Virus record (IMG/VR): IMGVR_UViG_3300027668_000008
Span: 124,001 to 188,000 of that record
Length of the DNA stretch: 64,000 nt
Direction: 5' to 3' (one strand)
In this document: in pieces, positions 1 through 64,000 of the stretch
How the letters are laid out: each line of letters begins with the position of its first letter
How positions within the stretch are numbered: position 1 is the stretch's first letter
The notes under the pieces: model-generated
Seen by the model: only the letters and a program-made list of their open reading frames with translations
Database searches by the model: none
What the model was told of the DNA's origin: nothing
Position numbers and translations under genes: made by a program

Positions 1-131
1 AAAATGTCAACAGGCACGTCAGGCTTATCGAGCTCAGTAGTGCAAATGTATCGTACTTCGCCTCCGGTTTCGACTCCATAATATTTCTCCACTTGATCAG
101 TATCAGTTAAAGGTTCGTGATTAATCTTCAT
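1..131 (-). CDS. Conserved phage hypothetical protein, 5' part only (runs off the window edge)
   Basis: Manual translation from ATG at 131: MKINHEPLTDTDQVEKYYGVETGGEVRYICTTELDKPDVPVDI; start overlaps the stop of the upstream ORF. Confidence 0.7.
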   Translation of the reverse strand, partial: MKINHEPLTDTDQVEKYYGVETGGEVRYICTTELDKPDVPVDI

Positions 132-318
132 TATTCTCTTTATCTATTTTATCCACTGTTTGATGTATTCTGTCATCTGTTATATCAATAACACCAGATT
201 GTTGTAATACGTCTAATGTCGTAGTAACACCGTGTTCTACTCCTGCTTTCCAATTATAATAAGCACAAGCACCTGTAAAGATTATAAACGCACTGCAATG
301 CCAAACTGTTAATACCAT
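121..318 (-). CDS. Small hypothetical protein with N-terminal hydrophobic segment
   Basis: 65-aa ORF with GAGG RBS, packed in operon. Confidence 0.7.
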   Translation of the reverse strand: MVLTVWHCSAFIIFTGACAYYNWKAGVEHGVTTTLDVLQQSGVIDITDDRIHQTVDKIDKENNED

Positions 319-329
319 AACATTACCTC

Positions 330-1358
330 TTAATTGTTAAAAGATTCAAAGAATTTTATACTTGCTAAATTCTTTGCTTTTGATTCTACCATAATATCTG
401 CAAACTCATTAAATGTGGATGCCCAAGTATTTACCGCATTATTCCACATAAAGTCACTATGTCCACGCATCTTGCCTTTTTTGTAACCTTGTTCTAATAA
501 TAATTCCTTATCAGGTAATGTGTTAACATCGTGGTCTATAAGATAGTCAAGTCTACTTACTGAATAATGCATTGCAGGACGTAAGCCACGCCAACTATCT
601 ATTACGCCTTTAAATCTATCATCGGAGGGTTGTATGTATTCACCACTTTTGACCCAGTGATGGTGTATGTCAAGTACGAGTGCGAGGTGCTTGCCAAGTT
701 CGAGACTGTCTTCGATGCCCCACGAGTTTTCGTCGTTTTCAATGGTAATAACATTTCTCGCCTCTTTAGAAAGTCTTGGGAGGACATTAATGATACCGGT
801 TGGACCTTGTCTACCTGATATATGGACATTGCATTTGAAGTCTTGGAACTCCTTGCCGTAGCCCATGAATTTGATGCAATCAACATGATATTCGAACTCC
901 TCTATACTACGTTCTACAACTTCGGGCCTATCACTTGCTAATACAACAAATTGACCAGGGTGCATACTAAGACGTACATCATGTTGTCTGGCAATGTCGC
1001 CTACTTTAATTAAGTTGTCTTCTAAATATTTTTGTACATATGCTTGTTGCCAAAAGTAACGCCAACTAGGTTCTGTGTATGCTGGTAGCAAGTCACTGCC
1101 TAGTCTAAGCATTCTTAGTTCTGGTTGTAATGTACTTACATAGGTAATAAGATTTTTGTACGATTCAATATTATGAACCATAATATCCCAAAGTCGTTGT
1201 TCAGCAACTTCTTTAGTTTGCCTATTAAGCCATGAGATTGTTGTCGACCTACTGTTGTAAGGACGTTGCAGTTCTTCTAATACTTTTTTATTTTGGGTTT
1301 GATCTGCTACCATGTACTTACAAGCGAAACCAACTCTTTTTATATCTTGATTAAACAT
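330..1358 (-). CDS. uvsE: UV DNA damage endonuclease (UvdE/UvsE family)
   Basis: Motifs RVGFACK, MLRLGSDLLP, RLSMHPGQF, TIENDE, LVLDIHHHW, RGHSD. Confidence 0.93.
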   Translation of the reverse strand: MFNQDIKRVGFACKYMVADQTQNKKVLEELQRPYNSRSTTISWLNRQTKEVAEQRLWDIMVHNIESYKNLITYVSTLQPELRMLRLGSDLLPAYTEPSWRYFWQQAYVQKYLEDNLIKVGDIARQHDVRLSMHPGQFVVLASDRPEVVERSIEEFEYHVDCIKFMGYGKEFQDFKCNVHISGRQGPTGIINVLPRLSKEARNVITIENDENSWGIEDSLELGKHLALVLDIHHHWVKSGEYIQPSDDRFKGVIDSWRGLRPAMHYSVSRLDYLIDHDVNTLPDKELLLEQGYKKGKMRGHSDFMWNNAVNTWASTFNEFADIMVESKAKNLASIKFFESFNN

Positions 1359-1407
1359 AATATCCTATACATTAAACTAAACATAACACTATGTTAGCAC
1401 AATTATA

Positions 1408-2037
1408 TTATGTTGTCAACAGTTGATTTTCTAAGTTTTCGTAAGTATCGGCATACGCATTTGGGTGATTTAAAAGACTGTCCGGTGTCCAGTCATTAAC
1501 AAATATAAACTTAACATCGTTGAAGTGTTCAATAATGTGTCCTATTTGTTGGACATCATATCCCATGTCACGTTGCTTTGCAGTTTCTTTTGGATTGTTT
1601 TGTGATCCTGAATAGATACAATTAATTGCACCAAAAGGATTTTTCATTGATCGTTCGCCAGAACCAATAAAATCATAACCAATAATAGTTACAATTTCAT
1701 TTTCTAATGCGGCAAGTAGTATTGCATAAGAACCGGATGTCCAATTCTTTTCTTCATCTTTTTCGTGTGTAATAGTGTAAGGTATTTCTGGTAATACTTG
1801 TAAGTATGGATTCTTAACAATGTTGATTAAGTCAGTTGTTGTAAACAAGTAGGACTTTTTTTGTAAATTGTGTTCCACTGCTTCTTGTAAATGATGTAAC
1901 TTATTACAAACTATATTCTCTACAACAAAGTCTCTGTGAATACTGTTACACCCATATGTAATACCTCTGCCAAAAAGTTTTCGTAAATCAAAATCTTTCC
2001 TACTATTAGCATTACCTATTGCGTAACCAACATCCAT
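1408..2037 (-). CDS. Conserved phage protein, GNxxSR..YGCN Rossmann-like family (glycan-modification associated)
   Basis: True start likely ATG 2037 (TAATG overlap with upstream stop); AIGNANSRKDFDL, TYGCNSIHRDF, IIGYDF motifs. Confidence 0.55.
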   Translation of the reverse strand: MDVGYAIGNANSRKDFDLRKLFGRGITYGCNSIHRDFVVENIVCNKLHHLQEAVEHNLQKKSYLFTTTDLINIVKNPYLQVLPEIPYTITHEKDEEKNWTSGSYAILLAALENEIVTIIGYDFIGSGERSMKNPFGAINCIYSGSQNNPKETAKQRDMGYDVQQIGHIIEHFNDVKFIFVNDWTPDSLLNHPNAYADTYENLENQLLTT

Positions 2038-2954
2038 TATTGAGCTTGTCCAATAATGGCCCAAACTGTGCCACCTAAACAAATCCAACCAACCGGTTGA
2101 CCAACTGCTGGATTACTATTCCATGCAATGTCGCCTTTTTCTCCGGAATGTCCTGGTGTTTCTGTTACTGAAGAATGTCTTGTGCCTGCAAGTACAGGGT
2201 TAGATATTTTTGTTTCACCGTCTTGTGTTAATACAATGTTGTTGTGTGTCGCTGAGCCAATTTCCATATTGCTTTTGGATCTAATCTCAACTGTATGTTG
2301 TTTGCTCTTACCTATATTAAGATTTGTTTCCTCGTCCCATAAGGTTAATGTGCTTGTTGGTTCGTCTGTATTAATGCCAACTCTTTTTGTACTCGATGCG
2401 TATAATGTGTTACCAAGTAATGTTTCACCTACTACAACCAAGTCTGATAAGTTACCAACCGACTTAAGATTACTGTTAATTATAGTTTTAGGCAAACTAT
2501 CGCCTGCTACAAAATCTTGTAATTCTGATAATCCTTGTATGCTATCAGCAGTTAATAACCCTGTTACTGTTAATTTATCTACTGTAATTTCTTGTGCATT
2601 TAAGTTGTTAGTGTTTAAATTTTCTGATGTAATGTCTGGAGAGTGTAATGCGTGTGTTACTTGCACACCATTTGCGTCAACATCTAACTCTGGAGTTGAA
2701 AGTAATTCAGTACTAAGGTGTTTAAAATCGCCAGTAATCATACCAGCGTTCATTCTAAATCCTTCCCAATTAACTGCACTATTGTTAATAGACCCAGTTG
2801 GGAATTCTAAACTATCGATTGTTTCTTGTACAGATTGTTTAACAAATTCTGCGACAGATTCCTTAAGATTTACTTTATTAAGGTTCTCTCGTATTTGTTT
2901 TTCTACAGTTTCACGTATGAATGACTGTAATGCGTTTTGTAGTTCTTGTGACAT
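2037..2954 (-). CDS. Putative virion structural / tail-fibre-like protein
   Basis: Beta-rich repeats, RVGINTDEP motif, C-terminal GDIAWNSNPAVGQPVGWICLGGTVW typical of phage fibre proteins. Confidence 0.55.
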   Translation of the reverse strand: MSQELQNALQSFIRETVEKQIRENLNKVNLKESVAEFVKQSVQETIDSLEFPTGSINNSAVNWEGFRMNAGMITGDFKHLSTELLSTPELDVDANGVQVTHALHSPDITSENLNTNNLNAQEITVDKLTVTGLLTADSIQGLSELQDFVAGDSLPKTIINSNLKSVGNLSDLVVVGETLLGNTLYASSTKRVGINTDEPTSTLTLWDEETNLNIGKSKQHTVEIRSKSNMEIGSATHNNIVLTQDGETKISNPVLAGTRHSSVTETPGHSGEKGDIAWNSNPAVGQPVGWICLGGTVWAIIGQAQ

Positions 2955-2975
2955 TGTTGCCTCTTTGATTTATTA

Positions 2976-3719
2976 TTAAATCTTGGCAACTGCAATATAC
3001 TCGTAACTTCTACTGAATAGGTTTTTGTAAAACAGGCTTTGAGATATTTTAAAATCTGAACAGCCTAAGTCGTGTATATATTTTGCAAGTTGCTTGAAAT
3101 ATAATGTTCTTTTTATTTCAGTTACCTCGGATATTAATTTACCGTTGCTTAACTGATACATTGTTTCGTTGAATTTCTGCTTGTCTGCACGATCCCATGT
3201 TCTATGGCATACAAATACATGACTTGCTTCACCACTATTAATAACCATGGGTGGATCCACTAAACGGTCCACTGACTTCATATTTTTGAAATCTTTAATA
3301 GTAGTTACTAATGCTTTTCTAGTATAACCATGTGCATCAGCAATAATTTGTTTCTGAGTATCCTCAGTTCCGTATCTCGTAAAATAACTATCCAATGCTA
3401 ATGTAACATCAAACTTTTGATCTGTAATTTCATCTTTAGTTAATACTGTAACGTGCTTTAAATCTTCATGGTTACGGATAAATTCCGATTCATGATCATC
3501 TCTACACAATACATGATACTTAAAAGCATCTACGTTGTCTTTGCATAATGCCCAAAGAATAGGATTGAAGCCCAACACCAATGCAGTGCTATATTCGTCA
3601 GTTGTAAAATCGCCCATTGTATCTCTTATGATCTGAGCTTTTAATTCTACTAACTTTAGAAATTTAGTTTTATCCTGCTTATATAGATTGTCAACAGTAT
3701 TGTACCAATACATTTTCAT
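2976..3719 (-). CDS. Hypothetical protein, possibly degenerate SAM-methyltransferase fold
   Basis: 247-aa ORF; ALVLG and FDVTLAL resemble MTase motifs but the glycine loop is degenerate. Confidence 0.4.
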   Translation of the reverse strand: MKMYWYNTVDNLYKQDKTKFLKLVELKAQIIRDTMGDFTTDEYSTALVLGFNPILWALCKDNVDAFKYHVLCRDDHESEFIRNHEDLKHVTVLTKDEITDQKFDVTLALDSYFTRYGTEDTQKQIIADAHGYTRKALVTTIKDFKNMKSVDRLVDPPMVINSGEASHVFVCHRTWDRADKQKFNETMYQLSNGKLISEVTEIKRTLYFKQLAKYIHDLGCSDFKISQSLFYKNLFSRSYEYIAVAKI

Positions 3720-3784
3720 TTTTATCCTTTTGGATTGTTTTATACAATGTATTTATCAATACTATTGCGTAGCCGTATAAGACT

Positions 3785-3967
3785 CTACTTTTCGTACTTA
3801 CTAGTGTCTTTGGCTAATAGTAAACAGTCTGCTTGGATTGTTTGTATAGCAACATCAATCTCGTCTTTAGACGATTTAATTGGACCGTACTTCATATCTC
3901 GTAACTTATCCGATTGTACCTTAATGCTGTCTATCTTTTCACAGAACTGACTTATTTTATGCAACAT
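3785..3967 (-). CDS. Small hypothetical protein downstream of tRNA cluster
   Basis: 60-aa ORF with AGGAG RBS. Confidence 0.7.
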   Translation of the reverse strand: MLHKISQFCEKIDSIKVQSDKLRDMKYGPIKSSKDEIDVAIQTIQADCLLLAKDTSKYEK

Positions 3968-3984
3968 AGCATTTCTCCTTAATT

Positions 3985-4061
3985 TGGCGCACCCTACAGG
4001 ACTCGAACCTATTACCTCTGGTTCCGCAAACCAACGCTCTATCCAGATGAGCTAAGGGTGC
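3985..4061 (-). tRNA. tRNA-Arg, anticodon GCG
   Basis: GCACCCT/AGGGTGC acceptor stem, A20, anticodon arm TTGGT-TTGCGGA-ACCAG, TTCGAGT T-loop, encoded CCA. Confidence 0.9.
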
Positions 4062-4072
4062 CTTTATAGTTT

Positions 4073-4148
4073 TGGTGGAGGATACAGGGATCGAACCTGC
4101 TACCTCCTGAATGCAAATCAGGCGCTCTCCCAGATGAGCTAATCCCCC
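4073..4148 (-). tRNA. tRNA-Ala, anticodon TGC
   Basis: GGGGGAT/ATCCTCC stem with G3:U70, arm CCTGA-TTTGCAT-TCAGG, encoded CCA. Confidence 0.95.
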
Positions 4149-4181
4149 AAAACTAAATTCTTTTTGTAACATACTAATACT

Positions 4182-4210
4182 ATAATATAACATTCAACGA
4201 GTGTTGTCAA
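4182..4210 (-). promoter_or_regulatory. sigma70-type promoter for tRNA-Ala/tRNA-Arg
   Basis: TTGACA-N17-TATTAT. Confidence 0.75.
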
Positions 4211-4222
4211 GAGCCATAAAAG

Positions 4223-4312
4223 TGGCGGAGAGACTGGGATTTGAACCCAGGAAAGAGTTGCCCCTTTGCCGGTTTAGTAAACCGGTGCTTTCAACCGCTC
4301 AGCCATCTCTCC
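4223..4312 (-). tRNA. tRNA-Ser (long variable arm), anticodon ACT
   Basis: GGAGAGA/TCTCTCC stem, G73, long variable arm AAAG-GGGCAACT-CTTT, arm CCGGT-TTACTAA-ACCGG, encoded CCA. Confidence 0.88.
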
Positions 4313-4321
4313 GGAGTATTT

Positions 4322-4525
4322 TTATTTAGGTACGATTTCAAAACACTTAACTAGTGCCTGCATATCAGTCAAACCAGCCGCTTTACATTCTGCGTATAAT
4401 TTCTTTCTAGCGCCGACTACTTCGTCTGGTGCTACTTTTATACTTTGCATCCTATTTGATTTTGCATTAGGATTCATGCCACGATATCTGGTATTATGTT
4501 TATTATTTTTGTTACGATCATTCAC
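4322..4525 (-). CDS. Small basic hypothetical protein between tRNAs
   Basis: 67-aa ORF, GTG start. Confidence 0.55.
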   Translation of the reverse strand: MNDRNKNNKHNTRYRGMNPNAKSNRMQSIKVAPDEVVGARKKLYAECKAAGLTDMQALVKCFEIVPK

Positions 4526-4541
4526 GCAATTTATTTTTCTG

Positions 4542-4617
4542 TGGTGCCGCTTCCCGGATTCGAACTGGGCACCTACTGATTACAAATCAGTTGCTCTACC
4601 AAATGAGCTAAAGCGGC
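4542..4617 (-). tRNA. tRNA-Thr, anticodon TGT
   Basis: GCCGCTT/AAGCGGC stem, arm ACTGA-TTTGTAA-TCAGT, encoded CCA. Confidence 0.95.
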
Positions 4618-4695
4618 GTTGATATTATTTACCTGTTAAAATTTTCAATGTCTTATTATTGAATACAGTACAAGTATTTGTTTCATTATAACGAA

Positions 4696-4899
4696 CTATT
4701 GCTCGATTGTCAACTCTTTTTCTGCGTCTTGCCAAAAATCTTTTAACGAGTCTAATTTCTCTGTTAAGTCTTGTATTTTAATTCTTGTTTCTGCTTCTTC
4801 TTTTACATCTTCTATTAGTGGAAGATTGTCTTTCATTTCTGCTATACGCCTGGTATATTCAGATATGAGTGTCTTGTATAGTGTCTTTGATTGTTTCAT
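4696..4899 (-). CDS. Small coiled-coil hypothetical protein
   Basis: 67-aa ORF. Confidence 0.65.
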   Translation of the reverse strand: MKQSKTLYKTLISEYTRRIAEMKDNLPLIEDVKEEAETRIKIQDLTEKLDSLKDFWQDAEKELTIEQ

Positions 4900-4920
4900 T
4901 TTGTGATTATTCTTTAAAGG

Positions 4921-5817
4921 TTATGCTAGTTTGAACATTCCGCCAAAGATGTTATCAACAAATGTACTGTGGTCAATCTGCTCGTAACTTGTGCAGTTCT
5001 CGGGTAGAAACCCTCGATGCCACATATAAACAAAACTAGCAACTACACAGGCGTTAGCATAATGCCAACTGTTAAGTGTTCTTCGTCCAGGTATCAGTAA
5101 ATGACTGTGTTTTACTAAATCTTCTGTTTGATACTCTGAACTACTTGTAACCGTAGTATGGAACAATGTTTCTGTGTGCCAATCAACTTTACTAGCATCA
5201 ACGTTGTCGGTATCTGCTATCCAGTTTGTTTGTATGTCGATATTATCATCTCCTAGCCATGAATCAATTTCACTAGCGAAAAAATATTTATTTTGTAACT
5301 TAATAAGTTTAGGTTGCCCTAATACGTTATTCATTACTTCTTGGTAATCTTCTAATGACAATCCAGGTAAAGCATTTTCACCTGTTTCACTAGTTTTAGA
5401 AATTCCTGTAAAATGTTTGATAGACTTTACATTCTCGTTTACATTAACAATACGTTTAATCCACATATCCGTTGCCGCATATTGTAAATTAATATCATCT
5501 AAAATAATGTTATTGTGCGGTGCTACGTCATCTTGTAATGCAAATGTACAAAGTAACGGTATTCCGAATTCTGAACATAAGCCTACTATATTGTCATCTT
5601 CATAGTTTGGGTTTGTACAAACTACAATGTCAGCACCTCTGACAATATCATGCATTGTTAGTGTTGATGTAAATTTTCTAACATATGCTGGGTTCAAATA
5701 ATTATCACCAAAACAAGTAACTTGAATTTCATCATCGAACTGTACTGCATTAATTTCAAGTAATGTTTTTACGGCATATAAATTTTTGCCATCGCCTACT
5801 ATGTGTATATTAATCAT
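4921..5817 (-). CDS. Rossmann-fold protein, saccharopine dehydrogenase / homospermidine synthase-like (divergent)
   Basis: N-terminal IHIVGDG, DIVRGADIVVCT and CSEFGIPLL resemble the NAD(P)-binding domain of this family. Confidence 0.4.
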   Translation of the reverse strand: MINIHIVGDGKNLYAVKTLLEINAVQFDDEIQVTCFGDNYLNPAYVRKFTSTLTMHDIVRGADIVVCTNPNYEDDNIVGLCSEFGIPLLCTFALQDDVAPHNNIILDDINLQYAATDMWIKRIVNVNENVKSIKHFTGISKTSETGENALPGLSLEDYQEVMNNVLGQPKLIKLQNKYFFASEIDSWLGDDNIDIQTNWIADTDNVDASKVDWHTETLFHTTVTSSSEYQTEDLVKHSHLLIPGRRTLNSWHYANACVVASFVYMWHRGFLPENCTSYEQIDHSTFVDNIFGGMFKLA

Positions 5818-6121
5818 TGAACCTCTCCCTAACGTGTTGATAAAAAGTGTCTAATTCTCCACCAAACTGTCCGGTTAGATGGTCTACTGCTTGTAGGCAA
5901 TATTCTGTATTATTGTTGTTCAATTCAATTACAAAGTCTTCGTGCAACTTTGTCCAGTTTTCTAACTGTGGTAAACTGTCAAGGCTTAGTTTAGCAGTAT
6001 CTACAACTGCATATAGTGTAAGGTCTGTGTTCTTTTCTTTCACAGTAACCGTGTCTAGTTCAAGCACGGTGTACCTGTCTCTTAATGCTTCTGCTTGTTT
6101 TTTACCATATACTATGTGCAT
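5810..6121 (-). CDS. Stand-alone homologue of the adenylate cyclase C-terminal region
   Basis: MHIVYGKKQAEALRDRYTVLELDTVTVKEK aligns by eye with LTLLVGESSVSDEYTFIELDKIAVKGK of the cyclase at 9030-11063; the helical tail (LHEDF..ELDTFYQHVRER vs EHDKY..ELHNYYEVMSER) also aligns; ATG at 6121. Confidence 0.65.
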   Translation of the reverse strand: MHIVYGKKQAEALRDRYTVLELDTVTVKEKNTDLTLYAVVDTAKLSLDSLPQLENWTKLHEDFVIELNNNNTEYCLQAVDHLTGQFGGELDTFYQHVRERFND

Positions 6122-6201
6122 CTTTGCCTCTCTTGAATAACTTATTATACTAGTACTTATCTTCTTCAAAGATAGGTAAATAATAATGTAAGTTAAGTAT
6201 T

Positions 6202-6230
6202 ATAATAACAGAATTATGTTGTTATGTCAA
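6202..6230 (-). promoter_or_regulatory. sigma70-type promoter for the 6121-4696 operon
   Basis: TTGACA-N17-TATTAT. Confidence 0.7.
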
Positions 6231-6239
6231 GGAGAATGT

Positions 6240-6518
6240 ATGGATATTTTTAAACTCATAGCAGAACTAGGTTTCCCTATTGCAGGTGCTTTAGCGGCTG
6301 GCTTCTTTGTCTTTACAACAGTAAAATTTATACTTGCAAGTGTAACTAGTAGTATTCAAGGGCTAAAAGGTATTGTAGGCAGTTTAGACAACCGTGTACA
6401 AACAATGAATAACGACTTGGTTAAAATGGATTCATTAATAAGTTATGCATTTGGCGTTAAACCAAATGTAGACAGAATTGCCGCTAATGAAGGCAAAGAA
6501 GACGCAAGGAGAGACTAA
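6240..6518 (+). CDS. Small membrane protein with GFPI motif, paralogue 1 (one TM plus coiled coil)
   Basis: ATG 6240 with GGAGA RBS; LGFPIAGALAAGFFVF, then LDNRVQTMNNDL. Confidence 0.8.
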   Translation: MDIFKLIAELGFPIAGALAAGFFVFTTVKFILASVTSSIQGLKGIVGSLDNRVQTMNNDLVKMDSLISYAFGVKPNVDRIAANEGKEDARRD

Positions 6519-6802
6519 TGGCAGATATAGATATTAACCAAACAGTGGAAGCACCACCCGTTGATGATGGTTGCATTACTGAATGTTTTGGCGAAGCAGA
6601 CAGAGTTGGTGTAGAGTTCACTGACGCCGGTGTAGTTAAAAATATTACAATAGATGATAGTGTTTCCGGTATAGGTGATGTACAAGCAGGTATAGAATTT
6701 ATCTATAATATGCGAGAACATATGGTAGATATTAGTGTAGCCACAGTATATGCAATAACTGTGTATGCTCTTGTTTTATGGATTAAAAGGAAGTTAAGAT
6801 AG
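6518..6802 (+). CDS. Small acidic protein with C-terminal TM helix
   Basis: TAATG coupling; C-terminal hydrophobic helix followed by KRKLR. Confidence 0.75.
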   Translation: MADIDINQTVEAPPVDDGCITECFGEADRVGVEFTDAGVVKNITIDDSVSGIGDVQAGIEFIYNMREHMVDISVATVYAITVYALVLWIKRKLR

Positions 6803-6814
6803 TGATATTTAAAC

Positions 6815-7135
6815 ATGATAGTAACAGATTTAATTAGCGATTACGGATTTCCTATTGTTGCCGCGGTGGGCATGGGATATTTCGTATATTATATATGGAA
6901 ATGGGTAACTATTGAAGTTAAACCTTTAATTGGCGCAACTAGTGGAACACTTATAGGGTTAATTGACCGTATAAGAATGCTCGATAACGACATGATAAGA
7001 TTAACACAAAAGATTAACATGGTTATAGAGTTCAAAGAAGAATACGAAAAACTAACGGGGAAGAAACTCGCAATGACTGTCGATGACATCGAATCGATTA
7101 AGAAAGAGAACTTAAAGAATGCTAAAAAGAAATAA
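6815..7135 (+). CDS. Small membrane protein with GFPI motif, paralogue 2
   Basis: YGFPIVAAVGMGYFVYYIW, then LIDRIRMLDNDMIRL; clearly similar to 6240-6518. Confidence 0.8.
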   Translation: MIVTDLISDYGFPIVAAVGMGYFVYYIWKWVTIEVKPLIGATSGTLIGLIDRIRMLDNDMIRLTQKINMVIEFKEEYEKLTGKKLAMTVDDIESIKKENLKNAKKK

Positions 7136-7268
7136 CAACTGGCTTAATAGTCAAAATACTGCTACTAAAATATATTTAAAATCACAACCTATATGGCATG
7201 ATAAAGATATGCTTATCGTAATTACTGTTGCTTTATTGTCTGGATTTCTTGTAGGACTTGCAGTTTAA
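7119..7268 (+). CDS. 49-aa membrane protein (QPIWHD motif), not in the ORF track
   Basis: Manual translation MLKRNNNWLNSQNTATKIYLKSQPIWHDKDMLIVITVALLSGFLVGLAV; overlaps the end of 6815-7135. Confidence 0.65.
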   Translation: MLKRNNNWLNSQNTATKIYLKSQPIWHDKDMLIVITVALLSGFLVGLAV

Positions 7269-8241
7269 CAATTGGTAAGAATTTCCATTGTAATACGTTA
7301 TTATCTTTACAATAGTCTTCAAACCTATGTCTAATTGCAACAACATTATCTGCACCATATTTAATTCTAGTTGGCAAGTATGTAAAGATATTAGAACGCC
7401 ATATGCTAGAACCAGGCTTTATCCAGGAAAAATCTTCTATAATATCCTTATTAAGGAATTCAACTGGAATAGATTCAAACCAATCCCAAAAATCTTCTCT
7501 GTCTATACTATCAGGTAACTGATTTAATACCGTTTCTTTATTGGTATAAATTTCTTTGTAGTACTCGATACTGTGTTTGCTTATATCATAAAACACAACT
7601 GTGTCAGGTATTACGTTATTTTTATAATATTCAGTTAATGTTATAAATGGTTTGTTACCAGCACACAATAAGTAAAGTGTTTTATCATAAGAGTAAAATT
7701 TATCGTATTGTTCTTTGCTACAATCTTTGTACACAGGTTCTGTGTTTTCCACATATAACCTATCTAAGTCTAAATTATAGTTGTGTTCGGTTTCCCAATC
7801 ATCATCAGTTTTGACAAATGTATCCAATCCAACTTCTTTAGAAAACCATTTTATTGTTGTATTAACAGGAACATCTTGTACAAACGTATCAGATCCTGAC
7901 ACAAACCAATCATGATTTAATCGTATAACAAAACAAAAACTATTCATGTTTTTAAATGCAATAATATCCGGTTCATCTTTAATTGCTTCTTTTACAAAAT
8001 CTAACATTAATTCGTTACGCAAATATGTACCTTCTCGAACGATAAGTGCGTAATCTGCCTTGTTTCTGAGGTTAGTAAGAGTACTGTCTAATGTACCAGT
8101 AATTTTAAATATATCAATATGTTCGTTATCTGCTACAGTATTATCATCTCTGATCAATCCCATATCAAATATGTTTGACCAAGTTATGTTGTGTAAGTAC
8201 TCGTCACTTGTACAATTTAATGCTACTGCTACTAAATTCAT
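7222..8241 (-). CDS. Hypothetical protein
   Basis: 339-aa ORF coupled to the upstream hydroxylase. Confidence 0.7.
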   Translation of the reverse strand: MNLVAVALNCTSDEYLHNITWSNIFDMGLIRDDNTVADNEHIDIFKITGTLDSTLTNLRNKADYALIVREGTYLRNELMLDFVKEAIKDEPDIIAFKNMNSFCFVIRLNHDWFVSGSDTFVQDVPVNTTIKWFSKEVGLDTFVKTDDDWETEHNYNLDLDRLYVENTEPVYKDCSKEQYDKFYSYDKTLYLLCAGNKPFITLTEYYKNNVIPDTVVFYDISKHSIEYYKEIYTNKETVLNQLPDSIDREDFWDWFESIPVEFLNKDIIEDFSWIKPGSSIWRSNIFTYLPTRIKYGADNVVAIRHRFEDYCKDNNVLQWKFLPIVKLQVLQEIQTIKQQ

Positions 8242-8864
8242 ATCAACTTCCTGTAGTTTTCATAAGCCTGTTTCTTAAACTCTGTAGTTTTGCCACCATG
8301 TAAAATAATATGATATCTATGTTCATTGCTATTATTACGAACACTGTGCTTGTTACTTAAATCTAACCATGCACCTTTATTTTGTTTAAATGGTACAACT
8401 CCGACATCCTCCATAACAAATTCACATCCTTCTGGATTGTTAATTGCAATGTTGATAGGACCTAATCTACTTTTATCATAATCTCTATGTGATTCAATAT
8501 AACCACCGGGTGCTACAGACATAATTCTAATTCTATCAAAGTCTATAAAATAATTTTGTTCTAACAACCATTGTTTAAGTGAAGGTATACTGTTACTTGC
8601 GTTAGTCCAATCAAAGACTGCATCTTCTTCTTGTATATCATAAAACATTGGAGCATTAGTGAATTCATCACCTTGCCCGTGCATAACTAATGATGACCAA
8701 CCTTTTGATTGGTCTTCTCTGTGATTATAAAAGTTATCTTGTGCTTGTGATATTTCTTGTAAAATATTTTCTACAGGCATATTGACATCGAACATTAAAT
8801 AAGGTAACTTACTATCTGTTCTTAATTCAATTGGATTTTTACATTCTTTGTTAAAACTTAACAT
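8238..8864 (-). CDS. Aspartyl/asparaginyl beta-hydroxylase-like 2OG-Fe(II) oxygenase
   Basis: IRIMSVAPGGYIESHRDY (HxD) and HSVRNNSNEHRYHIILHG; likely start ATG 8864 (ORF extends to 8927). Confidence 0.8.
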   Translation of the reverse strand: MLSFNKECKNPIELRTDSKLPYLMFDVNMPVENILQEISQAQDNFYNHREDQSKGWSSLVMHGQGDEFTNAPMFYDIQEEDAVFDWTNASNSIPSLKQWLLEQNYFIDFDRIRIMSVAPGGYIESHRDYDKSRLGPINIAINNPEGCEFVMEDVGVVPFKQNKGAWLDLSNKHSVRNNSNEHRYHIILHGGKTTEFKKQAYENYRKLI

Positions 8865-8883
8865 TTGTCGATTGTCTTTTCTT

Positions 8884-9021
8884 TTATTCTTGTTCGCCGT
8901 TTGCTTTACTTTTTGCGTAGGCGGCATCTGCTCTCATTTGTGTTGCTATTCGCAGTTGCATATAATCTCTTAAAGGTGGCTTAGTCTTTGGTTTATCTTT
9001 TCGTGCAGAACCCAGACTCAA
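8884..9021 (-). CDS. Possible 45-aa basic peptide (TTG start)
   Basis: Manual translation MSLGSARKDKPKTKPPLRDYMQLRIATQMRADAAYAKSKANGEQE fills the intergenic gap. Confidence 0.35.
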   Translation of the reverse strand: MSLGSARKDKPKTKPPLRDYMQLRIATQMRADAAYAKSKANGEQE

Positions 9022-9029
9022 CGAATCTT

Positions 9030-11063
9030 TTATTTGCTTGTTGCGATGAATACTCCGTCCCATTGTTTTGTACCTTTTCTTTTTAGCTCATGGGCCCGTT
9101 CAGACATTACTTCATAGTAATTATGAAGCTCTTCAGGGCATACACTTTGTAATTTGGAAATTTGATTAATCGCTAGATCCCACTTGGAATCTCTATATAA
9201 CTGCAAATATTTATCATGTTCCTTGACGTAATTAACTGCACACTCACTAAACAAAGCAGTATAAATGGTAGCCGGTACTGTCTTGCCCTTAACTGCTATT
9301 TTATCTAGTTCTATGAATGTGTATTCGTCGGATACTGAACTTTCACCAACTAACAATGTTAAACCGTACTCTTTACTTTGCCCCTCTAGTCTTGCCGCTA
9401 AATTAACACAATCACCCAAAACTGAGTAGTCAAAACGTTGATTAGACCCCATATTACCTACCACAGCACTACCTGTGTTAATACCAACACCAATTTTAAT
9501 AGGCATTAATCCTTCGGATTCTAATTCTTTATTAAGTTTTCTTAATGCAACAAACATCTCATCAGCAGTTTTAATTGCTAATTCACGTTGTTTAGGAACA
9601 TCTAAAGGTGCGTTCCAAAATGCCATAAGTGCATCACCAATATACTTGTCTACTGTGCCTTCGTTTTTCATAACAATATCTGTCATAGGTGTCATGTACC
9701 TATTAATTAAAGAAGTTAACCCTTGTGGATTTGTTTTGTATTGTTCACTAATAGGAGTAAATCCTCTAATGTCACTAAACAATAAAGTTAACTCTCTTGT
9801 ATCGCCACCTAACTTTAATAGTTCTGGATTTTGTTGTAATTTCTTAACCATAGCAGGTGCTAGATAGTGCTCAAACTGTTTTTTAATTTGTTGTTTTAAA
9901 CTAAACTCTTTTACAAATCTATTAAACACTGCATGAAAGCCTGTAAGTACAAATACTATTAATGGCATTGTTACATCGAGCAAATACAAATAGTGTTGCC
10001 ATGCATACAATGAACCATATACTAATCCTGCACTAACACTTAATATCGTAAGTCCAACAATATAATATGGTAATCTAACACTTATTAAAATAATAAGGAG
10101 ACCTAACGTAACAGAAGTTAGTAATTCAACTAGCACGGCCCAATACGGGCGTTGTATCTGGTCTCCGTCGATAACTGTTTGTAGTGTTACTGCCGAAGGT
10201 ATATAATTATATTTAGGACCAGTAGGTGTAGCAATTACTCCACCGATGCCTTCTGCTGTCGAACCTATAATAACTGTTTTGCCTGCGAATAAAGAAAAGT
10301 CGTCACTACTTGCACTAATTGTTTCAAACTCTTTATTCCAACGTAACCATATTTGTCCATTGGGATCTGTACTAATAATTGGATATCCCGGAACACGAAT
10401 TTTATCTATTCCGCCTTGGTTTGCTTTAATTTGATAACTTGGTTTACCTGTACTAACTCTAATAACTTCGATTGCTATTGATGGGTATGTGTTAGTGCCT
10501 ACTCTCATAATTAAAGGAACACGTCTTACAACACCATCTATCTCATTAGGTGTATTTAGAACACCAACGCCGTCTGCATTTAAGCCTAGTAACGGAATAG
10601 GTCCTAACATACCGGGCCATTCGAACAAATAAGGTACTGCATCACCTATTGTTGCAACTCCTCTTGTTACCGCATTTTTATTTACTTTTAAACTTCCTAC
10701 TTGTGCAATAACAATCCCATTGCCGGCTATCGATTCAACAAATGCTTGGTCACCGCCTAATCTATCATCTTCACTAAACAGTATAGGTATTACAATTACA
10801 CCTGCTCCTGCTTCACGCAACTTCCAAATAAGTTCTGCTAGAACATCACGTTTCCAGGGCCACTGTCCGTATTTTTCAATAGATGCTTCATCTATTGTTA
10901 CAATACCAATGTCGTTGGATACAACCGGAGTATCGGTTTGTTGTAGTAAATCAAACTGTTTAAGTCTCAATATTTCAACTATACTACTATTGCCGTAATG
11001 GAAGAAGGTTAGAACTGCCAATGTTACAAAGGCAGTTAACCAATGCGTTAAATATTTTTTCAT
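9030..11063 (-). CDS. CHASE2-domain class III adenylate cyclase
   Basis: N-terminal TM; CHASE2 motifs IDEASIEKYGQWPWKR and DGVVRRVPL; three TMs; catalytic LFSDIRGFT, DKYIGDALMAF, VGNMGS, DYSVLGDCVNLAARLEG, IAVKGK. Confidence 0.95.
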   Translation of the reverse strand: MKKYLTHWLTAFVTLAVLTFFHYGNSSIVEILRLKQFDLLQQTDTPVVSNDIGIVTIDEASIEKYGQWPWKRDVLAELIWKLREAGAGVIVIPILFSEDDRLGGDQAFVESIAGNGIVIAQVGSLKVNKNAVTRGVATIGDAVPYLFEWPGMLGPIPLLGLNADGVGVLNTPNEIDGVVRRVPLIMRVGTNTYPSIAIEVIRVSTGKPSYQIKANQGGIDKIRVPGYPIISTDPNGQIWLRWNKEFETISASSDDFSLFAGKTVIIGSTAEGIGGVIATPTGPKYNYIPSAVTLQTVIDGDQIQRPYWAVLVELLTSVTLGLLIILISVRLPYYIVGLTILSVSAGLVYGSLYAWQHYLYLLDVTMPLIVFVLTGFHAVFNRFVKEFSLKQQIKKQFEHYLAPAMVKKLQQNPELLKLGGDTRELTLLFSDIRGFTPISEQYKTNPQGLTSLINRYMTPMTDIVMKNEGTVDKYIGDALMAFWNAPLDVPKQRELAIKTADEMFVALRKLNKELESEGLMPIKIGVGINTGSAVVGNMGSNQRFDYSVLGDCVNLAARLEGQSKEYGLTLLVGESSVSDEYTFIELDKIAVKGKTVPATIYTALFSECAVNYVKEHDKYLQLYRDSKWDLAINQISKLQSVCPEELHNYYEVMSERAHELKRKGTKQWDGVFIATSK

Positions 11064-11068
11064 ACTAG

Positions 11069-11074
11069 TATTTA
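11069..11074 (-). promoter_or_regulatory. TAAATA late-type promoter box directly upstream of the cyclase
   Basis: TAAATA 6 nt before the ATG; the same box recurs before many genes. Confidence 0.6.
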
Positions 11075-11094
11075 TTTAAAGGAAATTTGGGGTG

Positions 11095-12549
11095 CTAATC
11101 TGATTGTGTAAAGGTCGTTGTTCCACAACCAGCGGCATTAGTGCAACTTTGTGTTAAACTATATGTCTTATCTGAACTACCATCTTGGTGTAAATCCAAT
11201 GTACTTGAATACCCAGACATATTAATTGTTGCGGCATGGTCGCCTGATCCATCTTGGTCAACTGAAACAGTTTGGTTACTTCCAACTGTAATGTCTTGAA
11301 AGTGTGTTCCTGTTCCGGCTTGGTCTAAATCTAATGTGTTAGAACTTCCGTTAATATCCACAAACATCATTTTATCGCCATCGTCATTTTGTTGTAAATT
11401 TATATTGTTACTATTTCCTGCAATGTCGACATCCATAAAATGACCCAAGTTACCAACGGCTCCGTCTTCTTCTTGAGTGAAAGTTCCTGTATTACTATTA
11501 CCAACTACATTTAATCTTAAATCATGGTCACCATCATCATCGATATTGTCACCTTGTCGTATTGTCATAGTGTTACTATTTCCGTTAATATCTAGCAAAA
11601 CAGTATTGCCATCACTAAATGATCCTGAGTTATTACCCTGTGTAATTGATAGTGTATTATCGTCGCCAGTTATTTCTGCGTTGTCGATACTGCTGGAAGT
11701 TGTTCCTAAACCTGCAACTAAATTATCATTGTCGTATTGTATAATGTCTATGTTTGCATTATTACCACTTTGTGTAATATAAATTCCGTTGCCACTGTGT
11801 GTTATTCCTCTTGTAGTTGATCTTAAATTAGTTTGTGCAGTTGTAGGTTCTGAAGTATATGATGCTGGACTGAATACGCCTTCCTCTTCAAGTGTTTCTC
11901 CTAAAAAGACATACATTCTTGCTGAACGAGTTGTGTTAGCATTATTAAATTGTGCCTGGTCTAAAGTGATAATTAATTTACCACCATTACTACCATAACC
12001 ATATACTGCCCAAGATTTCCAGCCACTAAGGCCTGATGCTGTATTTGACGCTATCGCCGTACCACCCGATTGCATTGAAAAAAGATTTCTTGTTACCCAT
12101 GAATTTGAAACGGTATATTGAGAACCATTAGCGTGAGAAGTATAGTTTGCCTCACCATTGTATATTGAGATAGCACCTACACTTAATTTACTTTCAACAA
12201 GCGATTCAATGCTCAGCGTTCTAGCGCCATCATGGTCACCATTACCAGCAATTAAAACTGTGCCACCTGCACTAATGTAAGTTTCATATGCTGTCTTACA
12301 GGTACCACCACAACTGTTATTACCTGCTATGTTAATGTGTAAATCTTTACCAGTAAAATCACTTAAAGTAACTGAACCACTATTTGTGCCTGTAACTGTA
12401 AACCCATGACCCTCTAACTCACCTTTTACTTTATTGTACATATTGGTATCAGTATAGTTTATATGAGCTGTTTCGGCAAATGCTTGTATAGGTAATACTA
12501 ATAATAAACTAATTAGACTGATTAATAGTGATCTGATTAACACCGGCAT
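11095..12549 (-). CDS. Large secreted protein: N-terminal globular domain plus C-terminal curlin-like repeats
   Basis: Signal peptide; repeats of type I-x-G-x-x-N-x-x-x-I-x-Q (ITGDDNTLSITQ, INGNSNTMTIRQ, VVGNSNTGTFTQ, IAGNSNNINLQQ, INGSSNTLDLDQ). Confidence 0.8.
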   Translation of the reverse strand: MPVLIRSLLISLISLLLVLPIQAFAETAHINYTDTNMYNKVKGELEGHGFTVTGTNSGSVTLSDFTGKDLHINIAGNNSCGGTCKTAYETYISAGGTVLIAGNGDHDGARTLSIESLVESKLSVGAISIYNGEANYTSHANGSQYTVSNSWVTRNLFSMQSGGTAIASNTASGLSGWKSWAVYGYGSNGGKLIITLDQAQFNNANTTRSARMYVFLGETLEEEGVFSPASYTSEPTTAQTNLRSTTRGITHSGNGIYITQSGNNANIDIIQYDNDNLVAGLGTTSSSIDNAEITGDDNTLSITQGNNSGSFSDGNTVLLDINGNSNTMTIRQGDNIDDDGDHDLRLNVVGNSNTGTFTQEEDGAVGNLGHFMDVDIAGNSNNINLQQNDDGDKMMFVDINGSSNTLDLDQAGTGTHFQDITVGSNQTVSVDQDGSGDHAATINMSGYSSTLDLHQDGSSDKTYSLTQSCTNAAGCGTTTFTQSD

Positions 12550-13600
12550 CTCCTAACTGTACATTATCTACACCAACAAAATTCTGCTTTAATGTTATGT
12601 TATAACTGTAATCTCTATCTAATCGTAGTTCCATAAAATTACCTGCACTATCTTCTTTAATAATAAGGTAACTAGGATCGTTTGTAAATGTTATTCCTGT
12701 TGTTTCGTCGAATCCAATTTTAAAACCATTCCTAGGATCAAATGCTTGTTTAAGTTTTTTGCTTAATTCTGCATTTAATACGACTAGTAAGTCTTGTAAA
12801 AAATCTTGTAATAAGAAGTCAATGTCTAATTCGTTTGCAAGTTCCTCATTTGATTCTTCTAATAAATCTTCATCTAAATCGTTAAATTCTAAAAAGTCAA
12901 TATCTAATGCACTTGATACATCTGATAGTTGCTCTGCTAGTTCTATTGCTTCTTGTAAATCCTTGGGCTTTTGTACGATTAACAAGTTGTTAATCATATT
13001 AGCATCTAAATCCAGTATAATAGGTTTTAAAGGTTTAGATTCAAATGTTGTAACTACTGTTGTTTGAAATGCTTGATTCATTATAACAAATCCTGCATCT
13101 GTTTCAACTTCAATTTCTCCTACATAACAGTTGCCGTTGCTATCGCAACTCGGTAGTAAAATTATAAGACTGCTTCCAATCTCATCTACTGTCATCGTGA
13201 AGTCAGTGCCTCTTACTCCAATGACTGCCGTAGGTGTTTTGATCTTTACATTTTGTTTAAACTTTTTTCCTATTTGCCCACTTGCATACCTAACTGTGCC
13301 TAAACTGGCTTTGATAGATAGTGATCCAATATCATTTGCAGGGTCATAGACAAATTCATCGATTATTACATTACTGTGTGGCGTAATTTCTAATTTAGTA
13401 TCGTCTATAAATTCTATATTTTGTTTATGCTTAAATGTTTCTATTCGGTCCATAGAGAATATATCAGAATCCACATCACCTTGTTCAGTTGTGTCTTCTC
13501 TATAAATCTTACTTGGTCCGTCCGATTTAGTAATTTTACCTATACTGGCAAATCCACTAGTCGGAAGAAAGCAGATTAGTATAACACAGAGCCACTTCAT
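12509..13600 (-). CDS. Secreted FecR-domain protein
   Basis: Signal peptide; FIDDTKLEITPHSNVIIDEF, GTVRYASG, IKTPTAVIGVRGTDF. Confidence 0.85.
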   Translation of the reverse strand: MKWLCVILICFLPTSGFASIGKITKSDGPSKIYREDTTEQGDVDSDIFSMDRIETFKHKQNIEFIDDTKLEITPHSNVIIDEFVYDPANDIGSLSIKASLGTVRYASGQIGKKFKQNVKIKTPTAVIGVRGTDFTMTVDEIGSSLIILLPSCDSNGNCYVGEIEVETDAGFVIMNQAFQTTVVTTFESKPLKPIILDLDANMINNLLIVQKPKDLQEAIELAEQLSDVSSALDIDFLEFNDLDEDLLEESNEELANELDIDFLLQDFLQDLLVVLNAELSKKLKQAFDPRNGFKIGFDETTGITFTNDPSYLIIKEDSAGNFMELRLDRDYSYNITLKQNFVGVDNVQLGDAGVNQITINQSN

Positions 13601-14292
13601 TAGTCGCTCTGCGTAATGTCTATGTCAGAATTGGTGCCAACTGTTGTTAATTGTATTTTGTTGTCATAAATTCCACTTTGTGTAATGTCCACTGTAGTAC
13701 CTTCACCTGTATGATTATGTGTTAAACTATGTCCTGCACTATCTCCTGCGCCTGACATTATATAGTTCGCCGTGTTATCTACTGAACTGCCTAATGCATC
13801 ATTATCCATATCGATGTCTGCATCTGCGTTCGCGGCATTTACTGTTAGTGTGATAGTATCTTCGTTGCTAGTTGCTAAATCTATTGTTCCTACAAAGTTA
13901 GCCGATGATGCACTGGCTCCAATAGCAACTGTTACTGTTGCGTCATCGCCGACTACATCTATGCTCATACTTACTGTTTCACAATTAGAACTTGCACAAG
14001 TTAAAGCAACTGTGTTAGAGTTACCTGTTAAATCTATATTACCTGTGTAAGTAGTACCGTTAATAACTGTAGACACAACGTTACTGTTACCAACTTGATC
14101 AATATTAAATGTCATGCTGTTACCAGTTAAGGATATCGCTGTACTGCTGTTACCTGCCACGTTGTTCTGTCCGTCCTGTGTTATATCCAAGTTTAAATTA
14201 TTACCACTTTGTGTAATATAGATATCATTAGCATACACCGAACTTATAGAACAAACCAGAAACAAGAGCACATAAACTATTTTATTTGTCAT
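13600..14292 (-). CDS. Secreted curlin-like repeat protein
   Basis: Signal peptide then NDIYITQSGNNLNLDITQDGQNN; Gly/Asn/Gln beta-solenoid repeats. Confidence 0.8.
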   Translation of the reverse strand: MTNKIVYVLLFLVCSISSVYANDIYITQSGNNLNLDITQDGQNNVAGNSSTAISLTGNSMTFNIDQVGNSNVVSTVINGTTYTGNIDLTGNSNTVALTCASSNCETVSMSIDVVGDDATVTVAIGASASSANFVGTIDLATSNEDTITLTVNAANADADIDMDNDALGSSVDNTANYIMSGAGDSAGHSLTHNHTGEGTTVDITQSGIYDNKIQLTTVGTNSDIDITQSD

Positions 14293-15355
14293 TTATTTTC
14301 TCCGTCTGTTTCTGCCCTTTTAGTTTAGTTAACGTTTCCCATAGATACATATCAGCAGTGTTTTTAAAACAGTTGCCTCCTGCATTGCAAACGTTAAAGT
14401 CATCTCCCGGTGCTCCTTTTAGCATTTCACTTTCGTGCATAGTTGGGATTGAGTTAATGTCCGGTTTAGAAATAGGCACAGATTTTAATTTAGAACTTTG
14501 GAGAGTCGTATTTTTATCATCTGTATTAATTACTTCACCGGACTTATGGATTAACTTCGTAGTTTTTTGTGTCGTTTTCTTAAACTTCCACAAGCCCTTG
14601 ATTTCGCCTTCTTTGACGATCTCGACAATAGCCTGCTCAATAGCAAGTCTAACTGCCTGATTGGTAGGTTCATTAACTGCTGAACCTATCTCAATTTCTA
14701 ATGCTCTTGTACCTAAATCTAAAAATCTAAATACATCTGAGCTATCTTTATAACTTGCAATAGTCTTATCAACTGCAACCGACAGTAGTATTTCACCAGT
14801 TGATACACTAATAATTCTCATTGCCACAGATACTCTATCTGTTCTGTATTCTTTTGATGCTCCAATACCAAAGTATCTTGCACCTACACCGCCACTTTCA
14901 ATGTTGCTATCGTAACCTATAATAGCACCATCTAATAATAGTCCAGCAAATAACATAGGTTGTAATGCTAGTGCATCTTTACCTTCAAAATTTTCTCTTG
15001 TGCTTCTTATTAATTGTCTTTCTTTTACCAACGAGTCTAAACTAACACGTTCTAATACCTTAAACCATTTACCGCCTCCGGCTTGTTGCAATGCACGAAT
15101 CACATGACTCTCTGCACCTTGCGTTACTGCGGTACTTAATTGACTAAAATTTGTTGAAGGTTTACGTTGTCCTGTTTTATCTCCAAAGCCGTATAGTGCT
15201 ATGGTAATAATAGGTCCGTCGATTGGTGGTAAGTTTAGAAGTGCATTAACCCCTATTGGTATCGAAGCAGGTGGGTCGTATCTGACTTGCTTTACAGGGT
15301 TACCTGCACAAGCACCTAGTAACAATATGATGGATAATGCTACAAATATCCTCAT
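14282..15355 (-). CDS. csgG: Curli secretion channel CsgG (lipoprotein) with C-terminal extension
   Basis: Lipobox LLLGAC; FGDKTGQRKP, STAVTQGA, WFKVLERVSLDSLVKERQLIR, GAIIGYDSN, GVGARYFGIGA, GEILLSV. Confidence 0.95.
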   Translation of the reverse strand: MRIFVALSIILLLGACAGNPVKQVRYDPPASIPIGVNALLNLPPIDGPIITIALYGFGDKTGQRKPSTNFSQLSTAVTQGAESHVIRALQQAGGGKWFKVLERVSLDSLVKERQLIRSTRENFEGKDALALQPMLFAGLLLDGAIIGYDSNIESGGVGARYFGIGASKEYRTDRVSVAMRIISVSTGEILLSVAVDKTIASYKDSSDVFRFLDLGTRALEIEIGSAVNEPTNQAVRLAIEQAIVEIVKEGEIKGLWKFKKTTQKTTKLIHKSGEVINTDDKNTTLQSSKLKSVPISKPDINSIPTMHESEMLKGAPGDDFNVCNAGGNCFKNTADMYLWETLTKLKGQKQTEKINDK

Positions 15356-15358
15356 CCA

Positions 15359-15808
15359 TTAAAACCCGAAGCCACTTAATGGCACCACTAGTTCACTAAA
15401 TGAACCATCGGCTTCAGTTATCTGTACAGTAATTGTACTCGAAGATGTATCTTTAATCCAGTATATAGTTGCACCTTCGACAGTTGCAGTACCACTATTG
15501 GCACCAGTGTCAGAAAACATACTATCAACTAAATTTTTGGATAAGTTTGCGTAAATTCTTGATTCAACGTTTGCTAAGAATTTTGAAAGAGTTTCTTGGG
15601 CGGCATCTCTAACTGCTTGTCTTTCAGCCGCTTCTTTGGCTTTCTTTATTTCAGCCGCACGTTGGAATTGGAGTTGCTCTATACTTAAGACGTGTGTACT
15701 ATAACCTTTTCCACTAAAGGAAGGATTTTTAAATTCATGTGTTAAGTCGCTGGCGTATGCAGGCGTCATAACGAACATAGTCAAGGCTATAGTGATAAAA
15801 AATTTCAT
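15359..15808 (-). CDS. csgF: Curli assembly component CsgF
   Basis: Signal peptide then SDLTHEFKNPSFSG; ITVQITEADGSFSELVVP; directly upstream of csgG. Confidence 0.88.
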   Translation of the reverse strand: MKFFITIALTMFVMTPAYASDLTHEFKNPSFSGKGYSTHVLSIEQLQFQRAAEIKKAKEAAERQAVRDAAQETLSKFLANVESRIYANLSKNLVDSMFSDTGANSGTATVEGATIYWIKDTSSSTITVQITEADGSFSELVVPLSGFGF

Positions 15809-15828
15809 AATAATACGATCTCCATTAG

Positions 15829-15836
15829 TATTTATA
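15829..15836 (-). promoter_or_regulatory. TATAAATA late promoter of the csgF-csgG operon
   Basis: Exact T4 late consensus about 20 nt upstream of csgF. Confidence 0.7.
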
Positions 15837-15906
15837 ATTTATTCGATTAAATAAACCGACATTATTAAGGAAATCGTAAATATTTTTACACCTACATAAA
15901 TACTAA

Positions 15907-15968
15907 GGTATAGTAAGACGTTATTATACTGGACGGTAGTTTATAGCCCTTTACTACCGTCCTTTTAT
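15907..15968 (+). ncRNA. Candidate small RNA (hairpin plus terminator hairpin)
   Basis: TAAATA at 15897; hairpin GTATAGTAA-GACG-TTATTATAC; hairpin GGACGGTAGT/ACTACCGTCC followed by TTTT; no plus-strand ORF. Confidence 0.45.
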
Positions 15969-16205
15969 TTCTAAAACTTTCATTCTAGCAATGAGACGTG
16001 TTCTTCCCACACCCAAATATCTACTCGCGGCGGCAACTGACTTGTGCATTGTTAACGCCTCAGTTATCTCACTGGTTTCAATTTGTTTAAGTTTGTCTGG
16101 GAGGGTAGTGTCAAGGGATTCAATAGCAGAGCCTGGTGCTCCCCATATGTCGTCCATCATTTCGAACAGTACTGTCTGTTCATTTGTGAAAACGCCCTTG
16201 TTCAT
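15954..16205 (-). CDS. Stand-alone Fis-type HTH protein
   Basis: ITEALTMHKSVAAASRYLGVGRTRLIARMK matches the Fis/NtrC C-terminal HTH; ATG 16205 below TATAAATA 16211-16218. Confidence 0.75.
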   Translation of the reverse strand: MNKGVFTNEQTVLFEMMDDIWGAPGSAIESLDTTLPDKLKQIETSEITEALTMHKSVAAASRYLGVGRTRLIARMKVLEIKGR

Positions 16206-16253
16206 ACTAGTATTTATATACCGCATAAACAAAGGCGTTTCTAAGTGGTTCTG

Positions 16254-16304
16254 TTATCTTTTACCAGATAACCAATCTGATTCTTCTTCTGTGTAGGGCC
16301 ACAT
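16254..16304 (-). CDS. 16-aa peptide MWPYTEEESDWLSGKR
   Basis: ATG immediately after the DUF1127 stop, with GGAGA RBS inside the upstream gene. Confidence 0.55.
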   Translation of the reverse strand: MWPYTEEESDWLSGKR

Positions 16305-16523
16305 TTAGTTATGTTCTCCACGATAAATTTTACCGCCTTTAGAAACATAAGGAATGTCTCCACGACAAATACCTATGTCATGTAATTCTGCATCTGATAA
16401 CCTAGAAAGAGTTCTTAAAGTTGTTGCGTTTGCTCGGCGCTTTTTGTAAGCATCTTGTATTCCTAAAACATACTCTTTAATTGTGTTGCAAATTGCACAA
16501 ACATTTAGTGTTATAGTAGACAT
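16305..16523 (-). CDS. DUF1127 (YjiS-like) small protein
   Basis: RRANATTLRTLSRLSDAELHDIGICRGDI. Confidence 0.88.
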   Translation of the reverse strand: MSTITLNVCAICNTIKEYVLGIQDAYKKRRANATTLRTLSRLSDAELHDIGICRGDIPYVSKGGKIYRGEHN

Positions 16524-16705
16524 TATTTTAATTCCTTATTCTTTAGTGCCATCATAAGTGCTTTTGCTTCTTTATGATATCCCATTTGTGATAGTTGTGA
16601 CGCGGCTCTAATAGTACCTGCATTTTCGCCTAGATGTATTATTGCTGATAAAAACTTTCTTACTGCTTCGCAAAACGAACAGTAATATACTGATAATGTA
16701 TTCAT
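16523..16705 (-). CDS. Small protein, possibly divergent DUF1127-like
   Basis: Likely start ATG 16705; GTIRAASQLSQMGY; coupled to its neighbours. Confidence 0.6.
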   Translation of the reverse strand: MNTLSVYYCSFCEAVRKFLSAIIHLGENAGTIRAASQLSQMGYHKEAKALMMALKNKELK

Positions 16706-16706
16706 G

Positions 16707-16907
16707 TTATTGTGTGATCCCTGTTTCAAATTTATGTTTGTATCTGGGACCATTACCTGTCTGTTGCATAACTTCGTAAGCATATCTCCAGTCGTTTCCG
16801 TATTCTGTCTTTGCCCATAAGAGTAACTGATCGTCTTTCGCACCACGTGTAGGGGTGAATCGGACGTCAAGCCAACTCAAGATGGACGTATATAGCATTT
16901 GTGCCAT
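16707..16907 (-). CDS. Small conserved hypothetical protein (WAKTEY motif)
   Basis: 66 aa, AGGAG RBS, first gene after the structured leader. Confidence 0.75.
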   Translation of the reverse strand: MAQMLYTSILSWLDVRFTPTRGAKDDQLLLWAKTEYGNDWRYAYEVMQQTGNGPRYKHKFETGITQ

Positions 16908-16924
16908 TTGTCAATCTCCTAAGT

Positions 16925-17112
16925 ATAAAATATATATGATGCTTGAGGAAAGCAATACCCCGGAACTTCCCCGGCGGTGCGTGAACCTTTGGTTCCCGTC
17001 AGTCTTTTTAAAGCATAGCCAATGCTCTAGTCTTTCCTAGTGCCACTCTTTTTTTCTGAGCCGAGGTCGCTCTTGAATAAAAACAAACGAATGTTTGTGA
17101 TTTTTTTATTCA
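16925..17112 (-). ncRNA. Structured leader RNA with 3' pseudoknot (possibly manA-motif-like)
   Basis: Multiple hairpins and an H-type pseudoknot GGGG-TATTGCTT-TCC-TC-AAGCA, downstream of TATAAATA at 17117-17124. Confidence 0.6.
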
Positions 17113-17155
17113 ATGTTATTTATACAATAGGTCAGGATTACTGCCCTATTAGGAT

Positions 17156-17172
17156 TGCATACTCGTTATGCA
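17156..17172. promoter_or_regulatory. Palindrome TGCAT-N7-ATGCA, LysR-type (T-N11-A) box candidate
   Basis: Perfect inverted repeat upstream of the promoter of the DUF1127 operon. Confidence 0.4.
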
Positions 17173-17188
17173 TTTTTGTTATAATGGA

Positions 17189-18328
17189 TTACTCGCCTAT
17201 AGTTGAATTTTCATAGACTGTATTTAATTGATTTGCTACTTGAATAAATGTAGCACACTTCGAAAGTCGCTTTAACTTATTTGCTCCAACGTAAGTGCAG
17301 GCACTTCTGATGCCTCCTAGAATGTCTTGAATAGTTATGTCTACATCTCCGCGATAAGGTACTAGTGCAGTACGTCCTTCGCTACTACGGTAGTCTTTTA
17401 AGCCACTAAAGTGTTTTTCGTTGGCTGTTTTAGAACTCATACCGTAGAATTGCACAAACTTCTTTTCTTCTATCTTTCTAGTTGTACCAGTTGACATTTC
17501 ATTAGTCATATATTTTTTAGTAATTACTTCGCCACCGCCTTCATTATGTCCTGCTAACATACCGCCAAGCATAACAAAATCTGCTCCTCCGGCAAAAGCC
17601 TTAGCAACATCACCCGGGCAAGTACAGCCACCATCAGCAATGATATGTCCACCTAATCCGTGGGCCGCATCAGCACATTCCATAACTGCTGAAAGTTGAG
17701 GATATCCAACACCAGTTTTAAGTCTAGTAGTACAAACACTGCCAGGACCAATACCAACTTTAACAATATCGGCTCCATTTAATATCAATTCCTGTGTTTG
17801 GTCTGCCGTAACTACGTTACCGGCAATAATAACAATTTCTGGATAACTTTTCCTAAACGCACTAATAAAGTCTAAAAAGCGTTCACTATACCCGTTTGCT
17901 ACATCAATACAAACATATTTTAATTTGTTACCTGTTTGCTCGTATACATCACGAAACTTTTGTTGGTCGTGGTCTAAAATTCCTATGCTCATTGCTACAT
18001 TATTACTACGTTCGTTACCTTCTACGTCAAAGTAACTTACTAGTTCTGTAACTGTGTAAGTTTTAACTAGACAGGTAAAAATTCTTTGTTTTGCTAACTT
18101 ATCAGCCATAGCAAGTGTGCCAACACCGTCCATGTTTGAAGCCATAAGTGGTATGCCTTTAAAGTCGCCATGCTCTGAACGTCTATTTAATCCTGGTTCG
18201 CTTGGCTTATAATGACGATAAGTAAACCTACGGTGTAAATCTACTTCTTTCCGTGAACCCAATGTACTACGTTTAGGTCTCATTAATACACTAGCATAAT
18301 CTAGTTTGATATCTGATTCTATTCTCAT
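17189..18328 (-). CDS. guaC: GMP reductase
   Basis: PLMASNMDGVGT, CIDVANGYSE, IIAGNVVT, VKVGIGPGSVCTTR, ADGGCTCPGDVAKAF, FYGMSS, YRSSEG. Confidence 0.95.
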   Translation of the reverse strand: MRIESDIKLDYASVLMRPKRSTLGSRKEVDLHRRFTYRHYKPSEPGLNRRSEHGDFKGIPLMASNMDGVGTLAMADKLAKQRIFTCLVKTYTVTELVSYFDVEGNERSNNVAMSIGILDHDQQKFRDVYEQTGNKLKYVCIDVANGYSERFLDFISAFRKSYPEIVIIAGNVVTADQTQELILNGADIVKVGIGPGSVCTTRLKTGVGYPQLSAVMECADAAHGLGGHIIADGGCTCPGDVAKAFAGGADFVMLGGMLAGHNEGGGEVITKKYMTNEMSTGTTRKIEEKKFVQFYGMSSKTANEKHFSGLKDYRSSEGRTALVPYRGDVDITIQDILGGIRSACTYVGANKLKRLSKCATFIQVANQLNTVYENSTIGE

Positions 18329-19041
18329 TTTATTATCTCAATCCTTGGTGATAAATGTTTAGGTTGAAAACCTAATTTCTTCATATATGTAATGTCGGCT
18401 AATGTGTGTTGTCTTTCATGTGGCGTGTGTAATTTAATTGGTAAGTCGGGTGCATAATCTCTAACTTGCACACTATTACCCGATCCAATATCAATACACC
18501 CTATAACATCGGGATTAGTAACTAGTATCCAAATTGCATCTAAACAATCATCCATGTGTATAAAATCTCTAGTATGATTTGTTACATATTCTAATGTTTT
18601 ATTTTTTAACTTATCAAAAAACATTCCTTCTCTTGGTACATCCGAATATACAGTATGAAATCGCATACCAACTGTAAAAGGATAAGATGCTCCTAAGAAT
18701 TCCAAACAATGTTTGGAAGCCGCATACGGATTTAAATGTGGTTCATATTGTGAGCTCGAACTTGCATAAAGAATTCGTTTGCCTTTATACTTGTCAAATA
18801 AGCGTCTACTGGCTTCAATGTTATTCAACCAATAACTTGTTGGGTCTGCTAAACTTTGTCTTACTCCACTTTTACCTGCTAAATGTATAACAATGTCTAC
18901 AGTATGAGGTTCAGGCAGTTCACAATCCAGTAAATCGTTACCATCTTGTTTGTCGATACCTATTACATTATGAAAATCTCCAAGACGTTTTGTTAACTGA
19001 GATCCAATAAAACCTTTGTGTCCTGTTATTAGAATATTCAT
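18325..19041 (-). CDS. NAD-dependent epimerase/dehydratase (short SDR)
   Basis: ILITGHKGFIGS, IHLAG, YASSSS, YAASK, RDFIHMDD. Confidence 0.9.
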   Translation of the reverse strand: MNILITGHKGFIGSQLTKRLGDFHNVIGIDKQDGNDLLDCELPEPHTVDIVIHLAGKSGVRQSLADPTSYWLNNIEASRRLFDKYKGKRILYASSSSQYEPHLNPYAASKHCLEFLGASYPFTVGMRFHTVYSDVPREGMFFDKLKNKTLEYVTNHTRDFIHMDDCLDAIWILVTNPDVIGCIDIGSGNSVQVRDYAPDLPIKLHTPHERQHTLADITYMKKLGFQPKHLSPRIEIIK

Positions 19042-19574
19042 CGGGTTATTCCAAAATGTTTAAAGGACTGCTGAACACACTTTGCTTGATAATAACAATC
19101 TGCCAAGGCGTTGTGAGCATCTGTTTGTATTGCTTTACGAGGATCTACAGGCATCATACTAAACAATGTTCTACTATCTCGCACTTGCCAGAAGTTCCAT
19201 GGAATAGGTTGTTTCATCTGTCTATATAAATTTTCTAATATAACCATATCGAATGCAGGACCTTGACACCAAATTTGATCACAGCCAATTAACCATTTGT
19301 TAAGTTGTGCTAATGTATCTGCAACACTTGTGCGATTTTCATCACCTAATGCTTCGTCTTGAATTTCTTTCTTTTGTTTGCCCCACCACTCGAGTGTTCC
19401 AGGATCCACACTACGATTCATAGTAGATTGTTCATCTACATCTAAACGTAAATATAAACCTTTTGCAGGTTCTTCATTATTATATGGATTAAATTTTATT
19501 CCACCCAGTGTAAGTACTGTGCAGTCTGGTTGAGTGCCTAGTGTTTCTAGGTCAATCATTGCGTGTGTTGACAT
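19038..19574 (-). CDS. DEDDh 3'-5' exonuclease (DexA/Rv2179c-like)
   Basis: MIDLETLG, WCQGPAFD, VRDSRT, HNALADC. Confidence 0.9.
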   Translation of the reverse strand: MSTHAMIDLETLGTQPDCTVLTLGGIKFNPYNNEEPAKGLYLRLDVDEQSTMNRSVDPGTLEWWGKQKKEIQDEALGDENRTSVADTLAQLNKWLIGCDQIWCQGPAFDMVILENLYRQMKQPIPWNFWQVRDSRTLFSMMPVDPRKAIQTDAHNALADCYYQAKCVQQSFKHFGITR

Positions 19575-19582
19575 AGTTGCCC

Positions 19583-19894
19583 CTATTTGTCTTCTTCGAT
19601 TCTCACTTCTAACGGGTATCCGTCGTTTCTAGCCGCTAGTGTAACTTCGATGCCTTTTTGTTCTGCCATTTCATAAGGATAAGTTGCCACTACGGCTGAA
19701 CCATCTTCGTGTATGTCTACAACAATTTTATTGGCTTGTGCATCTGTATATTCAAAGTAATCTGTTAAACAACTAACTACAAATTCCATTGTAGTTACAT
19801 CATCATTTAACATGATAACTTTCCATAAATTAGGTTCTTTTAGCTCTACTTTAGATGCCGGTTTTACTATGGTTGCATTATTTGTATCTGTCAT
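19583..19894 (-). CDS. clpS: N-degron adaptor ClpS
   Basis: WKVIMLNDDVTTMEFVV, DIHEDGSAVV, AEQK, YPLEV. Confidence 0.93.
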   Translation of the reverse strand: MTDTNNATIVKPASKVELKEPNLWKVIMLNDDVTTMEFVVSCLTDYFEYTDAQANKIVVDIHEDGSAVVATYPYEMAEQKGIEVTLAARNDGYPLEVRIEEDK

Positions 19895-19936
19895 AAGCCC
19901 TTACTTCTTTTATGTGTTTTATTCATTTACTGTTAC

Positions 19937-19965
19937 AGTATACAATATCGTGATGTACTTGTCAA
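19937..19965 (-). promoter_or_regulatory. sigma70-type promoter of the clpS operon
   Basis: TTGACA-N17-TATACT. Confidence 0.8.
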
Positions 19966-19975
19966 CCGCTAAGAT

Positions 19976-20009
19976 AAGGATAGCGACTACAGATTACTGC
20001 AATCGCTAT
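19976..20009 (-). terminator. Hairpin after hsp20
   Basis: GATAGCGA/TCGCTATC inverted repeat. Confidence 0.55.
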
Positions 20010-20023
20010 CTACAGAATTGAAA

Positions 20024-20458
20024 TTACTTAATTTCGATTGTTTTTGGCTTCTTAGACTCTGGAATAATCTTTTCCAATGATACTGTAAGTAAACCATCTT
20101 TTAGTTCTGCACCCTGTGTTACCATATCTTCTGCAAGTGTGAACTTTCTAACAAACTGACGTTTTGAAATACCTTTATGTATTACGCCAGGTTCTGGCTC
20201 TTGCCCTTCATCTGATACTACAGATTTGATGATTAGCTCGTTTTCGATAGTTTTGACTTCAATGTCGTCTTTACCGAATCCTGCTAATGCAACTTCAATA
20301 GTATATGTAAGGTCACCTGTTTTAATGATATTGTACGGTGGGTAATTCAACTGGTTACCTGAGCTCATACGTTCGAAAGAATCGAACATCTCGTCAAAGC
20401 CGATTGTCATCGGGCGTAATTGGTTGAAAAATGATAGATTTGTTTTGTATTGTGTCAT
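20024..20458 (-). CDS. ibpA: Small heat shock protein Hsp20 (IbpA-like)
   Basis: NYPPYNII, IEVALAGF, IHKGISKRQF, LKDGLLTVSL, KPKTIEIK. Confidence 0.95.
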   Translation of the reverse strand: MTQYKTNLSFFNQLRPMTIGFDEMFDSFERMSSGNQLNYPPYNIIKTGDLTYTIEVALAGFGKDDIEVKTIENELIIKSVVSDEGQEPEPGVIHKGISKRQFVRKFTLAEDMVTQGAELKDGLLTVSLEKIIPESKKPKTIEIK

Positions 20459-20520
20459 GCTATAACTCCTTTTTTAGTAAGCAAGTTTGTTGTAATGCAA
20501 CCCTATAATTAGGCATTGCG
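20459..20520 (-). promoter_or_regulatory. ROSE-like RNA thermometer in the hsp20 5'UTR
   Basis: CTTGCTT pairs with the SD AAGGAG leaving a bulged G; upstream hairpin GCAATGCCT/AGGGTTGC. Confidence 0.7.
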
Positions 20521-20688
20521 TATAATAATATGCACTAGAACTATTTCTAATACATACTGTATTATATAGTTATTTATATTCAAAAGTCAAGTCCTTTTGG
20601 TAAAAAAACTCTATAATATGGTACTTTAAACGCACACAGACGTCATATAACGGCACTTTACAGTATATATTACTGTTTACCGTATATA

Positions 20689-20979
20689 TTAACTACGTCT
20701 TTCGTTTTCTTTTTGTAGTTTTTTAGCCCGAGCAATGCCTTGTTTCTTCTTTTCTCTTTTAATTTCCGAAGGCTTTTGATAGTATTGTCTATCTCGTTGC
20801 AGTTGTAGTATACCATCATTCATAATTCGCTTTTTGAGTTTTCTCATAGCCTTAGTCAATGCTTCTGGTCCGTCACCTACTACGTGAACCATTAGTCCCT
20901 CGTCTCGTGGTCTGTCTTCCCATTTCTTCTTGTTATTGAAGTTGTTCTTAAAATTACTTTTGTTTCCTTGGTACGCCAA
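20689..20979 (-). CDS. rpsU: Ribosomal protein bS21 with N-terminal extension
   Basis: ALTKAMRKLKKRI, RDRQYYQKPSEIKREKKK; TTG start. Confidence 0.9.
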   Translation of the reverse strand: MAYQGNKSNFKNNFNNKKKWEDRPRDEGLMVHVVGDGPEALTKAMRKLKKRIMNDGILQLQRDRQYYQKPSEIKREKKKQGIARAKKLQKENERRS

Positions 20980-20980
20980 A

Positions 20981-21355
20981 TTATCCTCCGTTGTTGCTAT
21001 CTAGTTGTTTAACTAATGAAGTAAACACATCGAAACTATAGTTATTGTTTATTGTCCGATGTTCTTCACTATTGTGGTATACGTTAGGGCGTGATAGTAC
21101 CCAACCTAAGTATAACCTGTCAATCTTTGTTTGTTTATCAACAAATACAAAATTGCTTGAATTTATTGTGTTTGCAATCCAAGTAAAGTCTTTGTCGTTT
21201 TCTGTAACACAATGAACACTTACTCTACGTTCATCTTTATCCAGTATTGGTAATATGTCGTTAATTAAAGGAGAATCTCCTACTAAACATATTTTATAAT
21301 CACTATTGTGATCAAAGTCTGGACTTGTTACTATTGTAATTTTATCGTTTATCAT
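20981..21355 (-). CDS. Hypothetical protein
   Basis: 124-aa ORF in operon. Confidence 0.7.
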   Translation of the reverse strand: MINDKITIVTSPDFDHNSDYKICLVGDSPLINDILPILDKDERRVSVHCVTENDKDFTWIANTINSSNFVFVDKQTKIDRLYLGWVLSRPNVYHNSEEHRTINNNYSFDVFTSLVKQLDSNNGG

Positions 21356-23436
21356 TCTTTACCGTTGGATAAAAAGTCTGTCATTGTTCCTTTTTCAGAA
21401 TCTGTTAAATCTTCAAGTTCTATTTCGCCTTGTGCTACTTTCTCGACAAGTGTGCGAACATAATCTTCTGTTAAGTAACCGTCTGTTCCGGACTTATCAA
21501 CTTCGATCCATTTCTTTTCATTCCACTTGTACAATTTGTGTGGGAATAAATCAGTTTTTGTAAACAGTTGTCCATTAACTGCATCTACCGGAAACTTACT
21601 TCCATATGTCGCAGGTGGTACAACGTCTCCATCTTTCATACTAGCCATCATAGTAGCAATATCATTATCTACTTGTGGTTTTAAAATATCAGGTGTCATA
21701 TCTGGAGCACCGTCAACTTCTACTAGTTTATATTTTTCGTTTAATCTAGCAATCGCGGCATCTCTTGCCTTAATTTCTTTTTCCCTTGCTGACAGATTTG
21801 CTTCTACTTCTAATTTTTGTTTTTGTACTTCCAGTTTTTCTAGTAACTGCTTTTCGCTTTCCGATAGTGCCGCTTGTATCTTCGTTTCGTCTTCCACTAG
21901 TTTTTCTACTTCCACCAGTTTCTCTACGACTTCGGGCTCTTTCTCTTCTAAGAACTTTACTGTTGCTTGTAGTTCAGCAAGATTATCATCTTTATTAGAT
22001 ATCTTTTGTTTTAAGCCGTCAGTAACTTTAAGATGTTTTGCATCTGCATCTTCCATTAGTTTCATTAAACGTTGTTCAAGTGCATCTTTGTCTTTGATAG
22101 TTTTATCAATCGCTTTTTGCAGTTTAGTAATGTCTTTATCTTTTGCAGTATTACTAGCCTGCAGAGCATCCATCTTTTCTTCAAGTTGATGGAGGAACTT
22201 CGTATAGTCGTCGATCTTCATTTGTAACTCCTCAATTTTCTGTTGTTTTGCTTCGGGACGATTATGGAATTCTTTTTCCTCACGTCTCCATTTTAATTGC
22301 ATTGTTCCTGCCAACACTAACATGATTGCTAGTGGATCAAACACTATAACAATAATAATGATTACCCAACGCACTGCGTCTTCGAGCATATTTTTGTCTG
22401 CGTCATTGCCGTATATAAACTGTGCAATATATTTAATAGGCCCTACTTCTGCTTCTAGTTTACGATACTCGCCTTCTAGTGCATACTTCTCATCTACAAG
22501 ATTATCAATCTCGTTATTAGCCGTCTTAATTCTTAAATTTTGTGTATCTACTTCTGCATCAATACTTTCTGTTTTATCAGTATCGCCAAGTTGGTTACGC
22601 AACCTATTAATTAATTCATTCGATTGTGTAATTTGTGATTCAACTGTTTTACGCAATCTTTGTATTTCTAAAGCCGCCGCTTTTGCTTGTGTATTGTTAG
22701 AGGCTTGTTCAATTTGAGATAACAAAGATAAACGTTCTTTTTGTTTTAAGTCTTTCCAATCACCAATCTTTTCAGCAGTCTTTTTACCAAACACTCCATC
22801 AGCACTTGCACCGATCATTTGTTGTGCTTTTTTAGTTTCGCCACTATCTATATAACTTTGCAGTGTTGCTAGTGATTGATCTAGTCTAGTAAGTTCTGTT
22901 CTATATAACTCTGCTTGACTATTAATAATTAATTGTTGCTCGTCGATGGAAGGTTGTACCCTAGTATATGCACTATCGATACGTTTTTGTTCCTTGTCGA
23001 TTTGCGATTGTATATTAGCGTCACCGCCAACATTACTTGTTTCTAACTTTTTAATTTTGTTTTCAGCACGGAGAATGATATCCTCTTGCCTAACAATTTC
23101 CCCAGAGATACGTTCAACTTGTGCTACACTTTCTTGTCCAGCACTTGTTTGTTCAATATGTGCTTTACTTAAAAATCCAAAAATTCCCATGCTTGTAATA
23201 AACATAAGAATAATAACTGCTATAACCAAATACCAGCGGGTAAATGCAGGTGCTCTTTTCCAATAAGTGTGTAACCATACTGTAGCAGTAATTTTGCCTA
23301 CTTCCAGTACTATACCCATAAGAATAATAGGAAAAACTGCCGCCGCAAAGATGGCTGTTAATCCTACAATACTGTAGTAAGCCGCTATTGCACTTATACT
23401 TAAAGCGACTAATAATGTTATTAATGCGTAGAACAT
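21352..23436 (-). CDS. Large membrane-anchored coiled-coil protein with a peptidoglycan-binding-like motif
   Basis: Three N-terminal TMs, long coiled coil containing QQMIGASADGVFGKKT, second TM, cytoplasmic coiled coil; TATAAATA at 23441-23448. Confidence 0.7.
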   Translation of the reverse strand: MFYALITLLVALSISAIAAYYSIVGLTAIFAAAVFPIILMGIVLEVGKITATVWLHTYWKRAPAFTRWYLVIAVIILMFITSMGIFGFLSKAHIEQTSAGQESVAQVERISGEIVRQEDIILRAENKIKKLETSNVGGDANIQSQIDKEQKRIDSAYTRVQPSIDEQQLIINSQAELYRTELTRLDQSLATLQSYIDSGETKKAQQMIGASADGVFGKKTAEKIGDWKDLKQKERLSLLSQIEQASNNTQAKAAALEIQRLRKTVESQITQSNELINRLRNQLGDTDKTESIDAEVDTQNLRIKTANNEIDNLVDEKYALEGEYRKLEAEVGPIKYIAQFIYGNDADKNMLEDAVRWVIIIIVIVFDPLAIMLVLAGTMQLKWRREEKEFHNRPEAKQQKIEELQMKIDDYTKFLHQLEEKMDALQASNTAKDKDITKLQKAIDKTIKDKDALEQRLMKLMEDADAKHLKVTDGLKQKISNKDDNLAELQATVKFLEEKEPEVVEKLVEVEKLVEDETKIQAALSESEKQLLEKLEVQKQKLEVEANLSAREKEIKARDAAIARLNEKYKLVEVDGAPDMTPDILKPQVDNDIATMMASMKDGDVVPPATYGSKFPVDAVNGQLFTKTDLFPHKLYKWNEKKWIEVDKSGTDGYLTEDYVRTLVEKVAQGEIELEDLTDSEKGTMTDFLSNGKE

Positions 23437-23455
23437 ATAGTATTTATAACTTCCT

Positions 23456-24085
23456 TTATTTCATAAACGTATGGTTTCCTAGTATACCTAGGTGTTCCAT
23501 TTTGTCTGCCCAGTAAGGATAAACTAAATTATGTGCATAATAATATACTGCACCTATTGTATTATCCGAAATCGTGTACGAACCGTGTCCACTAACTATA
23601 ATTGCAATTTGCACAGATTCTCTCCACGCCCTTGCATTACCTTCGATAGTTTGTCCAGTCGATTCTTTGTTTGCCCAAATCGTATCTGCTTTTCCATCAC
23701 AATACCAACTGAATTGGCATCTATGCTTTTTTGGATAAAATATTGCATCATCTGGATCAGGTGTCTGTTTTGTTTTCCAACTTTCTCTAACCGGACCATC
23801 CATTACAACACCACATAAAGTATTGGGCCATCTTTTATCTGCAACTCTATTTTTAGTTACGTTTGCAACTGCGGCTTTACCACTATAACTTTCAGCTCTT
23901 GCTTCAAAGTAGATATTCTCTGCTAAACACTGTATCGCTGGGTGATAAGCATTTTCTACTTTTTCGTTATTAAGTTCGCCCCACAGAATGTGCTTTGCTT
24001 GTGTTGTCAACGTTGCACCAGTAGTAGCAACTGCTGAATTGGATATTGACATTAAAATACCCGTAATAATTAATAGTTTCCGCAT
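23456..24085 (-). CDS. Cell wall hydrolase, SleB/Hydrolase_2 family
   Basis: CLAENIYFEARAE, AVANVTKNRV, WPNTLCGVV, CQFSWYCDGK, YYYAH, GNHTF. Confidence 0.92.
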   Translation of the reverse strand: MRKLLIITGILMSISNSAVATTGATLTTQAKHILWGELNNEKVENAYHPAIQCLAENIYFEARAESYSGKAAVANVTKNRVADKRWPNTLCGVVMDGPVRESWKTKQTPDPDDAIFYPKKHRCQFSWYCDGKADTIWANKESTGQTIEGNARAWRESVQIAIIVSGHGSYTISDNTIGAVYYYAHNLVYPYWADKMEHLGILGNHTFMK

Positions 24086-24120
24086 ACATATCTCCTTATG
24101 TTTGTTTAACTTACTTTATA

Positions 24121-24148
24121 AGTATAACACAAACAGATATATTGTCAA
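24121..24148 (-). promoter_or_regulatory. sigma70-type promoter (extended -10) with conserved early leader
   Basis: TTGACA-N16-TATACT with TGn; followed by TAAGTTAAACAAACATAAGGAG. Confidence 0.75.
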
Positions 24149-24155
24149 CCTTTAA

Positions 24156-24989
24156 TTAGGCCCTATCTTGCACACTTTTTAAATACTTTTCTAGCATTTT
24201 TCCCCAAGTATCGTCAAAATTGTCACTTATCTTCAGTTGTGCTTCTCTTATTAGTGTAGAATCGCACCCACAGTAGTTTATATTCGCCCCTATATGTTGT
24301 AAAAACGTACTGTAAAAGTTGTGCCCTATTAAGTAGGATTTGGCTTTTACTTCGTTTTCTGCATAAAATTTGTTGAATAATTCGATATGGTTTTTTATTG
24401 AATGTGCATTGTAATCTTTTATGAAATCAGATGTTAATCCTGCATACAACCAATCGTTAGTATGTAATAATCCGTGTTTTTCATTTTGTACACCTGTAAA
24501 AACGTATGCTTTATTGTTCCATGCACTTTGTACAAAGTCTTGCAAGAAGTTTGTATTTCTAATAGCACAATCCCAACGAGCATGGAGTACAACATCTGAT
24601 TTTGCTATGTTATCTCTGTGTAAAGAAAGTATGTTATTTAACATGAATAATCTACCAAAGTAGTAGTCAAATGTGACATTGTGACCTAGATGCGATTCGT
24701 TTGAATTGTTTAAGTACTGTTTTAAAACAGGCGAGCATAGGTACTCTTTTGTAAGTACTTGTTCCGGAGATGTTGTCATAACACTACCCCAAAGTGCTTT
24801 GCCTTTAGTATAGTTTTTATGTTTGGCGTTATCCGGTAACTTGTGTAGTTTCTTTATATCGTCTGAATAGTAAGTGTTACTATAAAACGTTACATTGTAT
24901 GTTGACTTGTCAACTAGATTTTGCCACCATTCTAAACAGAAGTCCAAATGTCTTGGATCTCCTGTTAGTATAATAGCAATGCTCTTCAT
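24156..24989 (-). CDS. Hypothetical glycosyltransferase-like protein
   Basis: IAIILTGDPR, DVVLHARWD, HTNDWLYAG. Confidence 0.5.
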   Translation of the reverse strand: MKSIAIILTGDPRHLDFCLEWWQNLVDKSTYNVTFYSNTYYSDDIKKLHKLPDNAKHKNYTKGKALWGSVMTTSPEQVLTKEYLCSPVLKQYLNNSNESHLGHNVTFDYYFGRLFMLNNILSLHRDNIAKSDVVLHARWDCAIRNTNFLQDFVQSAWNNKAYVFTGVQNEKHGLLHTNDWLYAGLTSDFIKDYNAHSIKNHIELFNKFYAENEVKAKSYLIGHNFYSTFLQHIGANINYCGCDSTLIREAQLKISDNFDDTWGKMLEKYLKSVQDRA

Positions 24990-25420
24990 TAAAGCACAAC
25001 TACGCCTTCTTTAAGTAATCTTTTACGATTCTTTTCATGTTGTTTAGCAACATCTTCTTTAGCACCGCCAAAGTACGCAACTGCGTGTCCTGATTTAATC
25101 ATAATCTCTGTGGCACGTTTATCGTCAATTAGGAAGTCACCTAATATTCTACCAAATTTACCTTTTGCATCTTCACCACTTCTGTCAATTTCAGTTTTAA
25201 GTACTGACGTTGATCCCAGTGGCAACATTTCTTTAAGTTTAGCCTTTGCCGCCAAGCCAAATTTCTTTTCAACTTTGTCTCTTGTTCTAGATTCTGGTGT
25301 ATCAATACCCATCATTCTAACACGTTCTTTTTTAAGCCAGACGCCAAAGCCTAAGTCAATATCTACATCAACTGTGTCGCCGTCTACTACTTTAATAATT
25401 TTGCATTTATATTCGTACAT
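24989..25420 (-). CDS. Thermonuclease (SNase-like)
   Basis: VVDGDTVDV, RVRMMGIDTPESRT, GKFGRILG, GHAVAYFGG. Confidence 0.92.
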   Translation of the reverse strand: MYEYKCKIIKVVDGDTVDVDIDLGFGVWLKKERVRMMGIDTPESRTRDKVEKKFGLAAKAKLKEMLPLGSTSVLKTEIDRSGEDAKGKFGRILGDFLIDDKRATEIMIKSGHAVAYFGGAKEDVAKQHEKNRKRLLKEGVVVL

Positions 25421-25422
25421 TT

Positions 25423-25566
25423 TTATTTTCCTTGTCCTCGGTATTTTTTGTAACTTCGTTTTTTACTTTTGTTCATAGAACTAAACTTTGTTCTAGAGTG
25501 GTTGTTCCCAATACTTGTTTTTTTTGGGCTTGTGACATGACCTTCATGTCCTTTATGTAATTTCAT
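25423..25566 (-). CDS. 47-aa highly basic peptide, not in the ORF track
   Basis: MKLHKGHEGHVTSPKKTSIGNNHSRTKFSSMNKSKKRSYKKYRGQGK. Confidence 0.7.
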   Translation of the reverse strand: MKLHKGHEGHVTSPKKTSIGNNHSRTKFSSMNKSKKRSYKKYRGQGK

Positions 25567-25590
25567 AAAACCTTTGGGTTAATGGGTTAA

Positions 25591-26265
25591 TTATATACTA
25601 ATATTTAGTTGTTTAAGTCTAGGGTTGACTACTAGTTCAGCCCAGTCTTTATGTGCTTGTTCGCCTGGGTGATCTGCTATCCATTCATAATTGTAATCAT
25701 CTGTAAACTGCCAAAGTCCGCTTTTTTCTTCATGAAACATCCAATTATTCCAATTTACTTGATTCCATAATTGTTCTATATAATGTTTCTCATCATTTGT
25801 TTTTAGTTTTTCAAAAAATGAATTATCACGTTTATTCATATCCCAATCTGCGTAAACCATATCTCCCATATGGGAGAACAAAACAGGAATATTATTTACT
25901 TTACAAGTATTTTGTATTAATAATATATATTCTAATGTTTTTGCAAATTGATTGAAATCTGTATAAAAGTATTTTAAGTAATTTTCTTTAGGGCCTGTAT
26001 AACTAGCACCTTCTGATTTGTATGCATTATATTCAGGCATATACCAATCATAACGTTCAATAGTACTCCACATAATAACTACTGCTTCAGTACTACTATC
26101 AATGTTGTCTAACACTCTACGAGCAATTAATCTGTTACCTGCTCCACCTATTGCTACATTTTTAGAATTTGGGATAAAGTTGGGCCAGTGTTTATAATCG
26201 ACATCATTATTATTGACGTCTTTGTGTGATCCGATTGTAAAACTACAACCACTACATAATATCAT
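25591..26265 (-). CDS. SGNH/GDSL-like hydrolase-fold protein
   Basis: GCSFT, NVAIGGAGN, C-terminal DHPGEQAH. Confidence 0.65.
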   Translation of the reverse strand: MILCSGCSFTIGSHKDVNNNDVDYKHWPNFIPNSKNVAIGGAGNRLIARRVLDNIDSSTEAVVIMWSTIERYDWYMPEYNAYKSEGASYTGPKENYLKYFYTDFNQFAKTLEYILLIQNTCKVNNIPVLFSHMGDMVYADWDMNKRDNSFFEKLKTNDEKHYIEQLWNQVNWNNWMFHEEKSGLWQFTDDYNYEWIADHPGEQAHKDWAELVVNPRLKQLNISI

Positions 26266-26310
26266 TGAATACCTCTTATTGTAATATACTTATCTTATCT
26301 TATTTTAACC

Positions 26311-26340
26311 AAAAAAAATCCCCAGGCAGAGTGGGGATTT
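26311..26340 (-). terminator. Rho-independent terminator downstream of tmRNA
   Basis: AAATCCCCA-CTCTGCC-TGGGGATTT followed by a T tract. Confidence 0.85.
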
Positions 26341-26479
26341 AAAATTACTTGGTACTTTTTATATATCTGTATATAGTTCGTCACGTTCACTGAAACGTGT
26401 GCAATTAGAAAGTGTATTTCCATGTTACCAGTGTATGCTTGTAACAATCCTTTGTCACTAATGTTTCTAACTTTGGTAT

Positions 26480-26745
26480 ATGCAACGATTTCTGTTGCTA
26501 GGTACGTTGCCAACCCCCACGTGCTTATTTTACTAAGCCGCTAATGCCATTTCTGGCTGATAATTGTTATTTGCAATTATAAAGTTTCTTCGCGATAACG
26601 GTGCTTAGATCCCGAGAACTCCACTAACTCTAGTAATTACCTGTCGATCCTATTCATCCCCATATGAAAAATCTGTTGTATTTGGTGGAGATGCCGGGAT
26701 TCGCACCCGGGTCCAGTTTAACTTTTGAATTGCTTCAACGTTCTA
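26480..26745 (-). ncRNA. ssrA: Circularly permuted two-piece tmRNA (alphaproteobacterial type), tag ANNNYQPEMALAA
   Basis: Acceptor piece ends with T-arm and CATCTCCACCA at 26683; 21-nt spacer; coding piece starts GGGGATGAATAGGATCGAC at 26661 (G3:U70); tag ORF 26574-26533; CCTAGCAACAGAA near the 3' end. Confidence 0.93.
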
Positions 26746-26749
26746 AGTA

Positions 26750-26780
26750 TATTTATACACTATTCACTTGACTTTGTCAA
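26750..26780 (-). promoter_or_regulatory. Hybrid sigma70 / late promoter of tmRNA
   Basis: TTGACA-N17-TATAAA, where the -10 is part of TATAAATA. Confidence 0.8.
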
Positions 26781-26865
26781 CCAAATAATATACAAATAAA
26801 GTACTAATATTAAAAATAAAAGATAAGTATTCTATAAAAGCAAAATACATCAACTAAAGGTAATT

Positions 26866-27114
26866 ATGAAGAAATTAAGAACTTACACGTTTATTGACGG
26901 AGAAGACACAAAAACAATCGAAGCCCTATCTTATAGGAAAGCAGTAAGATCATTCCAAGGTGGATCAGAAAGCAAAGTTGTTAGAGTAGAATGGGAAGCC
27001 AAAAAAGGCGGTGAATACGAAAAGATCCAAACATTACCCTTAGGTAGAAAAATAAGACAAGCGGCAATAATACAAGCGAAAAAAGATATTGCCAAAGCAA
27101 AGATCGGAAAATAA
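26866..27114 (+). CDS. Small basic hypothetical protein
   Basis: 82-aa ORF below a TAAGTA box. Confidence 0.75.
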   Translation: MKKLRTYTFIDGEDTKTIEALSYRKAVRSFQGGSESKVVRVEWEAKKGGEYEKIQTLPLGRKIRQAAIIQAKKDIAKAKIGK

Positions 27115-27140
27115 ACGTGAGTGTAAATCATAACCCAATA

Positions 27141-27272
27141 ATGAAACAACTAGTAAAACTAATTGTGAAACTTCGTATGTCCTATGCAGATATCAGAGGA
27201 CACCACGGTAAAAAGTGGAACTATGAACCAAGTAAGAATTACATGGGCATGGCTAAACGAAGAGTCAAGTAA
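27141..27272 (+). CDS. 43-aa basic peptide, not in the ORF track
   Basis: MKQLVKLIVKLRMSYADIRGHHGKKWNYEPSKNYMGMAKRRVK. Confidence 0.6.
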   Translation: MKQLVKLIVKLRMSYADIRGHHGKKWNYEPSKNYMGMAKRRVK

Positions 27273-27279
27273 GGAATAA

Positions 27280-27474
27280 ATGGCTGGAGTCAAAGCAAGA
27301 GGCATTATCTCTGTTAATAACAAGAGAATGCGAGAAAACGCAAACGGCGAGTTAACTGAAGTAAGACCTGTAAAATATTACGGTGCAGGTTCAAATGGTA
27401 GAATGTGTGGTAGCATCGATGGTGAAATGATCGTAGATGACAATGGAAGACCCATACCTTTAAGCCAGTGTTAG
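27280..27474 (+). CDS. Small hypothetical protein
   Basis: 64 aa with AAGGA RBS. Confidence 0.75.
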   Translation: MAGVKARGIISVNNKRMRENANGELTEVRPVKYYGAGSNGRMCGSIDGEMIVDDNGRPIPLSQC

Positions 27475-27478
27475 ATTT

Positions 27479-27880
27479 ATGGAACATCTTGTACATAAAC
27501 ATATTATCATCAGAGCTGATGTAATAAATCCACCGTTAGATGCTACAAGTACATCTGACAGTGTAAAAGAATTAATTCAACAAATAGGTATGAAAATACT
27601 TATGGGACCTTACGCAACATATTGCGATATGCCAGGTAACAGAGGTCTTACAGTTGCAACAATAATAGAAACTTCACATATAGTATTACATTCATGGGAC
27701 GAATCAAGTCCTGCTAATCTACAATTAGATGTTTATACTTGCGGTGAGTTTAATCCCCAAATAGTATTCGATTGGTTAAAACAATTTAACCCTGTCAGAG
27801 TAGACTACAAATACTTAGACAGAGAACACGGTTTAACCGAAATAGATATACACCCCTCAACAGTAAATATAGCAGTTTAA
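27479..27880 (+). CDS. speD: Pyruvoyl-dependent S-adenosylmethionine decarboxylase family protein
   Basis: HKHIII, GLTVATIIETSHIVLHSWDE, QLDVYTCG. Confidence 0.85.
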   Translation: MEHLVHKHIIIRADVINPPLDATSTSDSVKELIQQIGMKILMGPYATYCDMPGNRGLTVATIIETSHIVLHSWDESSPANLQLDVYTCGEFNPQIVFDWLKQFNPVRVDYKYLDREHGLTEIDIHPSTVNIAV

Positions 27881-27889
27881 TTCAGTCAT

Positions 27890-27925
27890 AAAAAAAGGCC
27901 CTTTGCTATTATGCATTGGGCCTTT
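27890..27925. terminator. Bidirectional terminator between convergent genes
   Basis: AAAGGCCC/GGGCCTTT inverted repeat with A/T flanks. Confidence 0.75.
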
Positions 27926-27950
27926 AAATTTACTTAATTATTTAAAATAA

Positions 27951-28208
27951 TTATGCAGATACTCTACGTCTTGGAATAGAGTAAGTTGCCGCTGGTCTTC
28001 CAACAGATCCTGAATCAGATTTTGTTGCTTTTACGTTAAAGCCTGCATCTCTTAATTCAGTTAGTCTAGCACCCGGAGATGCGATACCTAGGTCTGATCT
28101 TAGGTCATCAGCAGTAAACGTTGAACCGTTACCCCAATAGTTTGCTAGAATTGTTTGATTTTGAGTTCCTTCTTTGAAGAACTTTGTTCCTATTGCTTTA
28201 GTCATCAT
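27951..28208 (-). CDS. Small winged-HTH DNA-binding protein
   Basis: TFTADDLRSDLGIASPGARLTELRDAGFNV; both sigma70 (28255-28283) and TATAAATA (28222-28229) upstream. Confidence 0.7.
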   Translation of the reverse strand: MMTKAIGTKFFKEGTQNQTILANYWGNGSTFTADDLRSDLGIASPGARLTELRDAGFNVKATKSDSGSVGRPAATYSIPRRRVSA

Positions 28209-28313
28209 ATGTTTCCTTTTCTATTTATAAATGTTAATGTTAACTAACTTCTATAATATAACAGATTGCGAGGTAAATGTCAACCTTTTATTTTACCTAT
28301 ATAAACTGCGAGT

Positions 28314-28637
28314 TTAAGTGATGATTTTAGGTGCACCTGGGGAAATAATCTTAGATGTTAACTGTTTAACTACAGTATGATATCCGTCAACCATTTCTTT
28401 CTTAGGTTCACCAGTCATTGTGATTGCACTTTTGTATATATTAATAGGTACATTTTCCCAATCAACACTAATAAACATAGGTGCCATTGCAGGGCCAGTT
28501 TTTTGCATAAGAAATGCAAATGGCTTTTCTACTACATAATGAGCGATATGCTCTTCTTTTACTTCAGTAATTACTTCTTCGCCTGTAACTAACTTGAATG
28601 TTAGTACTACGTCTTTTAGCCCTTTTTCTAATAACAT
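28314..28637 (-). CDS. Conserved phage protein, Sm-like beta fold likely
   Basis: TFKLVTGEEVI motif. Confidence 0.55.
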   Translation of the reverse strand: MLLEKGLKDVVLTFKLVTGEEVITEVKEEHIAHYVVEKPFAFLMQKTGPAMAPMFISVDWENVPINIYKSAITMTGEPKKEMVDGYHTVVKQLTSKIISPGAPKIIT

Positions 28638-28640
28638 ATT

Positions 28641-28898
28641 CTATCCTATTTTTGATCCACCTGTGCCATTATAGCCAGTGTTTTCGATGTATTCTAATAA
28701 TTGGTCGTATCCGCCGATTTTGTCTTTATATACTTTAATCTGCGGAAATGTTCTTGCTCCCGGAAACTCTTCCATTACATCTTCTCTTTGAAAGTCTGTT
28801 CCCAACTGTTTGTATACAAACTCGTATCCACGTTGCTCACATAATGCTTTTGCTTTTGTGCAACTTGGACAAGCAGGTTTGCCCCATATTTCTATCAT
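28641..28898 (-). CDS. nrdC: Glutaredoxin (NrdC-like)
   Basis: CPSC, ARTFPQI, IGGYDQL; follows nrdB. Confidence 0.93.
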   Translation of the reverse strand: MIEIWGKPACPSCTKAKALCEQRGYEFVYKQLGTDFQREDVMEEFPGARTFPQIKVYKDKIGGYDQLLEYIENTGYNGTGGSKIG

Positions 28899-30013
28899 AA
28901 ACTAAATCCCTTAAATGTATCTGTGTCAACGTCTTGTTTAGTACCGCCGGTTACATAAGAACTAATCTCTGTTTCTTGTGGTGCTACTTGTACTTCTGCT
29001 CCACTAATCCAATTTTGTGTCCAAGGTAACGGGTTACTTCCACCTTTATAAGGACTAGTCAATCCAACTGCTAACATACGTTTATGTGCAGTCCATTCAA
29101 CATAGTCTTTTAGTAATTGTGCATTAAGACCAATCATACTGCCATCTTTAAACAAATACTCGGCCCATGCACTTTCTTGTTCAACTGCTTCAACAAACAT
29201 CTTTTCACACTCTTCTTTTGTTTCTTCTGCAATCTTAATAAAGTCTTTATCATCTTTTGGAAGGATCTTTAACAATGCTTGTGTACTTGCCAAGTGTACG
29301 TTTTCATCACGGCAAATAAATTTGATAATTTTTGCATTGCCTTCCATTTTTTTAAGTTCTGCAAATGCCCAACTACAGGCAAAAGAAACATAAAAACGAA
29401 TTCCTTCTAATATGTTAACACTGTTAATTGCTAACCATAATTTTTTCTTTAGTTCATATAAGTCTACTTCAACTTTTTTACCATTAACTGTATGTGTTCC
29501 TTCACCCATTAGTTGGTATGCTAAACTTAACTGAATAAGATCATCATAGTTCTTACTAATGTCATCAGCACAATCTGTAATTTCTGAAATGTCCATCATC
29601 TCGTCAAAGATTTTACTTGGATCGCTATAGATATTACGGATAATATGTGTATAACTACGTGAGTGAATTGTTTCACTAAATGTCCAAGTTTGAACCCATG
29701 CTTCTAATTCAGGGATACTAATTAACGGACCAAATGCTTCAGTAGGTGCTCTACCTTGTACACTGTCTAGCAAGATTTGTCTTTTAAGATTACTTGTAAA
29801 GATGTGTTGTTCATGTGGTGTCAAATCTTTAAAATCTTTACTATCTTTACCAATGTCAACTTCTTCAGGTCTCCAAAAGAATCCTAGTTGTTTATCTGTA
29901 AACTTGTCAAATTGTCTATACTTAACGGCATCATACCTTTGTATATTAACACCGCCGTCTAAGAAGGCTTTGCTTTCAAGGTGATTTCGTTTCTCATTAC
30001 TGAATACTGTCAT
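28895..30013 (-). CDS. nrdB: Class Ia ribonucleotide reductase beta subunit
   Basis: FFWRPEEVD, ILLDSVQGR, ETIHSRSY, LEGIRFYVSF, RDENVH, VAPQETEISSY. Confidence 0.97.
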   Translation of the reverse strand: MTVFSNEKRNHLESKAFLDGGVNIQRYDAVKYRQFDKFTDKQLGFFWRPEEVDIGKDSKDFKDLTPHEQHIFTSNLKRQILLDSVQGRAPTEAFGPLISIPELEAWVQTWTFSETIHSRSYTHIIRNIYSDPSKIFDEMMDISEITDCADDISKNYDDLIQLSLAYQLMGEGTHTVNGKKVEVDLYELKKKLWLAINSVNILEGIRFYVSFACSWAFAELKKMEGNAKIIKFICRDENVHLASTQALLKILPKDDKDFIKIAEETKEECEKMFVEAVEQESAWAEYLFKDGSMIGLNAQLLKDYVEWTAHKRMLAVGLTSPYKGGSNPLPWTQNWISGAEVQVAPQETEISSYVTGGTKQDVDTDTFKGFSL

Positions 30014-30037
30014 TTTATTTTATCTCTCCGTATCTAT

Positions 30038-32356
30038 CTATATTGTGCAGGCTTCACAATAATCATCATACTCAGCATCGGTTTTAAATTCATCTCTGCC
30101 TAATAATTCTGCCTTATTAATGTTAAACTTATCAACATCAATTTCACCTTGTCCGTCATATGTATTAAAGTAGTAAAGTTGTTTACCACCATACTTATAG
30201 AACATAATTAAATGTTGTAACATCACACTCATTGGAATCTTTTCATCTTCGTAGTGTGTTGGATTATAACTGGTATTAACACTAATACCTTGATCAATAT
30301 ATTTTTGCATCACTGCCATAATCTTCAGATAACCCTCTGGAGATTTTTGATCCCATAACATTTCATACTTATTTTTAAGTCTTCGATATTCTGGTACAAC
30401 TTGCTTTAAAATACCATCTTTGCTTTGTTTAACACTTACAAATGCACGTGGTGGTTCAATTCCGTTGGTACTGTTACTTATCTGTGCTGACGTTTCTGCA
30501 GGCATAAGTGCCATCAAAGTACTGTTTCTGATACCTGTTTTTTGCAGTTGTTTACGCAAACTAGTCCATGCCATACGTTCTTTGTGTGGCACTAACTCGT
30601 CTACATCAGTCTTATATGTCATATTAGGCGTAATACCTGCACCATACTTTGTTTCGTCTATTCCTGGACAAGCACCTTGCTCTACTGCCAAATCCGCACT
30701 TGCTTTAATTAAGTAGTAACTCCATGCTTCTGCATATCTGTCAACTAACTCTAAGTTTGGATTTGTGTAAGTCATGTCATGTTTAGCCATCCAATATGCT
30801 AAATTAATAATACCAATACCTAAAGGACGTCTTTTGTTTGTGCTATTCTCTGCCGCTTTTACAGGATAATGTTGATACGTTAGTAACGCATCTAATCCAC
30901 GCACTGCAAGTCTGCATACACGTTCAAAGTCTGCAATGTCTTTAATGTTTCCCCAGTTGACTGCACTTAATGTACACAATGCAATTTCACCTTCTTCGTC
31001 ATTAAAGTCGTTAAGAGGTTTAGTTGGTAAGTTAATCTCACAACATAAATTACTTTGTTTAATTGGTGCTTTACTGGCAATGAATGAACTGTGGTCGTTT
31101 GCATGGTCTACATTCATTAAATAAATTCTACCTGTGTTTTTACGTTCTTCCATAAACGCACTAAACAAGTCACTAGCACGGATACTTTTCTTTCGAATTT
31201 TTGTATTACGTTCTGCACGTTCATAAAGTTCTTTAAACTTATCTTGATCTTTAAAAAATGATTCGTATAATCCAGGTACATCTTGAGGCGAGAAAAGAGT
31301 TATGTTGTCGTTTGTAAGTAAACGTTCATACATTAATTTGTTAAACTGAACTCCATAATCCATGTGCCTAACTCGATTTTCTTCTGTGCCTTTGTTATTT
31401 TTTAGCACAAGCATATCTTCAATTTCTAAATGCCATAAAGGATAATACAATGTTGCCGCTCCATTACGCACACCTCCTTGTGAACAAGAACGTGTTGCCG
31501 CTTGGAACATTTTATAAAAAGGTATAACACCTGTATGGTATGCGTCACCGTTACGAATAGGACTACCTAATGCACGAATACTTCCTGCACCAATACCAAT
31601 ACCTGCCTTTTGTGAAACATACTTAACAATAGCACTTGTTGTTGCATTAATACTGTCTAAACTATCGCCTGTTTCTACTAGTACACAACTACTAAACTGT
31701 CGTTGTGGAGTTCTAACTCCTGCCATTACTGGCGTAGGTAAACTAATGTCGAAAGTACTTGTAGCATCATAATACTCTTTAACATATTGCATTCTTGTTT
31801 CTTTTGGGTAGTTACTAAACAGTGTTGCCGCAATTAACATATATGCTACTTGTGGTGTTTCATATATTACTTTTGTTACACGATTTTGTACAAGATACTT
31901 ACCACGCCATTGTTCCATAGCCGCATAAGTCATGCTCTCGTCACGGTCGTGTTTTATGTATTTGTCAAAGTCATTAAATTCTTCTTCTGAATAAAGTTCT
32001 AAAATTTCTGCATCATAAAATCCTAGTTCAATATTCTTCTTTACAATATCTAAAATGTGTTTGGGTTTAAACGAATCATAAACCATTTTACGCAAATGGT
32101 AGTTAATAAGTCTACCTGCTACCCATTGATAATTAGGAGTGTCTTCGCTGATTAAATCAGCCGCACTCTTTATCATTGTTTCTTGTATTTCTGTTGAAGT
32201 GATTCCTGTATAAAAGGAAAGGTGGGATTTAATTTCTACTTCACTTGCACTTACACCTGTTATATTCTCACACGCATAAAATACTACTTTATGCATTTTT
32301 TCTAGGTCTAAGTCTTCTTTTGTTCCGTCTCTTTTCGTTACTTGAATTTGTGTCAT
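30038..32356 (-). CDS. nrdA: Class Ia ribonucleotide reductase alpha subunit with ATP cone
   Basis: VTKRDG ATP cone, QFSSCVL, SNLCCEI, ALMPAETSAQI, C-terminal CEAC. Confidence 0.98.
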   Translation of the reverse strand: MTQIQVTKRDGTKEDLDLEKMHKVVFYACENITGVSASEVEIKSHLSFYTGITSTEIQETMIKSAADLISEDTPNYQWVAGRLINYHLRKMVYDSFKPKHILDIVKKNIELGFYDAEILELYSEEEFNDFDKYIKHDRDESMTYAAMEQWRGKYLVQNRVTKVIYETPQVAYMLIAATLFSNYPKETRMQYVKEYYDATSTFDISLPTPVMAGVRTPQRQFSSCVLVETGDSLDSINATTSAIVKYVSQKAGIGIGAGSIRALGSPIRNGDAYHTGVIPFYKMFQAATRSCSQGGVRNGAATLYYPLWHLEIEDMLVLKNNKGTEENRVRHMDYGVQFNKLMYERLLTNDNITLFSPQDVPGLYESFFKDQDKFKELYERAERNTKIRKKSIRASDLFSAFMEERKNTGRIYLMNVDHANDHSSFIASKAPIKQSNLCCEINLPTKPLNDFNDEEGEIALCTLSAVNWGNIKDIADFERVCRLAVRGLDALLTYQHYPVKAAENSTNKRRPLGIGIINLAYWMAKHDMTYTNPNLELVDRYAEAWSYYLIKASADLAVEQGACPGIDETKYGAGITPNMTYKTDVDELVPHKERMAWTSLRKQLQKTGIRNSTLMALMPAETSAQISNSTNGIEPPRAFVSVKQSKDGILKQVVPEYRRLKNKYEMLWDQKSPEGYLKIMAVMQKYIDQGISVNTSYNPTHYEDEKIPMSVMLQHLIMFYKYGGKQLYYFNTYDGQGEIDVDKFNINKAELLGRDEFKTDAEYDDYCEACTI

Positions 32357-32375
32357 TTGATGCCTTGCTATTGTA

Positions 32376-32816
32376 TTATAGATACTTCTGTGCCTTTAGA
32401 TCCTCTACTGTGAAGACCTTCTGGATTGATAAATCTTGTGGTATCGATGTTGTATTTACTACTTGTCGATACACTATATTAAGAGCATATTTTGTTATAT
32501 GCACTGCGTTAACGAATTTGTTTTCACTCTTATATATTACTACACTTATAGTACTATTGTCAAGTATTTCCGACAAATAAATTGTATAAAAGATCCCTAG
32601 TGCTATTGCTACGTCACAATAGTGATTGTCGTTAAGTAATGTCCACGGATCTGGCCATTCTTCACAACGTGTCCAATCTAAGTAACCGTTGGTTGTAGGA
32701 GCCTTGCCCCATAAATCAACTACGGCTTGTAGAGCTTCTTCTTCAGGTAAACTCTTTAGGTCGGCACGAAATTGCCTCCAGAAATGTAGCCTGTCTTCGG
32801 GTTTTAAATCAAACAT
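32376..32816 (-). CDS. Hypothetical protein, transglutaminase-like (BTLCP) fold candidate
   Basis: WPDPWTLLNDNHYCDVAIALGIFYT resembles the W-x-T-P-x-E..G-D-C-E-D motif. Confidence 0.45.
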   Translation of the reverse strand: MFDLKPEDRLHFWRQFRADLKSLPEEEALQAVVDLWGKAPTTNGYLDWTRCEEWPDPWTLLNDNHYCDVAIALGIFYTIYLSEILDNSTISVVIYKSENKFVNAVHITKYALNIVYRQVVNTTSIPQDLSIQKVFTVEDLKAQKYL

Positions 32817-32822
32817 TCTTAA

Positions 32823-34388
32823 TTAAGAAAAATTAGTTATACGATATTTAAGTGTTGCGTCTGCACCTGTTGATGTTGTTGTGTACTGAACAGTACCATC
32901 AGAGGCTAATAGTGTTAATCCTGCACCTACGTCTGCATTTTCAGTGAAGGCTTGTTCAAAAGTATAACCAGCAGTATTACTACCAGCAACTTTCATAACA
33001 CCCATTCGTCTTGCATTACCACGTTCAATAACAAAGTCTATTTCTGCATTAATTAAAACACTTGAATCAAAGTCAATTGCAGTGCTCGTTACTGAAGTAG
33101 TGTTATCAACTAATGTAAAACTTTTTCCTGGCTCTTGAGTATGTAAACCATAAGTTAGTTTATCACCTGCAATTAAACCAAATACTGCTTTACCATTATT
33201 TTGTAGGTTTGGGTGTGTTGCCTGTTGTGATACAGTTCTGTCGAACCCATCACCGAGGCTAATATTGTTGTCTGCATCAAAGTCAATAATTGGACAAGTA
33301 GGTGTTCCACCACTAGCAATGTTTGCCACGCCACAAGTTGTAAATGTATTAAACGAACTCGTAAACTCTTGTACTGTTACAGTTTTGATTGCTTCTTTGT
33401 ATATAAGTTCAAACAAAGAATTTGTTACTTTAACACCACGTGGGCCTGATCCTGATCCAACTGCTGAAAGTAAAATACCTGCAAAGTTATCGTGTATGTA
33501 ACAATTATTTAATATTACATTTGTAGCATCGTTATTACTATATAATCCAACATCTAATTTTGCAAAGTCACAGTTTTCAAATTTAACATTTTTAGTATCT
33601 GTTGAAGCAGTTTGTGTAATAATTACACCTGCTTTACCGTTGCTTAATGATGATGGATTAGTAACGTGTCTTCCTTTAAATCTAACGTTAGTAAACGTTA
33701 CCATGTTTGCTTGGTCAACTAAAAAGTTGTGATCATCTTGTGTATGATAAAATTGTATATTCGAAATGTTTATGTTTTTAGGTTTTAATGCTCCACCTAT
33801 TCCAACATTGGCTCCTACTTGTTGCTTACTATCAGAAGTTTCGCCAACATATCCTGAAACAGATGTTCTTTTAAGTATAGTAGCACCTGGACCGTCACCA
33901 ACAATGTTTGCATTCCTAGGAAACTTAATTGAATCAGATACAAGATACACGCCTGCAGGAAAGTAAACTGTTTTTAATGTTTCTTTGTTTGTTGCTTCAC
34001 GTGAATAAATTTGATTTAACATAAAGTTAATTTTAGCAGTATGATCCGTGACACCGTCTCCTTCAATGCCAAAATCTTTAGCATTAATGAAGTCATCTAA
34101 TTTGTTTTGGAGAGAACGTTGTATACTAGCACCACTTGATGTAGTTTGTGCAGTATATCCTACTTCAGCGCCTTTATATGTATAACTGTTAATACTTCCT
34201 AATATATCACTATATTGTGTTAATATTTCTGTATTACCAATAGCCGGTGCACCCTCTGATGTGGTTCCGTTACCAATGTATAATTTACGTTCGTCAATCA
34301 CCCAGCCAATTTCTGCACTTGACAGTTGTGGCAAGTCAGCGTTCAGACCCCTGCGATGTTGAATTTTTGATATTTGAATTACTGCCAT
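32823..34388 (-). CDS. Virion fibre/spike protein with pectate-lyase-like beta-helix
   Basis: N-terminal QHRRG..LPQLSSAEIGW..LYIGNG; AKDFGIEGDGVTDHT, VYFPAGVY; TATAAATA at 34406-34413. Confidence 0.8.
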   Translation of the reverse strand: MAVIQISKIQHRRGLNADLPQLSSAEIGWVIDERKLYIGNGTTSEGAPAIGNTEILTQYSDILGSINSYTYKGAEVGYTAQTTSSGASIQRSLQNKLDDFINAKDFGIEGDGVTDHTAKINFMLNQIYSREATNKETLKTVYFPAGVYLVSDSIKFPRNANIVGDGPGATILKRTSVSGYVGETSDSKQQVGANVGIGGALKPKNINISNIQFYHTQDDHNFLVDQANMVTFTNVRFKGRHVTNPSSLSNGKAGVIITQTASTDTKNVKFENCDFAKLDVGLYSNNDATNVILNNCYIHDNFAGILLSAVGSGSGPRGVKVTNSLFELIYKEAIKTVTVQEFTSSFNTFTTCGVANIASGGTPTCPIIDFDADNNISLGDGFDRTVSQQATHPNLQNNGKAVFGLIAGDKLTYGLHTQEPGKSFTLVDNTTSVTSTAIDFDSSVLINAEIDFVIERGNARRMGVMKVAGSNTAGYTFEQAFTENADVGAGLTLLASDGTVQYTTTSTGADATLKYRITNFS

Positions 34389-34415
34389 ATTCGTCTCCTA
34401 TAACGTATTTATACT

Positions 34416-35099
34416 CTAAAAATGATTTGTATAAAAGTCTTCTACTCTTTTCCACCATTCTTTAACAGTTTTATCCCACTCGTCACCTTCAAGTACCCAA
34501 TACTGGTATTCATAGTCTTTACTACACATTAAAATAGCACCTTGATGTATATCAGTACCGTGTATTTCGTTGTGAGCAGTGGCATAGGCTGTTAACTGTA
34601 AGAAGTAATCACCTACCCATTCGGTCTTTTTAGGTTTATTAGTTTGCTTGAAATCTATAATAGAGGGTTTACCGTCATACAATCCAACACAGTCCGTTGT
34701 ACCAGCATAGATACTTGGGAAATACAACGGAACTTCTGTTCCCCATATTTCGCTTACATGAGACATACCTTTTTCAATAACAATCTCAGCCATTTTATGA
34801 CTTTGTTGGCTGAATGGGTTACTGCCTGGTGCTTTAATTTTATCTTCTATGCAATAGTCTTCTAACCATTTATGCATACGAGTTCCACGTCCAGATGCTT
34901 CAGTTACAATTTCTTGTGCCTTTGCTTCACCTACACGTTTTTTCCAGTTACGAAGTATCTGTTTTTTCTCTTCTGATTTTGTTTTGTCAAGGATTGTTGT
35001 AACACTTGGAACGGCTACACCTGATGGTGTTGTGTATAATCTTTTGCCGTCTACTTGTTTACGTTTGATTGGTGTATAATCGTACCGTTCAGTTATCAT
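34416..35099 (-). CDS. PD-(D/E)XK exonuclease (Cas4/MGME1-like)
   Basis: VPSVTTIL, RGTRMH, YAGTTDCVG, IIDFKQT, QLTAYA; sigma70 promoter at 35133-35162. Confidence 0.9.
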   Translation of the reverse strand: MITERYDYTPIKRKQVDGKRLYTTPSGVAVPSVTTILDKTKSEEKKQILRNWKKRVGEAKAQEIVTEASGRGTRMHKWLEDYCIEDKIKAPGSNPFSQQSHKMAEIVIEKGMSHVSEIWGTEVPLYFPSIYAGTTDCVGLYDGKPSIIDFKQTNKPKKTEWVGDYFLQLTAYATAHNEIHGTDIHQGAILMCSKDYEYQYWVLEGDEWDKTVKEWWKRVEDFYTNHF

Positions 35100-35165
35100 G
35101 AATAATTCTCTTATTGATTATGTATAACTTTAATTATACAGTAGTATTGCCTACAATGTCAAGTA

Positions 35166-35528
35166 TTATTTTCTTTTATTTAAGGCACGTTTAGCCATTT
35201 TGTCAACTTGCGTTGTTGGCTCTAACTCAACATCAGATGCATTTGCAATAGACTGGTCGTCCTGTCCATCTGTGTTTTTAAATATAATAAGATCTTTATT
35301 ATAATCTGTAACTAAATTTTGTATAGATTGATTATTTTGGAATAGCTCACTAAAACTATCGTAAGATAAAGGCACACCTAAACGATTTGCCATAGAAGAA
35401 AATGCTTTCATAGAGATTTGTGTTTTAGCACCCATCTGTTCAGCACGGTTTCTAAGGAACAATAACAAACTTATAAGTTTGTCTATTCCGACTGGTGCTT
35501 TTTCTGTGATGAAATCACTTGCTTTCAT
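35166..35528 (-). CDS. Hypothetical, putative internal head protein
   Basis: N-terminus MKASDFITEK. Confidence 0.6.
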   Translation of the reverse strand: MKASDFITEKAPVGIDKLISLLLFLRNRAEQMGAKTQISMKAFSSMANRLGVPLSYDSFSELFQNNQSIQNLVTDYNKDLIIFKNTDGQDDQSIANASDVELEPTTQVDKMAKRALNKRK

Positions 35529-36529
35529 TATGAACGTTCTTGTCGATCTAAATCGTCAACGCCTTCTTGTCCAGAAGCGTCTGCGTCTAAGTCTATATCT
35601 AATGTATCATCGACTGCATTTACTTCTGCGTCTGCATCAGCATCTGCTACAGGCTCTTCAAGTTCAAGGTCGTCAGCAGTAGTTAAGTCTGTTCCAGACT
35701 CGTCTGCATTTCCAGTTAAAATACGTGATGCATTATCCATGTCGCCTCTTGCAGTTGTTAACGCATCATATAGTGCATCCAACGAACCTTTAGCGGCATT
35801 TATAAATGCTTCTGCTTTTTCATTACCCATTTCATCACGGATTTGATCCGTTAATGGAAGTAAATCTTCTGCCTGCATATCACTCACATCTTCTAACATA
35901 GATTGAATTCTGTCAACTAGGTCTTTTGATGCTAGTACTAATTCAGCACTCTCAACATCACCTTCGTTAATTTGTTTAGACTCTGCAATGCCTAATTGTT
36001 TTTTAGCACGTTTGTCTACCATTTGTAAGAAACGCACATTTGCTAAATTACTAGACATAATTTCATCAATCATATCTATAATTGGCATAAGTCCTGTCAT
36101 TAAAGTCGGGGGAACTGTTTGACCTTTTTTGTACATTTCTAAAGCACGTTTGGCTTTCATATAATTTTGTGGGCCTACTAGTAGTCTTAAAGCATTTGCT
36201 TTTCTACTTTGTGCCGCTGGAGATTCTTGTTCTGGTTCTACTTTACCATCATTGGGCTCAATCTCACCTTTTTCTTTTGTAGTTGGACCTTCGTTAACAC
36301 CTAAGTTATTTTCAATTTGCCATGCTTCAACTGTTTCTAAAACAACTTTAGACATCATATACTTCTTGCCCTCAGTTTCTTCTGCCATTTCTCTTTTAGC
36401 AGTTTTTATCATTTGGTTGGCGATGTCTTCGTTCATTTTGCTTAAATCAAAACCGAATCCAAAACGAGTAGACAGTAATTTGTTTAACTTACTACTTCTC
36501 GATACTTTGTTTAAATCATTTAATTCCAT
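35528..36529 (-). CDS. Putative prohead core/scaffold-like protein with acidic tail
   Basis: Multiple [LIV]-x-E sites (VNEG, IAES, INEG); acidic C-terminus; TAAATA upstream. Confidence 0.55.
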   Translation of the reverse strand: MELNDLNKVSRSSKLNKLLSTRFGFGFDLSKMNEDIANQMIKTAKREMAEETEGKKYMMSKVVLETVEAWQIENNLGVNEGPTTKEKGEIEPNDGKVEPEQESPAAQSRKANALRLLVGPQNYMKAKRALEMYKKGQTVPPTLMTGLMPIIDMIDEIMSSNLANVRFLQMVDKRAKKQLGIAESKQINEGDVESAELVLASKDLVDRIQSMLEDVSDMQAEDLLPLTDQIRDEMGNEKAEAFINAAKGSLDALYDALTTARGDMDNASRILTGNADESGTDLTTADDLELEEPVADADADAEVNAVDDTLDIDLDADASGQEGVDDLDRQERS

Positions 36530-36559
36530 GTGAGTTCCCTAATTCTATGTTATTACTAT

Positions 36560-37000
36560 TTAGTTGATTTTAATCTTTTTAATTGTTTCATCTAACTGTC
36601 CTCTAACGTAATTCTTATGGTATTCGCTCTCTTCATACCTAATATACATCAAATCTTTGCGAAATTCGTCATTTGCAGTACGATATCTTTGATGAAATAT
36701 CATCGAATCATTAGCAAACCTACTAAACTTCAAATCCTGTGCTTCAACTAGTTGTGCTTCTGTCTGTTGCCCTTGTAATGAAGCGACAGCCCATGCTAGA
36801 GCACTGTTTCGTAGTGTAAAGGAGTTAACTAACTCTCCGTTATCATATACTTGCCATACACCATTACGTTCTAAGCAATAGTATTTACCCACTTTAACAT
36901 GAGCACCATTTATTGATACAACGGGTAAGTTATCAGATTTTTCTTCTAAGAAGTTTTTAATCTTTGTTATACTTACTTTACTTTTTATTTTCTTTGACAT
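36560..37000 (-). CDS. Hypothetical protein
   Basis: Likely start ATG 37000 (ORF extends to 37039). Confidence 0.65.
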   Translation of the reverse strand: MSKKIKSKVSITKIKNFLEEKSDNLPVVSINGAHVKVGKYYCLERNGVWQVYDNGELVNSFTLRNSALAWAVASLQGQQTEAQLVEAQDLKFSRFANDSMIFHQRYRTANDEFRKDLMYIRYEESEYHKNYVRGQLDETIKKIKIN

Positions 37001-37184
37001 AGTAGAGATCACCATTTTTCTTTTTCCTATTGAGTACACTTTTATTCACTAACATAAATGCCAACTTTAGTTGACCTGGGCTTAACTCAGTCATTATAAT
37101 TGACTGCTTAAATTCTCCTAAAAAGTCTTCTTCTTCCTTTGTCAATGAAACTCTTGCTCCATCGGAAAACTTATAGTATGTCAT
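36978..37184 (-). CDS. Small hypothetical protein
   Basis: 68 aa, coupled to the upstream stop. Confidence 0.7.
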   Translation of the reverse strand: MTYYKFSDGARVSLTKEEEDFLGEFKQSIIMTELSPGQLKLAFMLVNKSVLNRKKKNGDLYYVKENKK

Positions 37185-38091
37185 TACTTGCCTTGTTGCG
37201 TCTTAATCCATGCTTTTGCAACAGGATTAGTATGCGGTGTTTCTGTGTATGCTTTCATTCTTCTATACATACTCAGTAATACACCCTTTAGGCTTTCATT
37301 ATTTGAATTGTCTACTACGAACATATTTCTACCAAAAAAGTTGTGGAATTTTCCAATGTTTGTTTGTACACTTTTCCACATTTTAGTAACTAGTTCGTTG
37401 GGTAATCTTCTATCTCTTTTAGCATTACGTTCTAATGCCGTATCTAAGTCAGTGTTAACAAACACCATTGCACAATCGTATCCGATTTTACGCAATTCTC
37501 CACTTAGATGTTCTATTTTGTCATAATCTTTACCGGTGCCATCTATAACTACGCCTAGGCGTCCATCTAAAAAAGATTGTTGTTTTATATCAGTTAAGGC
37601 TTTAGCACGTTGTCTTGTCGCTTGTCCGTCAGTACTAGCAAGTGCATCTGGATCTGTTAAATCAATATTGCTCTTTTTTGCTAGATACTCATAAGCATCG
37701 TCGGTGTTTATTATTTTATATCCTAAAGACACAAATGCAACATTCTTAGCAATAAAGCTCTTACCACTACCAGGACCACCTGCTAGGAATACTGCTTTAA
37801 AAATTGCGGGATCGTTTACACCTTCTTCAAGGTCAGTCAGTCTTTTTTTTTGACCTCGGTAGCAATGGATACTGTTTGTCCGGGTTTAATTTTGGAGCCT
37901 TGTCCTTGGGGTTTAGCGGATTTTGGCTTAATGGTTGGAGCATTAGGATTTGAAGTATCTATATCCATTTTCTTTAGGTCAATTTTAGTCGTAACACCTG
38001 GCTTCTTTGGATCGATAATTTCAACATTATCGCCAGCAACCTTAGTTACTTTACCTTGCATAGGTTCTTCAAATAAATCACTAATTCTCAT
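37184..38091 (-). CDS. P-loop kinase (AAA_33/Pnk-like) fused to the 84-aa upstream ORF via a -1 frameshift at A9 (37843-37851)
   Basis: Walker A in AVFLAGGPGSGKSF lies upstream of the first canonical start (GTG 37732); no ATG/GTG/TTG in frame between the in-frame TAA and Walker A; VVIDGTG and ERNAKR lid downstream. Confidence 0.7.
37837..38091 (-). CDS. 84-aa unshifted product (MRISDLFEE...)
   Basis: ORF ends AAA AAA AAA GAC TGA. Confidence 0.75.
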   Translation of the reverse strand: MRISDLFEEPMQGKVTKVAGDNVEIIDPKKPGVTTKIDLKKMDIDTSNPNAPTIKPKSAKPQGQGSKIKPGQTVSIATEVKKKD

Positions 38092-38092
38092 T

Positions 38093-38410
38093 TTAACTCC
38101 GTTTATTCAATGCTTGAACACGTTTACTTGCTGGGTTGATACGTTTAGTACGTTTTGATTTCAACTTCATTCTGGATCCAAGTTTTGCTTTAGTCATTTT
38201 TAGTTTAATACGTTTTCTTATATCAGGTGCTTTAAAACACGCACCAGGACTACTTACTATTTTACCTTTTAATCTACCAATTGAGCATCTGTACTTTCGT
38301 ACAACTTTGTTACCCGAACGGCCCCAAGCCATTTTGGTTTCATCTAAAGAAGTAGGATGTACTTCTTCGATAGGTGTATTTTCGTCGCTGAATAGTTCTA
38401 ATATAAGCAT
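38093..38410 (-). CDS. Small basic putative internal head protein
   Basis: MLILELF, LDE site, basic C-terminus; TAAATA upstream. Confidence 0.65.
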   Translation of the reverse strand: MLILELFSDENTPIEEVHPTSLDETKMAWGRSGNKVVRKYRCSIGRLKGKIVSSPGACFKAPDIRKRIKLKMTKAKLGSRMKLKSKRTKRINPASKRVQALNKRS

Positions 38411-38459
38411 AACACTACTATTTAGTTAAGTTTAATCGGTTTTAATTTTTTGTGAATTA

Positions 38460-38717
38460 CTATATGAATAAGTTGTAGGATAGTATGCCTACTGCACTGA
38501 TTAAAGAACCAATGATAGTCATACCCCACATGATAAGTTGAGATTGACGTTTTTCTCTATCTTTGACAACAGTGTCTCGGATTTCCCCAAGTACAGTTTC
38601 AATGCCGATAACTCGGCCCTCTAAATTGTCTAATTTTTCTTCCAATCGTGAATACCTCGCCGCACATAATTCTACATGGGCCTCTAGGCTTTCTTTCTCA
38701 ATTTCTCTTGTACTCAT
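38460..38717 (-). CDS. Coiled coil plus C-terminal TM protein (XhlA/holin-like architecture)
   Basis: SLEAHVELCAARYSRLEEKL coiled coil, then one TM. Confidence 0.6.
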   Translation of the reverse strand: MSTREIEKESLEAHVELCAARYSRLEEKLDNLEGRVIGIETVLGEIRDTVVKDREKRQSQLIMWGMTIIGSLISAVGILSYNLFI

Positions 38718-38737
38718 TCTCTTTTAGTTCCTGTTAC

Positions 38738-38840
38738 GCCTACCTGGGGCGGGTTGATAATTTCGGAGCCTTAATGAATGCCTTTGATTTGCCTATAAAT
38801 TGTTGCCTGTATGCCTAAGTTTGTTGCCTTAATTTTGCCT
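38738..38840 (-). repeat. Leader with eight AGGC (six AGGCA) motifs
   Basis: GCCT on the plus strand at 38738, 38768, 38780, 38791, 38805, 38813, 38826, 38837; TATAAATA at 38875-38882. Confidence 0.8.
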
Positions 38841-38926
38841 ATGTAACAAACGTTTATTACGTTTCTTACTAATGTATTTATAAAAGTCAAACAGTAGTAA
38901 AACACAAATATAATGTATAGGGTGTT

Positions 38927-39679
38927 TTACGCCTTTTTAATCTTATATTTCTTATGTACGTTTTGAATGTTCTTATCTCGGATTGCTTTGTATCCTATAA
39001 CTGCACCAACTGCCACACCTGCAATAGTTTTTGCGAATGTGTTACCAGTGTACGGACTTTTAGCATTTTGTGAAACTATACCAGTAACACTTTTGTTATA
39101 CGGTCCTGCTAAATCACTGCCTCTGGCATAATGATTAAGCATAAACCCTAAACGTGTTGCTCCTGCTTTTTGTTCATTTGGTAAAGCACGAGGCCAGTCT
39201 GAAATGATTCGTCTCATTGCAGTTAGTTTTGGATCTCTAATTTGTAGTGAACGTTCAACGGCAAGCATAGTACGTCTGTCTAATTGTGTATCTACTACAC
39301 CATTTTGTACGTTCTTTAAATATCTTTTAATTTGTGCAGTCGGAATACTGTATCCGCCTTTACGTTCCAATCCTGCAATTAAGTTATGCAAGTCTGTTGC
39401 ACCGGTTCTTACTCCGTCGAAGCCGTTGTATGACATAGTTTTCCTAGCATATGTACTTGCTTGTCCAGGATCAGTATAACGCATTGCTTGTACACCCATT
39501 AAGTGTGCATACACGTTCTTTGCAATATCTTCTTTATTTGATGTAGCGAATTGTGTTGGGTTTCTAAACAATCTTGCTTCAACTAGTTCATCGTTCATAA
39601 ATCCAAACATCTTTTGTTTAGGTTCAATTGTATGACCACCGTCCATTGCCGCCCATTCACTTGCAGTATACTTGTCCAT
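38927..39679 (-). CDS. Conserved phage hypothetical, putative virion protein
   Basis: LVE site near the N-terminus; C-terminal hydrophobic GVAVGAVIGY. Confidence 0.6.
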   Translation of the reverse strand: MDKYTASEWAAMDGGHTIEPKQKMFGFMNDELVEARLFRNPTQFATSNKEDIAKNVYAHLMGVQAMRYTDPGQASTYARKTMSYNGFDGVRTGATDLHNLIAGLERKGGYSIPTAQIKRYLKNVQNGVVDTQLDRRTMLAVERSLQIRDPKLTAMRRIISDWPRALPNEQKAGATRLGFMLNHYARGSDLAGPYNKSVTGIVSQNAKSPYTGNTFAKTIAGVAVGAVIGYKAIRDKNIQNVHKKYKIKKA

Positions 39680-39683
39680 TAAC

Positions 39684-40940
39684 TTATTTGCTCCAAGTTT
39701 TAGTTGCTGAGAAATTCAATGCATTGAATTCCATTCTATCATTTAGTTTAACTGCTCCACCGTCTATACCAAATGCTACAAATCCTTCATGGTTTGTAAC
39801 TCTGTATCCATTTTCAGTTTTTACAAATGTTCCAATTTTATCTACATTACTTAATTTACTAATTAATAATAGTTTAGCACTAATTATACGACGATACACT
39901 GCTAGTGTCAAGAGCAACGTATTACTATTGTCTGCTAAAAATTTCTTTTGTTGTTCAATTTTTTCAAAACGTTTTTGTGCCGCTGGACTTTCAGCGCCGC
40001 CTTTTAATTTTTCAACTTCTTTATTCATCTTATCATTATAATAATTCATAAAGTCTTGTAGGAACTTTGTCGGTTCACCGACTTGTTCCCCTGCTCTTAC
40101 ATTATTATTAATAAAAGGTTTAATAAACTTTGCAAATTCAGCCTGTAGTACTTGATCCATTTTAGGACCTACTTTTTTAAGTGTAGTACGCCCTGTTGCA
40201 ATAGTACCGTCTATAGCCTTTTCTTCGCTAGGTGTTAGTGTTGCAATACCGGATACATCTTTATAATTTGCGTCATCATACCATACATCTGCTGTAGGTT
40301 GTAAACCTCTAACACTGTAACCAAAATTTGCAGTCATTTCTGGTAGTGTAGCACCTGTATATTCTGTATGAAATACTATTCCGATTTTTGCTTTAGCGAC
40401 ACGTTTGCCAATAGCACTATCCACAGGAACTGCGTATGTAATAGTGTTAGGGGTAAACGTATAACAGTTGTCATCACCAACGTCTTCTGTTTTAACATCA
40501 CCTGGGCCAAAAAGGAAGTCGCCTTGTACAACTGATCCTATGCCTAATTTAGGTAATAGTTTAAACGCCATTAATAATTTTGCTTCTAGTGAAGGTTGCT
40601 CGGAATACCATTCTTTAATTTGTGCTACTGATTTAGCAACTTTAGGTGTCTTTGCATTAAACACTGATTTAGTGCCTACAAAGAATTTACTATCTTCTGG
40701 ATCTATTCCGCAAATAATTGCCGGGGCACCATCCCACTTAACAGTAACTTTACCTTCTGGTTGTCCGCCTTCTAATAAACCTTTAACTGCATCTAGATAA
40801 TTAAATGCTCTTTGGGCACCTGCGTAACCTTCATTAAAGATTAAGTCTTCAATATGTTCTAAGTGTGTGTTTTTACCTTCTGCTTCGTTAAGAATATTCC
40901 AGTAATGTGTTTTAGGTTCAAAAATTTCTTTTATAATCAT
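39684..40940 (-). CDS. ATP-dependent ligase-superfamily nucleotidyltransferase (RNA-ligase-like)
   Basis: KWDG (motif I), VGTKS (Ia), VQGDFLF (III), HEGFV (IV), AVKL (V). Confidence 0.6.
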   Translation of the reverse strand: MIIKEIFEPKTHYWNILNEAEGKNTHLEHIEDLIFNEGYAGAQRAFNYLDAVKGLLEGGQPEGKVTVKWDGAPAIICGIDPEDSKFFVGTKSVFNAKTPKVAKSVAQIKEWYSEQPSLEAKLLMAFKLLPKLGIGSVVQGDFLFGPGDVKTEDVGDDNCYTFTPNTITYAVPVDSAIGKRVAKAKIGIVFHTEYTGATLPEMTANFGYSVRGLQPTADVWYDDANYKDVSGIATLTPSEEKAIDGTIATGRTTLKKVGPKMDQVLQAEFAKFIKPFINNNVRAGEQVGEPTKFLQDFMNYYNDKMNKEVEKLKGGAESPAAQKRFEKIEQQKKFLADNSNTLLLTLAVYRRIISAKLLLISKLSNVDKIGTFVKTENGYRVTNHEGFVAFGIDGGAVKLNDRMEFNALNFSATKTWSK

Positions 40941-40941
40941 G

Positions 40942-41205
40942 TTATGCCGCTCGCTTACTTCTGGCTAAGATAGCTCTTACTTCGTCGTCTAAGTCTAGTG
41001 ATTTAATAACCATTGCTAGTGCTTCTACATCAACAGTTGCTTGTGTTACTTCTGGTGCTTGTGCTGTAGGCTCTACTGTAGGCTCTACTGTAGGCTTTGC
41101 TTTAGGTATTGCGTTTGCTTTTTGCTGGCGCTTTTTTGCTTGTTGCTTTTTACGTTGTTTACGACTTTTCTTTTCAGTTAAATCGTTTAACTCATTAAGT
41201 TTCAT
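40942..41205 (-). CDS. Small putative internal head protein
   Basis: MKLNELNDLTEK, basic stretch, PTVE repeats. Confidence 0.6.
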   Translation of the reverse strand: MKLNELNDLTEKKSRKQRKKQQAKKRQQKANAIPKAKPTVEPTVEPTAQAPEVTQATVDVEALAMVIKSLDLDDEVRAILARSKRAA

Positions 41206-41747
41206 TATGCTTTGCTCCCAGCCTTATTAAGTAGAGCATCTAATTGGGCTTTTTGCTCATCTGTTAAATTTTGTAATGTTTGTGATATATCATCTGGAAG
41301 TTTTTCAGGATTCTTTTGTTCTTCGCCTCTAATAAATCTACCAAACACTTGGTCTGCTATGTTAACTAACTGCGGATCTACTATCTTAACAATTTTCATA
41401 AAAGTGTTAGCACCTTGAAACGGAGTTTTAGGTTTTAAGTAGTAATTCTGTGATGCATATGCAACTACAAGTTTTCCAACTTTTTTAATGTTAGCATCTG
41501 AAAGTTTTAATGCAGGTATATTCAATACCTTTTCAACATCATTTTTAAACATATGTTTAAACCAATTAGCAAAGGCTTGCATTGGTTCTGCGTCAAATTG
41601 CTCAGCATTTTCAATTTCGACATCTGCGAAATTTTGTTGTGCTTTTTCATACATTCCCTTAACTTTTTTACCAAGTTCTTTTAGTTCTTGTATTTTTGCT
41701 TTGCTGTCTGTGACTCGTTTTCCAAAGTCAATTTCATCTATTCTCAT
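41205..41747 (-). CDS. Hypothetical, putative internal head protein
   Basis: N-terminus MRIDEI. Confidence 0.6.
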   Translation of the reverse strand: MRIDEIDFGKRVTDSKAKIQELKELGKKVKGMYEKAQQNFADVEIENAEQFDAEPMQAFANWFKHMFKNDVEKVLNIPALKLSDANIKKVGKLVVAYASQNYYLKPKTPFQGANTFMKIVKIVDPQLVNIADQVFGRFIRGEEQKNPEKLPDDISQTLQNLTDEQKAQLDALLNKAGSKA

Positions 41748-41986
41748 TTTTTTAACTTCTTTAATCCGTTATTAAACTTGGCAGGGTCCTGCCTCTTAAT
41801 TGCTAGTAGCAATTTACGTTCCATTTCTTCTACAACTTCATCATCGTAACACTCTCTAATTAAGTTAACTAGGTTTATGGCGCCTGCAATAATATGTTGA
41901 GCCCTTGATTCGATAAGATGTACACGATCTCGAGGAATTGCTATTTTGTCTAGTTCTTCTAGTAGACTACGATGTTTGTGTTGCAT
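41744..41986 (-). CDS. Conserved small phage protein
   Basis: 80 aa; TAAATA boxes upstream. Confidence 0.75.
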   Translation of the reverse strand: MQHKHRSLLEELDKIAIPRDRVHLIESRAQHIIAGAINLVNLIRECYDDEVVEEMERKLLLAIKRQDPAKFNNGLKKLKK

Positions 41987-42074
41987 TAAAATTATCTCCG
42001 TATTATATGTTATTTATTTAAAAAATTTGGTTAAATACATATTATTAAGTTAACTAAAGAAGGAGTCTGATAAT

Positions 42075-42857
42075 ATGAACTATGATTCACACCATGCAAT
42101 GCTTTCTGCCTGTGCATACACGGATCTAAACCCATCTATTGAAGCAACTTTTAGTAAAATAGGGTATAAAACCATCCATTTTTTGAATACCGATGGGGCT
42201 CAAGCATATTTGTTGAGCAATGATGACCTTATTACGATTGCTTTTAGAGGTACTGAACCTAGTCAACCTAGCGATCTTATTGCTGATGCCAAAAGTTGGA
42301 AAAGTAAGAGTAAAGTTGCAGGTAAAGTACATGATGGATTTTATGATGAAATTGAAAAGATTTGGGATGAAATTGAAGAATTTGCAAATAACAACCCAAA
42401 AAAACAAATGACTATTACCGGTCACAGTTTAGGTGCCGCGATGGCAACACTCTGTGCCGCAAGGTTACAAGATAAGTTTGAGGATTTAGCATTATATACA
42501 TATGGTTCGCCACGTGTTGGTAATAAAGAATTCATAAACAGTTGTAAATTTAAACACTATCGTTGGGTTAATAACAATGATGCGGTAACTAGAGTTCCAC
42601 CTGCGTTTATTGGTTTTAGACATCACGGTCAAATGAAATATTTAAACCATTTTGGCAATATTAGAAACGGGTTAAGTACATGGCAACGTTTCAAAGACAG
42701 GATACGAGGAAGAATTTCTGCTTGGAAAAAGTGGCAATTATTTGATGGTGCATATGATCACAGTATTAGTGATTACCATAGAAAAATTAATAAAGCACAT
42801 TTATCTAAAACAAAAGATGGTAAAGTGATACTAGACCAATTTAAACCTAAAGACTAA
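42075..42857 (+). CDS. Lipase class 3
   Basis: IAFRGTE, VHDGFY, ITGHSLGAAMA, YGSPRVGN, NNDAVTRVPP, DHSISDY; AGGAG RBS; TAAATA at 42032. Confidence 0.92.
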   Translation: MNYDSHHAMLSACAYTDLNPSIEATFSKIGYKTIHFLNTDGAQAYLLSNDDLITIAFRGTEPSQPSDLIADAKSWKSKSKVAGKVHDGFYDEIEKIWDEIEEFANNNPKKQMTITGHSLGAAMATLCAARLQDKFEDLALYTYGSPRVGNKEFINSCKFKHYRWVNNNDAVTRVPPAFIGFRHHGQMKYLNHFGNIRNGLSTWQRFKDRIRGRISAWKKWQLFDGAYDHSISDYHRKINKAHLSKTKDGKVILDQFKPKD

Positions 42858-44251
42858 GTCTTTAAATTTTTAAGCATATCATTCAGTTTATTAGACTGTA
42901 CTTCGGCTCGGACAATCTTTTCTGGTTGTTCGGCTGATTGGTTCCCTACATTAGATTGTGCTTTAATTTTATTCATCACATCTGTACTAATAGTAGAAGA
43001 AGCCGATGCAGAATCACTATCAGATTCATCACAATCTCTAATACGCAAACTATTGTTATCAAATTCTAAGTCTACTTTTTGCCCTACTCCACTACTACTT
43101 CTAGTTTTCATAAATTGTATTTGATATCTTCCACGTTCTCTCATTGCCCTACTAGTAAATATACCAATAACGTTATCAGCAGTATTAATTTTACTAATAC
43201 CACCAGCGATATGAGAATGGTCAAATTCAATTTCTTCAACTGCCGCTCTGTTTAACTGCGAAGCAGTTACCATAATAAAGTCCATTTCTTTTGCCAAGTT
43301 ACGCAATTCTTCACTTACATATTTGTCTTTAATAAACTGATCATTTGGACTAACTTTTGCACTAACAGGCATTAACAAGTCTAAGTAATCAACACAAATA
43401 TAATCTAGTTTTTTACCTATTTTAACTTGTAATTCTTTTATGTATGACCTAATATCGTTAATGTTACTTTGTGCTGGCATATACTTAATACGCAAACTTC
43501 CTGCTTTTTTACCAGCCATGCCAATTTTCATTTCAAGTGTATCTAAATCTTTAAAGACATCTTTAGTTGGAATTTCGGAAACCATACTGTCTAAACGCAT
43601 AGCACACAATCCTTCACTTAACTCTAATGTTAAGTATACACCATTAAGTCCTGCCATTGTCCAGTTAACTGCAAGATTTTGCATAAACAAACTCTTACCA
43701 GATCCACTACCACCTGCAAAGATGTTTAGTTCGCCTCTGTTAAATCCACCAAATAATTTCTTATCTAAGTTTGCCCAGCCAGTACTTACTTGACCATTGC
43801 CGTCTTTAAGAGCCATAAGTCTTGCTCTAGGATCTTCCCAATACTCGATACCTAAGTCTTTTGTTAAACTTATTTGTACTGCATCTTTAATTAGTTTCTC
43901 TACAGGATCATACTCGCCTTTTTCAAGTAAGTCTGCACTTTTTAAAATAGCACGTTCTAATTCGTTACGTCTAGTAAATGCTTCAAACTCAGACATAAAC
44001 CAATCATAATGACCTTCGGTTAATTCTTTTACTGGTTTAAGTTTACTTCCAGTAGCCGCATTAATCTGGTCTGCCGTAGGCATAGTGCTATATTCAGAAG
44101 TATGCTTTTCGATAAACTTTGCCGGTTCTCTTAAACTTTTATCAAAGTTTTCTGCGTTAAAAATATTTTGTACTCTAACGTAAGACTCTGCATCGTTGAG
44201 CATCATCTCTAAGAATAGTCTTTGTAAGTCTATTGTATATTCAGTTGCCAA
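42854..44251 (-). CDS. Replicative DnaB-like helicase (gp41-like)
   Basis: AGGSGSGKS, TLELSE, CVDYLDL, TASQLNR, IQFMKTRSS. Confidence 0.95.
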   Translation of the reverse strand: MATEYTIDLQRLFLEMMLNDAESYVRVQNIFNAENFDKSLREPAKFIEKHTSEYSTMPTADQINAATGSKLKPVKELTEGHYDWFMSEFEAFTRRNELERAILKSADLLEKGEYDPVEKLIKDAVQISLTKDLGIEYWEDPRARLMALKDGNGQVSTGWANLDKKLFGGFNRGELNIFAGGSGSGKSLFMQNLAVNWTMAGLNGVYLTLELSEGLCAMRLDSMVSEIPTKDVFKDLDTLEMKIGMAGKKAGSLRIKYMPAQSNINDIRSYIKELQVKIGKKLDYICVDYLDLLMPVSAKVSPNDQFIKDKYVSEELRNLAKEMDFIMVTASQLNRAAVEEIEFDHSHIAGGISKINTADNVIGIFTSRAMRERGRYQIQFMKTRSSSGVGQKVDLEFDNNSLRIRDCDESDSDSASASSTISTDVMNKIKAQSNVGNQSAEQPEKIVRAEVQSNKLNDMLKNLKT

Positions 44252-45248
44252 GTTTTTTCCTCATAAGTTCGATTTTAATTTTACTAGTTTGTGCAGTGTT
44301 TATAATGCTCCACAATGTATACAGTTTACCATATGTATCTATTGCATCACTTACATCCTTAACATCTGCGTCCCAGTCTGGAAAGGCTACACTCCAACCA
44401 TATTCGATTGCAGTGTCAATTACTTTACTTCCTGCATTGTCCTGGTCTGGTACTACTATAACATCTTTTCCTAAAGAGTCAAGTAAATCCGCTTGGGTAT
44501 CGTTAATCATATTACTGTTTATTCCAACACCACCAATCTTTAGTGCATCTATTGGGCCTTCCATAACTAATACAATCTTTCTATCTTTTTGTTGTTCATC
44601 AACATTAAACACATACCCTGGTTGCATATAATTCATATACTTAGGTTGTATGTTATTGTTAATCGATCTTCCTGTATGACCAACACATTTATTCTTGTAA
44701 TAAAACGGAATAATTAATCGTTGATTCAAGTTTCCTGCTCTACTAGGTGACCATCTCAATGTGTCAAGTTTAGATTCAAGTCCTCTAGTTATGGCATACT
44801 CTGCCACCGCTGAAATTTGTTCTTCGTGATCGCCTGGATTATGTATCCAATGCATAAGTGTTTGTGATCCATCTGGGAAGTCTTTTTCTTCAAAAGTAAT
44901 TTCTTCTACTACTTCGACTTCACCTATTTCTTCTGCATACTCTTTTAATCGTAATGCTTCAATTTGCAAACCTTTTATTTGCTTATCGTCAGCACCAAAC
45001 CATTGAAATAACTTTCTTACTTTATATGTAAGATGATATCCAGGTTTCCAATGTGCTTTATAGCCACAGTTAAAACAATGGTAACTTAAAACTCCGTCAC
45101 CACCGGCTATACCTGCTCTGCCTCGTTTGTCTTGTGACTCTCCATTGTGAGTACAACACGCACCATTAAAAGATATCCAACCACTTGGGCTAGTCTTCTT
45201 TTTAGAAGGCAGTAAAGCGATAAATGTATTATAGATTATATTTTGCAT
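44241..45248 (-). CDS. DNA primase (gp61-like; Zn finger plus TOPRIM)
   Basis: CC..H..CFNC Zn site, VMEGPIDA, VPDQDNAG, KDVSDA. Confidence 0.9.
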   Translation of the reverse strand: MQNIIYNTFIALLPSKKKTSPSGWISFNGACCTHNGESQDKRGRAGIAGGDGVLSYHCFNCGYKAHWKPGYHLTYKVRKLFQWFGADDKQIKGLQIEALRLKEYAEEIGEVEVVEEITFEEKDFPDGSQTLMHWIHNPGDHEEQISAVAEYAITRGLESKLDTLRWSPSRAGNLNQRLIIPFYYKNKCVGHTGRSINNNIQPKYMNYMQPGYVFNVDEQQKDRKIVLVMEGPIDALKIGGVGINSNMINDTQADLLDSLGKDVIVVPDQDNAGSKVIDTAIEYGWSVAFPDWDADVKDVSDAIDTYGKLYTLWSIINTAQTSKIKIELMRKKLGN

Positions 45249-45270
45249 ATGCTATTATTATAGCACAGAA

Positions 45271-46053
45271 CTACGAACGATACAAGACTTTTGTTAAGGT
45301 TCCGTAAGTTTTTACGTCTTTAAATCTAACGGCAGTAAAAACTCCATTAAATTCAACGTATTCATTGCCAGTTTTTGATGTATAAGTGTTAGATTTTACA
45401 TCAATCCAGTTAGCAGATAGTAGATTTGTAACATCATCCATAGTCGCTTGGACTGTTATTGTACCGGTGTATCCACTTAGATAGTACTGAGCAGTATGAA
45501 GTGCTTTATTTTGATTTAATTCTGGGTATGAGTTTGTAGAAGAGGTAAATTTGGTTGTTTCGGTTCCTGTACCAACTACGTCACTAATAACTAGTACTGT
45601 TGCACTATCTTTAAATTGGTTATAAACACCGTCAACAATATCGATAGTTCCGCCTGCATCATAGTTATCACCGCTGAATACTACTTTTCTAGTACCATCA
45701 GCAAGTTGTTCGTGTACACTATAAGTGTACATACTAGCGTCTGTATTTCTTAAATCTGAATCAGAAAGTTCAAAGTCTACTTTGCCTAGATTCGCATTCG
45801 TTATGGTCCCGGTTTTAGAAAGGATAACTACATATGTAGAAGGATTTAAAATATTAAAAACAAAAGTTTTGCCAGTAATGACAACGGGTTTTTGGTCTGA
45901 ATCTTTCAGTTGAAGTTGTAGAGTGTTTTTAATTCCTCTATATGCTTTTAAGGGACGTGAGTACACTGTTCTATTCCTATGTTCTACAGATGTATCTGTT
46001 GAATATACAACTGTTTGTTTCTGATCTACTAAATAACCTGTTAATTTCTGCAT
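45271..46053 (-). CDS. Putative baseplate/structural Ig-like protein
   Basis: YRGIKNTLQLQLKDSDQKP..GKVDFEL, BppU-N-like pattern; TAAATA at 46080. Confidence 0.5.
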   Translation of the reverse strand: MQKLTGYLVDQKQTVVYSTDTSVEHRNRTVYSRPLKAYRGIKNTLQLQLKDSDQKPVVITGKTFVFNILNPSTYVVILSKTGTITNANLGKVDFELSDSDLRNTDASMYTYSVHEQLADGTRKVVFSGDNYDAGGTIDIVDGVYNQFKDSATVLVISDVVGTGTETTKFTSSTNSYPELNQNKALHTAQYYLSGYTGTITVQATMDDVTNLLSANWIDVKSNTYTSKTGNEYVEFNGVFTAVRFKDVKTYGTLTKVLYRS

Positions 46054-46099
46054 TATATTTTATCTTCCACATACAACTATATTTATGTAAAAAGGCGCC

Positions 46100-46474
46100 A
46101 TGGACGAGTTACTAGAAAAATTACTTAATCAATACCCATTTTTAAGCCATATTAGTTATGGGCAAAAAGAGTATATCGGGATAATTCAAAACCGAGACTC
46201 TCATTGCACTAGTTTTTATGACTACGAAAAAGTTCAAGACATAGAGCTAAAAAGGCACTATCTGTCATTAGCCGAAACTTGGTGGTGGGAATCAAATAGA
46301 ATGATTCCAATCAACATATTCCTTAAACAAGATTGGGTCTGCTTTAGACCTTACCTAACAACTTTTGTTAGTAAGGACTGTAATGTACTTGCAGGACCAC
46401 AAGTTAGTCTTAGTGAATTGTCTAAAAAGCGTACTAAAAGACGCTCTATTCAATTGGTCAAAAAAGTAAACTAA
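46100..46474 (+). CDS. Conserved hypothetical protein
   Basis: 124-aa ORF, convergent with the ferredoxin. Confidence 0.75.
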
Positions 46475-46830
46475 ACTTCCTCACCAGGATTTTCACTTAA
46501 AAATTCTGTCTTATCACCTATGTCCGGATTCAGTTTTGGATTATTAGCATCTGCATCATCCATTTCATCAATTTTTTCAGTAATGACAGGCCATAGTTCA
46601 GACATTCTAGTATTAATGTCTAACCATTTTTCTCGCTCTTCTGGTTCAAAGTCTGTATCTGCTCTAATAGCACCTGCTGGACATTCCGGTTCACACACTC
46701 CACAATCAATACATTCATCTGGATTAATTGCTATTGAATTCTCTCCTATGTAGAAACAATCTACTGGGCATACTGATACGCAATCTGTATACCTACATTT
46801 AATACATTTATCGTCTACTAGATATGTCAC
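46471..46830 (-). CDS. fdxA: 7Fe ferredoxin (FdxA type)
   Basis: [18 protein letters not shown] and [13 protein letters not shown]-terminal W..IN...S..WP. Confidence 0.93.
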
Positions 46831-47408
46831 TTATACTCCTCGCATAATAAGTTTATATGAACTGCTACTAAATGAGCATACGCAACTGCGTGAGCTTTTT
46901 TAAAATAGTAAGCACTGCCCTCAGGTTTGTTCCAAACACTTTCCGAAACTTCCTTCCAAGTCTTACCTTGTAAGTTTGCTTTACCGGGTCTTATAATGCT
47001 TAACAACATTGCCATTCTAGGTATGCTATCGGGTTTCATTTTTTTGATTAAATCGTGATAGTTTCCTATATGAATAACTTGCTCACAAAATTCTTTACTT
47101 TTCCAAAGCAATTCCCATAAAGGTTCTTGCTTTATTAATTTATCTAAATGTGCTTCATCTTTTACTTTTTGATACACTGCTACATTAAGTAAATCTAATT
47201 TAAAATATCCTCTATCTTCTGCAATCTTATAATCTAACGTACTCATGTTAGTTGCTGGATCTACAGGTATCTGTGTATAATAAACACCAGTGTTATGTTT
47301 CTTAACAACCCCGTGTTCGTTCATAGAAGCCGCTATAGCAGGCAAGGCACTTAATACTTGTTCTCTGTCTGCAAAGTCTATATCGACGTCTGGTAATCTA
47401 TGACTCAT
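46827..47408 (-). CDS. Miniature family C (DnaE-like) polymerase catalytic core
   Basis: [35 protein letters not shown] in order within 193 aa. Confidence 0.85.
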
Positions 47409-48139
47409 AATTTTGCTTCTTTTAATGCATCTTTAACTATTGCAGTTTCTGTATGAAACTTTACAAAGTTCTTACGCCAATAATCAGGATCAATATATTC
47501 ATAAATTATTCCTAATTGTTCTTGGCTTAATTTTCCTAAGAATGCAACGCCTGAATCACAGTTAAATATAATCCACGGACTTAGTCTGCCATTTACAATA
47601 TGGCTACAAATTTTGTTTGGATTTGCCGCAAAGAAATAAGTGTGTAAATGTACACCATGTTCTTTCATATGGGATTCCATTGTTTTTAAACTTCTTGTAA
47701 TAGCATCTTGCCATGTTTCAGTTCTTAAATGTGTTTCTAAATATTCCTGATAATACTTGTCATGTGTCCATTGGTCTAATTTAATATTGTTCTTAACAAC
47801 AAACTTAATAAATGCACTAGTGTTAATACAAGAAATACTAACCATATGCTTACCAAACTTTACAAATGCATTATAATACTGACTGTTAACAAAGTCGCCA
47901 TATGACTTCTTAGCCGCATCGCCTCCTTGAGTCATTTCATAAAAACGTAAGTATGCTTGTAAGCCTAACTGTACACCTTTGTCACCTTCTTGTTGCCATC
48001 TGCGTTTTTGTTCGCATACATGGGTAGTTAAAGTTTTTTCTCTACTAAACCCTCGTTCACAATATTTACATATAAACGCCTTTGTTGGCGGTTTGTAATT
48101 TTCTTTAGTTTGTTTTGCTATAGCCATTAAGTTGATCAC
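47405..48139 (-). CDS. Zn-finger-containing conserved hypothetical protein
   Basis: CKYCERGFSREKTLTTHVC (C2HC-type). Confidence 0.7.
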   Translation of the reverse strand: MINLMAIAKQTKENYKPPTKAFICKYCERGFSREKTLTTHVCEQKRRWQQEGDKGVQLGLQAYLRFYEMTQGGDAAKKSYGDFVNSQYYNAFVKFGKHMVSISCINTSAFIKFVVKNNIKLDQWTHDKYYQEYLETHLRTETWQDAITRSLKTMESHMKEHGVHLHTYFFAANPNKICSHIVNGRLSPWIIFNCDSGVAFLGKLSQEQLGIIYEYIDPDYWRKNFVKFHTETAIVKDALKEAKL

Positions 48140-48660
48140 AATTTCAAATTCTTTTCATGGTATTGAATAATACTTTTATCCCACTCTGGGAATACAGTTC
48201 GGTTAACGTAAATATCATTATAGTCGAATCTTTGTAGATTGTCAATCTTTTTTGCTACTTTATCAACAATCGCATTGTATTCATCTAAATGACGTTGCTT
48301 AACCGTCTTCTTGCCTGCGGAGCCGTATATTTTCTTTAAACGTAAATCCATAACATACTGTAGTGTTTGTAAATCGCTTATTGTTATTGCCCATGCTTGT
48401 TCACATTTAAAATTGTAGTTATCTAAATAAAAGTCACTTGGGTTATGAGCACTTATCATGTTTGCACCTTCGACACTATGTATGTCATTCATTGTGTCAA
48501 TTTGTGCTACACTAGGTAAAGGTGTGCTATCATATAAATTATTATGTATTTCACATGGTACATTTTCAATATCTTTCCAAGTATATAGACTCTGCAGGAA
48601 GTTGCCGCCTGAACCTGGTCGCCAAAGGAGAAATAATTTACAATTTATTGTCGGGGTCAT
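48136..48660 (-). CDS. Sulfotransferase-like P-loop protein
   Basis: LWRPGSGGNF motif, shared with 63319-63999. Confidence 0.4.
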   Translation of the reverse strand: MTPTINCKLFLLWRPGSGGNFLQSLYTWKDIENVPCEIHNNLYDSTPLPSVAQIDTMNDIHSVEGANMISAHNPSDFYLDNYNFKCEQAWAITISDLQTLQYVMDLRLKKIYGSAGKKTVKQRHLDEYNAIVDKVAKKIDNLQRFDYNDIYVNRTVFPEWDKSIIQYHEKNLKL

Positions 48661-49124
48661 AGCATCTCTTTTATTTGTTTGTCATCATATCCTAAATCTA
48701 TCAAATGTGCTTTCACATCTTTCTTTGTATTCAAACTTGCTAGTAATTCTAGCTCATCTTCTTTTGCTGAAGGATATAAAACTTTTAGTGTTTTCAATAT
48801 CTTGTTATTTACTGCATTCTTCTTTTTACCGCCTGCAATCCATTCGTGATATGCAGTACCCAATCCCGGACTTGCAGTTGTCATTAATAACCATTGCAGT
48901 TTAGGATGTTTTGTTAAATCAAAGAAGTTTGTATTAACACGTTTATTAGTTGCAATAAGCCACCACTCTTGTAATGCAGACTCGCCTTTCACACTACTAG
49001 CATATCTGTTCATAAGAAACGGACTAAAAGCCTTCTTTTCCTCGTCGCTTAAGGTATCAAAGAAGCCCTTGTGCTTACGATCCATTGCTCCGAGTACTTT
49101 GTTAAGTGGTAGTTTGTTTGCCAT
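48657..49124 (-). CDS. Clamp-loader small-subunit-like protein (gp62-like)
   Basis: FSPFLMNRYAS, HPKLQWLL, LYPSAKEDELELL; replication context. Confidence 0.55.
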   Translation of the reverse strand: MANKLPLNKVLGAMDRKHKGFFDTLSDEEKKAFSPFLMNRYASSVKGESALQEWWLIATNKRVNTNFFDLTKHPKLQWLLMTTASPGLGTAYHEWIAGGKKKNAVNNKILKTLKVLYPSAKEDELELLASLNTKKDVKAHLIDLGYDDKQIKEML

Positions 49125-49142
49125 GTTGTTATTATAACACCT

Positions 49143-49415
49143 TTATAAATATTCTGCAAATGTTATTTCAAATAAATTTGCATCATCGATACTTTCAAAT
49201 TTGATGTAGTACCATCTGTTGTTATCTTTGCCCCAATCGATCCGTATAGTTACACCCTTATTTACTAATTGTCTGTCATTAAAAAAGTTTATAACATTCT
49301 CTATTAAAGACCTCTGTACATTGATCCAATACTCTTCGTTTTCTGCGTTAAGTTTTAAATCATATTCGTGCGAGTTTTGTTTAACAATCAACTTACCAAA
49401 CTTGGGAGACATCAA
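49143..49415 (-). CDS. Small hypothetical protein
   Basis: 90-aa ORF. Confidence 0.6.
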   Translation of the reverse strand: MMSPKFGKLIVKQNSHEYDLKLNAENEEYWINVQRSLIENVINFFNDRQLVNKGVTIRIDWGKDNNRWYYIKFESIDDANLFEITFAEYL

Positions 49416-49893
49416 CTACTTCCGACGTTCTGCTAATTTCTTCAACAAAGTACACGCAAGGTGGATTCTCGCCCTCACACAAAGGTACTGCTAATAAATG
49501 CCCAGGTTTAAGTTTAGGGAAATACCATTTAACTTCCTGATACACATCTACTATTTCTACTGGATAAAACTCAGGTCTAAAATCACCACGTGGATTAAAC
49601 GTAAATGCATTAAACCCTCTATCGTTTAAACTTGTTAACGGAACAACTTCTAAGTCGCCTACTTCTGCTTCACCAATTAATAGTTGCCAATCACGTGGCA
49701 TTCTAATTGTATACTCTCCGATTCTTAATACTAATGCCGGAGCATTAAAACTTTGTAGGAAAATAAGTGGAATAAAGTAATAATCAGGATCTTTAGGATT
49801 ACTGTTGTCTAAAACGGCAAACCTTAAATCATCTACTTCTTCAGGCAAGTCGTTCATTACAAAAGTTTTATTTTCTAATGTAAGAATTTGCAT
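49393..49893 (-). CDS. Conserved beta-rich protein, Hint-like fold candidate
   Basis: ILTLE at the N-terminus, IRMPRDWQLL, VEIVDVYQEVKWYFP. Confidence 0.45.
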   Translation of the reverse strand: MQILTLENKTFVMNDLPEEVDDLRFAVLDNSNPKDPDYYFIPLIFLQSFNAPALVLRIGEYTIRMPRDWQLLIGEAEVGDLEVVPLTSLNDRGFNAFTFNPRGDFRPEFYPVEIVDVYQEVKWYFPKLKPGHLLAVPLCEGENPPCVYFVEEISRTSEVVDVSQVW

Positions 49894-49894
49894 A

Positions 49895-50503
49895 TTAATA
49901 TAACTCCTTAATTTTGTCTGCTATACCAAATTTGACTGCTTCTTTGGCTGATAACCAAATGTCCTGTGGTGGTAACAATACTTCTCTGATTTTCTTTTCA
50001 GATAATCCAGTACATTTTTTATAATGTTGCATCATACGTTCGCTTGATAGTTCAAACTCTCTAACACGGGCAAATAACTCATGTTCTTTACCTGTTGAAC
50101 CCCAACTGTATTGATGTGATAAAATACTTGTATTAGGCGTAATGATACGTTTGCCTTTTGCTCCACTCATAAATGTAAGTATACCACAACTTGCAATAAG
50201 TCCTAGTCCTACGGTTTTGATTGGAATACCACTTGCCTTCATTGTATCAATTAAAGCAAATGCACTATGCACATCACCGCCTGGACTATTAATAATAAGT
50301 GTTAGCTCTTTAGGGCGTTCAGTATCCGGTGCCAAGTTCTTTTCAATAATCCACTGAATTACTGGCTTTGTAGTTTCAGTTGTAAATGGATCTGCAAAGT
50401 AATAAACACCTGCCTCCCACATAAGTATTCCAGGTGGTTTAGGTTGCACTGTAGGTTTTCCTTGTTTAACGTTTTTCATTATTTGATTCTCCATATTATT
50501 CAT
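49895..50503 (-). CDS. clpP: ClpP-family protease
   Basis: INSPGGDV, GLIASCG (Ser), ILSHQY (His), DIWLSAKEAVKFGIAD. Confidence 0.92.
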   Translation of the reverse strand: MNNMENQIMKNVKQGKPTVQPKPPGILMWEAGVYYFADPFTTETTKPVIQWIIEKNLAPDTERPKELTLIINSPGGDVHSAFALIDTMKASGIPIKTVGLGLIASCGILTFMSGAKGKRIITPNTSILSHQYSWGSTGKEHELFARVREFELSSERMMQHYKKCTGLSEKKIREVLLPPQDIWLSAKEAVKFGIADKIKELY

Positions 50504-51959
50504 TCCAATCTGTCTTTTTTACAACAAATGGATAATTTGCTTCTTTATAGAAGTTTTTTCGTTTAGTTAAATGTCGCTTGGCATATTTACAAGTACTTGT
50601 AATATCCCATATTTTAACAAAATCTTTATCACTTGCTTTACGAATACCACGTCCAATACTTTGTATTACTCTTACAAAACTTTTTCCTGGTTCGATTAAT
50701 ACAAGGTTAAATATCCTTGGTATATTAATACCTACTGCCGCAACACCATATGTTGCTACAATAATCTTATTGTCAACGTCTGCAATCTCGTCATAGTGTG
50801 CTTTTCTGTCACTTGTTTTAGTGGCACCACTTACAAATACTGCTTTGTCTCCAAGTCTGCTTACTAGTTCTTTACCCGATTCTACTCTGTCTACTAATAC
50901 AAGAGTATTGCCATCTTGCCCTATTGTACCGAGCAGTTTAGCAAGATAATCCAATCTTTTTGCGTTTGTTAGCAAATACTTTAATTCACTTTGATAGTTT
51001 CCATAATCTCCATGGTCAATTAATTGCAATACATTAACTTCACAGTTAGCAAGTACACCCTGTTCTTGTAATTCACTTGCAGTTTTTCTACCAACTACTT
51101 CTCCTAAACTTACCATAATACTCATAAATTCAAAATCTTCTTTTGGCACTGTTCCTGTTAGTCCCCAACGAATTGGTATTTGACTCATAGGTCCTGTTAA
51201 CAATGTTTTCAATGCATCCGCTTTTGCCATATGCACTTCATCTACCATAACACAAACTACACCTGCAATAAATTCTTGTATAGTAATAGGTGCAACTGCG
51301 TTCTTTGTATTCTTTAAAAGAATGTTTAGACTTTGCCAAGTACAAATAGTATGCTTGTGTCCAAACTCTTTTCGGTCTCCGTAAAACACACCAACGTCTA
51401 GTCCCATGTTGACATAGTCTTCTTCTGTTTGTGTTACTAGCGACTTATTTGGCACTATTACAATGCTTCTACCGTACTGTTCGACTTTACTACTTAATGC
51501 GGCAGTTATTAATGTCTTACCTGCACCAGTGGCAATCTCCTGCATACTTTGTGGATTCTTTAAGAAATTATTAATAATCTCTACTTGGTAATCACGCAAT
51601 ACAATTGGTTCGCCTACAAGTTGATGACCTTTGGGCCACATCACATCATTAAATGCAGTTTCGTCAATTTCATCAAAATCAAATCTTGTTTGATAATCTC
51701 GTTGATCATCTAGTTCAATTTGATATTTCATTTCTTCTAACACAGGAATAATCTTTGGAAGAAGATTAATGTATGTGCTACCACCTAACTGAAAGTATGC
51801 AACTTTTCCGTCCCACCGTCCTAAACGAACTGCTGGAAGATATCGTGCATAAGGAACTTCGTACTTAAACATATTAGACAATCGACGCCTAGCGTCTAGT
51901 TCTAACCCTTTTATAGAAACGTTTACTTCGTCTCTAATCAATAATTTTGCTTGTGGCAT
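50496..51959 (-). CDS. uvsW: SF2 helicase (UvsW-like)
   Basis: LRDYQ, ATGAGKT, DEVH, GLTGT, QSIGRGIR. Confidence 0.9.
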   Translation of the reverse strand: MPQAKLLIRDEVNVSIKGLELDARRRLSNMFKYEVPYARYLPAVRLGRWDGKVAYFQLGGSTYINLLPKIIPVLEEMKYQIELDDQRDYQTRFDFDEIDETAFNDVMWPKGHQLVGEPIVLRDYQVEIINNFLKNPQSMQEIATGAGKTLITAALSSKVEQYGRSIVIVPNKSLVTQTEEDYVNMGLDVGVFYGDRKEFGHKHTICTWQSLNILLKNTKNAVAPITIQEFIAGVVCVMVDEVHMAKADALKTLLTGPMSQIPIRWGLTGTVPKEDFEFMSIMVSLGEVVGRKTASELQEQGVLANCEVNVLQLIDHGDYGNYQSELKYLLTNAKRLDYLAKLLGTIGQDGNTLVLVDRVESGKELVSRLGDKAVFVSGATKTSDRKAHYDEIADVDNKIIVATYGVAAVGINIPRIFNLVLIEPGKSFVRVIQSIGRGIRKASDKDFVKIWDITSTCKYAKRHLTKRKNFYKEANYPFVVKKTDWNE

Positions 51960-53154
51960 TTATTTTCCCTAGTGTGTAATAACAAATCCACGCATCATTA
52001 ACAAATGTCACTCCGGATTGTCCGTTGATGACATTGAAGCCATATTGTCTAAACTTGCTTATAGAATTCGTACTAATAACAAAGTCAGGCTTCCAGTCAC
52101 TTTTTACTTTAGGATTGGAATACCTTTGTATACTATCTATTATAGCAAATTTTGTGTCCGAAGTCAATGACTTATTAACGTTAAAGTAGTGGTGATTGTT
52201 CTTTAACTGCACTGTACAGACGTCTTTGCCCAACTTAGACACCAAATCTTCCAGGTTATTAGTTAGTTCGGGTGTAAGTGTTCTACCGTCTATAACGAAT
52301 GCAACTCGTTTAAAGCCAAAATCGTTAACTGCTGAATTATAAATTTCTTCTGGTTTTACTTCTGTCCAGTCGAACTTACCGCCTCTATTTTGTAACATTT
52401 CTGTTCCAACTTTAGAAAGTTTTATGTTTGTACTGTTATTAACAATGTCTAAGTTTTGATTAGCCGCAGTAACTATTTGGTTCATACGGTTCTTACTCGA
52501 CATATTAGTTGTCCACCATTCGTTTAAAGTGTCCGGTGCGTTACGCAATAAACAAGTATCGTCTTCGACTACTAATTGTATTGCATACTCGCTTCGATTA
52601 CTAGTAATCGATTTACATTTCTTGTACACGTCTTTTACTGCATCAGAATAGTCAAACTTATATTTGGCTGACCAATTATATAATGCAAGTAAGTTATATT
52701 CATTATATGTTGTTTGGTATTGTTTTGTCTCTTTTTCAAAATATGTTTTATTAGATTTTAACTTCTTTGCTAATGAATTTATTTCCCTAATCATTTCCTT
52801 GTTATAAGGAAACTTCATAATAATCTTGTCGTCTTCGATATCAATATATTTTGTTCTATCTACTTGACGTAATTCGCTTGTCCAAGTCGGAGATTGCACT
52901 AGCTCAGTAACATCGATACCTAATCGTTTATACTGGCGTTCGTATTTGCTTACAAGTTTGATTGTAAGAGCTCGTTGCCTATCGCTTAATCCTTCACCTT
53001 TGTTAATACTACGAACCGCATTATTAACAAAACCAACATCATAATTTGCTAGACTAATAGGCTTATGTATAAACTTCGGAGGTACCGGACTTGCTATCAC
53101 ACCTATTGCTATTTTTAAGCAATACTCTAGGTCTGTGGGTTTATAAAATTGCAT
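51934..53154 (-). CDS. Conserved hypothetical protein
   Basis: 406 aa; LSDRQRALTIKLVSKYERQ. Confidence 0.7.
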   Translation of the reverse strand: MQFYKPTDLEYCLKIAIGVIASPVPPKFIHKPISLANYDVGFVNNAVRSINKGEGLSDRQRALTIKLVSKYERQYKRLGIDVTELVQSPTWTSELRQVDRTKYIDIEDDKIIMKFPYNKEMIREINSLAKKLKSNKTYFEKETKQYQTTYNEYNLLALYNWSAKYKFDYSDAVKDVYKKCKSITSNRSEYAIQLVVEDDTCLLRNAPDTLNEWWTTNMSSKNRMNQIVTAANQNLDIVNNSTNIKLSKVGTEMLQNRGGKFDWTEVKPEEIYNSAVNDFGFKRVAFVIDGRTLTPELTNNLEDLVSKLGKDVCTVQLKNNHHYFNVNKSLTSDTKFAIIDSIQRYSNPKVKSDWKPDFVISTNSISKFRQYGFNVINGQSGVTFVNDAWICYYTLGKINATSKIID

Positions 53155-53172
53155 TCTTATTCCTTAAAGGTA

Positions 53173-53193
53173 AAAAGCGGTCCGAAGACCGCC
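53173..53193 (-). terminator. Rho-independent terminator
   Basis: GCGGTC-TTCG-GACCGC followed by TTTTT on the minus strand. Confidence 0.85.
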
Positions 53194-53204
53194 TTATTAA
53201 TTTG

Positions 53205-54230
53205 TTATGCTCTTCGCATACACGTTGAAGCCGCCAAGTTCTGCCAATTGCTCGGACTTAACTTTTTAAGGTCCGCAATCTTTAGTGCCATCCTTAACGA
53301 CATTTCCCTTAGGAACTTTCTTTTCTCAAACATGAATTGAAGTATTTCTTTCTCTTCATCATCTGACATCTTAAAGTTTTGAAACAAATCACCTTTTCGA
53401 GCAATTTGTTGAATTCTAAGATACTTGTCTCGTTCAGTATCAAGTGTTAAGTCAATGTAATGACAACGTGACATTAAAGCATCTAAGTGATCTTTAAGTC
53501 TTTTGCTTTTAACATTGTCAAACTTGATGTTTGTAATAAAGCAAACACTTCCTTGGAAGTCGAAACTGTTAGGAATACCTTCTGCTCTCAATTTACTTGA
53601 ATCTGCATTCCAGTAAATCTTACGTCTAGCACCACTATCAAGTGCCGCTTTAAGAATGTTAAGAGCTAAATCATCTAGCAATACACTATCACAGTCATCA
53701 AATACAACTACGTTACCACGAGCACTGTATTCATAAAGTTTAGCATAAAGACCTAGTGCCGTCATTGCACCTTTTACAAATTCAAACTTCCTATTACCAG
53801 CAAGGTCATCGAAACCCGACTGTTCTTCTAGTGTAGTTTCGACACCGTATGATTTACCAACACCTGGAGGTCCAGTAACAATCATTGCCCTAATGTCATT
53901 ATTTTTAAGAGCACCTGTCATTTCATTCAGGATCTCAAACCTATCCTGGATTTCTATGATCCTCTTTTCGTCTTTTGCATTTAACTTGGAACTTTCTTTA
54001 GGTGTATCTGCTTCAACTTGTGAAGCATATTCTGACCTATCAACGAAAGTAATTGCGGTAGGGGTTTTAATCTTTACCCTAATTTTGTCTGATCCAAAGC
54101 CCTCTGTTCCATCTACAGTAACAAACATTCCTGTTTTGCTTTCTGTAATGTTTTTCACTAATGGGAAAACTTTGTTCTTTATTGCTTGGTTTCTGTATGA
54201 ACCACTTTTAACTAAAACGTAACTATTCAT
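53205..54230 (-). CDS. AAA+ ATPase
   Basis: IVTGPPGVGKS, VVFDDCD, FITN, ALMSR; sigma70 promoter at 54276-54303. Confidence 0.9.
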   Translation of the reverse strand: MNSYVLVKSGSYRNQAIKNKVFPLVKNITESKTGMFVTVDGTEGFGSDKIRVKIKTPTAITFVDRSEYASQVEADTPKESSKLNAKDEKRIIEIQDRFEILNEMTGALKNNDIRAMIVTGPPGVGKSYGVETTLEEQSGFDDLAGNRKFEFVKGAMTALGLYAKLYEYSARGNVVVFDDCDSVLLDDLALNILKAALDSGARRKIYWNADSSKLRAEGIPNSFDFQGSVCFITNIKFDNVKSKRLKDHLDALMSRCHYIDLTLDTERDKYLRIQQIARKGDLFQNFKMSDDEEKEILQFMFEKRKFLREMSLRMALKIADLKKLSPSNWQNLAASTCMRRA

Positions 54231-54315
54231 GTATGACTCCTATTCGTCGTTTTTTGTTTAAATGTTTATATTACTATAATAACACATCTGTACTATGTGT
54301 CAACCTTTTATTTCA

Positions 54316-54753
54316 TTATGCGGCAACCTTTTGGTTAGTTGTTTCATAATTTTTGTTCCATGCACCAACGGCAATGTTGATATAATATGCAGTATGGAAA
54401 TAATCTGTTTGGCAGTCTGACTCATCAAACCAACCTTTGCCTTTATGATAACCGTTTCCGTTAATTGGAGCAGTTTTACATATTTCATATATGCTATCAA
54501 ACAATGCTTTATGTATACCATAAAAATTTGTATGATAATGATTAATTTGTGCCGAGCCTGGAAATGGTGTAATTTTCTGTGAATACCTGTCAAAGAAATC
54601 TAAAGATCCATCATAAAAGTCAACATCACCTGAAACCAATGTAACTTGTACACTTGAATGGTGATCTTTTCTTACACTAAACTTAATGTTAGGATATTGT
54701 TTTTTAAGTTCTTGTCTAATTGCTTTAACATCTTCTTTATTAACAAACGCCAT
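54316..54753 (-). CDS. LPD29-like polyvalent-protein domain
   Basis: AIRQELKKQYPNIKFSVR, DCQTDYFH; sigma70 promoter at 54790-54817. Confidence 0.7.
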   Translation of the reverse strand: MAFVNKEDVKAIRQELKKQYPNIKFSVRKDHHSSVQVTLVSGDVDFYDGSLDFFDRYSQKITPFPGSAQINHYHTNFYGIHKALFDSIYEICKTAPINGNGYHKGKGWFDESDCQTDYFHTAYYINIAVGAWNKNYETTNQKVAA

Positions 54754-54813
54754 ATTATGTATCTCCTTATTTGTTTAACTTATATTACTAGTATAGCATC
54801 TTACGTCTATCTG

Positions 54814-55134
54814 TCAACCTTTTAGACCCCATTTCTTTAATAATGGTGCAATATTAACCATTGATTTTACTGGATTTTCTGACTCAATGGAAGTTTTTAA
54901 AACTTTTTTCTTCTTTTTTAAACGTATTTGGTAAGATCCAGGACCTCTCATAGGTGTTAATACTTCGGATATACTAGGTATTGCTTCACACCATTTGTGC
55001 ATTTCGTCATATATCTTGCCCTGTCCTGTAATTACTGTAAACTTTACAACACCATTTAATTCACATAACTCAACGTGTACTTTAAATTTACGCCAAGCAT
55101 CGTGTAATGTGTATCCGTGTAAATCTAACCGCAT
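54814..55134 (-). CDS. Stand-alone Smr domain protein
   Basis: LDLHGYT, VITGQG, GPGSYQI. Confidence 0.85.
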   Translation of the reverse strand: MRLDLHGYTLHDAWRKFKVHVELCELNGVVKFTVITGQGKIYDEMHKWCEAIPSISEVLTPMRGPGSYQIRLKKKKKVLKTSIESENPVKSMVNIAPLLKKWGLKG

Positions 55135-55340
55135 TAATCAAAACTGAATGTTAATTCCATACCACTAAAATTTGCAACATATAAGTTCTTACCCTTATAT
55201 CTATTAAAGTTTAGAGGTACTCCCTCTAACATTACTTTAACTACATCATTATGTGATTGAATAACAGTCCCTTCCCATTTCCTATCGTTATCAGTACAAT
55301 GTACCATAACTTTATCTGGTTCTCCACTATCAAATTGCAT
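55134..55340 (-). CDS. Small beta-rich hypothetical protein
   Basis: 68-aa coupled ORF. Confidence 0.65.
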   Translation of the reverse strand: MQFDSGEPDKVMVHCTDNDRKWEGTVIQSHNDVVKVMLEGVPLNFNRYKGKNLYVANFSGMELTFSFD

Positions 55341-55839
55341 TGACTACTCCTTGTGCTTGTTTGTATATATCCATTAAATGTATCTTTGTCATTGCTTTTA
55401 ATAACAAGTCCATTTCAGCGATATAAGTTACTGCGAACTTTGGATCGTTAACTTTGATATCCTTACCATTGCTAATCATATCTGCCGCTTTTATTAATTG
55501 TGCCGCCGCTGATGCTTGGCTTAACCGGTCTCTATCAATGCCTTTACGCACTGTACGATTCCCGTCTCCGGGCTTTGAAGTATCAGTTAACCATTTAACC
55601 ATGTCAGCAGTAGAATTGCCAAATAAGACTCGTATTTCATCATTTGTTACGTTAGTGTCTTCTACTACATCATGTAATAAAGCCGCGGCAATCATTTCTT
55701 TACTGCCGTTGTGACTACGAACAATGTCTGCTACTTCTTCTGTGTGAGTAACATAAGGTAAGCCTGTGTATTTGCGAACTTGCCCTGTGTGTGACACACG
55801 GGCAAATTCTTTGGCTTTTTCTATAAACACTTCGTCCAT
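55330..55839 (-). CDS. RelA/SpoT-type HD hydrolase (small alarmone hydrolase, Mesh1-like)
   Basis: HTGQVRK, PYVTH, AALLHDVVEDT, VKWLTD, IKAADMISN. Confidence 0.9.
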   Translation of the reverse strand: MDEVFIEKAKEFARVSHTGQVRKYTGLPYVTHTEEVADIVRSHNGSKEMIAAALLHDVVEDTNVTNDEIRVLFGNSTADMVKWLTDTSKPGDGNRTVRKGIDRDRLSQASAAAQLIKAADMISNGKDIKVNDPKFAVTYIAEMDLLLKAMTKIHLMDIYKQAQGVVNAI

Positions 55840-55840
55840 C

Positions 55841-56209
55841 TTATTGAATCCCTGTCCAACTAATTATATTCATGTTATTGGCATCTTCATAAACGTTACC
55901 ACGTTTAAAGTTCATCGCAGGAGCATTATACCCTGCCGCTTTAAGCATATCGCCTTCTACAAATCCTTTAGTAGGAACCTTAACAATAAAGCCTTGCACA
56001 CTGCCACCTTGCATTGAACTTTTGTGGTCTTTTTTGATTAGTTTAATATACTTTTGACCATCTTTAATTTCAATGTTCCAGTTATCAACAACTTCCTTAC
56101 TGTACTCTGACATTGCTTTTTTGCCGTCTTGTGTAGACCAACGAATATAATCGTTCTTCATTGTTTCAACAACTTGCTCAACTGCTTGTTTAAGTAAAAT
56201 GTTCATCAT
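55841..56209 (-). CDS. Conserved early phage protein
   Basis: GSVQGFI..GDMLKAAGYNAPA..RGNV; sigma70 promoter at 56243-56270. Confidence 0.75.
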   Translation of the reverse strand: MMNILLKQAVEQVVETMKNDYIRWSTQDGKKAMSEYSKEVVDNWNIEIKDGQKYIKLIKKDHKSSMQGGSVQGFIVKVPTKGFVEGDMLKAAGYNAPAMNFKRGNVYEDANNMNIISWTGIQ

Positions 56210-56286
56210 ATCAATAACTCCTTTAATTAACTTACTATAACTATAATAACATCTATAGCAGATCTGTCAACCTTTTCAGTCATAAA

Positions 56287-56311
56287 AAAAGCCTTGATAA
56301 ACAAGGCTTTA
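56287..56311 (-). terminator. Rho-independent terminator
   Basis: AAAGCCTTG/CAAGGCTTT with a T tract on the minus strand. Confidence 0.8.
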
Positions 56312-56326
56312 ATTATTAATTTTTAT

Positions 56327-56533
56327 TTAACTAAAATATGTTTCTGCTTCTTTGCGTGATTCCTTTGCAGATGCTTGGTTTGTGATGCTCAAAACGTTAA
56401 TATAATCAACTATATCTAAGAACTCGTCTTCTAGTTGCTTTTTAGCATCTTGTTCATCGCCTGCTAACATAATAACTTCTTTACTTCTGGGATCGTCGTC
56501 TGTAACGTATCGTACAATATACTTGTGTGTCAT
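56327..56533 (-). CDS. Small hypothetical protein
   Basis: 68 aa with RBS and sigma70-like promoter. Confidence 0.7.
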   Translation of the reverse strand: MTHKYIVRYVTDDDPRSKEVIMLAGDEQDAKKQLEDEFLDIVDYINVLSITNQASAKESRKEAETYFS

Positions 56534-56596
56534 TTTTGCTAGTCTCCAATTTAATTACTATAGTGTTAATATACACTCAGTAATGCGTCTTGTCAA

Positions 56597-57421
56597 CTAG
56601 TATTCTAATCTTTTATACATCTTTACATAAGTATCATCAATACCTAACACCGGCTGTAATGCTTTGTTCAAAATTTCGGAGTTTTGCTTACTTCTATGTA
56701 CTGCTATAATATTCACTACACCACTATTTAAGAAGATGTTTGCTCGTTGACCTTTGAAATTTGTTGGATTGTAGTTTTTAACCGGTAACCACCATAAGCC
56801 GTAATCTTTGTTTACTAATGTATTCCACAGAAACTCTACATGGGTCTTGCTATCGTTTACTTCAATAAGCATACTTGGTTTAAACTTTTCAATAGATTTT
56901 ATAGCACCTTGTATTACTTCCTTTTCGTACCCTTCAACATCTATTTTCATAAAGTCAATTTTTACAGGGTCTAGGTCATCAACAGTTACCATTTGTGATG
57001 TATGGAAAGGTCCTGCACGTTTGTTCAATACAGTGCATTCTCCATAATTACCTGGAACGTGTGGACTATACGAACTTATAAAAACCGAACTAACCTTATT
57101 ACCCAAACAGTTGTTGTACACTGTTACATTTTTAATTTGATTGTTGTGTAAATTCTTTTGTAATAATTCTCTACTAAATTCATTTGGTTCAAATGCACTA
57201 ACAAATCCTTGAAATGCGTGTTTGGCAAACCATATAGTATGTACACCAATATTAGCACCTATGTCTAATACATAATCAGTTGGTTTAACCATATGTTGCA
57301 TAATTGTGAACTCTTGTTCACAATACTCGCCATACAGATCCAAACTTTTACCAATAATAACATCATTAGTAAAGTAAGAAAACTTACCATGTTTGCATTG
57401 TGTTGTTTTAATGCTACTCAT
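56597..57421 (-). CDS. FkbM-family methyltransferase
   Basis: LDIGANIG, AFEPN, FMKIDVEGYE. Confidence 0.92.
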   Translation of the reverse strand: MSSIKTTQCKHGKFSYFTNDVIIGKSLDLYGEYCEQEFTIMQHMVKPTDYVLDIGANIGVHTIWFAKHAFQGFVSAFEPNEFSRELLQKNLHNNQIKNVTVYNNCLGNKVSSVFISSYSPHVPGNYGECTVLNKRAGPFHTSQMVTVDDLDPVKIDFMKIDVEGYEKEVIQGAIKSIEKFKPSMLIEVNDSKTHVEFLWNTLVNKDYGLWWLPVKNYNPTNFKGQRANIFLNSGVVNIIAVHRSKQNSEILNKALQPVLGIDDTYVKMYKRLEY

Positions 57422-58187
57422 TTTTATGTTCTATGTCTTCCTCTGTACACTTATCGCCGTATTGTATTTCAATTAACTTTACGTCTTCGTTACTAGGATT
57501 ATTTAACTGATGCCATGTGCCTACTGTTATATTTGTGAATTCATGCTTATTAAAAGTTTCTGTTTTAAGTAATCTACGATCCGCCGGATGTTCTGTATTA
57601 TTAGCAAGTACACCTTTTGTTACAAACCATATTTCACTTCTAAGATTATGTCTTTGGTACGACAACGTTTCTCCAGGACGTATAACAATTTCTTTTACTT
57701 TAACGTTATCGTCTCTGTATAATACTTTGTAATGACCCCAGGATTTTTCTGTTTGTTGGTTTACCCAAGATGCTAAAAAGTCACGTGAACCGTATTTCTT
57801 TTCTTCACCTACACCATAAGCAAATGTTAATCTGTCTTTAAGTGCAAAACTTTTGTGTTCGGGTGTTGTCTCGTCTGTTCTGTCTCCACCATTTGCAAAT
57901 ACGATTTCATCTTCTGGATATTTCTCTAAAAGAACTTGTATAGCATCTTTGGCAGTTCCATCTGAATCATCGAAATGAATACATTCCGATACCATGTCTA
58001 AATGTTGTATGATTGTTGTTCGAATTTCCAATGATTGAAATTCTTTACCCTTCTTGCGTCTTAACCATTCGTCACTATTAATGCCGACAATAAGTTTGTC
58101 GCCTAGTTTCTTGGCTTCGACGAAGTAGGAGATATGTCCATCGTGAATGGGATCAAAGCCTCCTGTAACTAATACAAGTTTCTTCAT
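57414..58187 (-). CDS. Cytidylyltransferase (RfaE-like) fused to a mannose-6-phosphate isomerase cupin
   Basis: GGFDPIHDGH, FANGGDR; WGHYKVL, LSYQRH..RSEIW, LIEIQYG. Confidence 0.9.
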   Translation of the reverse strand: MKKLVLVTGGFDPIHDGHISYFVEAKKLGDKLIVGINSDEWLRRKKGKEFQSLEIRTTIIQHLDMVSECIHFDDSDGTAKDAIQVLLEKYPEDEIVFANGGDRTDETTPEHKSFALKDRLTFAYGVGEEKKYGSRDFLASWVNQQTEKSWGHYKVLYRDDNVKVKEIVIRPGETLSYQRHNLRSEIWFVTKGVLANNTEHPADRRLLKTETFNKHEFTNITVGTWHQLNNPSNEDVKLIEIQYGDKCTEEDIEHKNE

Positions 58188-58218
58188 ATATACTACTTAT
58201 CTGATTTACTGCTATAAT

Positions 58219-58971
58219 TTAGACGTTTGAATAGTCTACTATGGTGCCTGTTAACCATTTTAGGATCAATCCCTTGTTTGTTATATAACCAAACTTTTCA
58301 ATTTGTTGTGTACATACTTCGGGCATAAAGTCCAGTAACTCGTGTATTGACTTTTCGTTATAATCAAACACTTCTGCTGAATCTTTGTATACAAATGCAT
58401 TGATAACATTCGTGTTAGGTTGTTTGTAGATAAAACCATCTCTACTATTGAATCCACTTAATGCCAACATATAAATTAAACTTGGTATAGTAATTTGATG
58501 TTTTGCAGTTTCGTAAATTCTATGATCTGGTTCGCCATAAAATGTGTTTATTGTTGTAGGGAAACTTAAACACATAACTCCACCATCACTAGTGAATTCA
58601 TTCATTCTGTGTAAAAACTTTAAAGGGTTATTTGCTTCTTGTAAAACACTATGAGCCCATACTACATCAAACTTTTTATCAAATGTAATAGTGTCCCAGT
58701 CGGCTTTTACCTTGTTAACATTACTATGTTCAAAGTCTTTATTCCAATTAGGATTATTATCCAATGCAGTAACATTAATGTTTAATGGTAAAGGATTTGT
58801 CTCGTCTCCATCATCACACTCTGCCCACCAATGAGCATCATGTCCATCTCTACTTCCAACATCTAACACACTGTCGATGCTTTCTAGCATTTCAGGATAT
58901 TCGTATATTATCTTTAAAAAATTAAGACTGTGTAGTCTAGAGTTCGCTGGGTTACTTAACAGAAAATCCAT
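58219..58971 (-). CDS. SAM-dependent methyltransferase
   Basis: VLDVGSRDG, FDVVWAHSVL. Confidence 0.85.
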   Translation of the reverse strand: MDFLLSNPANSRLHSLNFLKIIYEYPEMLESIDSVLDVGSRDGHDAHWWAECDDGDETNPLPLNINVTALDNNPNWNKDFEHSNVNKVKADWDTITFDKKFDVVWAHSVLQEANNPLKFLHRMNEFTSDGGVMCLSFPTTINTFYGEPDHRIYETAKHQITIPSLIYMLALSGFNSRDGFIYKQPNTNVINAFVYKDSAEVFDYNEKSIHELLDFMPEVCTQQIEKFGYITNKGLILKWLTGTIVDYSNV

Positions 58972-59245
58972 CGTTTAACATTCCCTTCATGAACTCTACT
59001 TTAACATCTTCGAGTTTGTTTTTTGTATTAGTTATTTTCTTATTAAATACATCTGCTTTAACTCGATTAAAACTACGATTCAAGTCTTCTGCTAGTTGAT
59101 CTAACAAATATTTATTGCGTTTAAAATCTAAACTAGCCGAACTATCGTCTTTTAACGATGTAAGAAACGTGTTATAATCCTTAGTAAACTTGTTGTATTC
59201 GTACAGTATATCTACTGCACGTTTACTTGTTTTATAATGATACAT
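58952..59245 (-). CDS. Hypothetical protein
   Basis: 97-aa coupled ORF. Confidence 0.65.
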   Translation of the reverse strand: MYHYKTSKRAVDILYEYNKFTKDYNTFLTSLKDDSSASLDFKRNKYLLDQLAEDLNRSFNRVKADVFNKKITNTKNKLEDVKVEFMKGMLNDGFSVK

Positions 59246-59687
59246 CTTCCATTCCGGCTGTTCTAAGTTTTACAATATGACCTAGTTGCCATTGTTTAGC
59301 ATCTATGCCTTTAAGTATACCTAACCACTTGTTACGCAATAACGCAACTTCGTTAATTAAGGTTTCAAAGTCTATTACTTCGTCTTCTCCGTCAACATAT
59401 TTTTCTGCATCACGGCTTGTTAAAGCCCTAGCATATGTTTCTAGATATTTTTGAAAATACTTACGTCTAATTTTTCGTAATTGAATGTGTAGGTGATTAA
59501 GCACCGCCTCAACCTCTTGTAACTGGTTAAAACGATGCTCAGTAATACCTGGTAAAGACCTTAAACTTTTTTCAACAATACCATATATACCCACATCTTT
59601 TCGTGCATTTTCTAATTCTGTTTCAAAATGCATTATAAATCCAGGTAAGTTAGATAAGTCATGTGTTACTTTACCGTACCAACTCAT
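59232..59687 (-). CDS. uvsY: Recombination mediator UvsY-like
   Basis: KYLETYARALTSRDAEKYVDGE; located downstream of uvsX. Confidence 0.75.
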   Translation of the reverse strand: MSWYGKVTHDLSNLPGFIMHFETELENARKDVGIYGIVEKSLRSLPGITEHRFNQLQEVEAVLNHLHIQLRKIRRKYFQKYLETYARALTSRDAEKYVDGEDEVIDFETLINEVALLRNKWLGILKGIDAKQWQLGHIVKLRTAGMEDVSL

Positions 59688-59918
59688 TTATTCGTCTCCG
59701 TATTCATCTTCGTCATCTACTAATTCATCATCAGGAATAGCGTCTGCTACTGCACTACGGATTTGTGGATCTTCTTTCCCCAAGTCTGTTAGTGTTTCGT
59801 CTGCTACACCTAAGTCAATCAATGACGACACCCAATGATCGGCGGCTGTTTGTCTATCTTTTGCTGGAATATATTCTTTGAGAACATTCCATATTTCTGG
59901 CAAACAATCTTCGTCCAT
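59688..59918 (-). CDS. Small acidic hypothetical protein
   Basis: 76 aa. Confidence 0.75.
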   Translation of the reverse strand: MDEDCLPEIWNVLKEYIPAKDRQTAADHWVSSLIDLGVADETLTDLGKEDPQIRSAVADAIPDDELVDDEDEYGDE

Positions 59919-59927
59919 AATAACCTC

Positions 59928-60998
59928 TTATTCAGTTTCAACAGTTTCGATTTCTGTTTCTGCTTCTGTTTCTAAATCTAAGCCGACATCGCTAGATTGA
60001 ACATCATTCATAACAACTTGTAGTTTTTCACCAATCCAGTTCTTACGAAATTCTATCATCTCTGTTCCATCTTTAGCCTTATAGGCAAGTCTGTTACCTT
60101 GCTTTTTAAGTAACCCGGCTTTTTCAAATAAATCAACAAGTCCACTATAAGGATCCATTCCTGTTTCATAAGGGATCTTAACTTGTACGCCTTCGAACGG
60201 TTTTGCATAACGAGTTTTCATTACTTTACAACCTGCTCTAATACCACGTACATCACTTACTTTATTACCATCTTGATCTTCTTTAAGTTTCATCTTCTTC
60301 ATTGCAATAACAATACTTGAAGCATAGATAAAGCCTTGTCCGCCCGAAATCTTATCGTCTGGGTCAAACATATCTTGTGATTGGTAAGTGTGGTTTGTTG
60401 CTACTAGCCCTACATTATAACTACCGAACATATTAACACAGTTCATTACTAATGCCTTTAGAGCTTTTGCTTTACGACCCATATCGCCTTTCATGTCACC
60501 TGCATCGAACTGATTAAGTTCTGTCGGTGTCATCATCATGCCTAATGAGTCAATTACGAATAGTACTTTAGGTCTTTCACCCTCAGCCATATCCCTATAA
60601 TCTTTCATAAACGTACTAATAGTTTTAGCAACATCATCTAGCATTGCCATACTTAACTTTAATAGTTTACTTTCGCTTGTGTCTACGCCTAATGCTTTTA
60701 GCCACGTTTCATCTAATGCGTTCTCAGAATCAATTAATACTACAAAGATACCTTGTTCTTGTGCAGACTTAACTACATTACCTGATGCAAAATAACTTTT
60801 ACCTGCACCGGATTCTCCTGCGAATACACTTACTTTTCCTAGTGGAAGTCCTTTATTAAAGTCTCCACTTATTAGATAGTTTAGTGCATAACTGCCTGTG
60901 CTGACCCAATCTGTTGGATCATTAAAGCCTACACTTAAACCACTAATGCTTTTCGTAATATCTTTACGAAATTTACTAACGTCAAATGGTCTTACCAT
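59928..60998 (-). CDS. uvsX: RecA-like recombinase UvsX
   Basis: STGSYALN, AGESGAGKS, IDSLG, ISGGQG, KTRYAKPF. Confidence 0.95.
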   Translation of the reverse strand: MVRPFDVSKFRKDITKSISGLSVGFNDPTDWVSTGSYALNYLISGDFNKGLPLGKVSVFAGESGAGKSYFASGNVVKSAQEQGIFVVLIDSENALDETWLKALGVDTSESKLLKLSMAMLDDVAKTISTFMKDYRDMAEGERPKVLFVIDSLGMMMTPTELNQFDAGDMKGDMGRKAKALKALVMNCVNMFGSYNVGLVATNHTYQSQDMFDPDDKISGGQGFIYASSIVIAMKKMKLKEDQDGNKVSDVRGIRAGCKVMKTRYAKPFEGVQVKIPYETGMDPYSGLVDLFEKAGLLKKQGNRLAYKAKDGTEMIEFRKNWIGEKLQVVMNDVQSSDVGLDLETEAETEIETVETE

Positions 60999-61015
60999 GT
61001 TTGTTTCTCCATGTT

Positions 61016-61047
61016 AAAAATGAGAGACGACATAAAGCCGTCTCTCT
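61016..61047 (-). terminator. Terminator after ssb
   Basis: AGAGACG/CGTCTCT stem followed by a T tract on the minus strand. Confidence 0.75.
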
Positions 61048-61059
61048 ATTATTTTTAAT

Positions 61060-62085
61060 TTATGCTTGGCGTGAACGAATCATTGCTAAAATGTCTTCTG
61101 CATTTTGAGATGATCCACCAGCAGGTGCACTTGGCTCAGGTGTTGCAACAGGTGTTGCTACTGCCTCAGTTTGTACAGGTGCTGATATTGGTGCCGCCGG
61201 AGTTGGTGTTGGTTCTGCAAACGGTGCCGCAGTAGGTGTTGCCACTGGTGTTGCCACTGGTGTTGCTACTGGTGCCTTGTTAGCCGATTCCGGTAATTGT
61301 ACTCCTGAAGGACGGAAGTATTGCGAATACTTCTCGGAATCATAAGCCTTACCGTCAACACTATCTTCAAACATTTGTTTGATAATGCCTAGTTCTGCTT
61401 CGTTCGGCTTCTTTGGTAAGAAGTCGTTCAAATCATACAGACCATAAGTTTCGATTGCTTTTTGTTCTTCCTCAGTTAGAGCAGTTTCTTTCCTTGCCCA
61501 GTTAGAAGTAGAATAATCTGCATATCCGCCTTTACTAGTTTTTAGTACACGGAAGTCGATACCCTTTGTATAATCAGTAGGTAATTCTTCCATATCAGGA
61601 TCCATTAAACTTGCTTTAATAATATTAAAGAGTTGTGGTCCCATAATAAACCTACGAATTGGATTCTCAGGTGCATCTTCGTCTAATGCCGAATCGCGAA
61701 CAATACCTTGGAAAACATAAGATTTCTTTTTCCAATATTTACGACCCATGTCCTCTAAAGAACTGTCTTTAAACCACGGACGTACTTCCGCTAGTATTGG
61801 ACAAGAACCTACTGGTTCCCACATTTCCATACAAGGTACTTGTACAGTAATTGGCTTACTGTCCATTTGACCTTTAATGCCATTGAACGGTAAACGAATC
61901 ATCGCTCGCTCTGCCCAAAAGAATGTGTTTTGATTGTTGGAGTCTGGAAGGAATCGCAGTGTACTACTTGTTCCTTCTGCTATGTTCCAGTGTGGATAAA
62001 TTGCGTTGTCGCCGCCGCGGTTTCCGCCTTGTGAACGGGTATCCTGTGCTTGTAGTTTTGCACGGATTTCTGCTAATGATGCCAT
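61060..62085 (-). CDS. Single-stranded DNA-binding protein (gp32-like)
   Basis: LRFLPD, VPCMEMW..CPI, RKYWKKKSY; Pro/Ala linker; EDILAMIRSR tail. Confidence 0.92.
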   Translation of the reverse strand: MASLAEIRAKLQAQDTRSQGGNRGGDNAIYPHWNIAEGTSSTLRFLPDSNNQNTFFWAERAMIRLPFNGIKGQMDSKPITVQVPCMEMWEPVGSCPILAEVRPWFKDSSLEDMGRKYWKKKSYVFQGIVRDSALDEDAPENPIRRFIMGPQLFNIIKASLMDPDMEELPTDYTKGIDFRVLKTSKGGYADYSTSNWARKETALTEEEQKAIETYGLYDLNDFLPKKPNEAELGIIKQMFEDSVDGKAYDSEKYSQYFRPSGVQLPESANKAPVATPVATPVATPTAAPFAEPTPTPAAPISAPVQTEAVATPVATPEPSAPAGGSSQNAEDILAMIRSRQA

Positions 62086-62180
62086 GTTATGTGCCTCTCT
62101 GTTGCCTAGTTAATAGCCTAGTTATGTTGTTTTAATATTGCCTTGATAGCAATGTGTACACCTTCCTGATGTACTGCTAA
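62086..62180 (-). promoter_or_regulatory. ssb 5' leader: 5' hairpin plus four AGGC motifs
   Basis: TAGCAGTACA..TGTAC..TGCTA hairpin; GCCT at 62093, 62104, 62116, 62140; promoter TTGACT-N17-TATAAT at 62183-62211. Confidence 0.6.
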
Positions 62181-62239
62181 CAATTATACTTATCTTTAAA
62201 CCCAAAGTCAACCTTTATTTTCTGAATCTAATATAATTG

Positions 62240-62462
62240 TTACAACTAACTGTTTGGAAGGACTTGCTGTGAACTCACCTCCAACTTTCTAATAGCAGAT
62301 CACATCTAATATTGCAAGGTTTCGACGTGAAATTTACTAGAACCACCGCTTCTTAAACCAACCCACTTGGGCGCCTAAAAAGATTAAGTGTGCGTTACCC
62401 CTCTGCCGAAGAGTTATTCCGCCACAAACACAAAAGAATTATAAGCCCTTTTGTTTTAGTTG
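62240..62462 (-). ncRNA. Unassigned ~220-nt structured RNA
   Basis: Own promoter TTGACT-N17-TATATT (62471-62499); no ORF; GC-richer than its flanks; multiple helices. Confidence 0.65.
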
Positions 62463-62517
62463 TTAAGTATAATATACATTAGAATGTATCCGAAGTCAAC
62501 CATTTTTTTAAATTATT

Positions 62518-62889
62518 TTATAAATCGCCGTTTTTTCGCATATTTGCACGGATTTTAGTAGCACTAATGTCGTGTATCTCTTTACCTAAGTCATGTTCTG
62601 TAATAGTATATCCTACTCCACGCCCATAACTAATGTCTACAATATTTGGAACATTGATAATATTGTACTCTTTACGATACTCGAATCCTTCGAAACTTAA
62701 TCCATTAATGATGTTTTTACGGACTGTATCAATATCAAATGGATTATCGTCTACACCCTGTACATTACGAATCATAATGCAAACTTGCCCGGTTTGTGCT
62801 AGTGCTTTTTTAAATAATGCTGTGTGGCCATCATGCCACGGTTGCCAGCGACCCAACATCTGAACTGTTGGCTTCTTACTATCAAACAT
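62518..62889 (-). CDS. Cytidyltransferase-like nucleotidyltransferase
   Basis: LGRWQPWHDGH (HxGH), ISATKIR. Confidence 0.85.
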   Translation of the reverse strand: MFDSKKPTVQMLGRWQPWHDGHTALFKKALAQTGQVCIMIRNVQGVDDNPFDIDTVRKNIINGLSFEGFEYRKEYNIINVPNIVDISYGRGVGYTITEHDLGKEIHDISATKIRANMRKNGDL

Positions 62890-63307
62890 TGTTTCTGTTC
62901 ATATAGTTTAGTATTACTTCAGATAATTGTGCGTGTGTATCGTCAAACCATTCACGTACATGGTAATTAACCTTGTTAGGCATTTGAAACATTCTGTTAG
63001 TATCCTCGTACTTGCCAATTTTAATTGTATCCATCCAAACTGTATAATCAGCATTAAACTCTTTTCTTGCTGTTTCAGTAGGACAAATAAAATCACAAAC
63101 TGCGATTTTATCAGACATAACTACTCCATCTGCTAAATGTTTCATGCGTTGTGCTTGTCTTATTCTTCCCTCAGGACTAAAATCCCAATCGTCATATTTT
63201 TTGCGTACTACATCGGCATTGATGTGTACTGCACCAATTAAGTTAGCAAATGGTTTTGCTAGTGTTGTTTTACCACTTCCAGGTAACCCAAAGATTAAAA
63301 TTTTCAT
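62882..63307 (-). CDS. Adenylylsulfate (APS) kinase-like protein
   Basis: GLPGSGKTT, NADVVR, WDFSPEGRIRQA, DFICPT. Confidence 0.85.
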   Translation of the reverse strand: MKILIFGLPGSGKTTLAKPFANLIGAVHINADVVRKKYDDWDFSPEGRIRQAQRMKHLADGVVMSDKIAVCDFICPTETARKEFNADYTVWMDTIKIGKYEDTNRMFQMPNKVNYHVREWFDDTHAQLSEVILNYMNRNNV

Positions 63308-63318
63308 ATTGCACTCCT

Positions 63319-63999
63319 CTAAACCAAACTATCAAGTTTAGGTAAAAAATGTTGTTGTTGCTCTGTGCTTAAATATTCTTTTACAAAGTTTCTAACTAAT
63401 GTTATGTTATCGTGTGTGTATTGTTCTACTACATCTTTAGTTAAGTTATATCTTTTCATTACTTCTTCATCATATTTAAAGAATAAACTTTCATAATCAA
63501 TGATGTATGTTTTGTTTGTTGCAAAACTATTAACTTCGTTAACTCGCTGTTTGTAGTCTGATTCCAATAATTTTAAGTCGTTGTCTTCTAATGCGTTGTT
63601 TACAAACTTATTATATGTATTTGTTGTTCGGTTTTTAAGTAAAGTTAAAAAACTAATGTACCACTGTATTTCGGGCTTTGGCAAAATGTAATGTATCTCA
63701 TTTATATCCAAATATTCTTTTAGATATATTGGCACCCAATGCCACGATAAGTTTTCCTCTTTGCTTTCAACTAACTTGCGTATATTATCTTCGTAAATGT
63801 CTTGTCTTATAGTATGCCCAATTTTTAGATAATGATATGCATGAATTTTGTTAAAGAACATTGGTATCCATTTGACCGGACCTTCGACTTGAAATTCGTT
63901 GTTAGGTTTTTCTGTACCGCTTCCGTAATGGTTAACCATTACAAAATTCCCACTTGCTCCGGGTGGCCATATCCATAGTTCGTTAACTTGTTTTTTCAT
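63319..63999 (-). CDS. Sulfotransferase-like P-loop protein
   Basis: WIWPPGASGNF, IIDYESLF. Confidence 0.4.
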   Translation of the reverse strand: MKKQVNELWIWPPGASGNFVMVNHYGSGTEKPNNEFQVEGPVKWIPMFFNKIHAYHYLKIGHTIRQDIYEDNIRKLVESKEENLSWHWVPIYLKEYLDINEIHYILPKPEIQWYISFLTLLKNRTTNTYNKFVNNALEDNDLKLLESDYKQRVNEVNSFATNKTYIIDYESLFFKYDEEVMKRYNLTKDVVEQYTHDNITLVRNFVKEYLSTEQQQHFLPKLDSLV

Positions 64000-64000
64000 A

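What the first reader, a model, noticed from the sequence alone, without database searches (positions are those of the whole stretch)
3985..4061. tRNA-Arg with G34 (GCG) instead of the usual A34-to-I34 (ACG)
The sequence shows anticodon loop TTGCGGA on an Arg body (A20, G73). Most proteobacteria read CGU/CGC/CGA with TadA-edited ICG. A GCG isoacceptor would not need TadA and has a different anticodon from the host tRNA. Inference: it evades an Arg-tRNA anticodon nuclease or replaces host tRNA-Arg(ICG) lost during infection.
Basis: partly seen in the sequence, partly recalled or inferred. Interest (0 to 1): 0.6.

Follow-up and report, generated by a model that had tools for sequence, protein, structure and literature searches.

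The report
Marine jumbo phage tRNA-Arg with GCG anticodon
A large marine phage carries a genuine, evolutionarily conserved arginine tRNA whose first anticodon base is G rather than the A-to-inosine used by almost all proteobacteria; it can read CGU/CGC without the host editing enzyme TadA, but such tRNAs are common in uncultured phages, so this is a modest rather than a striking finding.

Summary
Window 3985-4061 (minus strand) is a 77-nt tRNA-Arg with loop UUGCGGA (anticodon GCG), A20, G73 and an encoded CCA. It is not an assembly error. Three independent marine metagenome assemblies show the same bases. All 22 metagenome contigs and 13 IMG/VR contigs with this tRNA backbone and loop type have G34, while the stems change by compensatory substitutions. 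The window lies in a 306.7-kb marine jumbo myophage contig with eight tRNAs, each matching a preferred A/U-rich codon of the phage, and an alpha-type two-piece tmRNA. Homologous tRNAs in Methylophilales phage Melnitz and Agrobacterium phage Atu_ph07 carry ACG, so G34 is a derived or alternative state within a phage tRNA lineage. No deaminase-family (TadA-like) match was found in the contig. In 401 sampled Pseudomonadota genomes, GCG never appeared without ACG. However, GCG is native to several other bacterial phyla and occurs in at least 120 IMG/VR contigs. The most likely role is TadA-independent supply of CGU/CGC decoding. Nuclease evasion is untested and has no specific support. The host is unidentified. 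The neighbouring tRNA-Ser(ACU), with A34, is at least as unusual.

The parts
3985..4061 (-). tRNA-Arg(GCG), 77 nt with encoded CCA; loop UUGCGGA; A20, C35, G36, G37, G73
   Evidence: ARAGORN; Rfam RF00005 59.2 bits; sequence; covariation; independent assemblies
4025..4027 (-). anticodon G34 (4027) C35 (4026) G36 (4025)
   Evidence: Sequence read on the minus strand. No variant listed at these places in four runs. G34 in 22 of 22 metagenome contigs of this backbone.
4073..4148 (-). tRNA-Ala(UGC), 11 nt upstream of tRNA-Arg and in the same transcription unit; the same Ala-Arg order occurs in Agrobacterium phage Atu_ph07
   Evidence: ARAGORN; Rfam 61.9 bits; Atu_ph07 comparison
4182..4210 (-). 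sigma-70-type promoter-like site TTGACA-17-TATTAT (11 of 12) upstream of tRNA-Ala/tRNA-Arg
   Evidence: Consensus scan. This is a pattern match only; function is inferred.
4223..4312 (-). tRNA-Ser(ACU), class II, loop UUACUAA, with A34 in place of the usual G34
   Evidence: ARAGORN; Rfam 59.4 bits; recurs in at least 5 sequence families of viral contigs
4542..4617 (-). tRNA-Thr(UGU), first gene of the four-tRNA cluster
   Evidence: ARAGORN; Rfam 67 bits
4685..4713 (-). sigma-70-type promoter-like site TTGACA-17-TATAAT (12 of 12) upstream of tRNA-Thr
   Evidence: Consensus scan. This is a pattern match only.

Best explanation
This is a functional, phage-encoded arginine tRNA with a genomically encoded G at the wobble position. 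It belongs to an eight-tRNA set in a roughly 307-kb marine jumbo myophage. Each tRNA in the set matches a codon the phage uses heavily. This one pairs with CGC and wobbles with CGU, which is by far the phage's commonest CGN codon. It is probably transcribed with tRNA-Ala from a consensus sigma-70-type promoter. It should be charged by the host ArgRS (A20, C35 and G36 are present) and probably methylated at G37 by host TrmD (G36-G37). Because base 34 is G, it needs no A-to-I editing by host TadA. It therefore works as soon as it is made, whatever the state of the host's modification machinery during infection. CGA and CGG are left to host tRNAs. It descends from the same phage tRNA lineage as the ACG-bearing tRNAs of Melnitz and Atu_ph07. 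One A34G transition in an alpha-type loop (UUACGGA) gives its loop. Shown here: the gene, its conservation, its relatives, the codon match, and no TadA-like match in the contig. Inferred: expression, charging, m1G37, and the idea that TadA independence is the selected benefit.
For: It is a real tRNA under purifying selection. G34 is fixed in 22 of 22 metagenome and 13 of 13 IMG/VR contigs that have this backbone and loop type, despite six anticodon-stem variants. Homologues carrying ACG exist: Melnitz has identical D and T arms, and Atu_ph07 has the same Ala-Arg order and nearly the same anticodon stem. Codon use per 1000 is CGT 10.5, CGC 1.3, CGA 3.2, CGG 0.5 and AGA 18.2. All eight tRNAs pair with the top codon of their family or box. 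No dCMP/cytidine-deaminase or MafB19-type deaminase match was found in the contig. Consensus promoters lie upstream. Native alpha-type ACG loops CUACGGA and UUACGGA exist. Phage contigs with Arg-GCG also often carry tRNA-Ile(UAU), another anticodon that bypasses an essential host anticodon-modifying enzyme (8 of 107 loci). That UAU bypasses TilS is my own knowledge.
Against: Unedited A34 can also read CGN codons, and TadA is dispensable in B. subtilis (PMC10454642), so the benefit of avoiding TadA may be small. Many cultured phages keep ACG (Melnitz and Atu_ph07 confirmed by ARAGORN; the many coliphage and vibriophage tRNA-Arg hits were not typed), so TadA dependence is not generally avoided. 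CGA use is similar in the GCG phage and in ACG-bearing Melnitz (3.2 against 4.5 per 1000), so codon use does not explain the switch. The host is unknown, so the claim that this differs from the host rests on sampling of Pseudomonadota only. The contig is 87% complete, so a deaminase gene could lie in the missing part.
Confidence: 0.55

Rival explanations
1. Counter-defence. G34, with U32 and G37, makes the phage tRNA invisible to a host (or phage) anticodon nuclease that recognises the ACG/ICG loop of host tRNA-Arg. Arginine decoding would then survive tRNA depletion.
For: There is precedent for phage tRNAs that escape tRNA-directed defences through anticodon-loop changes (PMC10264068, PMC11555353). 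The loop differs from gamma-type host loops (CUACGAA) at positions 32, 34 and 37. The neighbouring tRNA-Ser also has a non-host wobble base. G34 is strictly conserved while the stems drift.
Against: No phage-defence nuclease specific for tRNA-Arg(ICG) turned up in my literature searches; colicin D, a bacteriocin tRNase cited in PMC10264068, is the only tRNA-Arg-directed nuclease I am aware of. The loop is the standard loop of native GCG tRNAs rather than a special variant. No RNA ligase, RtcB or EndoV family was found in the contig. Strict conservation of an anticodon is expected for any working tRNA.
Confidence: 0.15
2. Host matching. The host belongs to a lineage that natively decodes CGY with tRNA-Arg(GCG) and lacks the ACG/TadA route. 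The phage simply carries a copy of the host-type tRNA.
For: A GTDB-wide scan finds native tRNA-Arg(GCG) with the same loop in many phyla, including the marine SAR202, SAR324 and Nitrospinaceae, and in some roughly 1-Mb 'Gammaproteobacteria' MAGs that showed a GCG match and no ACG match to the pattern used. The best native GCG tRNAs are 88% identical to the phage tRNA, as close as Melnitz's ACG tRNA. GCG is frequent in IMG/VR.
Against: The capsid's nearest relatives all infect Proteobacteria. The tmRNA is the alphaproteobacterial two-piece type. The curli/cyclase module and this tRNA family are shared with SAR11 and OM43 phages. In 401 sampled Pseudomonadota, GCG never occurs without ACG. Native GCG users usually pair it with tRNA-Arg(UCG) (PMC3711424), which this phage lacks.
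Confidence: 0.15
3. Near-neutral variant. A34G arose once in a phage tRNA-Arg. G34 and I34 both read CGU and CGC, so the change carried little cost or benefit. It persists by ordinary purifying selection on a working anticodon.
For: A single transition separates alpha-type UUACGGA from the phage loop. ACG and GCG phages have similar CGN usage. Both states exist in related phages.
Against: GCG tRNAs occur on several unrelated backbones in viral contigs, which suggests repeated origin or long retention. There are 0 A34 alleles among 22 + 13 contigs of this backbone with the UU-type loop, even though the reverse transition would be equally easy.
Confidence: 0.14
4. Artefact or pseudogene: an assembly or sequencing error at base 34, or a decayed tRNA copy.
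For: None found.
Against: Identical sequence appears in independent assemblies from different studies. 35 further contigs have G34. The cloverleaf is perfect and covaries. The Infernal score is high.
Confidence: 0.01

Closest known systems
tRNA-Arg of Methylophilales (OM43) phage Melnitz, gene 147 (MZ577097, 74645-74721)
   Same: 77 nt with identical D arm, variable loop and T arm and an encoded CCA. 84% identical overall. Carried by a marine phage that shares the curli/CHASE2-cyclase module and an alpha-type two-piece tmRNA.
   Different: The anticodon is ACG with loop CUACGAA, a TadA substrate with A37. The acceptor and anticodon stems differ by compensatory changes. Melnitz is a 141-kb Kyanoviridae-type myophage, not a jumbo phage. 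The paper describes both Melnitz Arg tRNAs as TCT, but ARAGORN reads this one as ACG.
tRNA-Ala(UGC)/tRNA-Arg(ACG) pair of Agrobacterium jumbo phage Atu_ph07
   Same: Same gene order, Ala then Arg a few bases apart. Anticodon stem CUGGU/ACCAG against UUGGU/ACCAG. G37 is present. About 79% identical tRNA-Arg in a cultured jumbo phage of an alphaproteobacterium; its capsid relationship to this phage was not tested here.
   Different: A34 and C32 (loop CUACGGA). The T arm differs. The host is a soil alphaproteobacterium.
Native bacterial and archaeal tRNA-Arg(GCG): Mycoplasma Pneumoniae group after tadA loss (PMC3711424), and Chloroflexota, Patescibacteria, Spirochaetota and others found here
   Same: Same anticodon and the same loop, U/C-U-G-C-G-G-A with G37. 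Bacterial Arg D arm with A20.
   Different: Those are chromosomal and usually the only CGY reader, paired with tRNA-Arg(UCG) in a TadA-less setting. This one is phage-borne and unaccompanied by UCG. It sits in a phage whose relatives infect ACG/TadA-using Proteobacteria.
Nuclease-evading phage tRNAs (the T5 and mycobacteriophage cases in PMC10264068 and PMC11555353)
   Same: A phage-encoded tRNA whose anticodon loop differs from the presumed host isoacceptor while still decoding the same codons.
   Different: In those cases the anticodon is kept and neighbouring loop or stem bases change, and a cognate nuclease is known. Here the wobble base itself differs, no cognate nuclease is known, and nothing was tested.

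Membership tests
Bacterial-type elongator tRNA (Rfam RF00005) | Cloverleaf with 7/4/5/5-bp stems, 7-nt anticodon loop with U33, and a T loop | tested here: met
   59.2 bits against gathering score 29. ARAGORN call. 21 of 21 pairs are formed in all six distinct homologues, and 7 pairs covary.
tRNA-Arg (ArgRS substrate) | Identity elements A20, C35 and G36 or U36. These come from established knowledge of E. coli ArgRS recognition. | tested here: met
   The D loop AUCUGGAUA carries A20, and C35 and G36 are in the loop. Actual charging is not testable here.
TadA substrate (tRNA-Arg ACG to ICG) | Adenosine at position 34 in a U33-A34-C35-G36 loop | tested here: not met
   Base 34 is G in the window and in all 35 related contigs with this loop type.
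TrmD (m1G37) substrate | G36-G37 dinucleotide in the anticodon loop | tested here: met
   The loop UUGCGGA has G36 and G37. The methylation itself is not testable with these tools.
Native 'GCG + UCG, no TadA' decoding of the CGN box | tRNA-Arg(GCG) accompanied by tRNA-Arg(UCG) in the same genome | tested here: not met
   The only Arg tRNAs in the 306.7-kb contig are GCG and UCU. By contrast, 19 of 107 other GCG-bearing viral loci do carry UCG.
Codon-compensating phage tRNA | The anticodon reads codons that the phage uses frequently | tested here: met
   CGT is 10.5 per 1000 and 68% of CGN codons; CGT plus CGC make 76%. Comparison with host codon use was not possible because the host is unknown.
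Anticodon-nuclease-evading phage tRNA | A cognate host nuclease that cleaves the host isoacceptor but spares the phage tRNA | not testable with these tools
   The host is unknown. No tRNA-Arg(ICG)-specific defence nuclease was found in the literature searched. No RNA-repair genes were found in the contig.

The most novel reading that the evidence does not exclude
The Arg-GCG gene may be one half of a deliberate rewiring of wobble bases in marine phage tRNA sets. G34 appears exactly where bacteria depend on TadA-made inosine. Unmodified A34 appears where bacteria always use G34: Ser-ACU here, and Asp-AUC, Tyr-AUA and Ser-AGA in other viral contigs. This would give the phage a decoding set with anticodon loops unlike any host tRNA. 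Such a set would be independent of host anticodon-modifying enzymes and insensitive to anticodon-loop-directed tRNA depletion, whether by host defences or by the phage's own host shut-off.
Probability: 0.15. Interest if true: 0.7.

Novelty: new member of a known kind. Interest (0 to 1): 0.38.

Why it matters
Phage tRNAs are now seen as both codon suppliers and counter-defence tools. A wobble-G arginine tRNA is conserved across a diversified group of abundant marine phages whose relatives infect bacteria that use inosine. This shows that phages can swap a modification-dependent anticodon for a modification-free one. If the pattern is general, together with A34 tRNAs such as Ser-ACU, it would indicate which host tRNA-modifying enzymes or tRNA-targeting activities limit infection in the ocean. 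It would also affect tRNA-based host prediction. In itself the gene is an ordinary working tRNA, and similar genes are frequent in viral metagenomes.

Tried and rejected
(1) Assembly error is rejected.

(2) A phage-encoded TadA was sought with PF00383 and PF14437. Neither was found.

(3) Phage RNA repair or an inosine-directed nuclease was sought with Rnl1, Rnl2, RtcB and EndoV families. None was found. The Rnl1 search also rang in no control genome, so it is uninformative.

(4) Host identification failed. Five small Pseudomonadota genomes gave at most 79% identity to the tRNA over near its full length. 151 sampled genomes gave at most 88% identity to the phage tRNA-Ala over its full length.

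(5) The Melnitz supplementary tables were searched for tRNA lists and nothing was held.

(6) The closest DNA relatives among cultured phages share only tRNA-length matches.

(7) I first took the loop to differ from its ACG ancestor at three positions. This was revised after finding alpha-type ACG loops with G37 and U32; one transition suffices.

(8) Codon-usage contrast between GCG and ACG phages shows no clear CGA difference.

(9) Neighbouring ORFs (window 121-8241) have no tRNA-related Pfam or PHROG hits.

(10) The large protein searches, structure prediction and complex prediction were not used, because no claim here rests on a protein.

Full report
OBSERVATION. The stretch 3985-4061 is a tRNA gene on the minus strand. 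ARAGORN calls it tRNA-Arg with anticodon gcg (same call on the whole contig). Rfam's tRNA model scores it 59.2 bits against a gathering score of 29. Read 5'-3' on the minus strand, it has a 7-bp acceptor stem and a D arm with loop AUCUGGAUA, which carries A20. The anticodon arm is UUGGU / UUGCGGA / ACCAG. It also has a 5-nt variable loop, a T arm, discriminator G73 and an encoded CCA. G34 is window base 4027.

NOT AN ERROR, AND UNDER SELECTION. The region is held by at least 14 marine or seawater metagenome runs from more than ten studies. Contigs assembled independently from three of them cover the tRNA without any difference inside it. These are X2 record 10, X4 record 17 (7,015 nt; its three differences lie at 3258, 3739 and 3860) and X7 record 26.

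A scan of IMG/VR for the same D and T arms with either purine at position 34 gave 24 contigs, 13 with GCG and 11 with ACG. The ACG copies are all identical to the Melnitz tRNA and have loop CUACGAA. The GCG copies keep UUGCGGA unchanged, yet they have four different, fully paired anticodon stems and two acceptor variants.

A scan of metagenome contigs for this backbone with loop UU-R-CGGA gave 22 contigs. All have G34, with six anticodon-stem variants and further compensatory acceptor changes. One of these contigs is the 306,714-bp source record itself. On six distinct sequences, all 21 cloverleaf pairs are formed in every sequence. Seven pairs change on both sides, including four of the five anticodon-stem pairs, and no shuffle out of 500 reaches this.

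CONTEXT. The window is bases 124,001-188,000 of a single 306,714-bp IMG/VR virus contig. The contig has 35.9% G+C and is judged 87% complete.

Its major capsid protein is closest to jumbo myophages of Proteobacteria: Sinorhizobium phage Phosso at 65%, Vibrio phage 2.275.O and Pseudomonas phage PA5oct at 61%, and Escherichia phage 121Q at 59%. Yet it shares features with the SAR11 phage HTVC008M and the OM43 phage Melnitz. These are a CsgG / curlin-repeat / FecR / CHASE2-cyclase module at about 50% amino-acid identity, and with Melnitz a permuted alpha-type tmRNA.

The contig has eight tRNAs. Gln-UUG, Leu-UAA, Trp-CCA and Arg-UCU lie outside the window. Inside it, in order on the minus strand, are Thr-UGU, Ser-ACU, Ala-UGC and Arg-GCG. 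Two near-perfect sigma-70-type promoter-like sites precede tRNA-Thr (12 of 12) and tRNA-Ala/Arg (11 of 12). Each tRNA pairs with the phage's most used codon of its family or box: CAA 83%, TTA 50%, AGA 49%, GCA 60%, ACA 54% and AGT 49%. CGT is the top CGN codon. Per 1000 codons, CGT is 10.5, CGC 1.3, CGA 3.2 and CGG 0.5.

RELATIVES OF THE tRNA. Melnitz gene 147 is 84% identical and has the same D arm, variable loop and T arm, but it reads ACG. The Melnitz paper (PMC9004378) reports it as more than 90% identical to OM43 host tRNAs.

The cultured jumbo phage Atu_ph07 has tRNA-Ala(UGC) followed directly by tRNA-Arg(ACG). That tRNA has loop CUACGGA and almost the same anticodon stem as here. Native Pseudomonadota tRNA-Arg(ACG) genes show loops CUACGAA, CUACGGA and, once, UUACGGA. 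A single A34G transition in the last type therefore gives the phage loop.

By a pattern scan, none of five cultured jumbo phages (Phosso, 2.275.O, PA5oct, 121Q, Atu_ph07) has GCG. Protein comparison shows the GCG tRNA in the same phage (L025, 97-100% amino-acid identity), in a syntenic relative (L013, 69%), and in more distant contigs (L020 at 48%, L023 at 35%, and the group with stem UAUGU). It is therefore an old, retained feature of a diversified marine phage group.

HOW UNUSUAL IS GCG? In 401 evenly drawn Pseudomonadota genomes, 360 match an Arg D-arm-plus-loop pattern with either purine at position 34. At most 8 have a GCG-type match, and each of those also has an ACG match. The pattern is blind to 41 genomes.

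Outside that phylum GCG is not rare. The hits include Chloroflexota (including SAR202), Patescibacteria, Spirochaetota, Planctomycetota, Armatimonadota, SAR324, Nitrospinaceae and a few roughly 1-Mb 'Gammaproteobacteria' MAGs. In the 80 loci examined, nearly all tRNA-Arg(GCG) genes have loop UUGCGGA or CUGCGGA. The literature already records GCG replacing ACG in Mollicutes that lost tadA, together with UCG (PMC3711424).

The hits have several unrelated backbones and often lie in multi-tRNA clusters of large contigs. I found no paper describing phage tRNA-Arg(GCG). This is a limited library search, not proof of absence.

MECHANISM. The following comes from established tRNA biology and was not tested here. 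G34 pairs with C and wobbles with U, so the tRNA reads CGC and CGU, which make up 76% of the phage's CGN codons. ArgRS identity elements are present. G36-G37 is the TrmD motif. G34 removes the need for TadA.

No cytidine/adenosine-deaminase-family match was found in the phage contig, so an ACG tRNA would depend on host TadA. The best-supported reading is therefore a codon-supplying tRNA that is independent of host wobble editing.

The weak points are these. Unedited A34 can decode CGN, and TadA is dispensable in B. subtilis (PMC10454642). Many phages keep ACG (Melnitz, Atu_ph07). CGA usage does not differ clearly between GCG and ACG phages.

The nuclease-evasion idea cannot be tested here and has no specific support. 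The loop is the standard GCG loop. No Arg(ICG)-specific defence nuclease turned up in the literature searched. No RNA-repair or EndoV family was found in the contig.

Host matching remains possible because the host is unidentified. The proteobacterial affinities of the capsid, the tmRNA and the shared gene modules argue against it, as does the lack of a companion tRNA-Arg(UCG).

VERDICT. The gene is a new member of a known kind, a phage tRNA with an anticodon that is uncommon in cultured phages of Proteobacteria but frequent in uncultured viral contigs.

The neighbouring tRNA-Ser(ACU) recurs on at least five unrelated backbones in viral contigs. It appears alongside other A34 anticodons: Asp-AUC, Tyr-AUA and Ser-AGA. 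This makes the cluster more interesting than the Arg gene alone and motivates the novel case stated separately.

Noticed in passing
window 4223-4312 (-): tRNA-Ser with anticodon ACU (loop UUACUAA), where bacteria use GCU. AGT is the phage's commonest Ser codon: 32 per 1000 overall and 37-39 per 1000 in the 210-300 kb block of the contig. Ser-ACU recurs on at least five unrelated backbones in IMG/VR contigs, two of which also carry Arg-GCG. Other A34 anticodons (Asp-AUC, Tyr-AUA, Ser-AGA, Cys-ACA) occur in such clusters.
   Followed up: partly
window 26442-26799 (-): Permuted two-piece tmRNA of the alphaproteobacterial type, with tag peptide ANNNYQPEMALAA (ARAGORN; Rfam RF04321 112.7 bits and RF01849 107 bits). 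Melnitz and the viral contig L020 carry related ones. No glutamine riboswitch reached the gathering score in the window.
   Followed up: partly
window 9030-15808 (-): A gene module of CHASE2-adenylate/guanylate cyclase, a curlin-repeat protein, a FecR-domain protein, a further curlin-repeat protein and CsgG. It is syntenic with the 'curli' module of Pelagibacter phage HTVC008M and Methylophilales phage Melnitz at about 50% amino-acid identity, although the capsid places this phage among jumbo myophages.
   Followed up: partly
window 4073-4149: In marine runs the phage tRNA-Ala region is matched without differences by short contigs of very high depth (about 860-970, against 4-42 for the phage). 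At least one of these runs on into the 3' end of a tRNA-Ile, which is the rRNA spacer of a very abundant marine bacterium. This is a possible host or source clue. The best match in 151 sampled Pseudomonadota genomes was only 88% over the full tRNA.
   Followed up: partly
L001:39818-39894 (Melnitz MZ577097, 74645-74721): ARAGORN reads this Melnitz tRNA-Arg as ACG. The Melnitz paper describes both of the phage's Arg tRNAs as TCT.
   Followed up: yes
window 3029-3367, 5152-5350, 5405-5611: Contigs from a marine metatranscriptome run (X15) are identical to phage ORF sequence. The phage may have been transcriptionally active in that sample, though DNA carry-over cannot be excluded.
   Followed up: no
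window 330-1358 (-) and 8238-8927 (-): A UvdE-type UV-damage endonuclease (Pfam E 5e-40) and an Asp/Asn beta-hydroxylase-family protein lie near the tRNA cluster.
   Followed up: no
L003, L004, L007, L011, L016, L026 (about 1 kb from their Arg-GCG genes); L258, L267, L274: ARAGORN calls an odd 100-nt 'tRNA-Glu(CTC)' about 1 kb downstream of Arg-GCG in several related viral contigs. It also calls suppressor-like tRNAs (anticodons TTA, CTA, TCA) in other viral contigs fetched by the Ser scan.
   Followed up: no
G002, G003, G004 (loci L032, L070, L108): Three roughly 1-Mb MAGs labelled 'uncultured Gammaproteobacteria' show a tRNA-Arg(GCG) match and no ACG match to the pattern used. They may be proteobacterial lineages, or mislabelled bins, that decode CGY without inosine.
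   Followed up: no

Follow-up and report, generated by a model that had tools for sequence, protein, structure and literature searches.

Serine codons of the AGY type are normally decoded in bacteria by tRNA-Ser(GCU), the E. coli serV type. This tRNA has a type II body, discriminator base G73, the pairs G1-C72, G2-C71 and A3-U70, and an anticodon loop with U33 and A37-A38. Many phages also encode sets of tRNAs that match phage codon use, e.g., the T4-like phages, cyanophages and jumbo phages such as PA5oct, where a cluster of tRNAs lies on the coding strand and each tRNA matches a codon that the phage uses heavily. An adenosine at wobble position 34 that is left unmodified is found in Mycoplasma tRNA-Thr(AGU), in a Salmonella tRNA-Pro(AGG) mutant and in orthogonal M. 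jannaschii ANN tRNAs expressed in E. coli; in these tRNAs A34 prefers U at the third codon position. The known natural cases are in four-codon boxes, where misreading does no harm. In bacterial tRNA-Arg(ACG), on the other hand, the encoded A34 is normally converted to inosine by TadA. A review of tRNA gene sets states that A34 in the Ser/Arg split box is "universally missing", that phage tRNA sets lack the same "prohibited" genes, and that Arg-GCG is missing from bacteria (PMC8007984).

The sequence described here is a tRNA-Ser with anticodon ACU from a marine jumbo phage. It shares the type II body, the serine identity elements and the decoding box of tRNA-Ser(GCU), but position 34 is A and not G, such that AGC should no longer be read. 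Where both genes are side by side in cellular genomes they are only about 68% identical, and represent long-separated isoacceptors rather than point mutants. As in other phage tRNA sets, the gene is part of a cluster that matches phage codon use, but PA5oct itself carries Ser-GCU and Ser-UGA, neither of which is orthologous to this gene. Compared with the tRNA-Arg(ACG)/TadA system, A34 is also encoded in the gene and the loop shares U33-A34-C35, but U36 replaces G36. Literature searches of full texts, which do not cover every journal, found no description of a natural tRNA-Ser(ACU) in phages or bacteria. Thus codon-matching phage tRNAs are already known, and what differs here is an anticodon thought to be excluded.

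Structure of the tRNA-Ser(ACU) gene

The window analyzed is a 64,000 nt stretch representing positions 124001–188000 of a 306,714-bp IMG/VR virus record (CheckV 87% complete, GC content 35%). The tRNA-Ser(ACU) gene is at window positions 4223–4312 on the - strand. ARAGORN calls tRNA-Ser(act) at these positions, both in the window and in the whole record. The Rfam tRNA model (RF00005) scores the sequence 59.4 bits against a gathering score of 29 (E = 2.5e-10). Read on the - strand (4312 down to 4223), the sequence has a 7-bp acceptor stem that starts with G1-C72, G2-C71 and A3-U70, a 5-bp anticodon stem (CCGGU/ACCGG), a 7-nt anticodon loop, a long variable arm with a 6-bp stem, discriminator G73 and an encoded CCA. 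The minimum-free-energy fold is the cloverleaf with the extra arm (-33.6 kcal/mol, z = -3.0). The set G73, G2-C71 and A3-U70 is that recognized by E. coli SerRS, which does not use the anticodon.

The anticodon loop, U32 U33 A34 C35 U36 A37 A38 (UUACUAA), is at positions 4274–4280 (- strand). U36-A37 is as expected for readers of ANN codons. The anticodon is at positions 4276–4278, which read AGT on the + strand, and A34 is the complement of the T at 4278. The preliminary description had placed the anticodon one base to the right, at 4277–4279; apart from this small correction, its observation of an intact type II tRNA-Ser with A34 is confirmed. The loop was also examined as a shifted CUA (amber) anticodon. 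This reading is rejected because the base before C35 is A and not the universal U33, which fixes the reading register. With a 7-nt loop and an ACU anticodon, the tRNA has neither an anticodon complementary to a stop codon nor an enlarged loop, the properties of a suppressor or recoding tRNA.

The gene is far beyond chance expectation and is not a sequencing or assembly artefact. A second IMG/VR contig of 136 kb (locus L057) has the identical Ser gene in the same Arg-GCG/Ala-UGC/Ser-ACU/Thr-UGU array. At least 14 marine DNA runs from at least 11 studies hold 55–94% of the sampled words of the 3-kb stretch around the gene (window 3000–6000), i.e., the phage is marine and widespread. In an independent metagenome (run X4), a 499-nt contig spans positions 4102–4600 with a single change, G>A at 4260 in the variable arm, and the anticodon is unchanged. 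Read support at the anticodon had been proposed beforehand as a test of the observation; the differences listed for four DNA runs from four studies include none at 4276–4278, although 20 weaker differences were not listed.

The tRNA array and codon use

Four tRNA genes are found by ARAGORN on the - strand at window positions 3985–4617, and the Rfam tRNA model scores all four well above threshold. The tRNA-Thr(UGU) gene (4542–4617) is the upstream member of the array and reads ACA, which is 55% of Thr codons. The tRNA-Ala(UGC) gene (4073–4148) reads GCA, 60% of Ala codons. The tRNA-Arg(GCG) gene (3985–4061), with the loop UUGCGGA, would read CGC and CGU without the need for inosine, and the phage's own CGN reader therefore does not need TadA. 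The whole record has eight tRNAs, all with an encoded CCA: Gln-UUG, Leu-UAA, Trp-CCA, Arg-UCU, Arg-GCG, Ala-UGC, Ser-ACU and Thr-UGU.

A sigma-70-like promoter, TTGACA-17-TATAAT (12 of 12 consensus positions), is at 4685–4713 (- strand), upstream of the Thr and Ser genes that it could drive. A second, TTGACA-17-TATTAT (11 of 12), is at 4182–4210 (- strand) between the Ser and Ala genes. These are consensus matches only, and the total number of promoter-like sites in the region is not above the shuffled expectation. Several unrelated Ser-ACT phage loci also have TTGACA just downstream of the Ser gene. Contigs from four marine metatranscriptomes cover the flanking ORFs at low depth but none covers 4212–4312. 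High depth over the Ala and Thr genes in these runs comes from short words shared with other organisms.

Codons were counted over 301 long ORFs that cover 86% of the phage record. There are 2793 AGT and 466 AGC codons, a ratio of 6 to 1; AGT is 51% of Ser codons, 86% of AGY and 3.2% of all codons. This is the strongest U-over-C skew of any NNY pair in this genome, where six two-fold pairs pooled give 63%. AGA is 50% of Arg codons, CGT 29% and CGC 4%. Six of the eight phage tRNAs pair directly with the top codon of their amino acid (ACA, GCA, TTA, CAA, AGA and AGT). However, for CGU the same phage uses a G34 tRNA and not an A34 tRNA, such that a Watson-Crick match to the U-ending codon is not a general rule in this genome.

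tRNA-Ser(ACU) in other phages

Pattern scans of IMG/VR show that this gene is not a singular oddity but belongs to a large class of phage tRNAs. With the anticodon stem and loop fixed and the anticodon left free, there were 53 hits, of which 13 are ACT and 22 GCT, all in type II Ser bodies. A second anticodon arm with a free anticodon gave 40 ACT to 51 GCT. A pattern free at position 32 and with R at position 34 gave 24–27 ACT to 93–96 GCT in its first 120 rows. Thus about one fifth of such AGY-type phage tRNA-Ser genes carry ACT, but these figures depend on the pattern used and on scans of limited depth and do not represent a census. A D-arm-plus-loop pattern that requires TTACTAA gave at least 120 hits. 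ARAGORN called 125 Ser(act) genes in the loci retrieved, and 96 of these are unique; both numbers are lower bounds for the class.

An alignment of the 96 unique sequences, which include the gene described here, shows that 98.7% of pair cells are canonical. Three to five pair types occur at many positions of the acceptor, anticodon, variable and T stems. The G2-C71 pair is G-C in 95 of 96 sequences and the A3-U70 pair is A-U in 87 of 96 (alignment columns 3–89 and 4–88). This covariation, which includes the variable stem, shows that these are tRNAs under structural selection. The nearest relatives of the gene are other viral ACT tRNAs (loci L162 at 89%, L102 at 87% and L120 at 85% identity) that share its variable arm.

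In phage arrays, Ser-ACT is accompanied by readers of A/U-ending codons, i.e., Thr-UGU, Gln-UUG, Asn-GUU, Glu-UUC, Arg-UCU, Lys-UUU, Leu-UAA and Ile-UAU, but occurs with Ser-GCU in only 2 of 125 loci. Contigs with ACT are more AT-rich than those with GCT (median GC 0.386 against 0.43, p = 7e-8) and use AGT for more of their serine (0.265 against 0.18, p = 1e-8). There is no AGT-over-AGC excess beyond the general bias towards U at the third codon position (p = 0.48). A specific skew was considered as a signature of the class and is not found; a dedicated AGU reader is not accompanied by a special avoidance of AGC. The phage described here is an extreme case within its class.

The Arg-GCG neighbor is conserved in L057, and relatives 82–84% identical to it occur in L157 and L140, which also carry Ser-ACT. 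The preliminary description noted that the wobble base is swapped in opposite directions in the two neighboring tRNAs and took this as a sign of selection. This is accurate as a description, but the pairing recurs only in these few relatives, and other ACT-bearing phages (L112 and L119) carry Arg-ACG instead. tRNA-Ile(TAT), which a review calls lost in prokaryotes, is present in 20 of 125 Ser-ACT phage loci (e.g., L016 and L021). Locus L075 has a tRNA with a CTA (amber-reading) anticodon near its Ser-ACT, and L129 has a doubtful 97-nt Phe(aaa) call.

GenBank phages seem to lack tRNA-Ser(ACU). Blast searches with three common Ser-ACT anticodon arms found no exact match in 50,697 GenBank phage records. 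S-PM2 carries GCT, and PA5oct, the closest cultured relative, carries GCT and TGA.

tRNA-Ser(ACU) in cellular genomes

The same ACT pattern gave at least 120 hits in contigs from one genome per species (loci L178–L297). Most are metagenome-assembled genomes (MAGs) of the Candidate Phyla Radiation (CPR), Planctomycetota and Verrucomicrobiota, e.g., L200, L214 and L245, with GC from 0.23 to 0.69, and nearly all of the cellular hits are in MAGs. In 55 loci a Ser-GCU gene lies in tandem at a median of 356 bp from the Ser-ACU gene, and it is this pair that is about 68% identical. Ile-TAT (e.g., L200 and L218, and many of the CPR loci) and Arg-GCG are often nearby. The flanking genes are housekeeping genes (FtsH, RecG, an ABC transporter), so these copies are chromosomal. 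The statement in the preliminary description that bacteria do not normally use ACU thus holds for studied bacteria only. The gene is still rare in cells. Among 201 sampled genomes of one such phylum only the seed genome matched, and to call it widespread in CPR would be an overstatement.

The possibility that Ser-ACU together with Arg-GCG marks a translation system without TadA was examined and rejected as a general rule. The TadA model scored above its cut-off in the genome labelled Singulisphaera (Planctomycetota), which has Ser-ACT. It gave only partial, sub-threshold hits or none in four genomes that look like CPR by size or label, although two of these carry other labels. Hits to this deaminase family are ambiguous, as even archaeal controls give matches. 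Some ACT-bearing phages also carry Arg-ACG, so absence of TadA is not required.

Probable decoding by an unmodified wobble adenosine

The evidence favors a working phage-encoded serine tRNA. The host seryl-tRNA synthetase recognizes the long extra arm, the acceptor stem and G73 and does not read the anticodon, and charging with serine is therefore expected. A34 most likely remains an ordinary adenosine, and this is considered likely but not certain. In this view the tRNA would read AGU by a full Watson-Crick pair and leave AGC to the host tRNA-Ser(GCU), and AGA and AGG would be left to arginine tRNAs, including the phage's own tRNA-Arg(UCU). As part of a set that matches the phage's most used codons, it would speed translation of a very AGU-rich genome. 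The existence of the gene, its integrity and conservation, the size of the class and the codon match rest on the sequence data presented here, whereas expression, charging with serine, an unmodified A34 and AGU-only reading are inferred.

Several lines of evidence bear on the state of A34. In E. coli, an orthogonal tRNA with an ACU anticodon in an Arg2-type loop showed only A at position 34 and no inosine. It read AGU at 9.4% and AGG at 0.36%, with AGC and AGA below detection, a ratio of at least 95:5 for AGU over AGC (PMC11066159). Only ACG, AUG and AAG were deaminated, and all three have the G36 that is absent from the loop of the phage tRNA. This test was of an archaeal tRNA body in E. coli, and its extension to the phage tRNA and its host is by analogy. 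The phage record has no CDA-fold deaminase gene. Ser-ACU coexists with the TadA substrate Arg-ACG in phage loci L112 and L119 and with the full-scoring TadA in the genome labelled Singulisphaera. An inosine that read AGA, the main Arg codon here, would be costly. The interpretation in the preliminary description is partly supported: selection, fit to codon use and the proposal that TadA would leave this anticodon unedited agree with these data, but the carriage of ACT across phage contigs tracks general AT-richness and AGU abundance rather than an AGU-over-AGC skew, and the link to Arg-GCG is limited to a few relatives.

An alternative role, considered unlikely, is that the tRNA maintains serine decoding when the host tRNA-Ser(GCU) is degraded during infection or cut by an anticodon nuclease, with the G34A change making the phage copy invisible to that nuclease. 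Phage tRNAs with altered anticodon loops that escape host tRNA-cleaving defenses are a recurrent theme, and in phage arrays ACT replaces GCT rather than accompanying it. However, no nuclease aimed at tRNA-Ser(GCU) was identified in this analysis, and an ACU tRNA cannot replace GCU for AGC codons. The same anticodon on chromosomes of CPR and Planctomycetota MAGs, next to housekeeping genes and a divergent GCU paralogue, points to a decoding role.

Deamination of A34 to inosine, by host TadA or an unrecognized enzyme, is still less likely. The tRNA would then read AGU, AGC and to some degree AGA. The loop shares U33-A34-C35 and A37-A38 with the tRNA-Arg(ACG) substrate, some TadA enzymes edit a second tRNA, Leu-AAG, and one tRNA that reads both AGY codons would serve all 3259 AGY codons of the phage. 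Against this are the E. coli data, the absence of C35-G36 and of a phage deaminase gene, and the I34:A3 pair that would place Ser at Arg sites. The Ser-GCU kept beside Ser-ACU in cellular genomes would also be redundant if ACU became ICU. A decaying or neutral copy of a Ser-GCU gene with a chance G-to-A change, or an assembly error, would be the default guess for a single case of an anticodon that reviews treat as absent, but is contradicted by the identical copies in independent assemblies, the 96 distinct homologues with intact, co-varying stems, nearest relatives that are themselves ACT tRNAs, and a Ser-GCU in the closest cultured relative that is not its orthologue.

It is somewhat more likely than not that tRNA-Ser(ACU) represents a natural, widely used isoacceptor with an unmodified wobble adenosine in a split codon box, common in uncultured phages and sporadic in CPR, Planctomycetota and Verrucomicrobiota. 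If so, the textbook exclusion of A34 from the Ser/Arg box is a habit of well-studied organisms and not a rule of decoding, and phages would have a dedicated AGU reader, often alongside other "missing" anticodons such as Arg-GCG and Ile-UAU. The phage described here carries two of the tRNAs termed missing, Ser-ACU and Arg-GCG, in one array. It provides a natural system to test how an unmodified wobble adenosine decodes where misreading would exchange serine for arginine. It also shows that annotation pipelines and codon-adaptation models should not treat ACU as an error, and offers a naturally selective AGU reader (as inferred above) that may be of interest for the reassignment of sense codons.

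Genomic context and possible host

Phage genes in the window include a DnaB helicase, a UvsX-like recombinase, an ssDNA-binding protein and tail proteins. By DnaB, the closest cultured relatives are the Pseudomonas jumbo phage PA5oct group (54% aa identity) and Sinorhizobium phage Phosso. Apart from the marine source, there are two leads to the host. A permuted (two-piece) tmRNA of the alphaproteobacterial type is encoded at window positions 26442–26799 (- strand), with the tag peptide ANNNYQPEMALAA and Rfam scores of 112.7 bits (tmRNA_permuted) and 107 bits (alpha_tmRNA). It is a possible clue to an alphaproteobacterial host; other Ser-ACT phage loci (L014, L022 and L061) carry a standard one-piece tmRNA. 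In addition, short contigs identical to the phage tRNA-Ala(UGC) (window 4073–4149; 59 nt, no differences) occur at 50–100 times the phage's depth in marine DNA and RNA runs, and continue into what looks like the 3' end of a tRNA-Ile, as in an rRNA-operon spacer. An abundant marine bacterium therefore shares this tRNA almost exactly. Similarly, contigs that match the 3' half of the Ser gene continue into a Ser-UGA-type 5' half.

The tRNA array is flanked by genes for a UvdE UV-damage endonuclease (330–1358, - strand) and an Asp/Asn beta-hydroxylase-like protein (8238–8927, - strand). A 677-aa ORF at 9030–11063 (- strand) has a CHASE2 sensor domain fused to an adenylate/guanylate cyclase domain.

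What the first reader, a model, noticed from the sequence alone, without database searches (positions are those of the whole stretch)
5810..15808. Candidate phage trans-envelope signalling system: curli pore, curlins, FecR and a CHASE2 adenylate cyclase
One co-oriented, mostly overlapping gene run encodes CsgF, CsgG, curlin-like A, a FecR protein, curlin-like B and an intact cyclase. Nearby are four small membrane proteins and an orphan cyclase tail. In bacteria, CHASE2 cyclases are often linked to FecR proteins and an outer-membrane receptor (e.g. the Sinorhizobium CyaD1/CyaD2/CyaK circuit). Here the outer-membrane element would be a type VIII secretion pore. csgF/csgG in marine myophages has been reported (recalled, not checked), mostly discussed as structural or amyloid. 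Inference: the infected cell builds a surface sensor whose occupancy is relayed through FecR to CHASE2 and cAMP, for example sensing superinfection or cell contact and setting lysis timing or exclusion.
Basis: partly seen in the sequence, partly recalled or inferred. Interest (0 to 1): 0.92.

Follow-up and report, generated by a model that had tools for sequence, protein, structure and literature searches.

The report
Phage curli pore plus cAMP sensor
This is a new copy of a published marine-phage gene set, a curli secretion pore and fibre proteins joined to a membrane sensor that makes cyclic AMP; its function is still unknown, and the proposed surface-to-cAMP relay is plausible but untested.

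Summary
On the minus strand lie CsgF, CsgG, a curlin-repeat protein, a secreted FecR-domain protein, a second curlin-repeat protein and a CHASE2 class III cyclase with its catalytic residues in place. Nearby are two paralogous single-pass membrane proteins and a small ORF homologous to the cyclase C-terminus.

The set is not new. It is the "viral type VIII secretion module" of pelagiphages, annotated in HTVC008M and Melnitz. Wittmers et al. 2022 (PMC9599517) described it with FecR and the cyclase. Co-occurrence is near-absolute in my sample (34/34 and 26/27 loci).

Four points appear new:
- The closest cellular relatives of the phage FecR and cyclase are themselves an adjacent FecR/CHASE2-cyclase gene pair in Alphaproteobacteria, so the module looks like a curli system fused to that sensor pair.
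- The phage FecR protein ends in a curlin-type strand that three cellular partners lack.
- The small "histidine kinase" genes show no kinase features.
- In a divergent sublineage those small genes are replaced by a cNMP-binding membrane protein.

The trans-envelope signalling reading is partly supported. Interactions, stimulus and output are inferred. FecR also occurs without the cyclase in some phages.

The parts
15829..15836 (-). T4-type late-promoter-like motif TATAAATA, 21 nt upstream of the csgF start codon and followed by a GGAG ribosome-binding site. A hairpin closes the upstream gene.
   Evidence: The motif, or ATAAATA, lies within 80 nt upstream of csgF in 28/55 loci and of the first small gene in 30/58. 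It is found upstream of csgG, curA and fecR in 0-1 loci each. This is suggestive only, because the intergenic DNA is AT-rich.
15359..15808 (-). CsgF, the secreted cap/adaptor of the curli channel, with an N-terminal signal peptide.
   Evidence: Pfam PF10614 E=2.9e-14; phrog_35372 E=7e-48; N-terminus.
14282..15355 (-). CsgG, the outer-membrane lipoprotein secretion channel. It has a lipobox with Cys16. The core domain ends near residue 257, followed by a variable ~100-aa C-terminal extension.
   Evidence: Pfam PF03783 E=1.3e-49; NCBIfam CsgG 7.6e-56; CsgG lengths range from 263 to 397 aa across loci.
13600..14292 (-). Curlin-repeat protein A (~230 aa, conserved length). It has a signal peptide and ends in a curlin-type strand (...DIDITQSD).
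   Evidence: Curlin_rpt 18.6 bits, below the cut-off; repeat motif; solved curlins 8c50 and 8enq are two of the three weak profile matches, 8c50 the best; C-terminal motif in 51/57 homologues.
12509..13600 (-). Secreted FecR-domain protein. From the N-terminus it has a signal peptide, a FecR beta-sandwich (about residues 20-195), an acidic helical linker and a C-terminal beta region ending in a curlin-type strand (...ITINQSN). It has no anti-sigma domain and no membrane span.
   Evidence: Pfam PF04773 E=1.3e-7; alignment A1; model pLDDT 80-90 for residues 20-195; Foldseek matches to the periplasmic domains of FecR/PupR-type regulators 4m0n and 6ovk (E=4e-4 to 1.3e-3); C-terminal motif in 44/59 homologues and 0/3 cellular partners.
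11095..12549 (-). Curlin-repeat protein B. It has a signal peptide, a variable N-terminal alpha/beta domain (about residues 25-230) and roughly ten curlin-type repeats.
   Evidence: In the model, the repeat region forms a strand-turn-strand solenoid with pLDDT mostly 60-90. The N-terminal domain is modelled at lower confidence, and its best, non-significant fold matches are ThuA-like and flavodoxin-like proteins. Length ranges from 264 to 644 aa across loci.
9030..11063 (-). Receptor-type class III nucleotide cyclase. It has an N-terminal membrane span, a periplasmic CHASE2 domain, three membrane spans (309-376), a cytoplasmic catalytic domain and a ~75-aa C-terminal helical tail.
   Evidence: Pfam CHASE2 9e-42 and Guanylate_cyc 2.6e-19; topology; best solved relatives are bacterial adenylate cyclases. 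D431, K473, D477 and R558 are invariant in 87 phage homologues. The specificity position is S, D or T (the adenylate-cyclase type). N554 is Asn in 54 and Ser in 33.
6216..6518 (+). Small single-pass membrane protein, type A (conserved 'GFPI' span plus a coiled-coil-like helix). The probable true start is 6240.
   Evidence: phrog_18771 E=1e-28. It flanks the module, together with its paralogue, in 37/39 complete loci. No kinase or other Pfam/NCBIfam domain was found. Start codon.
6815..7135 (+). Small single-pass membrane protein, type B, a paralogue of type A.
   Evidence: BLASTP against type A E=5e-13; phrog_18771 E=1.5e-30. An 18-residue match of its N-terminus to a holin PHROG has E=1.8e-5. 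Among deposited phage genomes the family is found only in HTVC008M and the Melnitz isolates.
5810..6169 (-). Stand-alone ORF homologous to the last strands and C-terminal helical tail of the cyclase. It runs divergently from small gene A.
   Evidence: BLASTP against cyclase residues 563-656, E=4e-7. Stand-alone copies sit in the same position in L032 and L044.

Best explanation
**What it is (near-certain).** This is the window's copy of the conserved pelagiphage 'viral type VIII secretion' module. It is best read as two cellular units joined together. The first is an alphaproteobacterial-type curli system: the CsgG channel, the CsgF cap and two curlin-repeat proteins. The second is the FecR-domain/CHASE2-cyclase sensor pair that is also adjacent in Alphaproteobacteria. 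Two paralogous single-pass membrane proteins accompany them.

**How it most likely works (inferred).**

1. Probably late in infection, the Sec-exported proteins build a CsgG/CsgF channel in the host outer membrane and export or display the curlin-repeat proteins.
2. The secreted FecR-domain protein is tied to that apparatus by its own curlin-type C-terminal strand. Its FecR domain acts as the extracytoplasmic partner of the CHASE2 domain.
3. The state of the curli apparatus or the envelope thereby sets the activity of the inner-membrane cyclase. This is outside-in signalling that produces a cyclic nucleotide, most probably cAMP.
4. The nucleotide is read at the membrane. In this phage the receptor is unknown. 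The two small membrane proteins are candidates for partners of the cyclase.

**Shown:** gene content, order, conservation, export and topology signals, intact catalytic residues, and FecR/CHASE2-cyclase adjacency in bacteria.

**Inferred:** every protein contact, the direction of signalling, the stimulus, the nucleotide made and the physiological output.
For: - **Identity and conservation.** 34/34 and 26/27 loci carry the full set. At least 589 viral contigs carry csgG relatives and at least 591 carry cyclase relatives. The FecR profile retrieved at least 8000 database proteins. PMC9599517 reports the same module.
- **Sensor-pair origin.** The best cellular cyclase matches are alphaproteobacterial CHASE2 cyclases at about 29-35% identity. 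A FecR-domain gene lies next to them in at least 15/22 records, in the same order (FecR then cyclase) in Ruegeria and Shinella. Published FecR/CHASE2 neighbourhoods: PMC5192318 and PMC5498481. Published outer-membrane-protein to CHASE2-cyclase signalling: PMC13001267.
- **Envelope topology.** There are signal peptides on CsgF, both curlins and FecR, a lipobox on CsgG, and a 1+3 membrane-span arrangement around CHASE2.
- **FecR fold.** It matches the periplasmic domain that binds an outer-membrane transducer in FecR/PupR systems.
- **Curlin-type C-terminal end.** It is present on FecR in 44/59 sequences, on CurA in 51/57 and on CurB in 53/54. It is present in 0-1 of the other module proteins, about 1% of background ORFs and 0/3 cellular FecR partners.
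- **Cyclase competence.** The metal-binding Asp residues, Lys and Arg are invariant in 87 sequences, and the specificity residue is S, T or D.
- **A nucleotide receptor attached to the module.** A cNMP_binding protein (Pfam 2e-21 and 3e-18) with C-terminal hydrophobic segments is encoded divergently from csgF in 4 of the 6 viral contigs that carry it. In the two of these four with enough flanking sequence to judge (L008, L012), the small-protein pair is absent.
- **Timing.** There is a late-promoter-like motif at the head of the csgF unit.
Against: - There is no direct evidence for any interaction.
- FecR co-varies with the curli proteins rather than consistently with CHASE2. The distance-matrix correlation between FecR and CHASE2 is 0.86 in one gene-order class but 0.51 in the other.
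- FecR persists without the cyclase in L153 and in some podophages (PMC9599517).
- In S. meliloti the FecR-domain neighbour of cyaD1 was not needed for signal perception (PMC5498481).
- No cNMP-binding protein is encoded in this window or in the other loci held.
- Whether SAR11 or OM43 hosts have a cAMP receptor was not determined.
- The curlin assignment is below Pfam's threshold.
- The C-terminal half of the FecR model is low-confidence.
- Melnitz cultures showed no clumping (PMC9004378), so it is unproven that fibres are made at all.
Confidence: 0.45

Rival explanations
1. This is a fibre-making module with inside-out regulation, the published reading. The phage makes real curli fibres that aggregate host cells ('sibling capture') or shield the infected cell from other phages. 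FecR and the cyclase merely regulate expression or assembly of the secretion system.
For: - All parts needed for curli export apart from CsgE are present.
- PMC7029224 and PMC9599517 propose this.
- FecR stays with the curli genes even without the cyclase.
- FecR co-varies with CsgF/CsgG/CurA.
Against: - CHASE2 is an extracytoplasmic input domain, so the cyclase is built to receive a signal from outside the cytoplasm.
- The FecR protein is secreted and has no anti-sigma or DNA-binding part, so it cannot regulate transcription directly.
- No transcription factor is encoded in the module.
- No clumping was seen in Melnitz cultures (PMC9004378).
Confidence: 0.2
2. This is a lysis-timing or membrane-permeabilising device. 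Cyclic nucleotide from the cyclase triggers small phage membrane proteins (the paralogous pair, or the cNMP-binding membrane protein in the sublineage). Alternatively the CsgG/F pore itself opens, to depolarise the envelope and set the moment of lysis. This would be analogous in logic to T4 lysis inhibition or to Pycsar effectors.
For: - The cNMP-binding + membrane-segment gene is attached to the module in four contigs; in the two with enough flanking sequence to judge, the small pair is missing.
- The small proteins co-vary with the cyclase rather than with their neighbour csgF in the gene order where they lie at the opposite end of the operon (r=0.77-0.91 against 0.48-0.55, n=12).
- One small protein has a weak N-terminal match to a holin PHROG.
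- There is a late-promoter-like motif.
- PMC9004378 argues for a lysis role.
Against: - The holin match covers 18 residues only.
- The small proteins have no nucleotide-binding domain and no detectable homology to the cNMP protein.
- The co-variation may reflect ancestral adjacency and two deep clades rather than function.
- An outer-membrane pore cannot depolarise the inner membrane.
- This rival concerns the output. It is compatible with the best explanation rather than exclusive of it.
Confidence: 0.15
3. This is an uptake pore with iron sensing. An ungated CsgG channel lets nutrients or cofactors into the periplasm, and FecR senses iron citrate as in the Fec system.
For: - No CsgE gate was found among the module's proteins.
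- The idea is raised in PMC7029224 and PMC9599517.
- A TonB/ExbBD cluster lies beside the Ruegeria FecR/cyclase pair.
Against: - The phage FecR lacks the cytoplasmic anti-sigma domain and the membrane span that define FecR-type regulators.
- No ECF sigma factor or TonB-dependent transducer is in the module.
- CsgF and two conserved curlin-repeat proteins would be superfluous for a simple pore.
Confidence: 0.05
4. The proteins are virion components, and the neighbouring cyclase is an unrelated auxiliary gene.
For: - In HTVC008M and Melnitz the module lies next to tail and baseplate genes.
- Late-promoter-like motif.
Against: - Sec signal peptides and a lipoprotein signal direct the products out of the cytoplasm, where T4-like virions assemble.
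- The same module occurs in podophages (PMC9599517).
- The cyclase co-occurs almost without exception.
Confidence: 0.03

Closest known systems
Pelagiphage viral type VIII secretion (curli) module (HTVC008M, Melnitz; Zaragoza-Solas 2020 PMC7029224; Buchholz 2022 PMC9004378; Wittmers 2022 PMC9599517)
   Same: The genes and their order are the same: CsgF, CsgG, curlin, FecR, curlin, cyclase, plus one or two small flanking genes. The setting is a T4-like marine phage. Amino-acid identity to the isolates is about 50%.
   Different: - There is no nucleotide-level match to any deposited phage.
- The small genes lie downstream of the cyclase on the opposite strand, with two extra genes in between.
- CsgG has a ~100-aa tail.
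- A stand-alone cyclase-tail ORF is present.
- The published 'histidine kinase' label for the small genes is not supported here.
Sinorhizobium meliloti NsrA / CyaD1-CyaD2-CyaK / Clr circuit
   Same: Both have CHASE2-domain class III cyclases of the same architecture. They are among the closest cellular relatives found, at about 31-32% identity (the best, Ensifer and Shinella, reach 34-35%). A FecR-domain gene lies beside the cyclase. In S. meliloti an outer-membrane protein is required for signal input (PMC13001267, PMC5498481).
   Different: - The outer-membrane element there is a beta-barrel, NsrA, not a CsgG secretion channel.
- There are no curlins.
- The output goes through the CRP-type regulator Clr, which has no counterpart in this window.
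- The FecR-domain neighbour was not required for perception.
Burkholderia 'BiofilmReg' operon (response regulator, LysM-FecR protein, CHASE2 histidine kinase, DUF4136)
   Same: A secreted FecR-domain protein is encoded immediately beside a CHASE2 sensor (PMC5192318).
   Different: The output is a histidine kinase rather than a cyclase. The FecR protein carries LysM rather than a curlin-type end. There is no secretion system.
Bacterial curli system (CsgBAC/CsgDEFG)
   Same: Both have the CsgG lipoprotein channel and CsgF, and secreted Gln/Asn/Gly-rich repeat proteins predicted to form a beta-solenoid.
   Different: No CsgE, CsgC/CsgH or CsgD was detected among the module's proteins. The curlin repeats fall below the Pfam threshold. 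One curlin carries an extra N-terminal globular domain. A FecR-domain protein carries a curlin-type end.
FecA-FecR-FecI / PupB-PupR cell-surface signalling
   Same: The fold of the extracytoplasmic FecR domain is shared (Foldseek 4m0n and 6ovk). The logic is also shared: a periplasmic FecR domain reads an outer-membrane protein.
   Different: There is no anti-sigma domain, no membrane span, no ECF sigma factor and no TonB-dependent transducer. The downstream partner would be a CHASE2 cyclase.
Pycsar (cyclase plus cNMP-binding effector) anti-phage systems
   Same: Both combine a class III-type cyclase with a cNMP-binding effector; in the L008/L012/L187/L194 sublineage that protein also has membrane segments. 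Both proteins match PADLOC Pycsar models at the domain level.
   Different: - The matches reflect shared domains only.
- The phage cyclase has the Lys + Ser/Thr/Asp signature of adenylate cyclases and an extracytoplasmic CHASE2 input.
- The system is phage-encoded.
- This window has no cNMP-binding gene.

Membership tests
Pelagiphage viral T8SS module | Adjacent csgF and csgG in a marine phage genome | tested here: met
   Homologous to HTVC008M and Melnitz genes at 50-60% identity.
Pelagiphage viral T8SS module | Gene order of curlin-repeat gene, FecR gene, second curlin-repeat gene, then adenylate cyclase downstream of csgG | tested here: met
   The same order is seen in 34/34 testable loci.
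Pelagiphage viral T8SS module | One or two small flanking genes, published as 'histidine kinase' | tested here: met
   Homologous small genes are present. No HisKA/HATPase or any other kinase signal was found, and at 92-106 aa they are too short for one. The genes are there; the name is not supported.
Bacterial curli (type VIII) secretion system | CsgG outer-membrane lipoprotein and CsgF | tested here: met
   Pfam and NCBIfam; lipobox.
Bacterial curli (type VIII) secretion system | Secreted curlin subunits with Curlin_rpt repeats | tested here: inconclusive
   The scores are below Pfam's gathering cut-off. The repeat motif, signal peptides, curlins as two of the three weak PDB matches (including the best) and the predicted solenoid all agree with a curlin. 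Foldseek did not return curlins.
Bacterial curli (type VIII) secretion system | Accessory CsgE gate, CsgC/CsgH inhibitor and CsgD regulator | tested here: not met
   No such Pfam or NCBIfam family was found among the module's proteins. The rest of the phage genome was not searched.
Bacterial curli (type VIII) secretion system | Production of extracellular amyloid fibres | not testable with these tools
   This needs microscopy or dye binding. Melnitz cultures showed no clumping (PMC9004378).
FecR-type anti-sigma regulator (cell-surface signalling) | N-terminal cytoplasmic anti-sigma domain and a membrane span ahead of the periplasmic FecR domain | tested here: not met
   A cleavable-looking signal peptide is followed directly by the FecR domain. 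There is no other hydrophobic span.
FecR-type anti-sigma regulator (cell-surface signalling) | Partner ECF sigma factor and TonB-dependent transducer in the locus | tested here: not met
   None was found among the module's genes.
FecR-type anti-sigma regulator (cell-surface signalling) | Periplasmic FecR-domain fold | tested here: met
   Pfam PF04773. The confident part of the model matches 4m0n and 6ovk.
FecR-domain / CHASE2 sensor pair | Sensor with a CHASE2 domain between membrane spans and a cytoplasmic output domain | tested here: met
FecR-domain / CHASE2 sensor pair | Secreted FecR-domain protein encoded beside the sensor | tested here: met
   In the phage the two are separated only by curlin B. 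In Ruegeria, Shinella and S. meliloti they are directly adjacent.
FecR-domain / CHASE2 sensor pair | Physical or functional coupling of the FecR domain to CHASE2 | not testable with these tools
   No complex prediction or assay was available. Distance-matrix co-variation was inconsistent (r=0.86 and 0.51).
Class III adenylate cyclase | Two metal-binding Asp, substrate Lys, transition-state Asn and Arg, and an adenine-type specificity residue | tested here: met
   The window protein has D431, D477, K473, N554, R558 and S547. D, D, K and R are invariant in 87 homologues. The residue roles come from established knowledge of the family.
Class III adenylate cyclase | cAMP synthesis | not testable with these tools
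   This needs an enzyme assay.
Pycsar-like cyclase/effector pair | cNMP-binding effector encoded with the cyclase | tested here: not met
   None was found in this window. It is met only in the L008/L012/L187/L194 sublineage.
Holin (for the small membrane proteins) | Significant similarity to a holin family over most of its length | tested here: inconclusive
   There is an 18-residue N-terminal match to phrog_4898 (E=1.8e-5). There is no Pfam holin match.

The most novel reading that the evidence does not exclude
The phage equips the infected cell with its own trans-envelope sensor. A curli channel displays curlin fibres tipped or plugged by a curlin-ended FecR-domain protein. Changes at the surface or in the channel, for example contact, a second phage or envelope damage, are passed through FecR to the CHASE2 cyclase. 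The resulting cAMP acts on phage membrane effectors (the small paralogous pair, or the cNMP-binding membrane protein in a sister lineage) to time lysis or exclude superinfection.
Probability: 0.2. Interest if true: 0.85.

Novelty: new member of a known kind. Interest (0 to 1): 0.5.

Why it matters
The module is among the most abundant auxiliary gene sets of marine phages. I found at least 589 viral contigs with csgG relatives, at least 591 with cyclase relatives, and at least 8000 FecR-type proteins. Wittmers et al. report about 0.1% of assembled viral proteins in GOV2. Its hosts, SAR11 and OM43, lack curli genes, and three papers call its function unknown.

Reading the set as a curli system fused to a FecR/CHASE2-cyclase sensor gives a concrete model that can be tested in E. 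coli. Finding a cNMP-binding membrane protein attached to the module in a sister lineage points to where the signal goes.

If the model holds, it would be a phage-encoded envelope-to-second-messenger pathway. It would also be the first functional handle on the widespread but unexplained FecR/CHASE2 pairing in bacteria.

Tried and rejected
1. **Nucleotide search against deposited phages.** No match. Only protein-level relatives exist.
2. **Search of 185,579 species genomes with the FecR profile for a cellular source of the whole cassette.** The only full matches were six contigs from five metagenome bins assigned to unrelated taxa. They carry the phage-type arrangement including the small genes, so I read them as mis-binned phage DNA. 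No bacterial csgG + FecR + CHASE2 locus was found. The patterns used were narrow, so this is weak negative evidence.
3. **Large protein database search with the FecR profile.** It was swamped by phage-family members and gave no cellular context.
4. **Sequence search of solved structures with the FecR profile.** Nothing useful; the fold search was needed.
5. **Fold search with the curlin B model.** No curlin hits. The N-terminal domain gave only weak ThuA/flavodoxin-like matches.
6. **'Histidine kinase' identity of the small genes.** Rejected.
7. **Homology between the small proteins and the cNMP-binding membrane protein.** None.
8. **Distance-matrix co-variation as a test of FecR-CHASE2 coupling.** Ambiguous. 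It separates a curli+FecR block from a cyclase+small-protein block, but it is confounded by gene order, deep clades and recombination.
9. **Search for a cNMP-binding protein in the window and in the 190-odd loci held at that point.** Found only in L008 and L012 then, and later in four more contigs.
10. **'Iron-dependent regulator' reading of FecR.** Rejected on architecture.
11. **Pycsar membership.** Not claimed, because only domain-level similarity was found.

Full report
**1. What is in the sequence**

Between 9030 and 15808, six co-oriented minus-strand genes abut or overlap.

- **CsgF** (15359-15808): Pfam E=2.9e-14.
- **CsgG** (14282-15355): E=1.3e-49.
- **Curlin-like A** (13600-14292): a 230-aa repeat protein.
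- **FecR-domain protein** (12509-13600): E=1.3e-7.
- **Curlin-like B** (11095-12549): a 484-aa repeat protein.
- **Cyclase** (9030-11063): 677 aa, with CHASE2 (9e-42) and a class III cyclase domain (2.6e-19).

The export and topology signals fit an envelope-spanning set. CsgF, both repeat proteins and the FecR protein begin with signal-peptide-like sequences. CsgG has a lipobox. In the cyclase, one membrane span precedes CHASE2 and three follow it.

The repeat proteins score just under Pfam's Curlin_rpt cut-off. Other evidence still points to curlins. They carry a periodic G-N-S-N...I-x-Q motif with invariant Gln, Asn and Gly columns. Solved curlins are two of the three weak matches, including the best, in a profile search of solved structures (E=0.28 and 0.55, not significant on their own). 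The repeat region of curlin B is predicted to be a strand-turn-strand solenoid.

The plus strand carries four small ORFs. Only two of them, 6216-6518 and 6815-7135, are conserved. They are paralogues (E=5e-13) of one PHROG of unknown function. Each has a conserved 'GFPI' membrane span followed by a coiled-coil-like helix.

The ORF at 5810-6169 matches residues 563-656 of the cyclase (E=4e-7).

The window is a T4-like phage. It has ribonucleotide reductase, UvsX, gp32 and a DnaB-like helicase. It comes from a 306,714-bp IMG/VR contig.

**2. It is a known module**

Protein searches of deposited phages find the same six genes, in the same order, in Pelagibacter phage HTVC008M and the Methylophilales phage Melnitz isolates. 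Identity is about 50%. There is no nucleotide-level match.

The literature has covered the set in three steps:

- Zaragoza-Solas et al. (PMC7029224) reported the 'curli operon' of pelagimyophages and called its function a mystery.
- Buchholz et al. (PMC9004378) proposed a pore involved in lysis timing.
- Wittmers et al. (PMC9599517) described the full module. They list one or two 'histidine kinases', CsgF, CsgG, CsgA/B, FecR, a second CsgA/B and an adenylate cyclase. They found it in both podo- and myophages, with alphaproteobacterial affinities and global abundance.

None of the three papers mentions CHASE2, and the first two mention neither FecR nor the cyclase. None proposes a relay from the surface to the cyclase, and Wittmers et al. 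report neither signal peptides nor membrane spans.

**3. Co-occurrence**

- At least 591 viral contigs carry a cyclase relative. All 34 cyclase-seeded loci with at least 6 kb upstream carry CsgF, CsgG, curlin A and FecR in order.
- At least 589 viral contigs carry a csgG relative. Of 27 CsgG-profile-seeded loci with at least 7.5 kb downstream, all 27 have FecR and 26 have the cyclase.
- The exception, L153, has CsgF-CsgG-curlin-FecR but neither the cyclase nor the small pair.
- The small paralogous pair flanks the module in 37 of 39 complete loci. It sits either upstream of csgF, or downstream of the cyclase on the other strand, or between the cyclase and csgF in a rearranged order.
- Among deposited phage genomes, the small-protein family is found only in the six records that carry the module.

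**4. Where the FecR and cyclase genes come from**

In the plasmid/chromid collection, the best cellular matches to the cyclase are alphaproteobacterial CHASE2 cyclases at about 29-35% identity (Ensifer, Shinella, Sinorhizobium, Rhizobium, Paracoccus, Ruegeria). The matches to the phage FecR protein fall within a few kilobases of those cyclase matches in at least 15 of 22 records.

- In Ruegeria and Shinella, a FecR-domain gene lies immediately upstream of the cyclase on the same strand. Both cyclases have CHASE2 plus the cyclase domain.
- In S. meliloti, the two genes are convergent neighbours.

Published work agrees on the pairing:

- A LysM-FecR protein is encoded beside a CHASE2 histidine kinase in Burkholderia (PMC5192318).
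- SMc02177 is a FecR-domain protein studied alongside the CHASE2 cyclases of S. meliloti (PMC5498481).
- The CHASE2 cyclases CyaD1, CyaD2 and CyaK raise cAMP when a plant protein is sensed through the outer-membrane barrel NsrA (PMC13001267).

The phage module is best described as a curli system joined to a pre-existing FecR/CHASE2-cyclase pair, with curlin B inserted between the two.

I found no bacterial locus that also contains csgG. The only 'genome' hits with the whole cassette have the phage arrangement and sit in bins of unrelated taxa, so I read them as mis-binned phage contigs.

**5. The FecR protein**

It is not an anti-sigma factor. A signal peptide is followed directly by the FecR domain, and there is no cytoplasmic domain or membrane span.

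The model is confident for residues 20-195 only (pLDDT 80-90). That part matches the periplasmic domains of FecR/PupR-type regulators, including the PupR domain solved in complex with its outer-membrane transducer (4m0n, 6ovk; E=4e-4 to 1.3e-3).

Its C-terminus is a curlin-type strand. A terminal hydrophobic-x-hydrophobic-x-Gln-x(1-2) motif was counted across proteins:

| Protein set | With the motif |
|---|---|
| FecR homologues (distinct sequences) | 44/59 |
| Curlin A | 51/57 |
| Curlin B | 53/54 |
| Every other module protein | 0 or 1 each |
| Unrelated ORFs | about 1% |
| Cellular FecR partners examined | 0/3 |

This is the strongest sequence-level hint that the FecR protein is physically tied to the curli apparatus. 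It could be a substrate, a fibre cap or a dock. Which of these applies is inference.

**6. The cyclase**

Its nearest solved relatives are bacterial class III adenylate cyclases. The two metal-binding Asp residues, the substrate Lys and the Arg are invariant in 87 phage homologues. The specificity position is Ser, Thr or Asp, the adenylate-cyclase signature from established knowledge of the family. The Asn position is Asn in 54 and Ser in 33.

Two length classes exist, about 610 aa and about 680 aa. The longer class carries the helical tail that the ORF at 5810-6169 resembles.

**7. A nucleotide receptor attached to the module in a sister lineage**

The two complete loci without the small pair, L008 and L012, encode a 215-220-aa protein with a cNMP-binding domain (Pfam 3e-18 and 2e-21) and one or two C-terminal hydrophobic segments. 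The gene runs divergently from csgF, next to it.

A pattern search found this gene in six viral contigs. In four of them it abuts csgF. Both this protein and the cyclase match PADLOC's Pycsar models, but only at the level of the shared domains.

No cNMP-binding protein is encoded in the present window or in the other loci. This suggests the cyclic nucleotide is read at the membrane by a phage protein in at least one lineage. For this phage the receptor remains unknown.

**8. The small proteins**

They are 92-106 aa long and have no kinase domain. Pfam, NCBIfam and a profile search of solved structures give only coiled-coil noise. One of them has an 18-residue match to a holin PHROG.

In pairwise-distance comparisons over 35 modules, the curli proteins and FecR form one co-varying block, and the cyclase catalytic domain and the small proteins form another.

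In the gene order where the small genes sit beside csgF and furthest from the cyclase (n=12), their distances still track the cyclase (r=0.77-0.91) rather than CsgF (0.48-0.55). This is compatible with a functional link between the small proteins and the cyclase. It could also reflect ancestral adjacency and two deep clades, so I treat it as a lead.

The same analysis gave no consistent signal for FecR-CHASE2 coupling (r=0.86 in one gene order, 0.51 in the other).

**9. Timing**

A TATAAATA motif lies 21 nt upstream of the csgF start codon, followed by GGAG, and a hairpin closes the upstream gene.

Across loci, the motif or its 7-mer lies upstream of csgF in 28/55 and of the first small gene in 30/58. 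It is essentially absent ahead of the internal genes. This fits T4-type late transcription, but the intergenic DNA is AT-rich and the motif is not enriched in the window overall.

**10. Verdict**

The object is a new member of a published phage module.

Four things support it: co-occurrence, the bacterial precedent, the envelope topology and an apparently competent cyclase. Two new observations fit it: the curlin-type end on FecR and the cNMP-binding membrane gene in a sister lineage.

Against a strict relay stand three points. FecR persists without the cyclase. The S. meliloti FecR-domain neighbour is dispensable for perception. There is no evidence for any protein contact.

My best account, at about 0.45, is that the extracytoplasmic FecR/CHASE2 pair couples the state of a phage-built curli apparatus to cAMP synthesis late in infection. 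Fibre-making with inside-out regulation, and a lysis-timing output, are the main alternatives. The second of these is compatible with the best account.

Noticed in passing
window 26442-26799 (-): A two-piece (permuted) alphaproteobacterial-type tmRNA with tag peptide ANNNYQPEMALAA, like the one described for Melnitz. A TATAAATA motif lies at 26750-26757.
   Followed up: no
window 3985-4617 (-): A cluster of four tRNA genes: Arg-gcg, Ala-tgc, Ser-act and Thr-tgt.
   Followed up: no
whole window; contig IMGVR_UViG_3300027668_000008: The source contig is 306,714 bp, about twice the size of HTVC008M or Melnitz (141-147 kb). It may be a much larger relative, a concatemer or a chimeric assembly.
   Followed up: no
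window 8238-8927 (-) and 7222-8241 (-): An Asp/Asn beta-hydroxylase-domain protein and a 339-aa protein of unknown family lie between the cyclase and the small genes. Neither is next to the module in the other loci: the 339-aa gene is seen only in the window's own contig, and the hydroxylase has one weak match in L020 about 8 kb downstream of that cyclase. The curlins are very rich in Asn and Asp, so a hydroxylase next to them is worth a look, but the gene is reported as core to pelagimyophages in general.
   Followed up: partly
L012 8660-9322 (-), L008 4370-5017 (-), L187 10001-10636 (+), L194 1860-2474 (+): A cNMP-binding protein with C-terminal hydrophobic segments is encoded divergently from csgF. 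L008 and L012 lack the small membrane-protein pair; L187 and L194 hold too little sequence to judge. Two further contigs (L188, L193) carry the gene without a detectable module nearby.
   Followed up: yes
L153 8435-11474: A module variant with CsgF, CsgG, curlin and FecR but no cyclase and no small pair. The genes that follow are large and look structural, so this may be the podophage type.
   Followed up: partly
window 12509-13600 (-); model m4de2c4d246ad: A 61-column stretch of the FecR model superposes at 1.1 A rmsd and 26% identity on PDB 5ix9, described as a 'cell surface anchoring domain' (E=0.037, not significant). This may be relevant if the FecR protein is lodged at an outer-membrane pore.
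   Followed up: no
window 14282-14590 (-), i.e. CsgG residues ~258-357: This is a C-terminal extension of CsgG with no family match, shared with L004. CsgG length ranges from 263 to 397 aa among module-bearing phages.
   Followed up: no
L096-L101 (genome contigs): Six contigs from five metagenome-assembled 'genomes' carry the complete phage-type module. The bins are labelled Flavobacteriaceae, Pelagibacter, Pirellulales, Legionellales and Rhodobacteraceae. They are most likely phage contigs binned with cellular genomes.
   Followed up: partly
L106 4395-7376 (Ruegeria plasmid): A TonB/ExbB/ExbD cluster lies immediately beside, and divergent from, the bacterial FecR/CHASE2-cyclase pair.
   Followed up: no
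window 17189-19041 (-): Dehydrogenase and nucleotide-sugar epimerase genes lie just upstream of the module. This fits the cell-surface-modifying variable region described for pelagimyophages.
   Followed up: no
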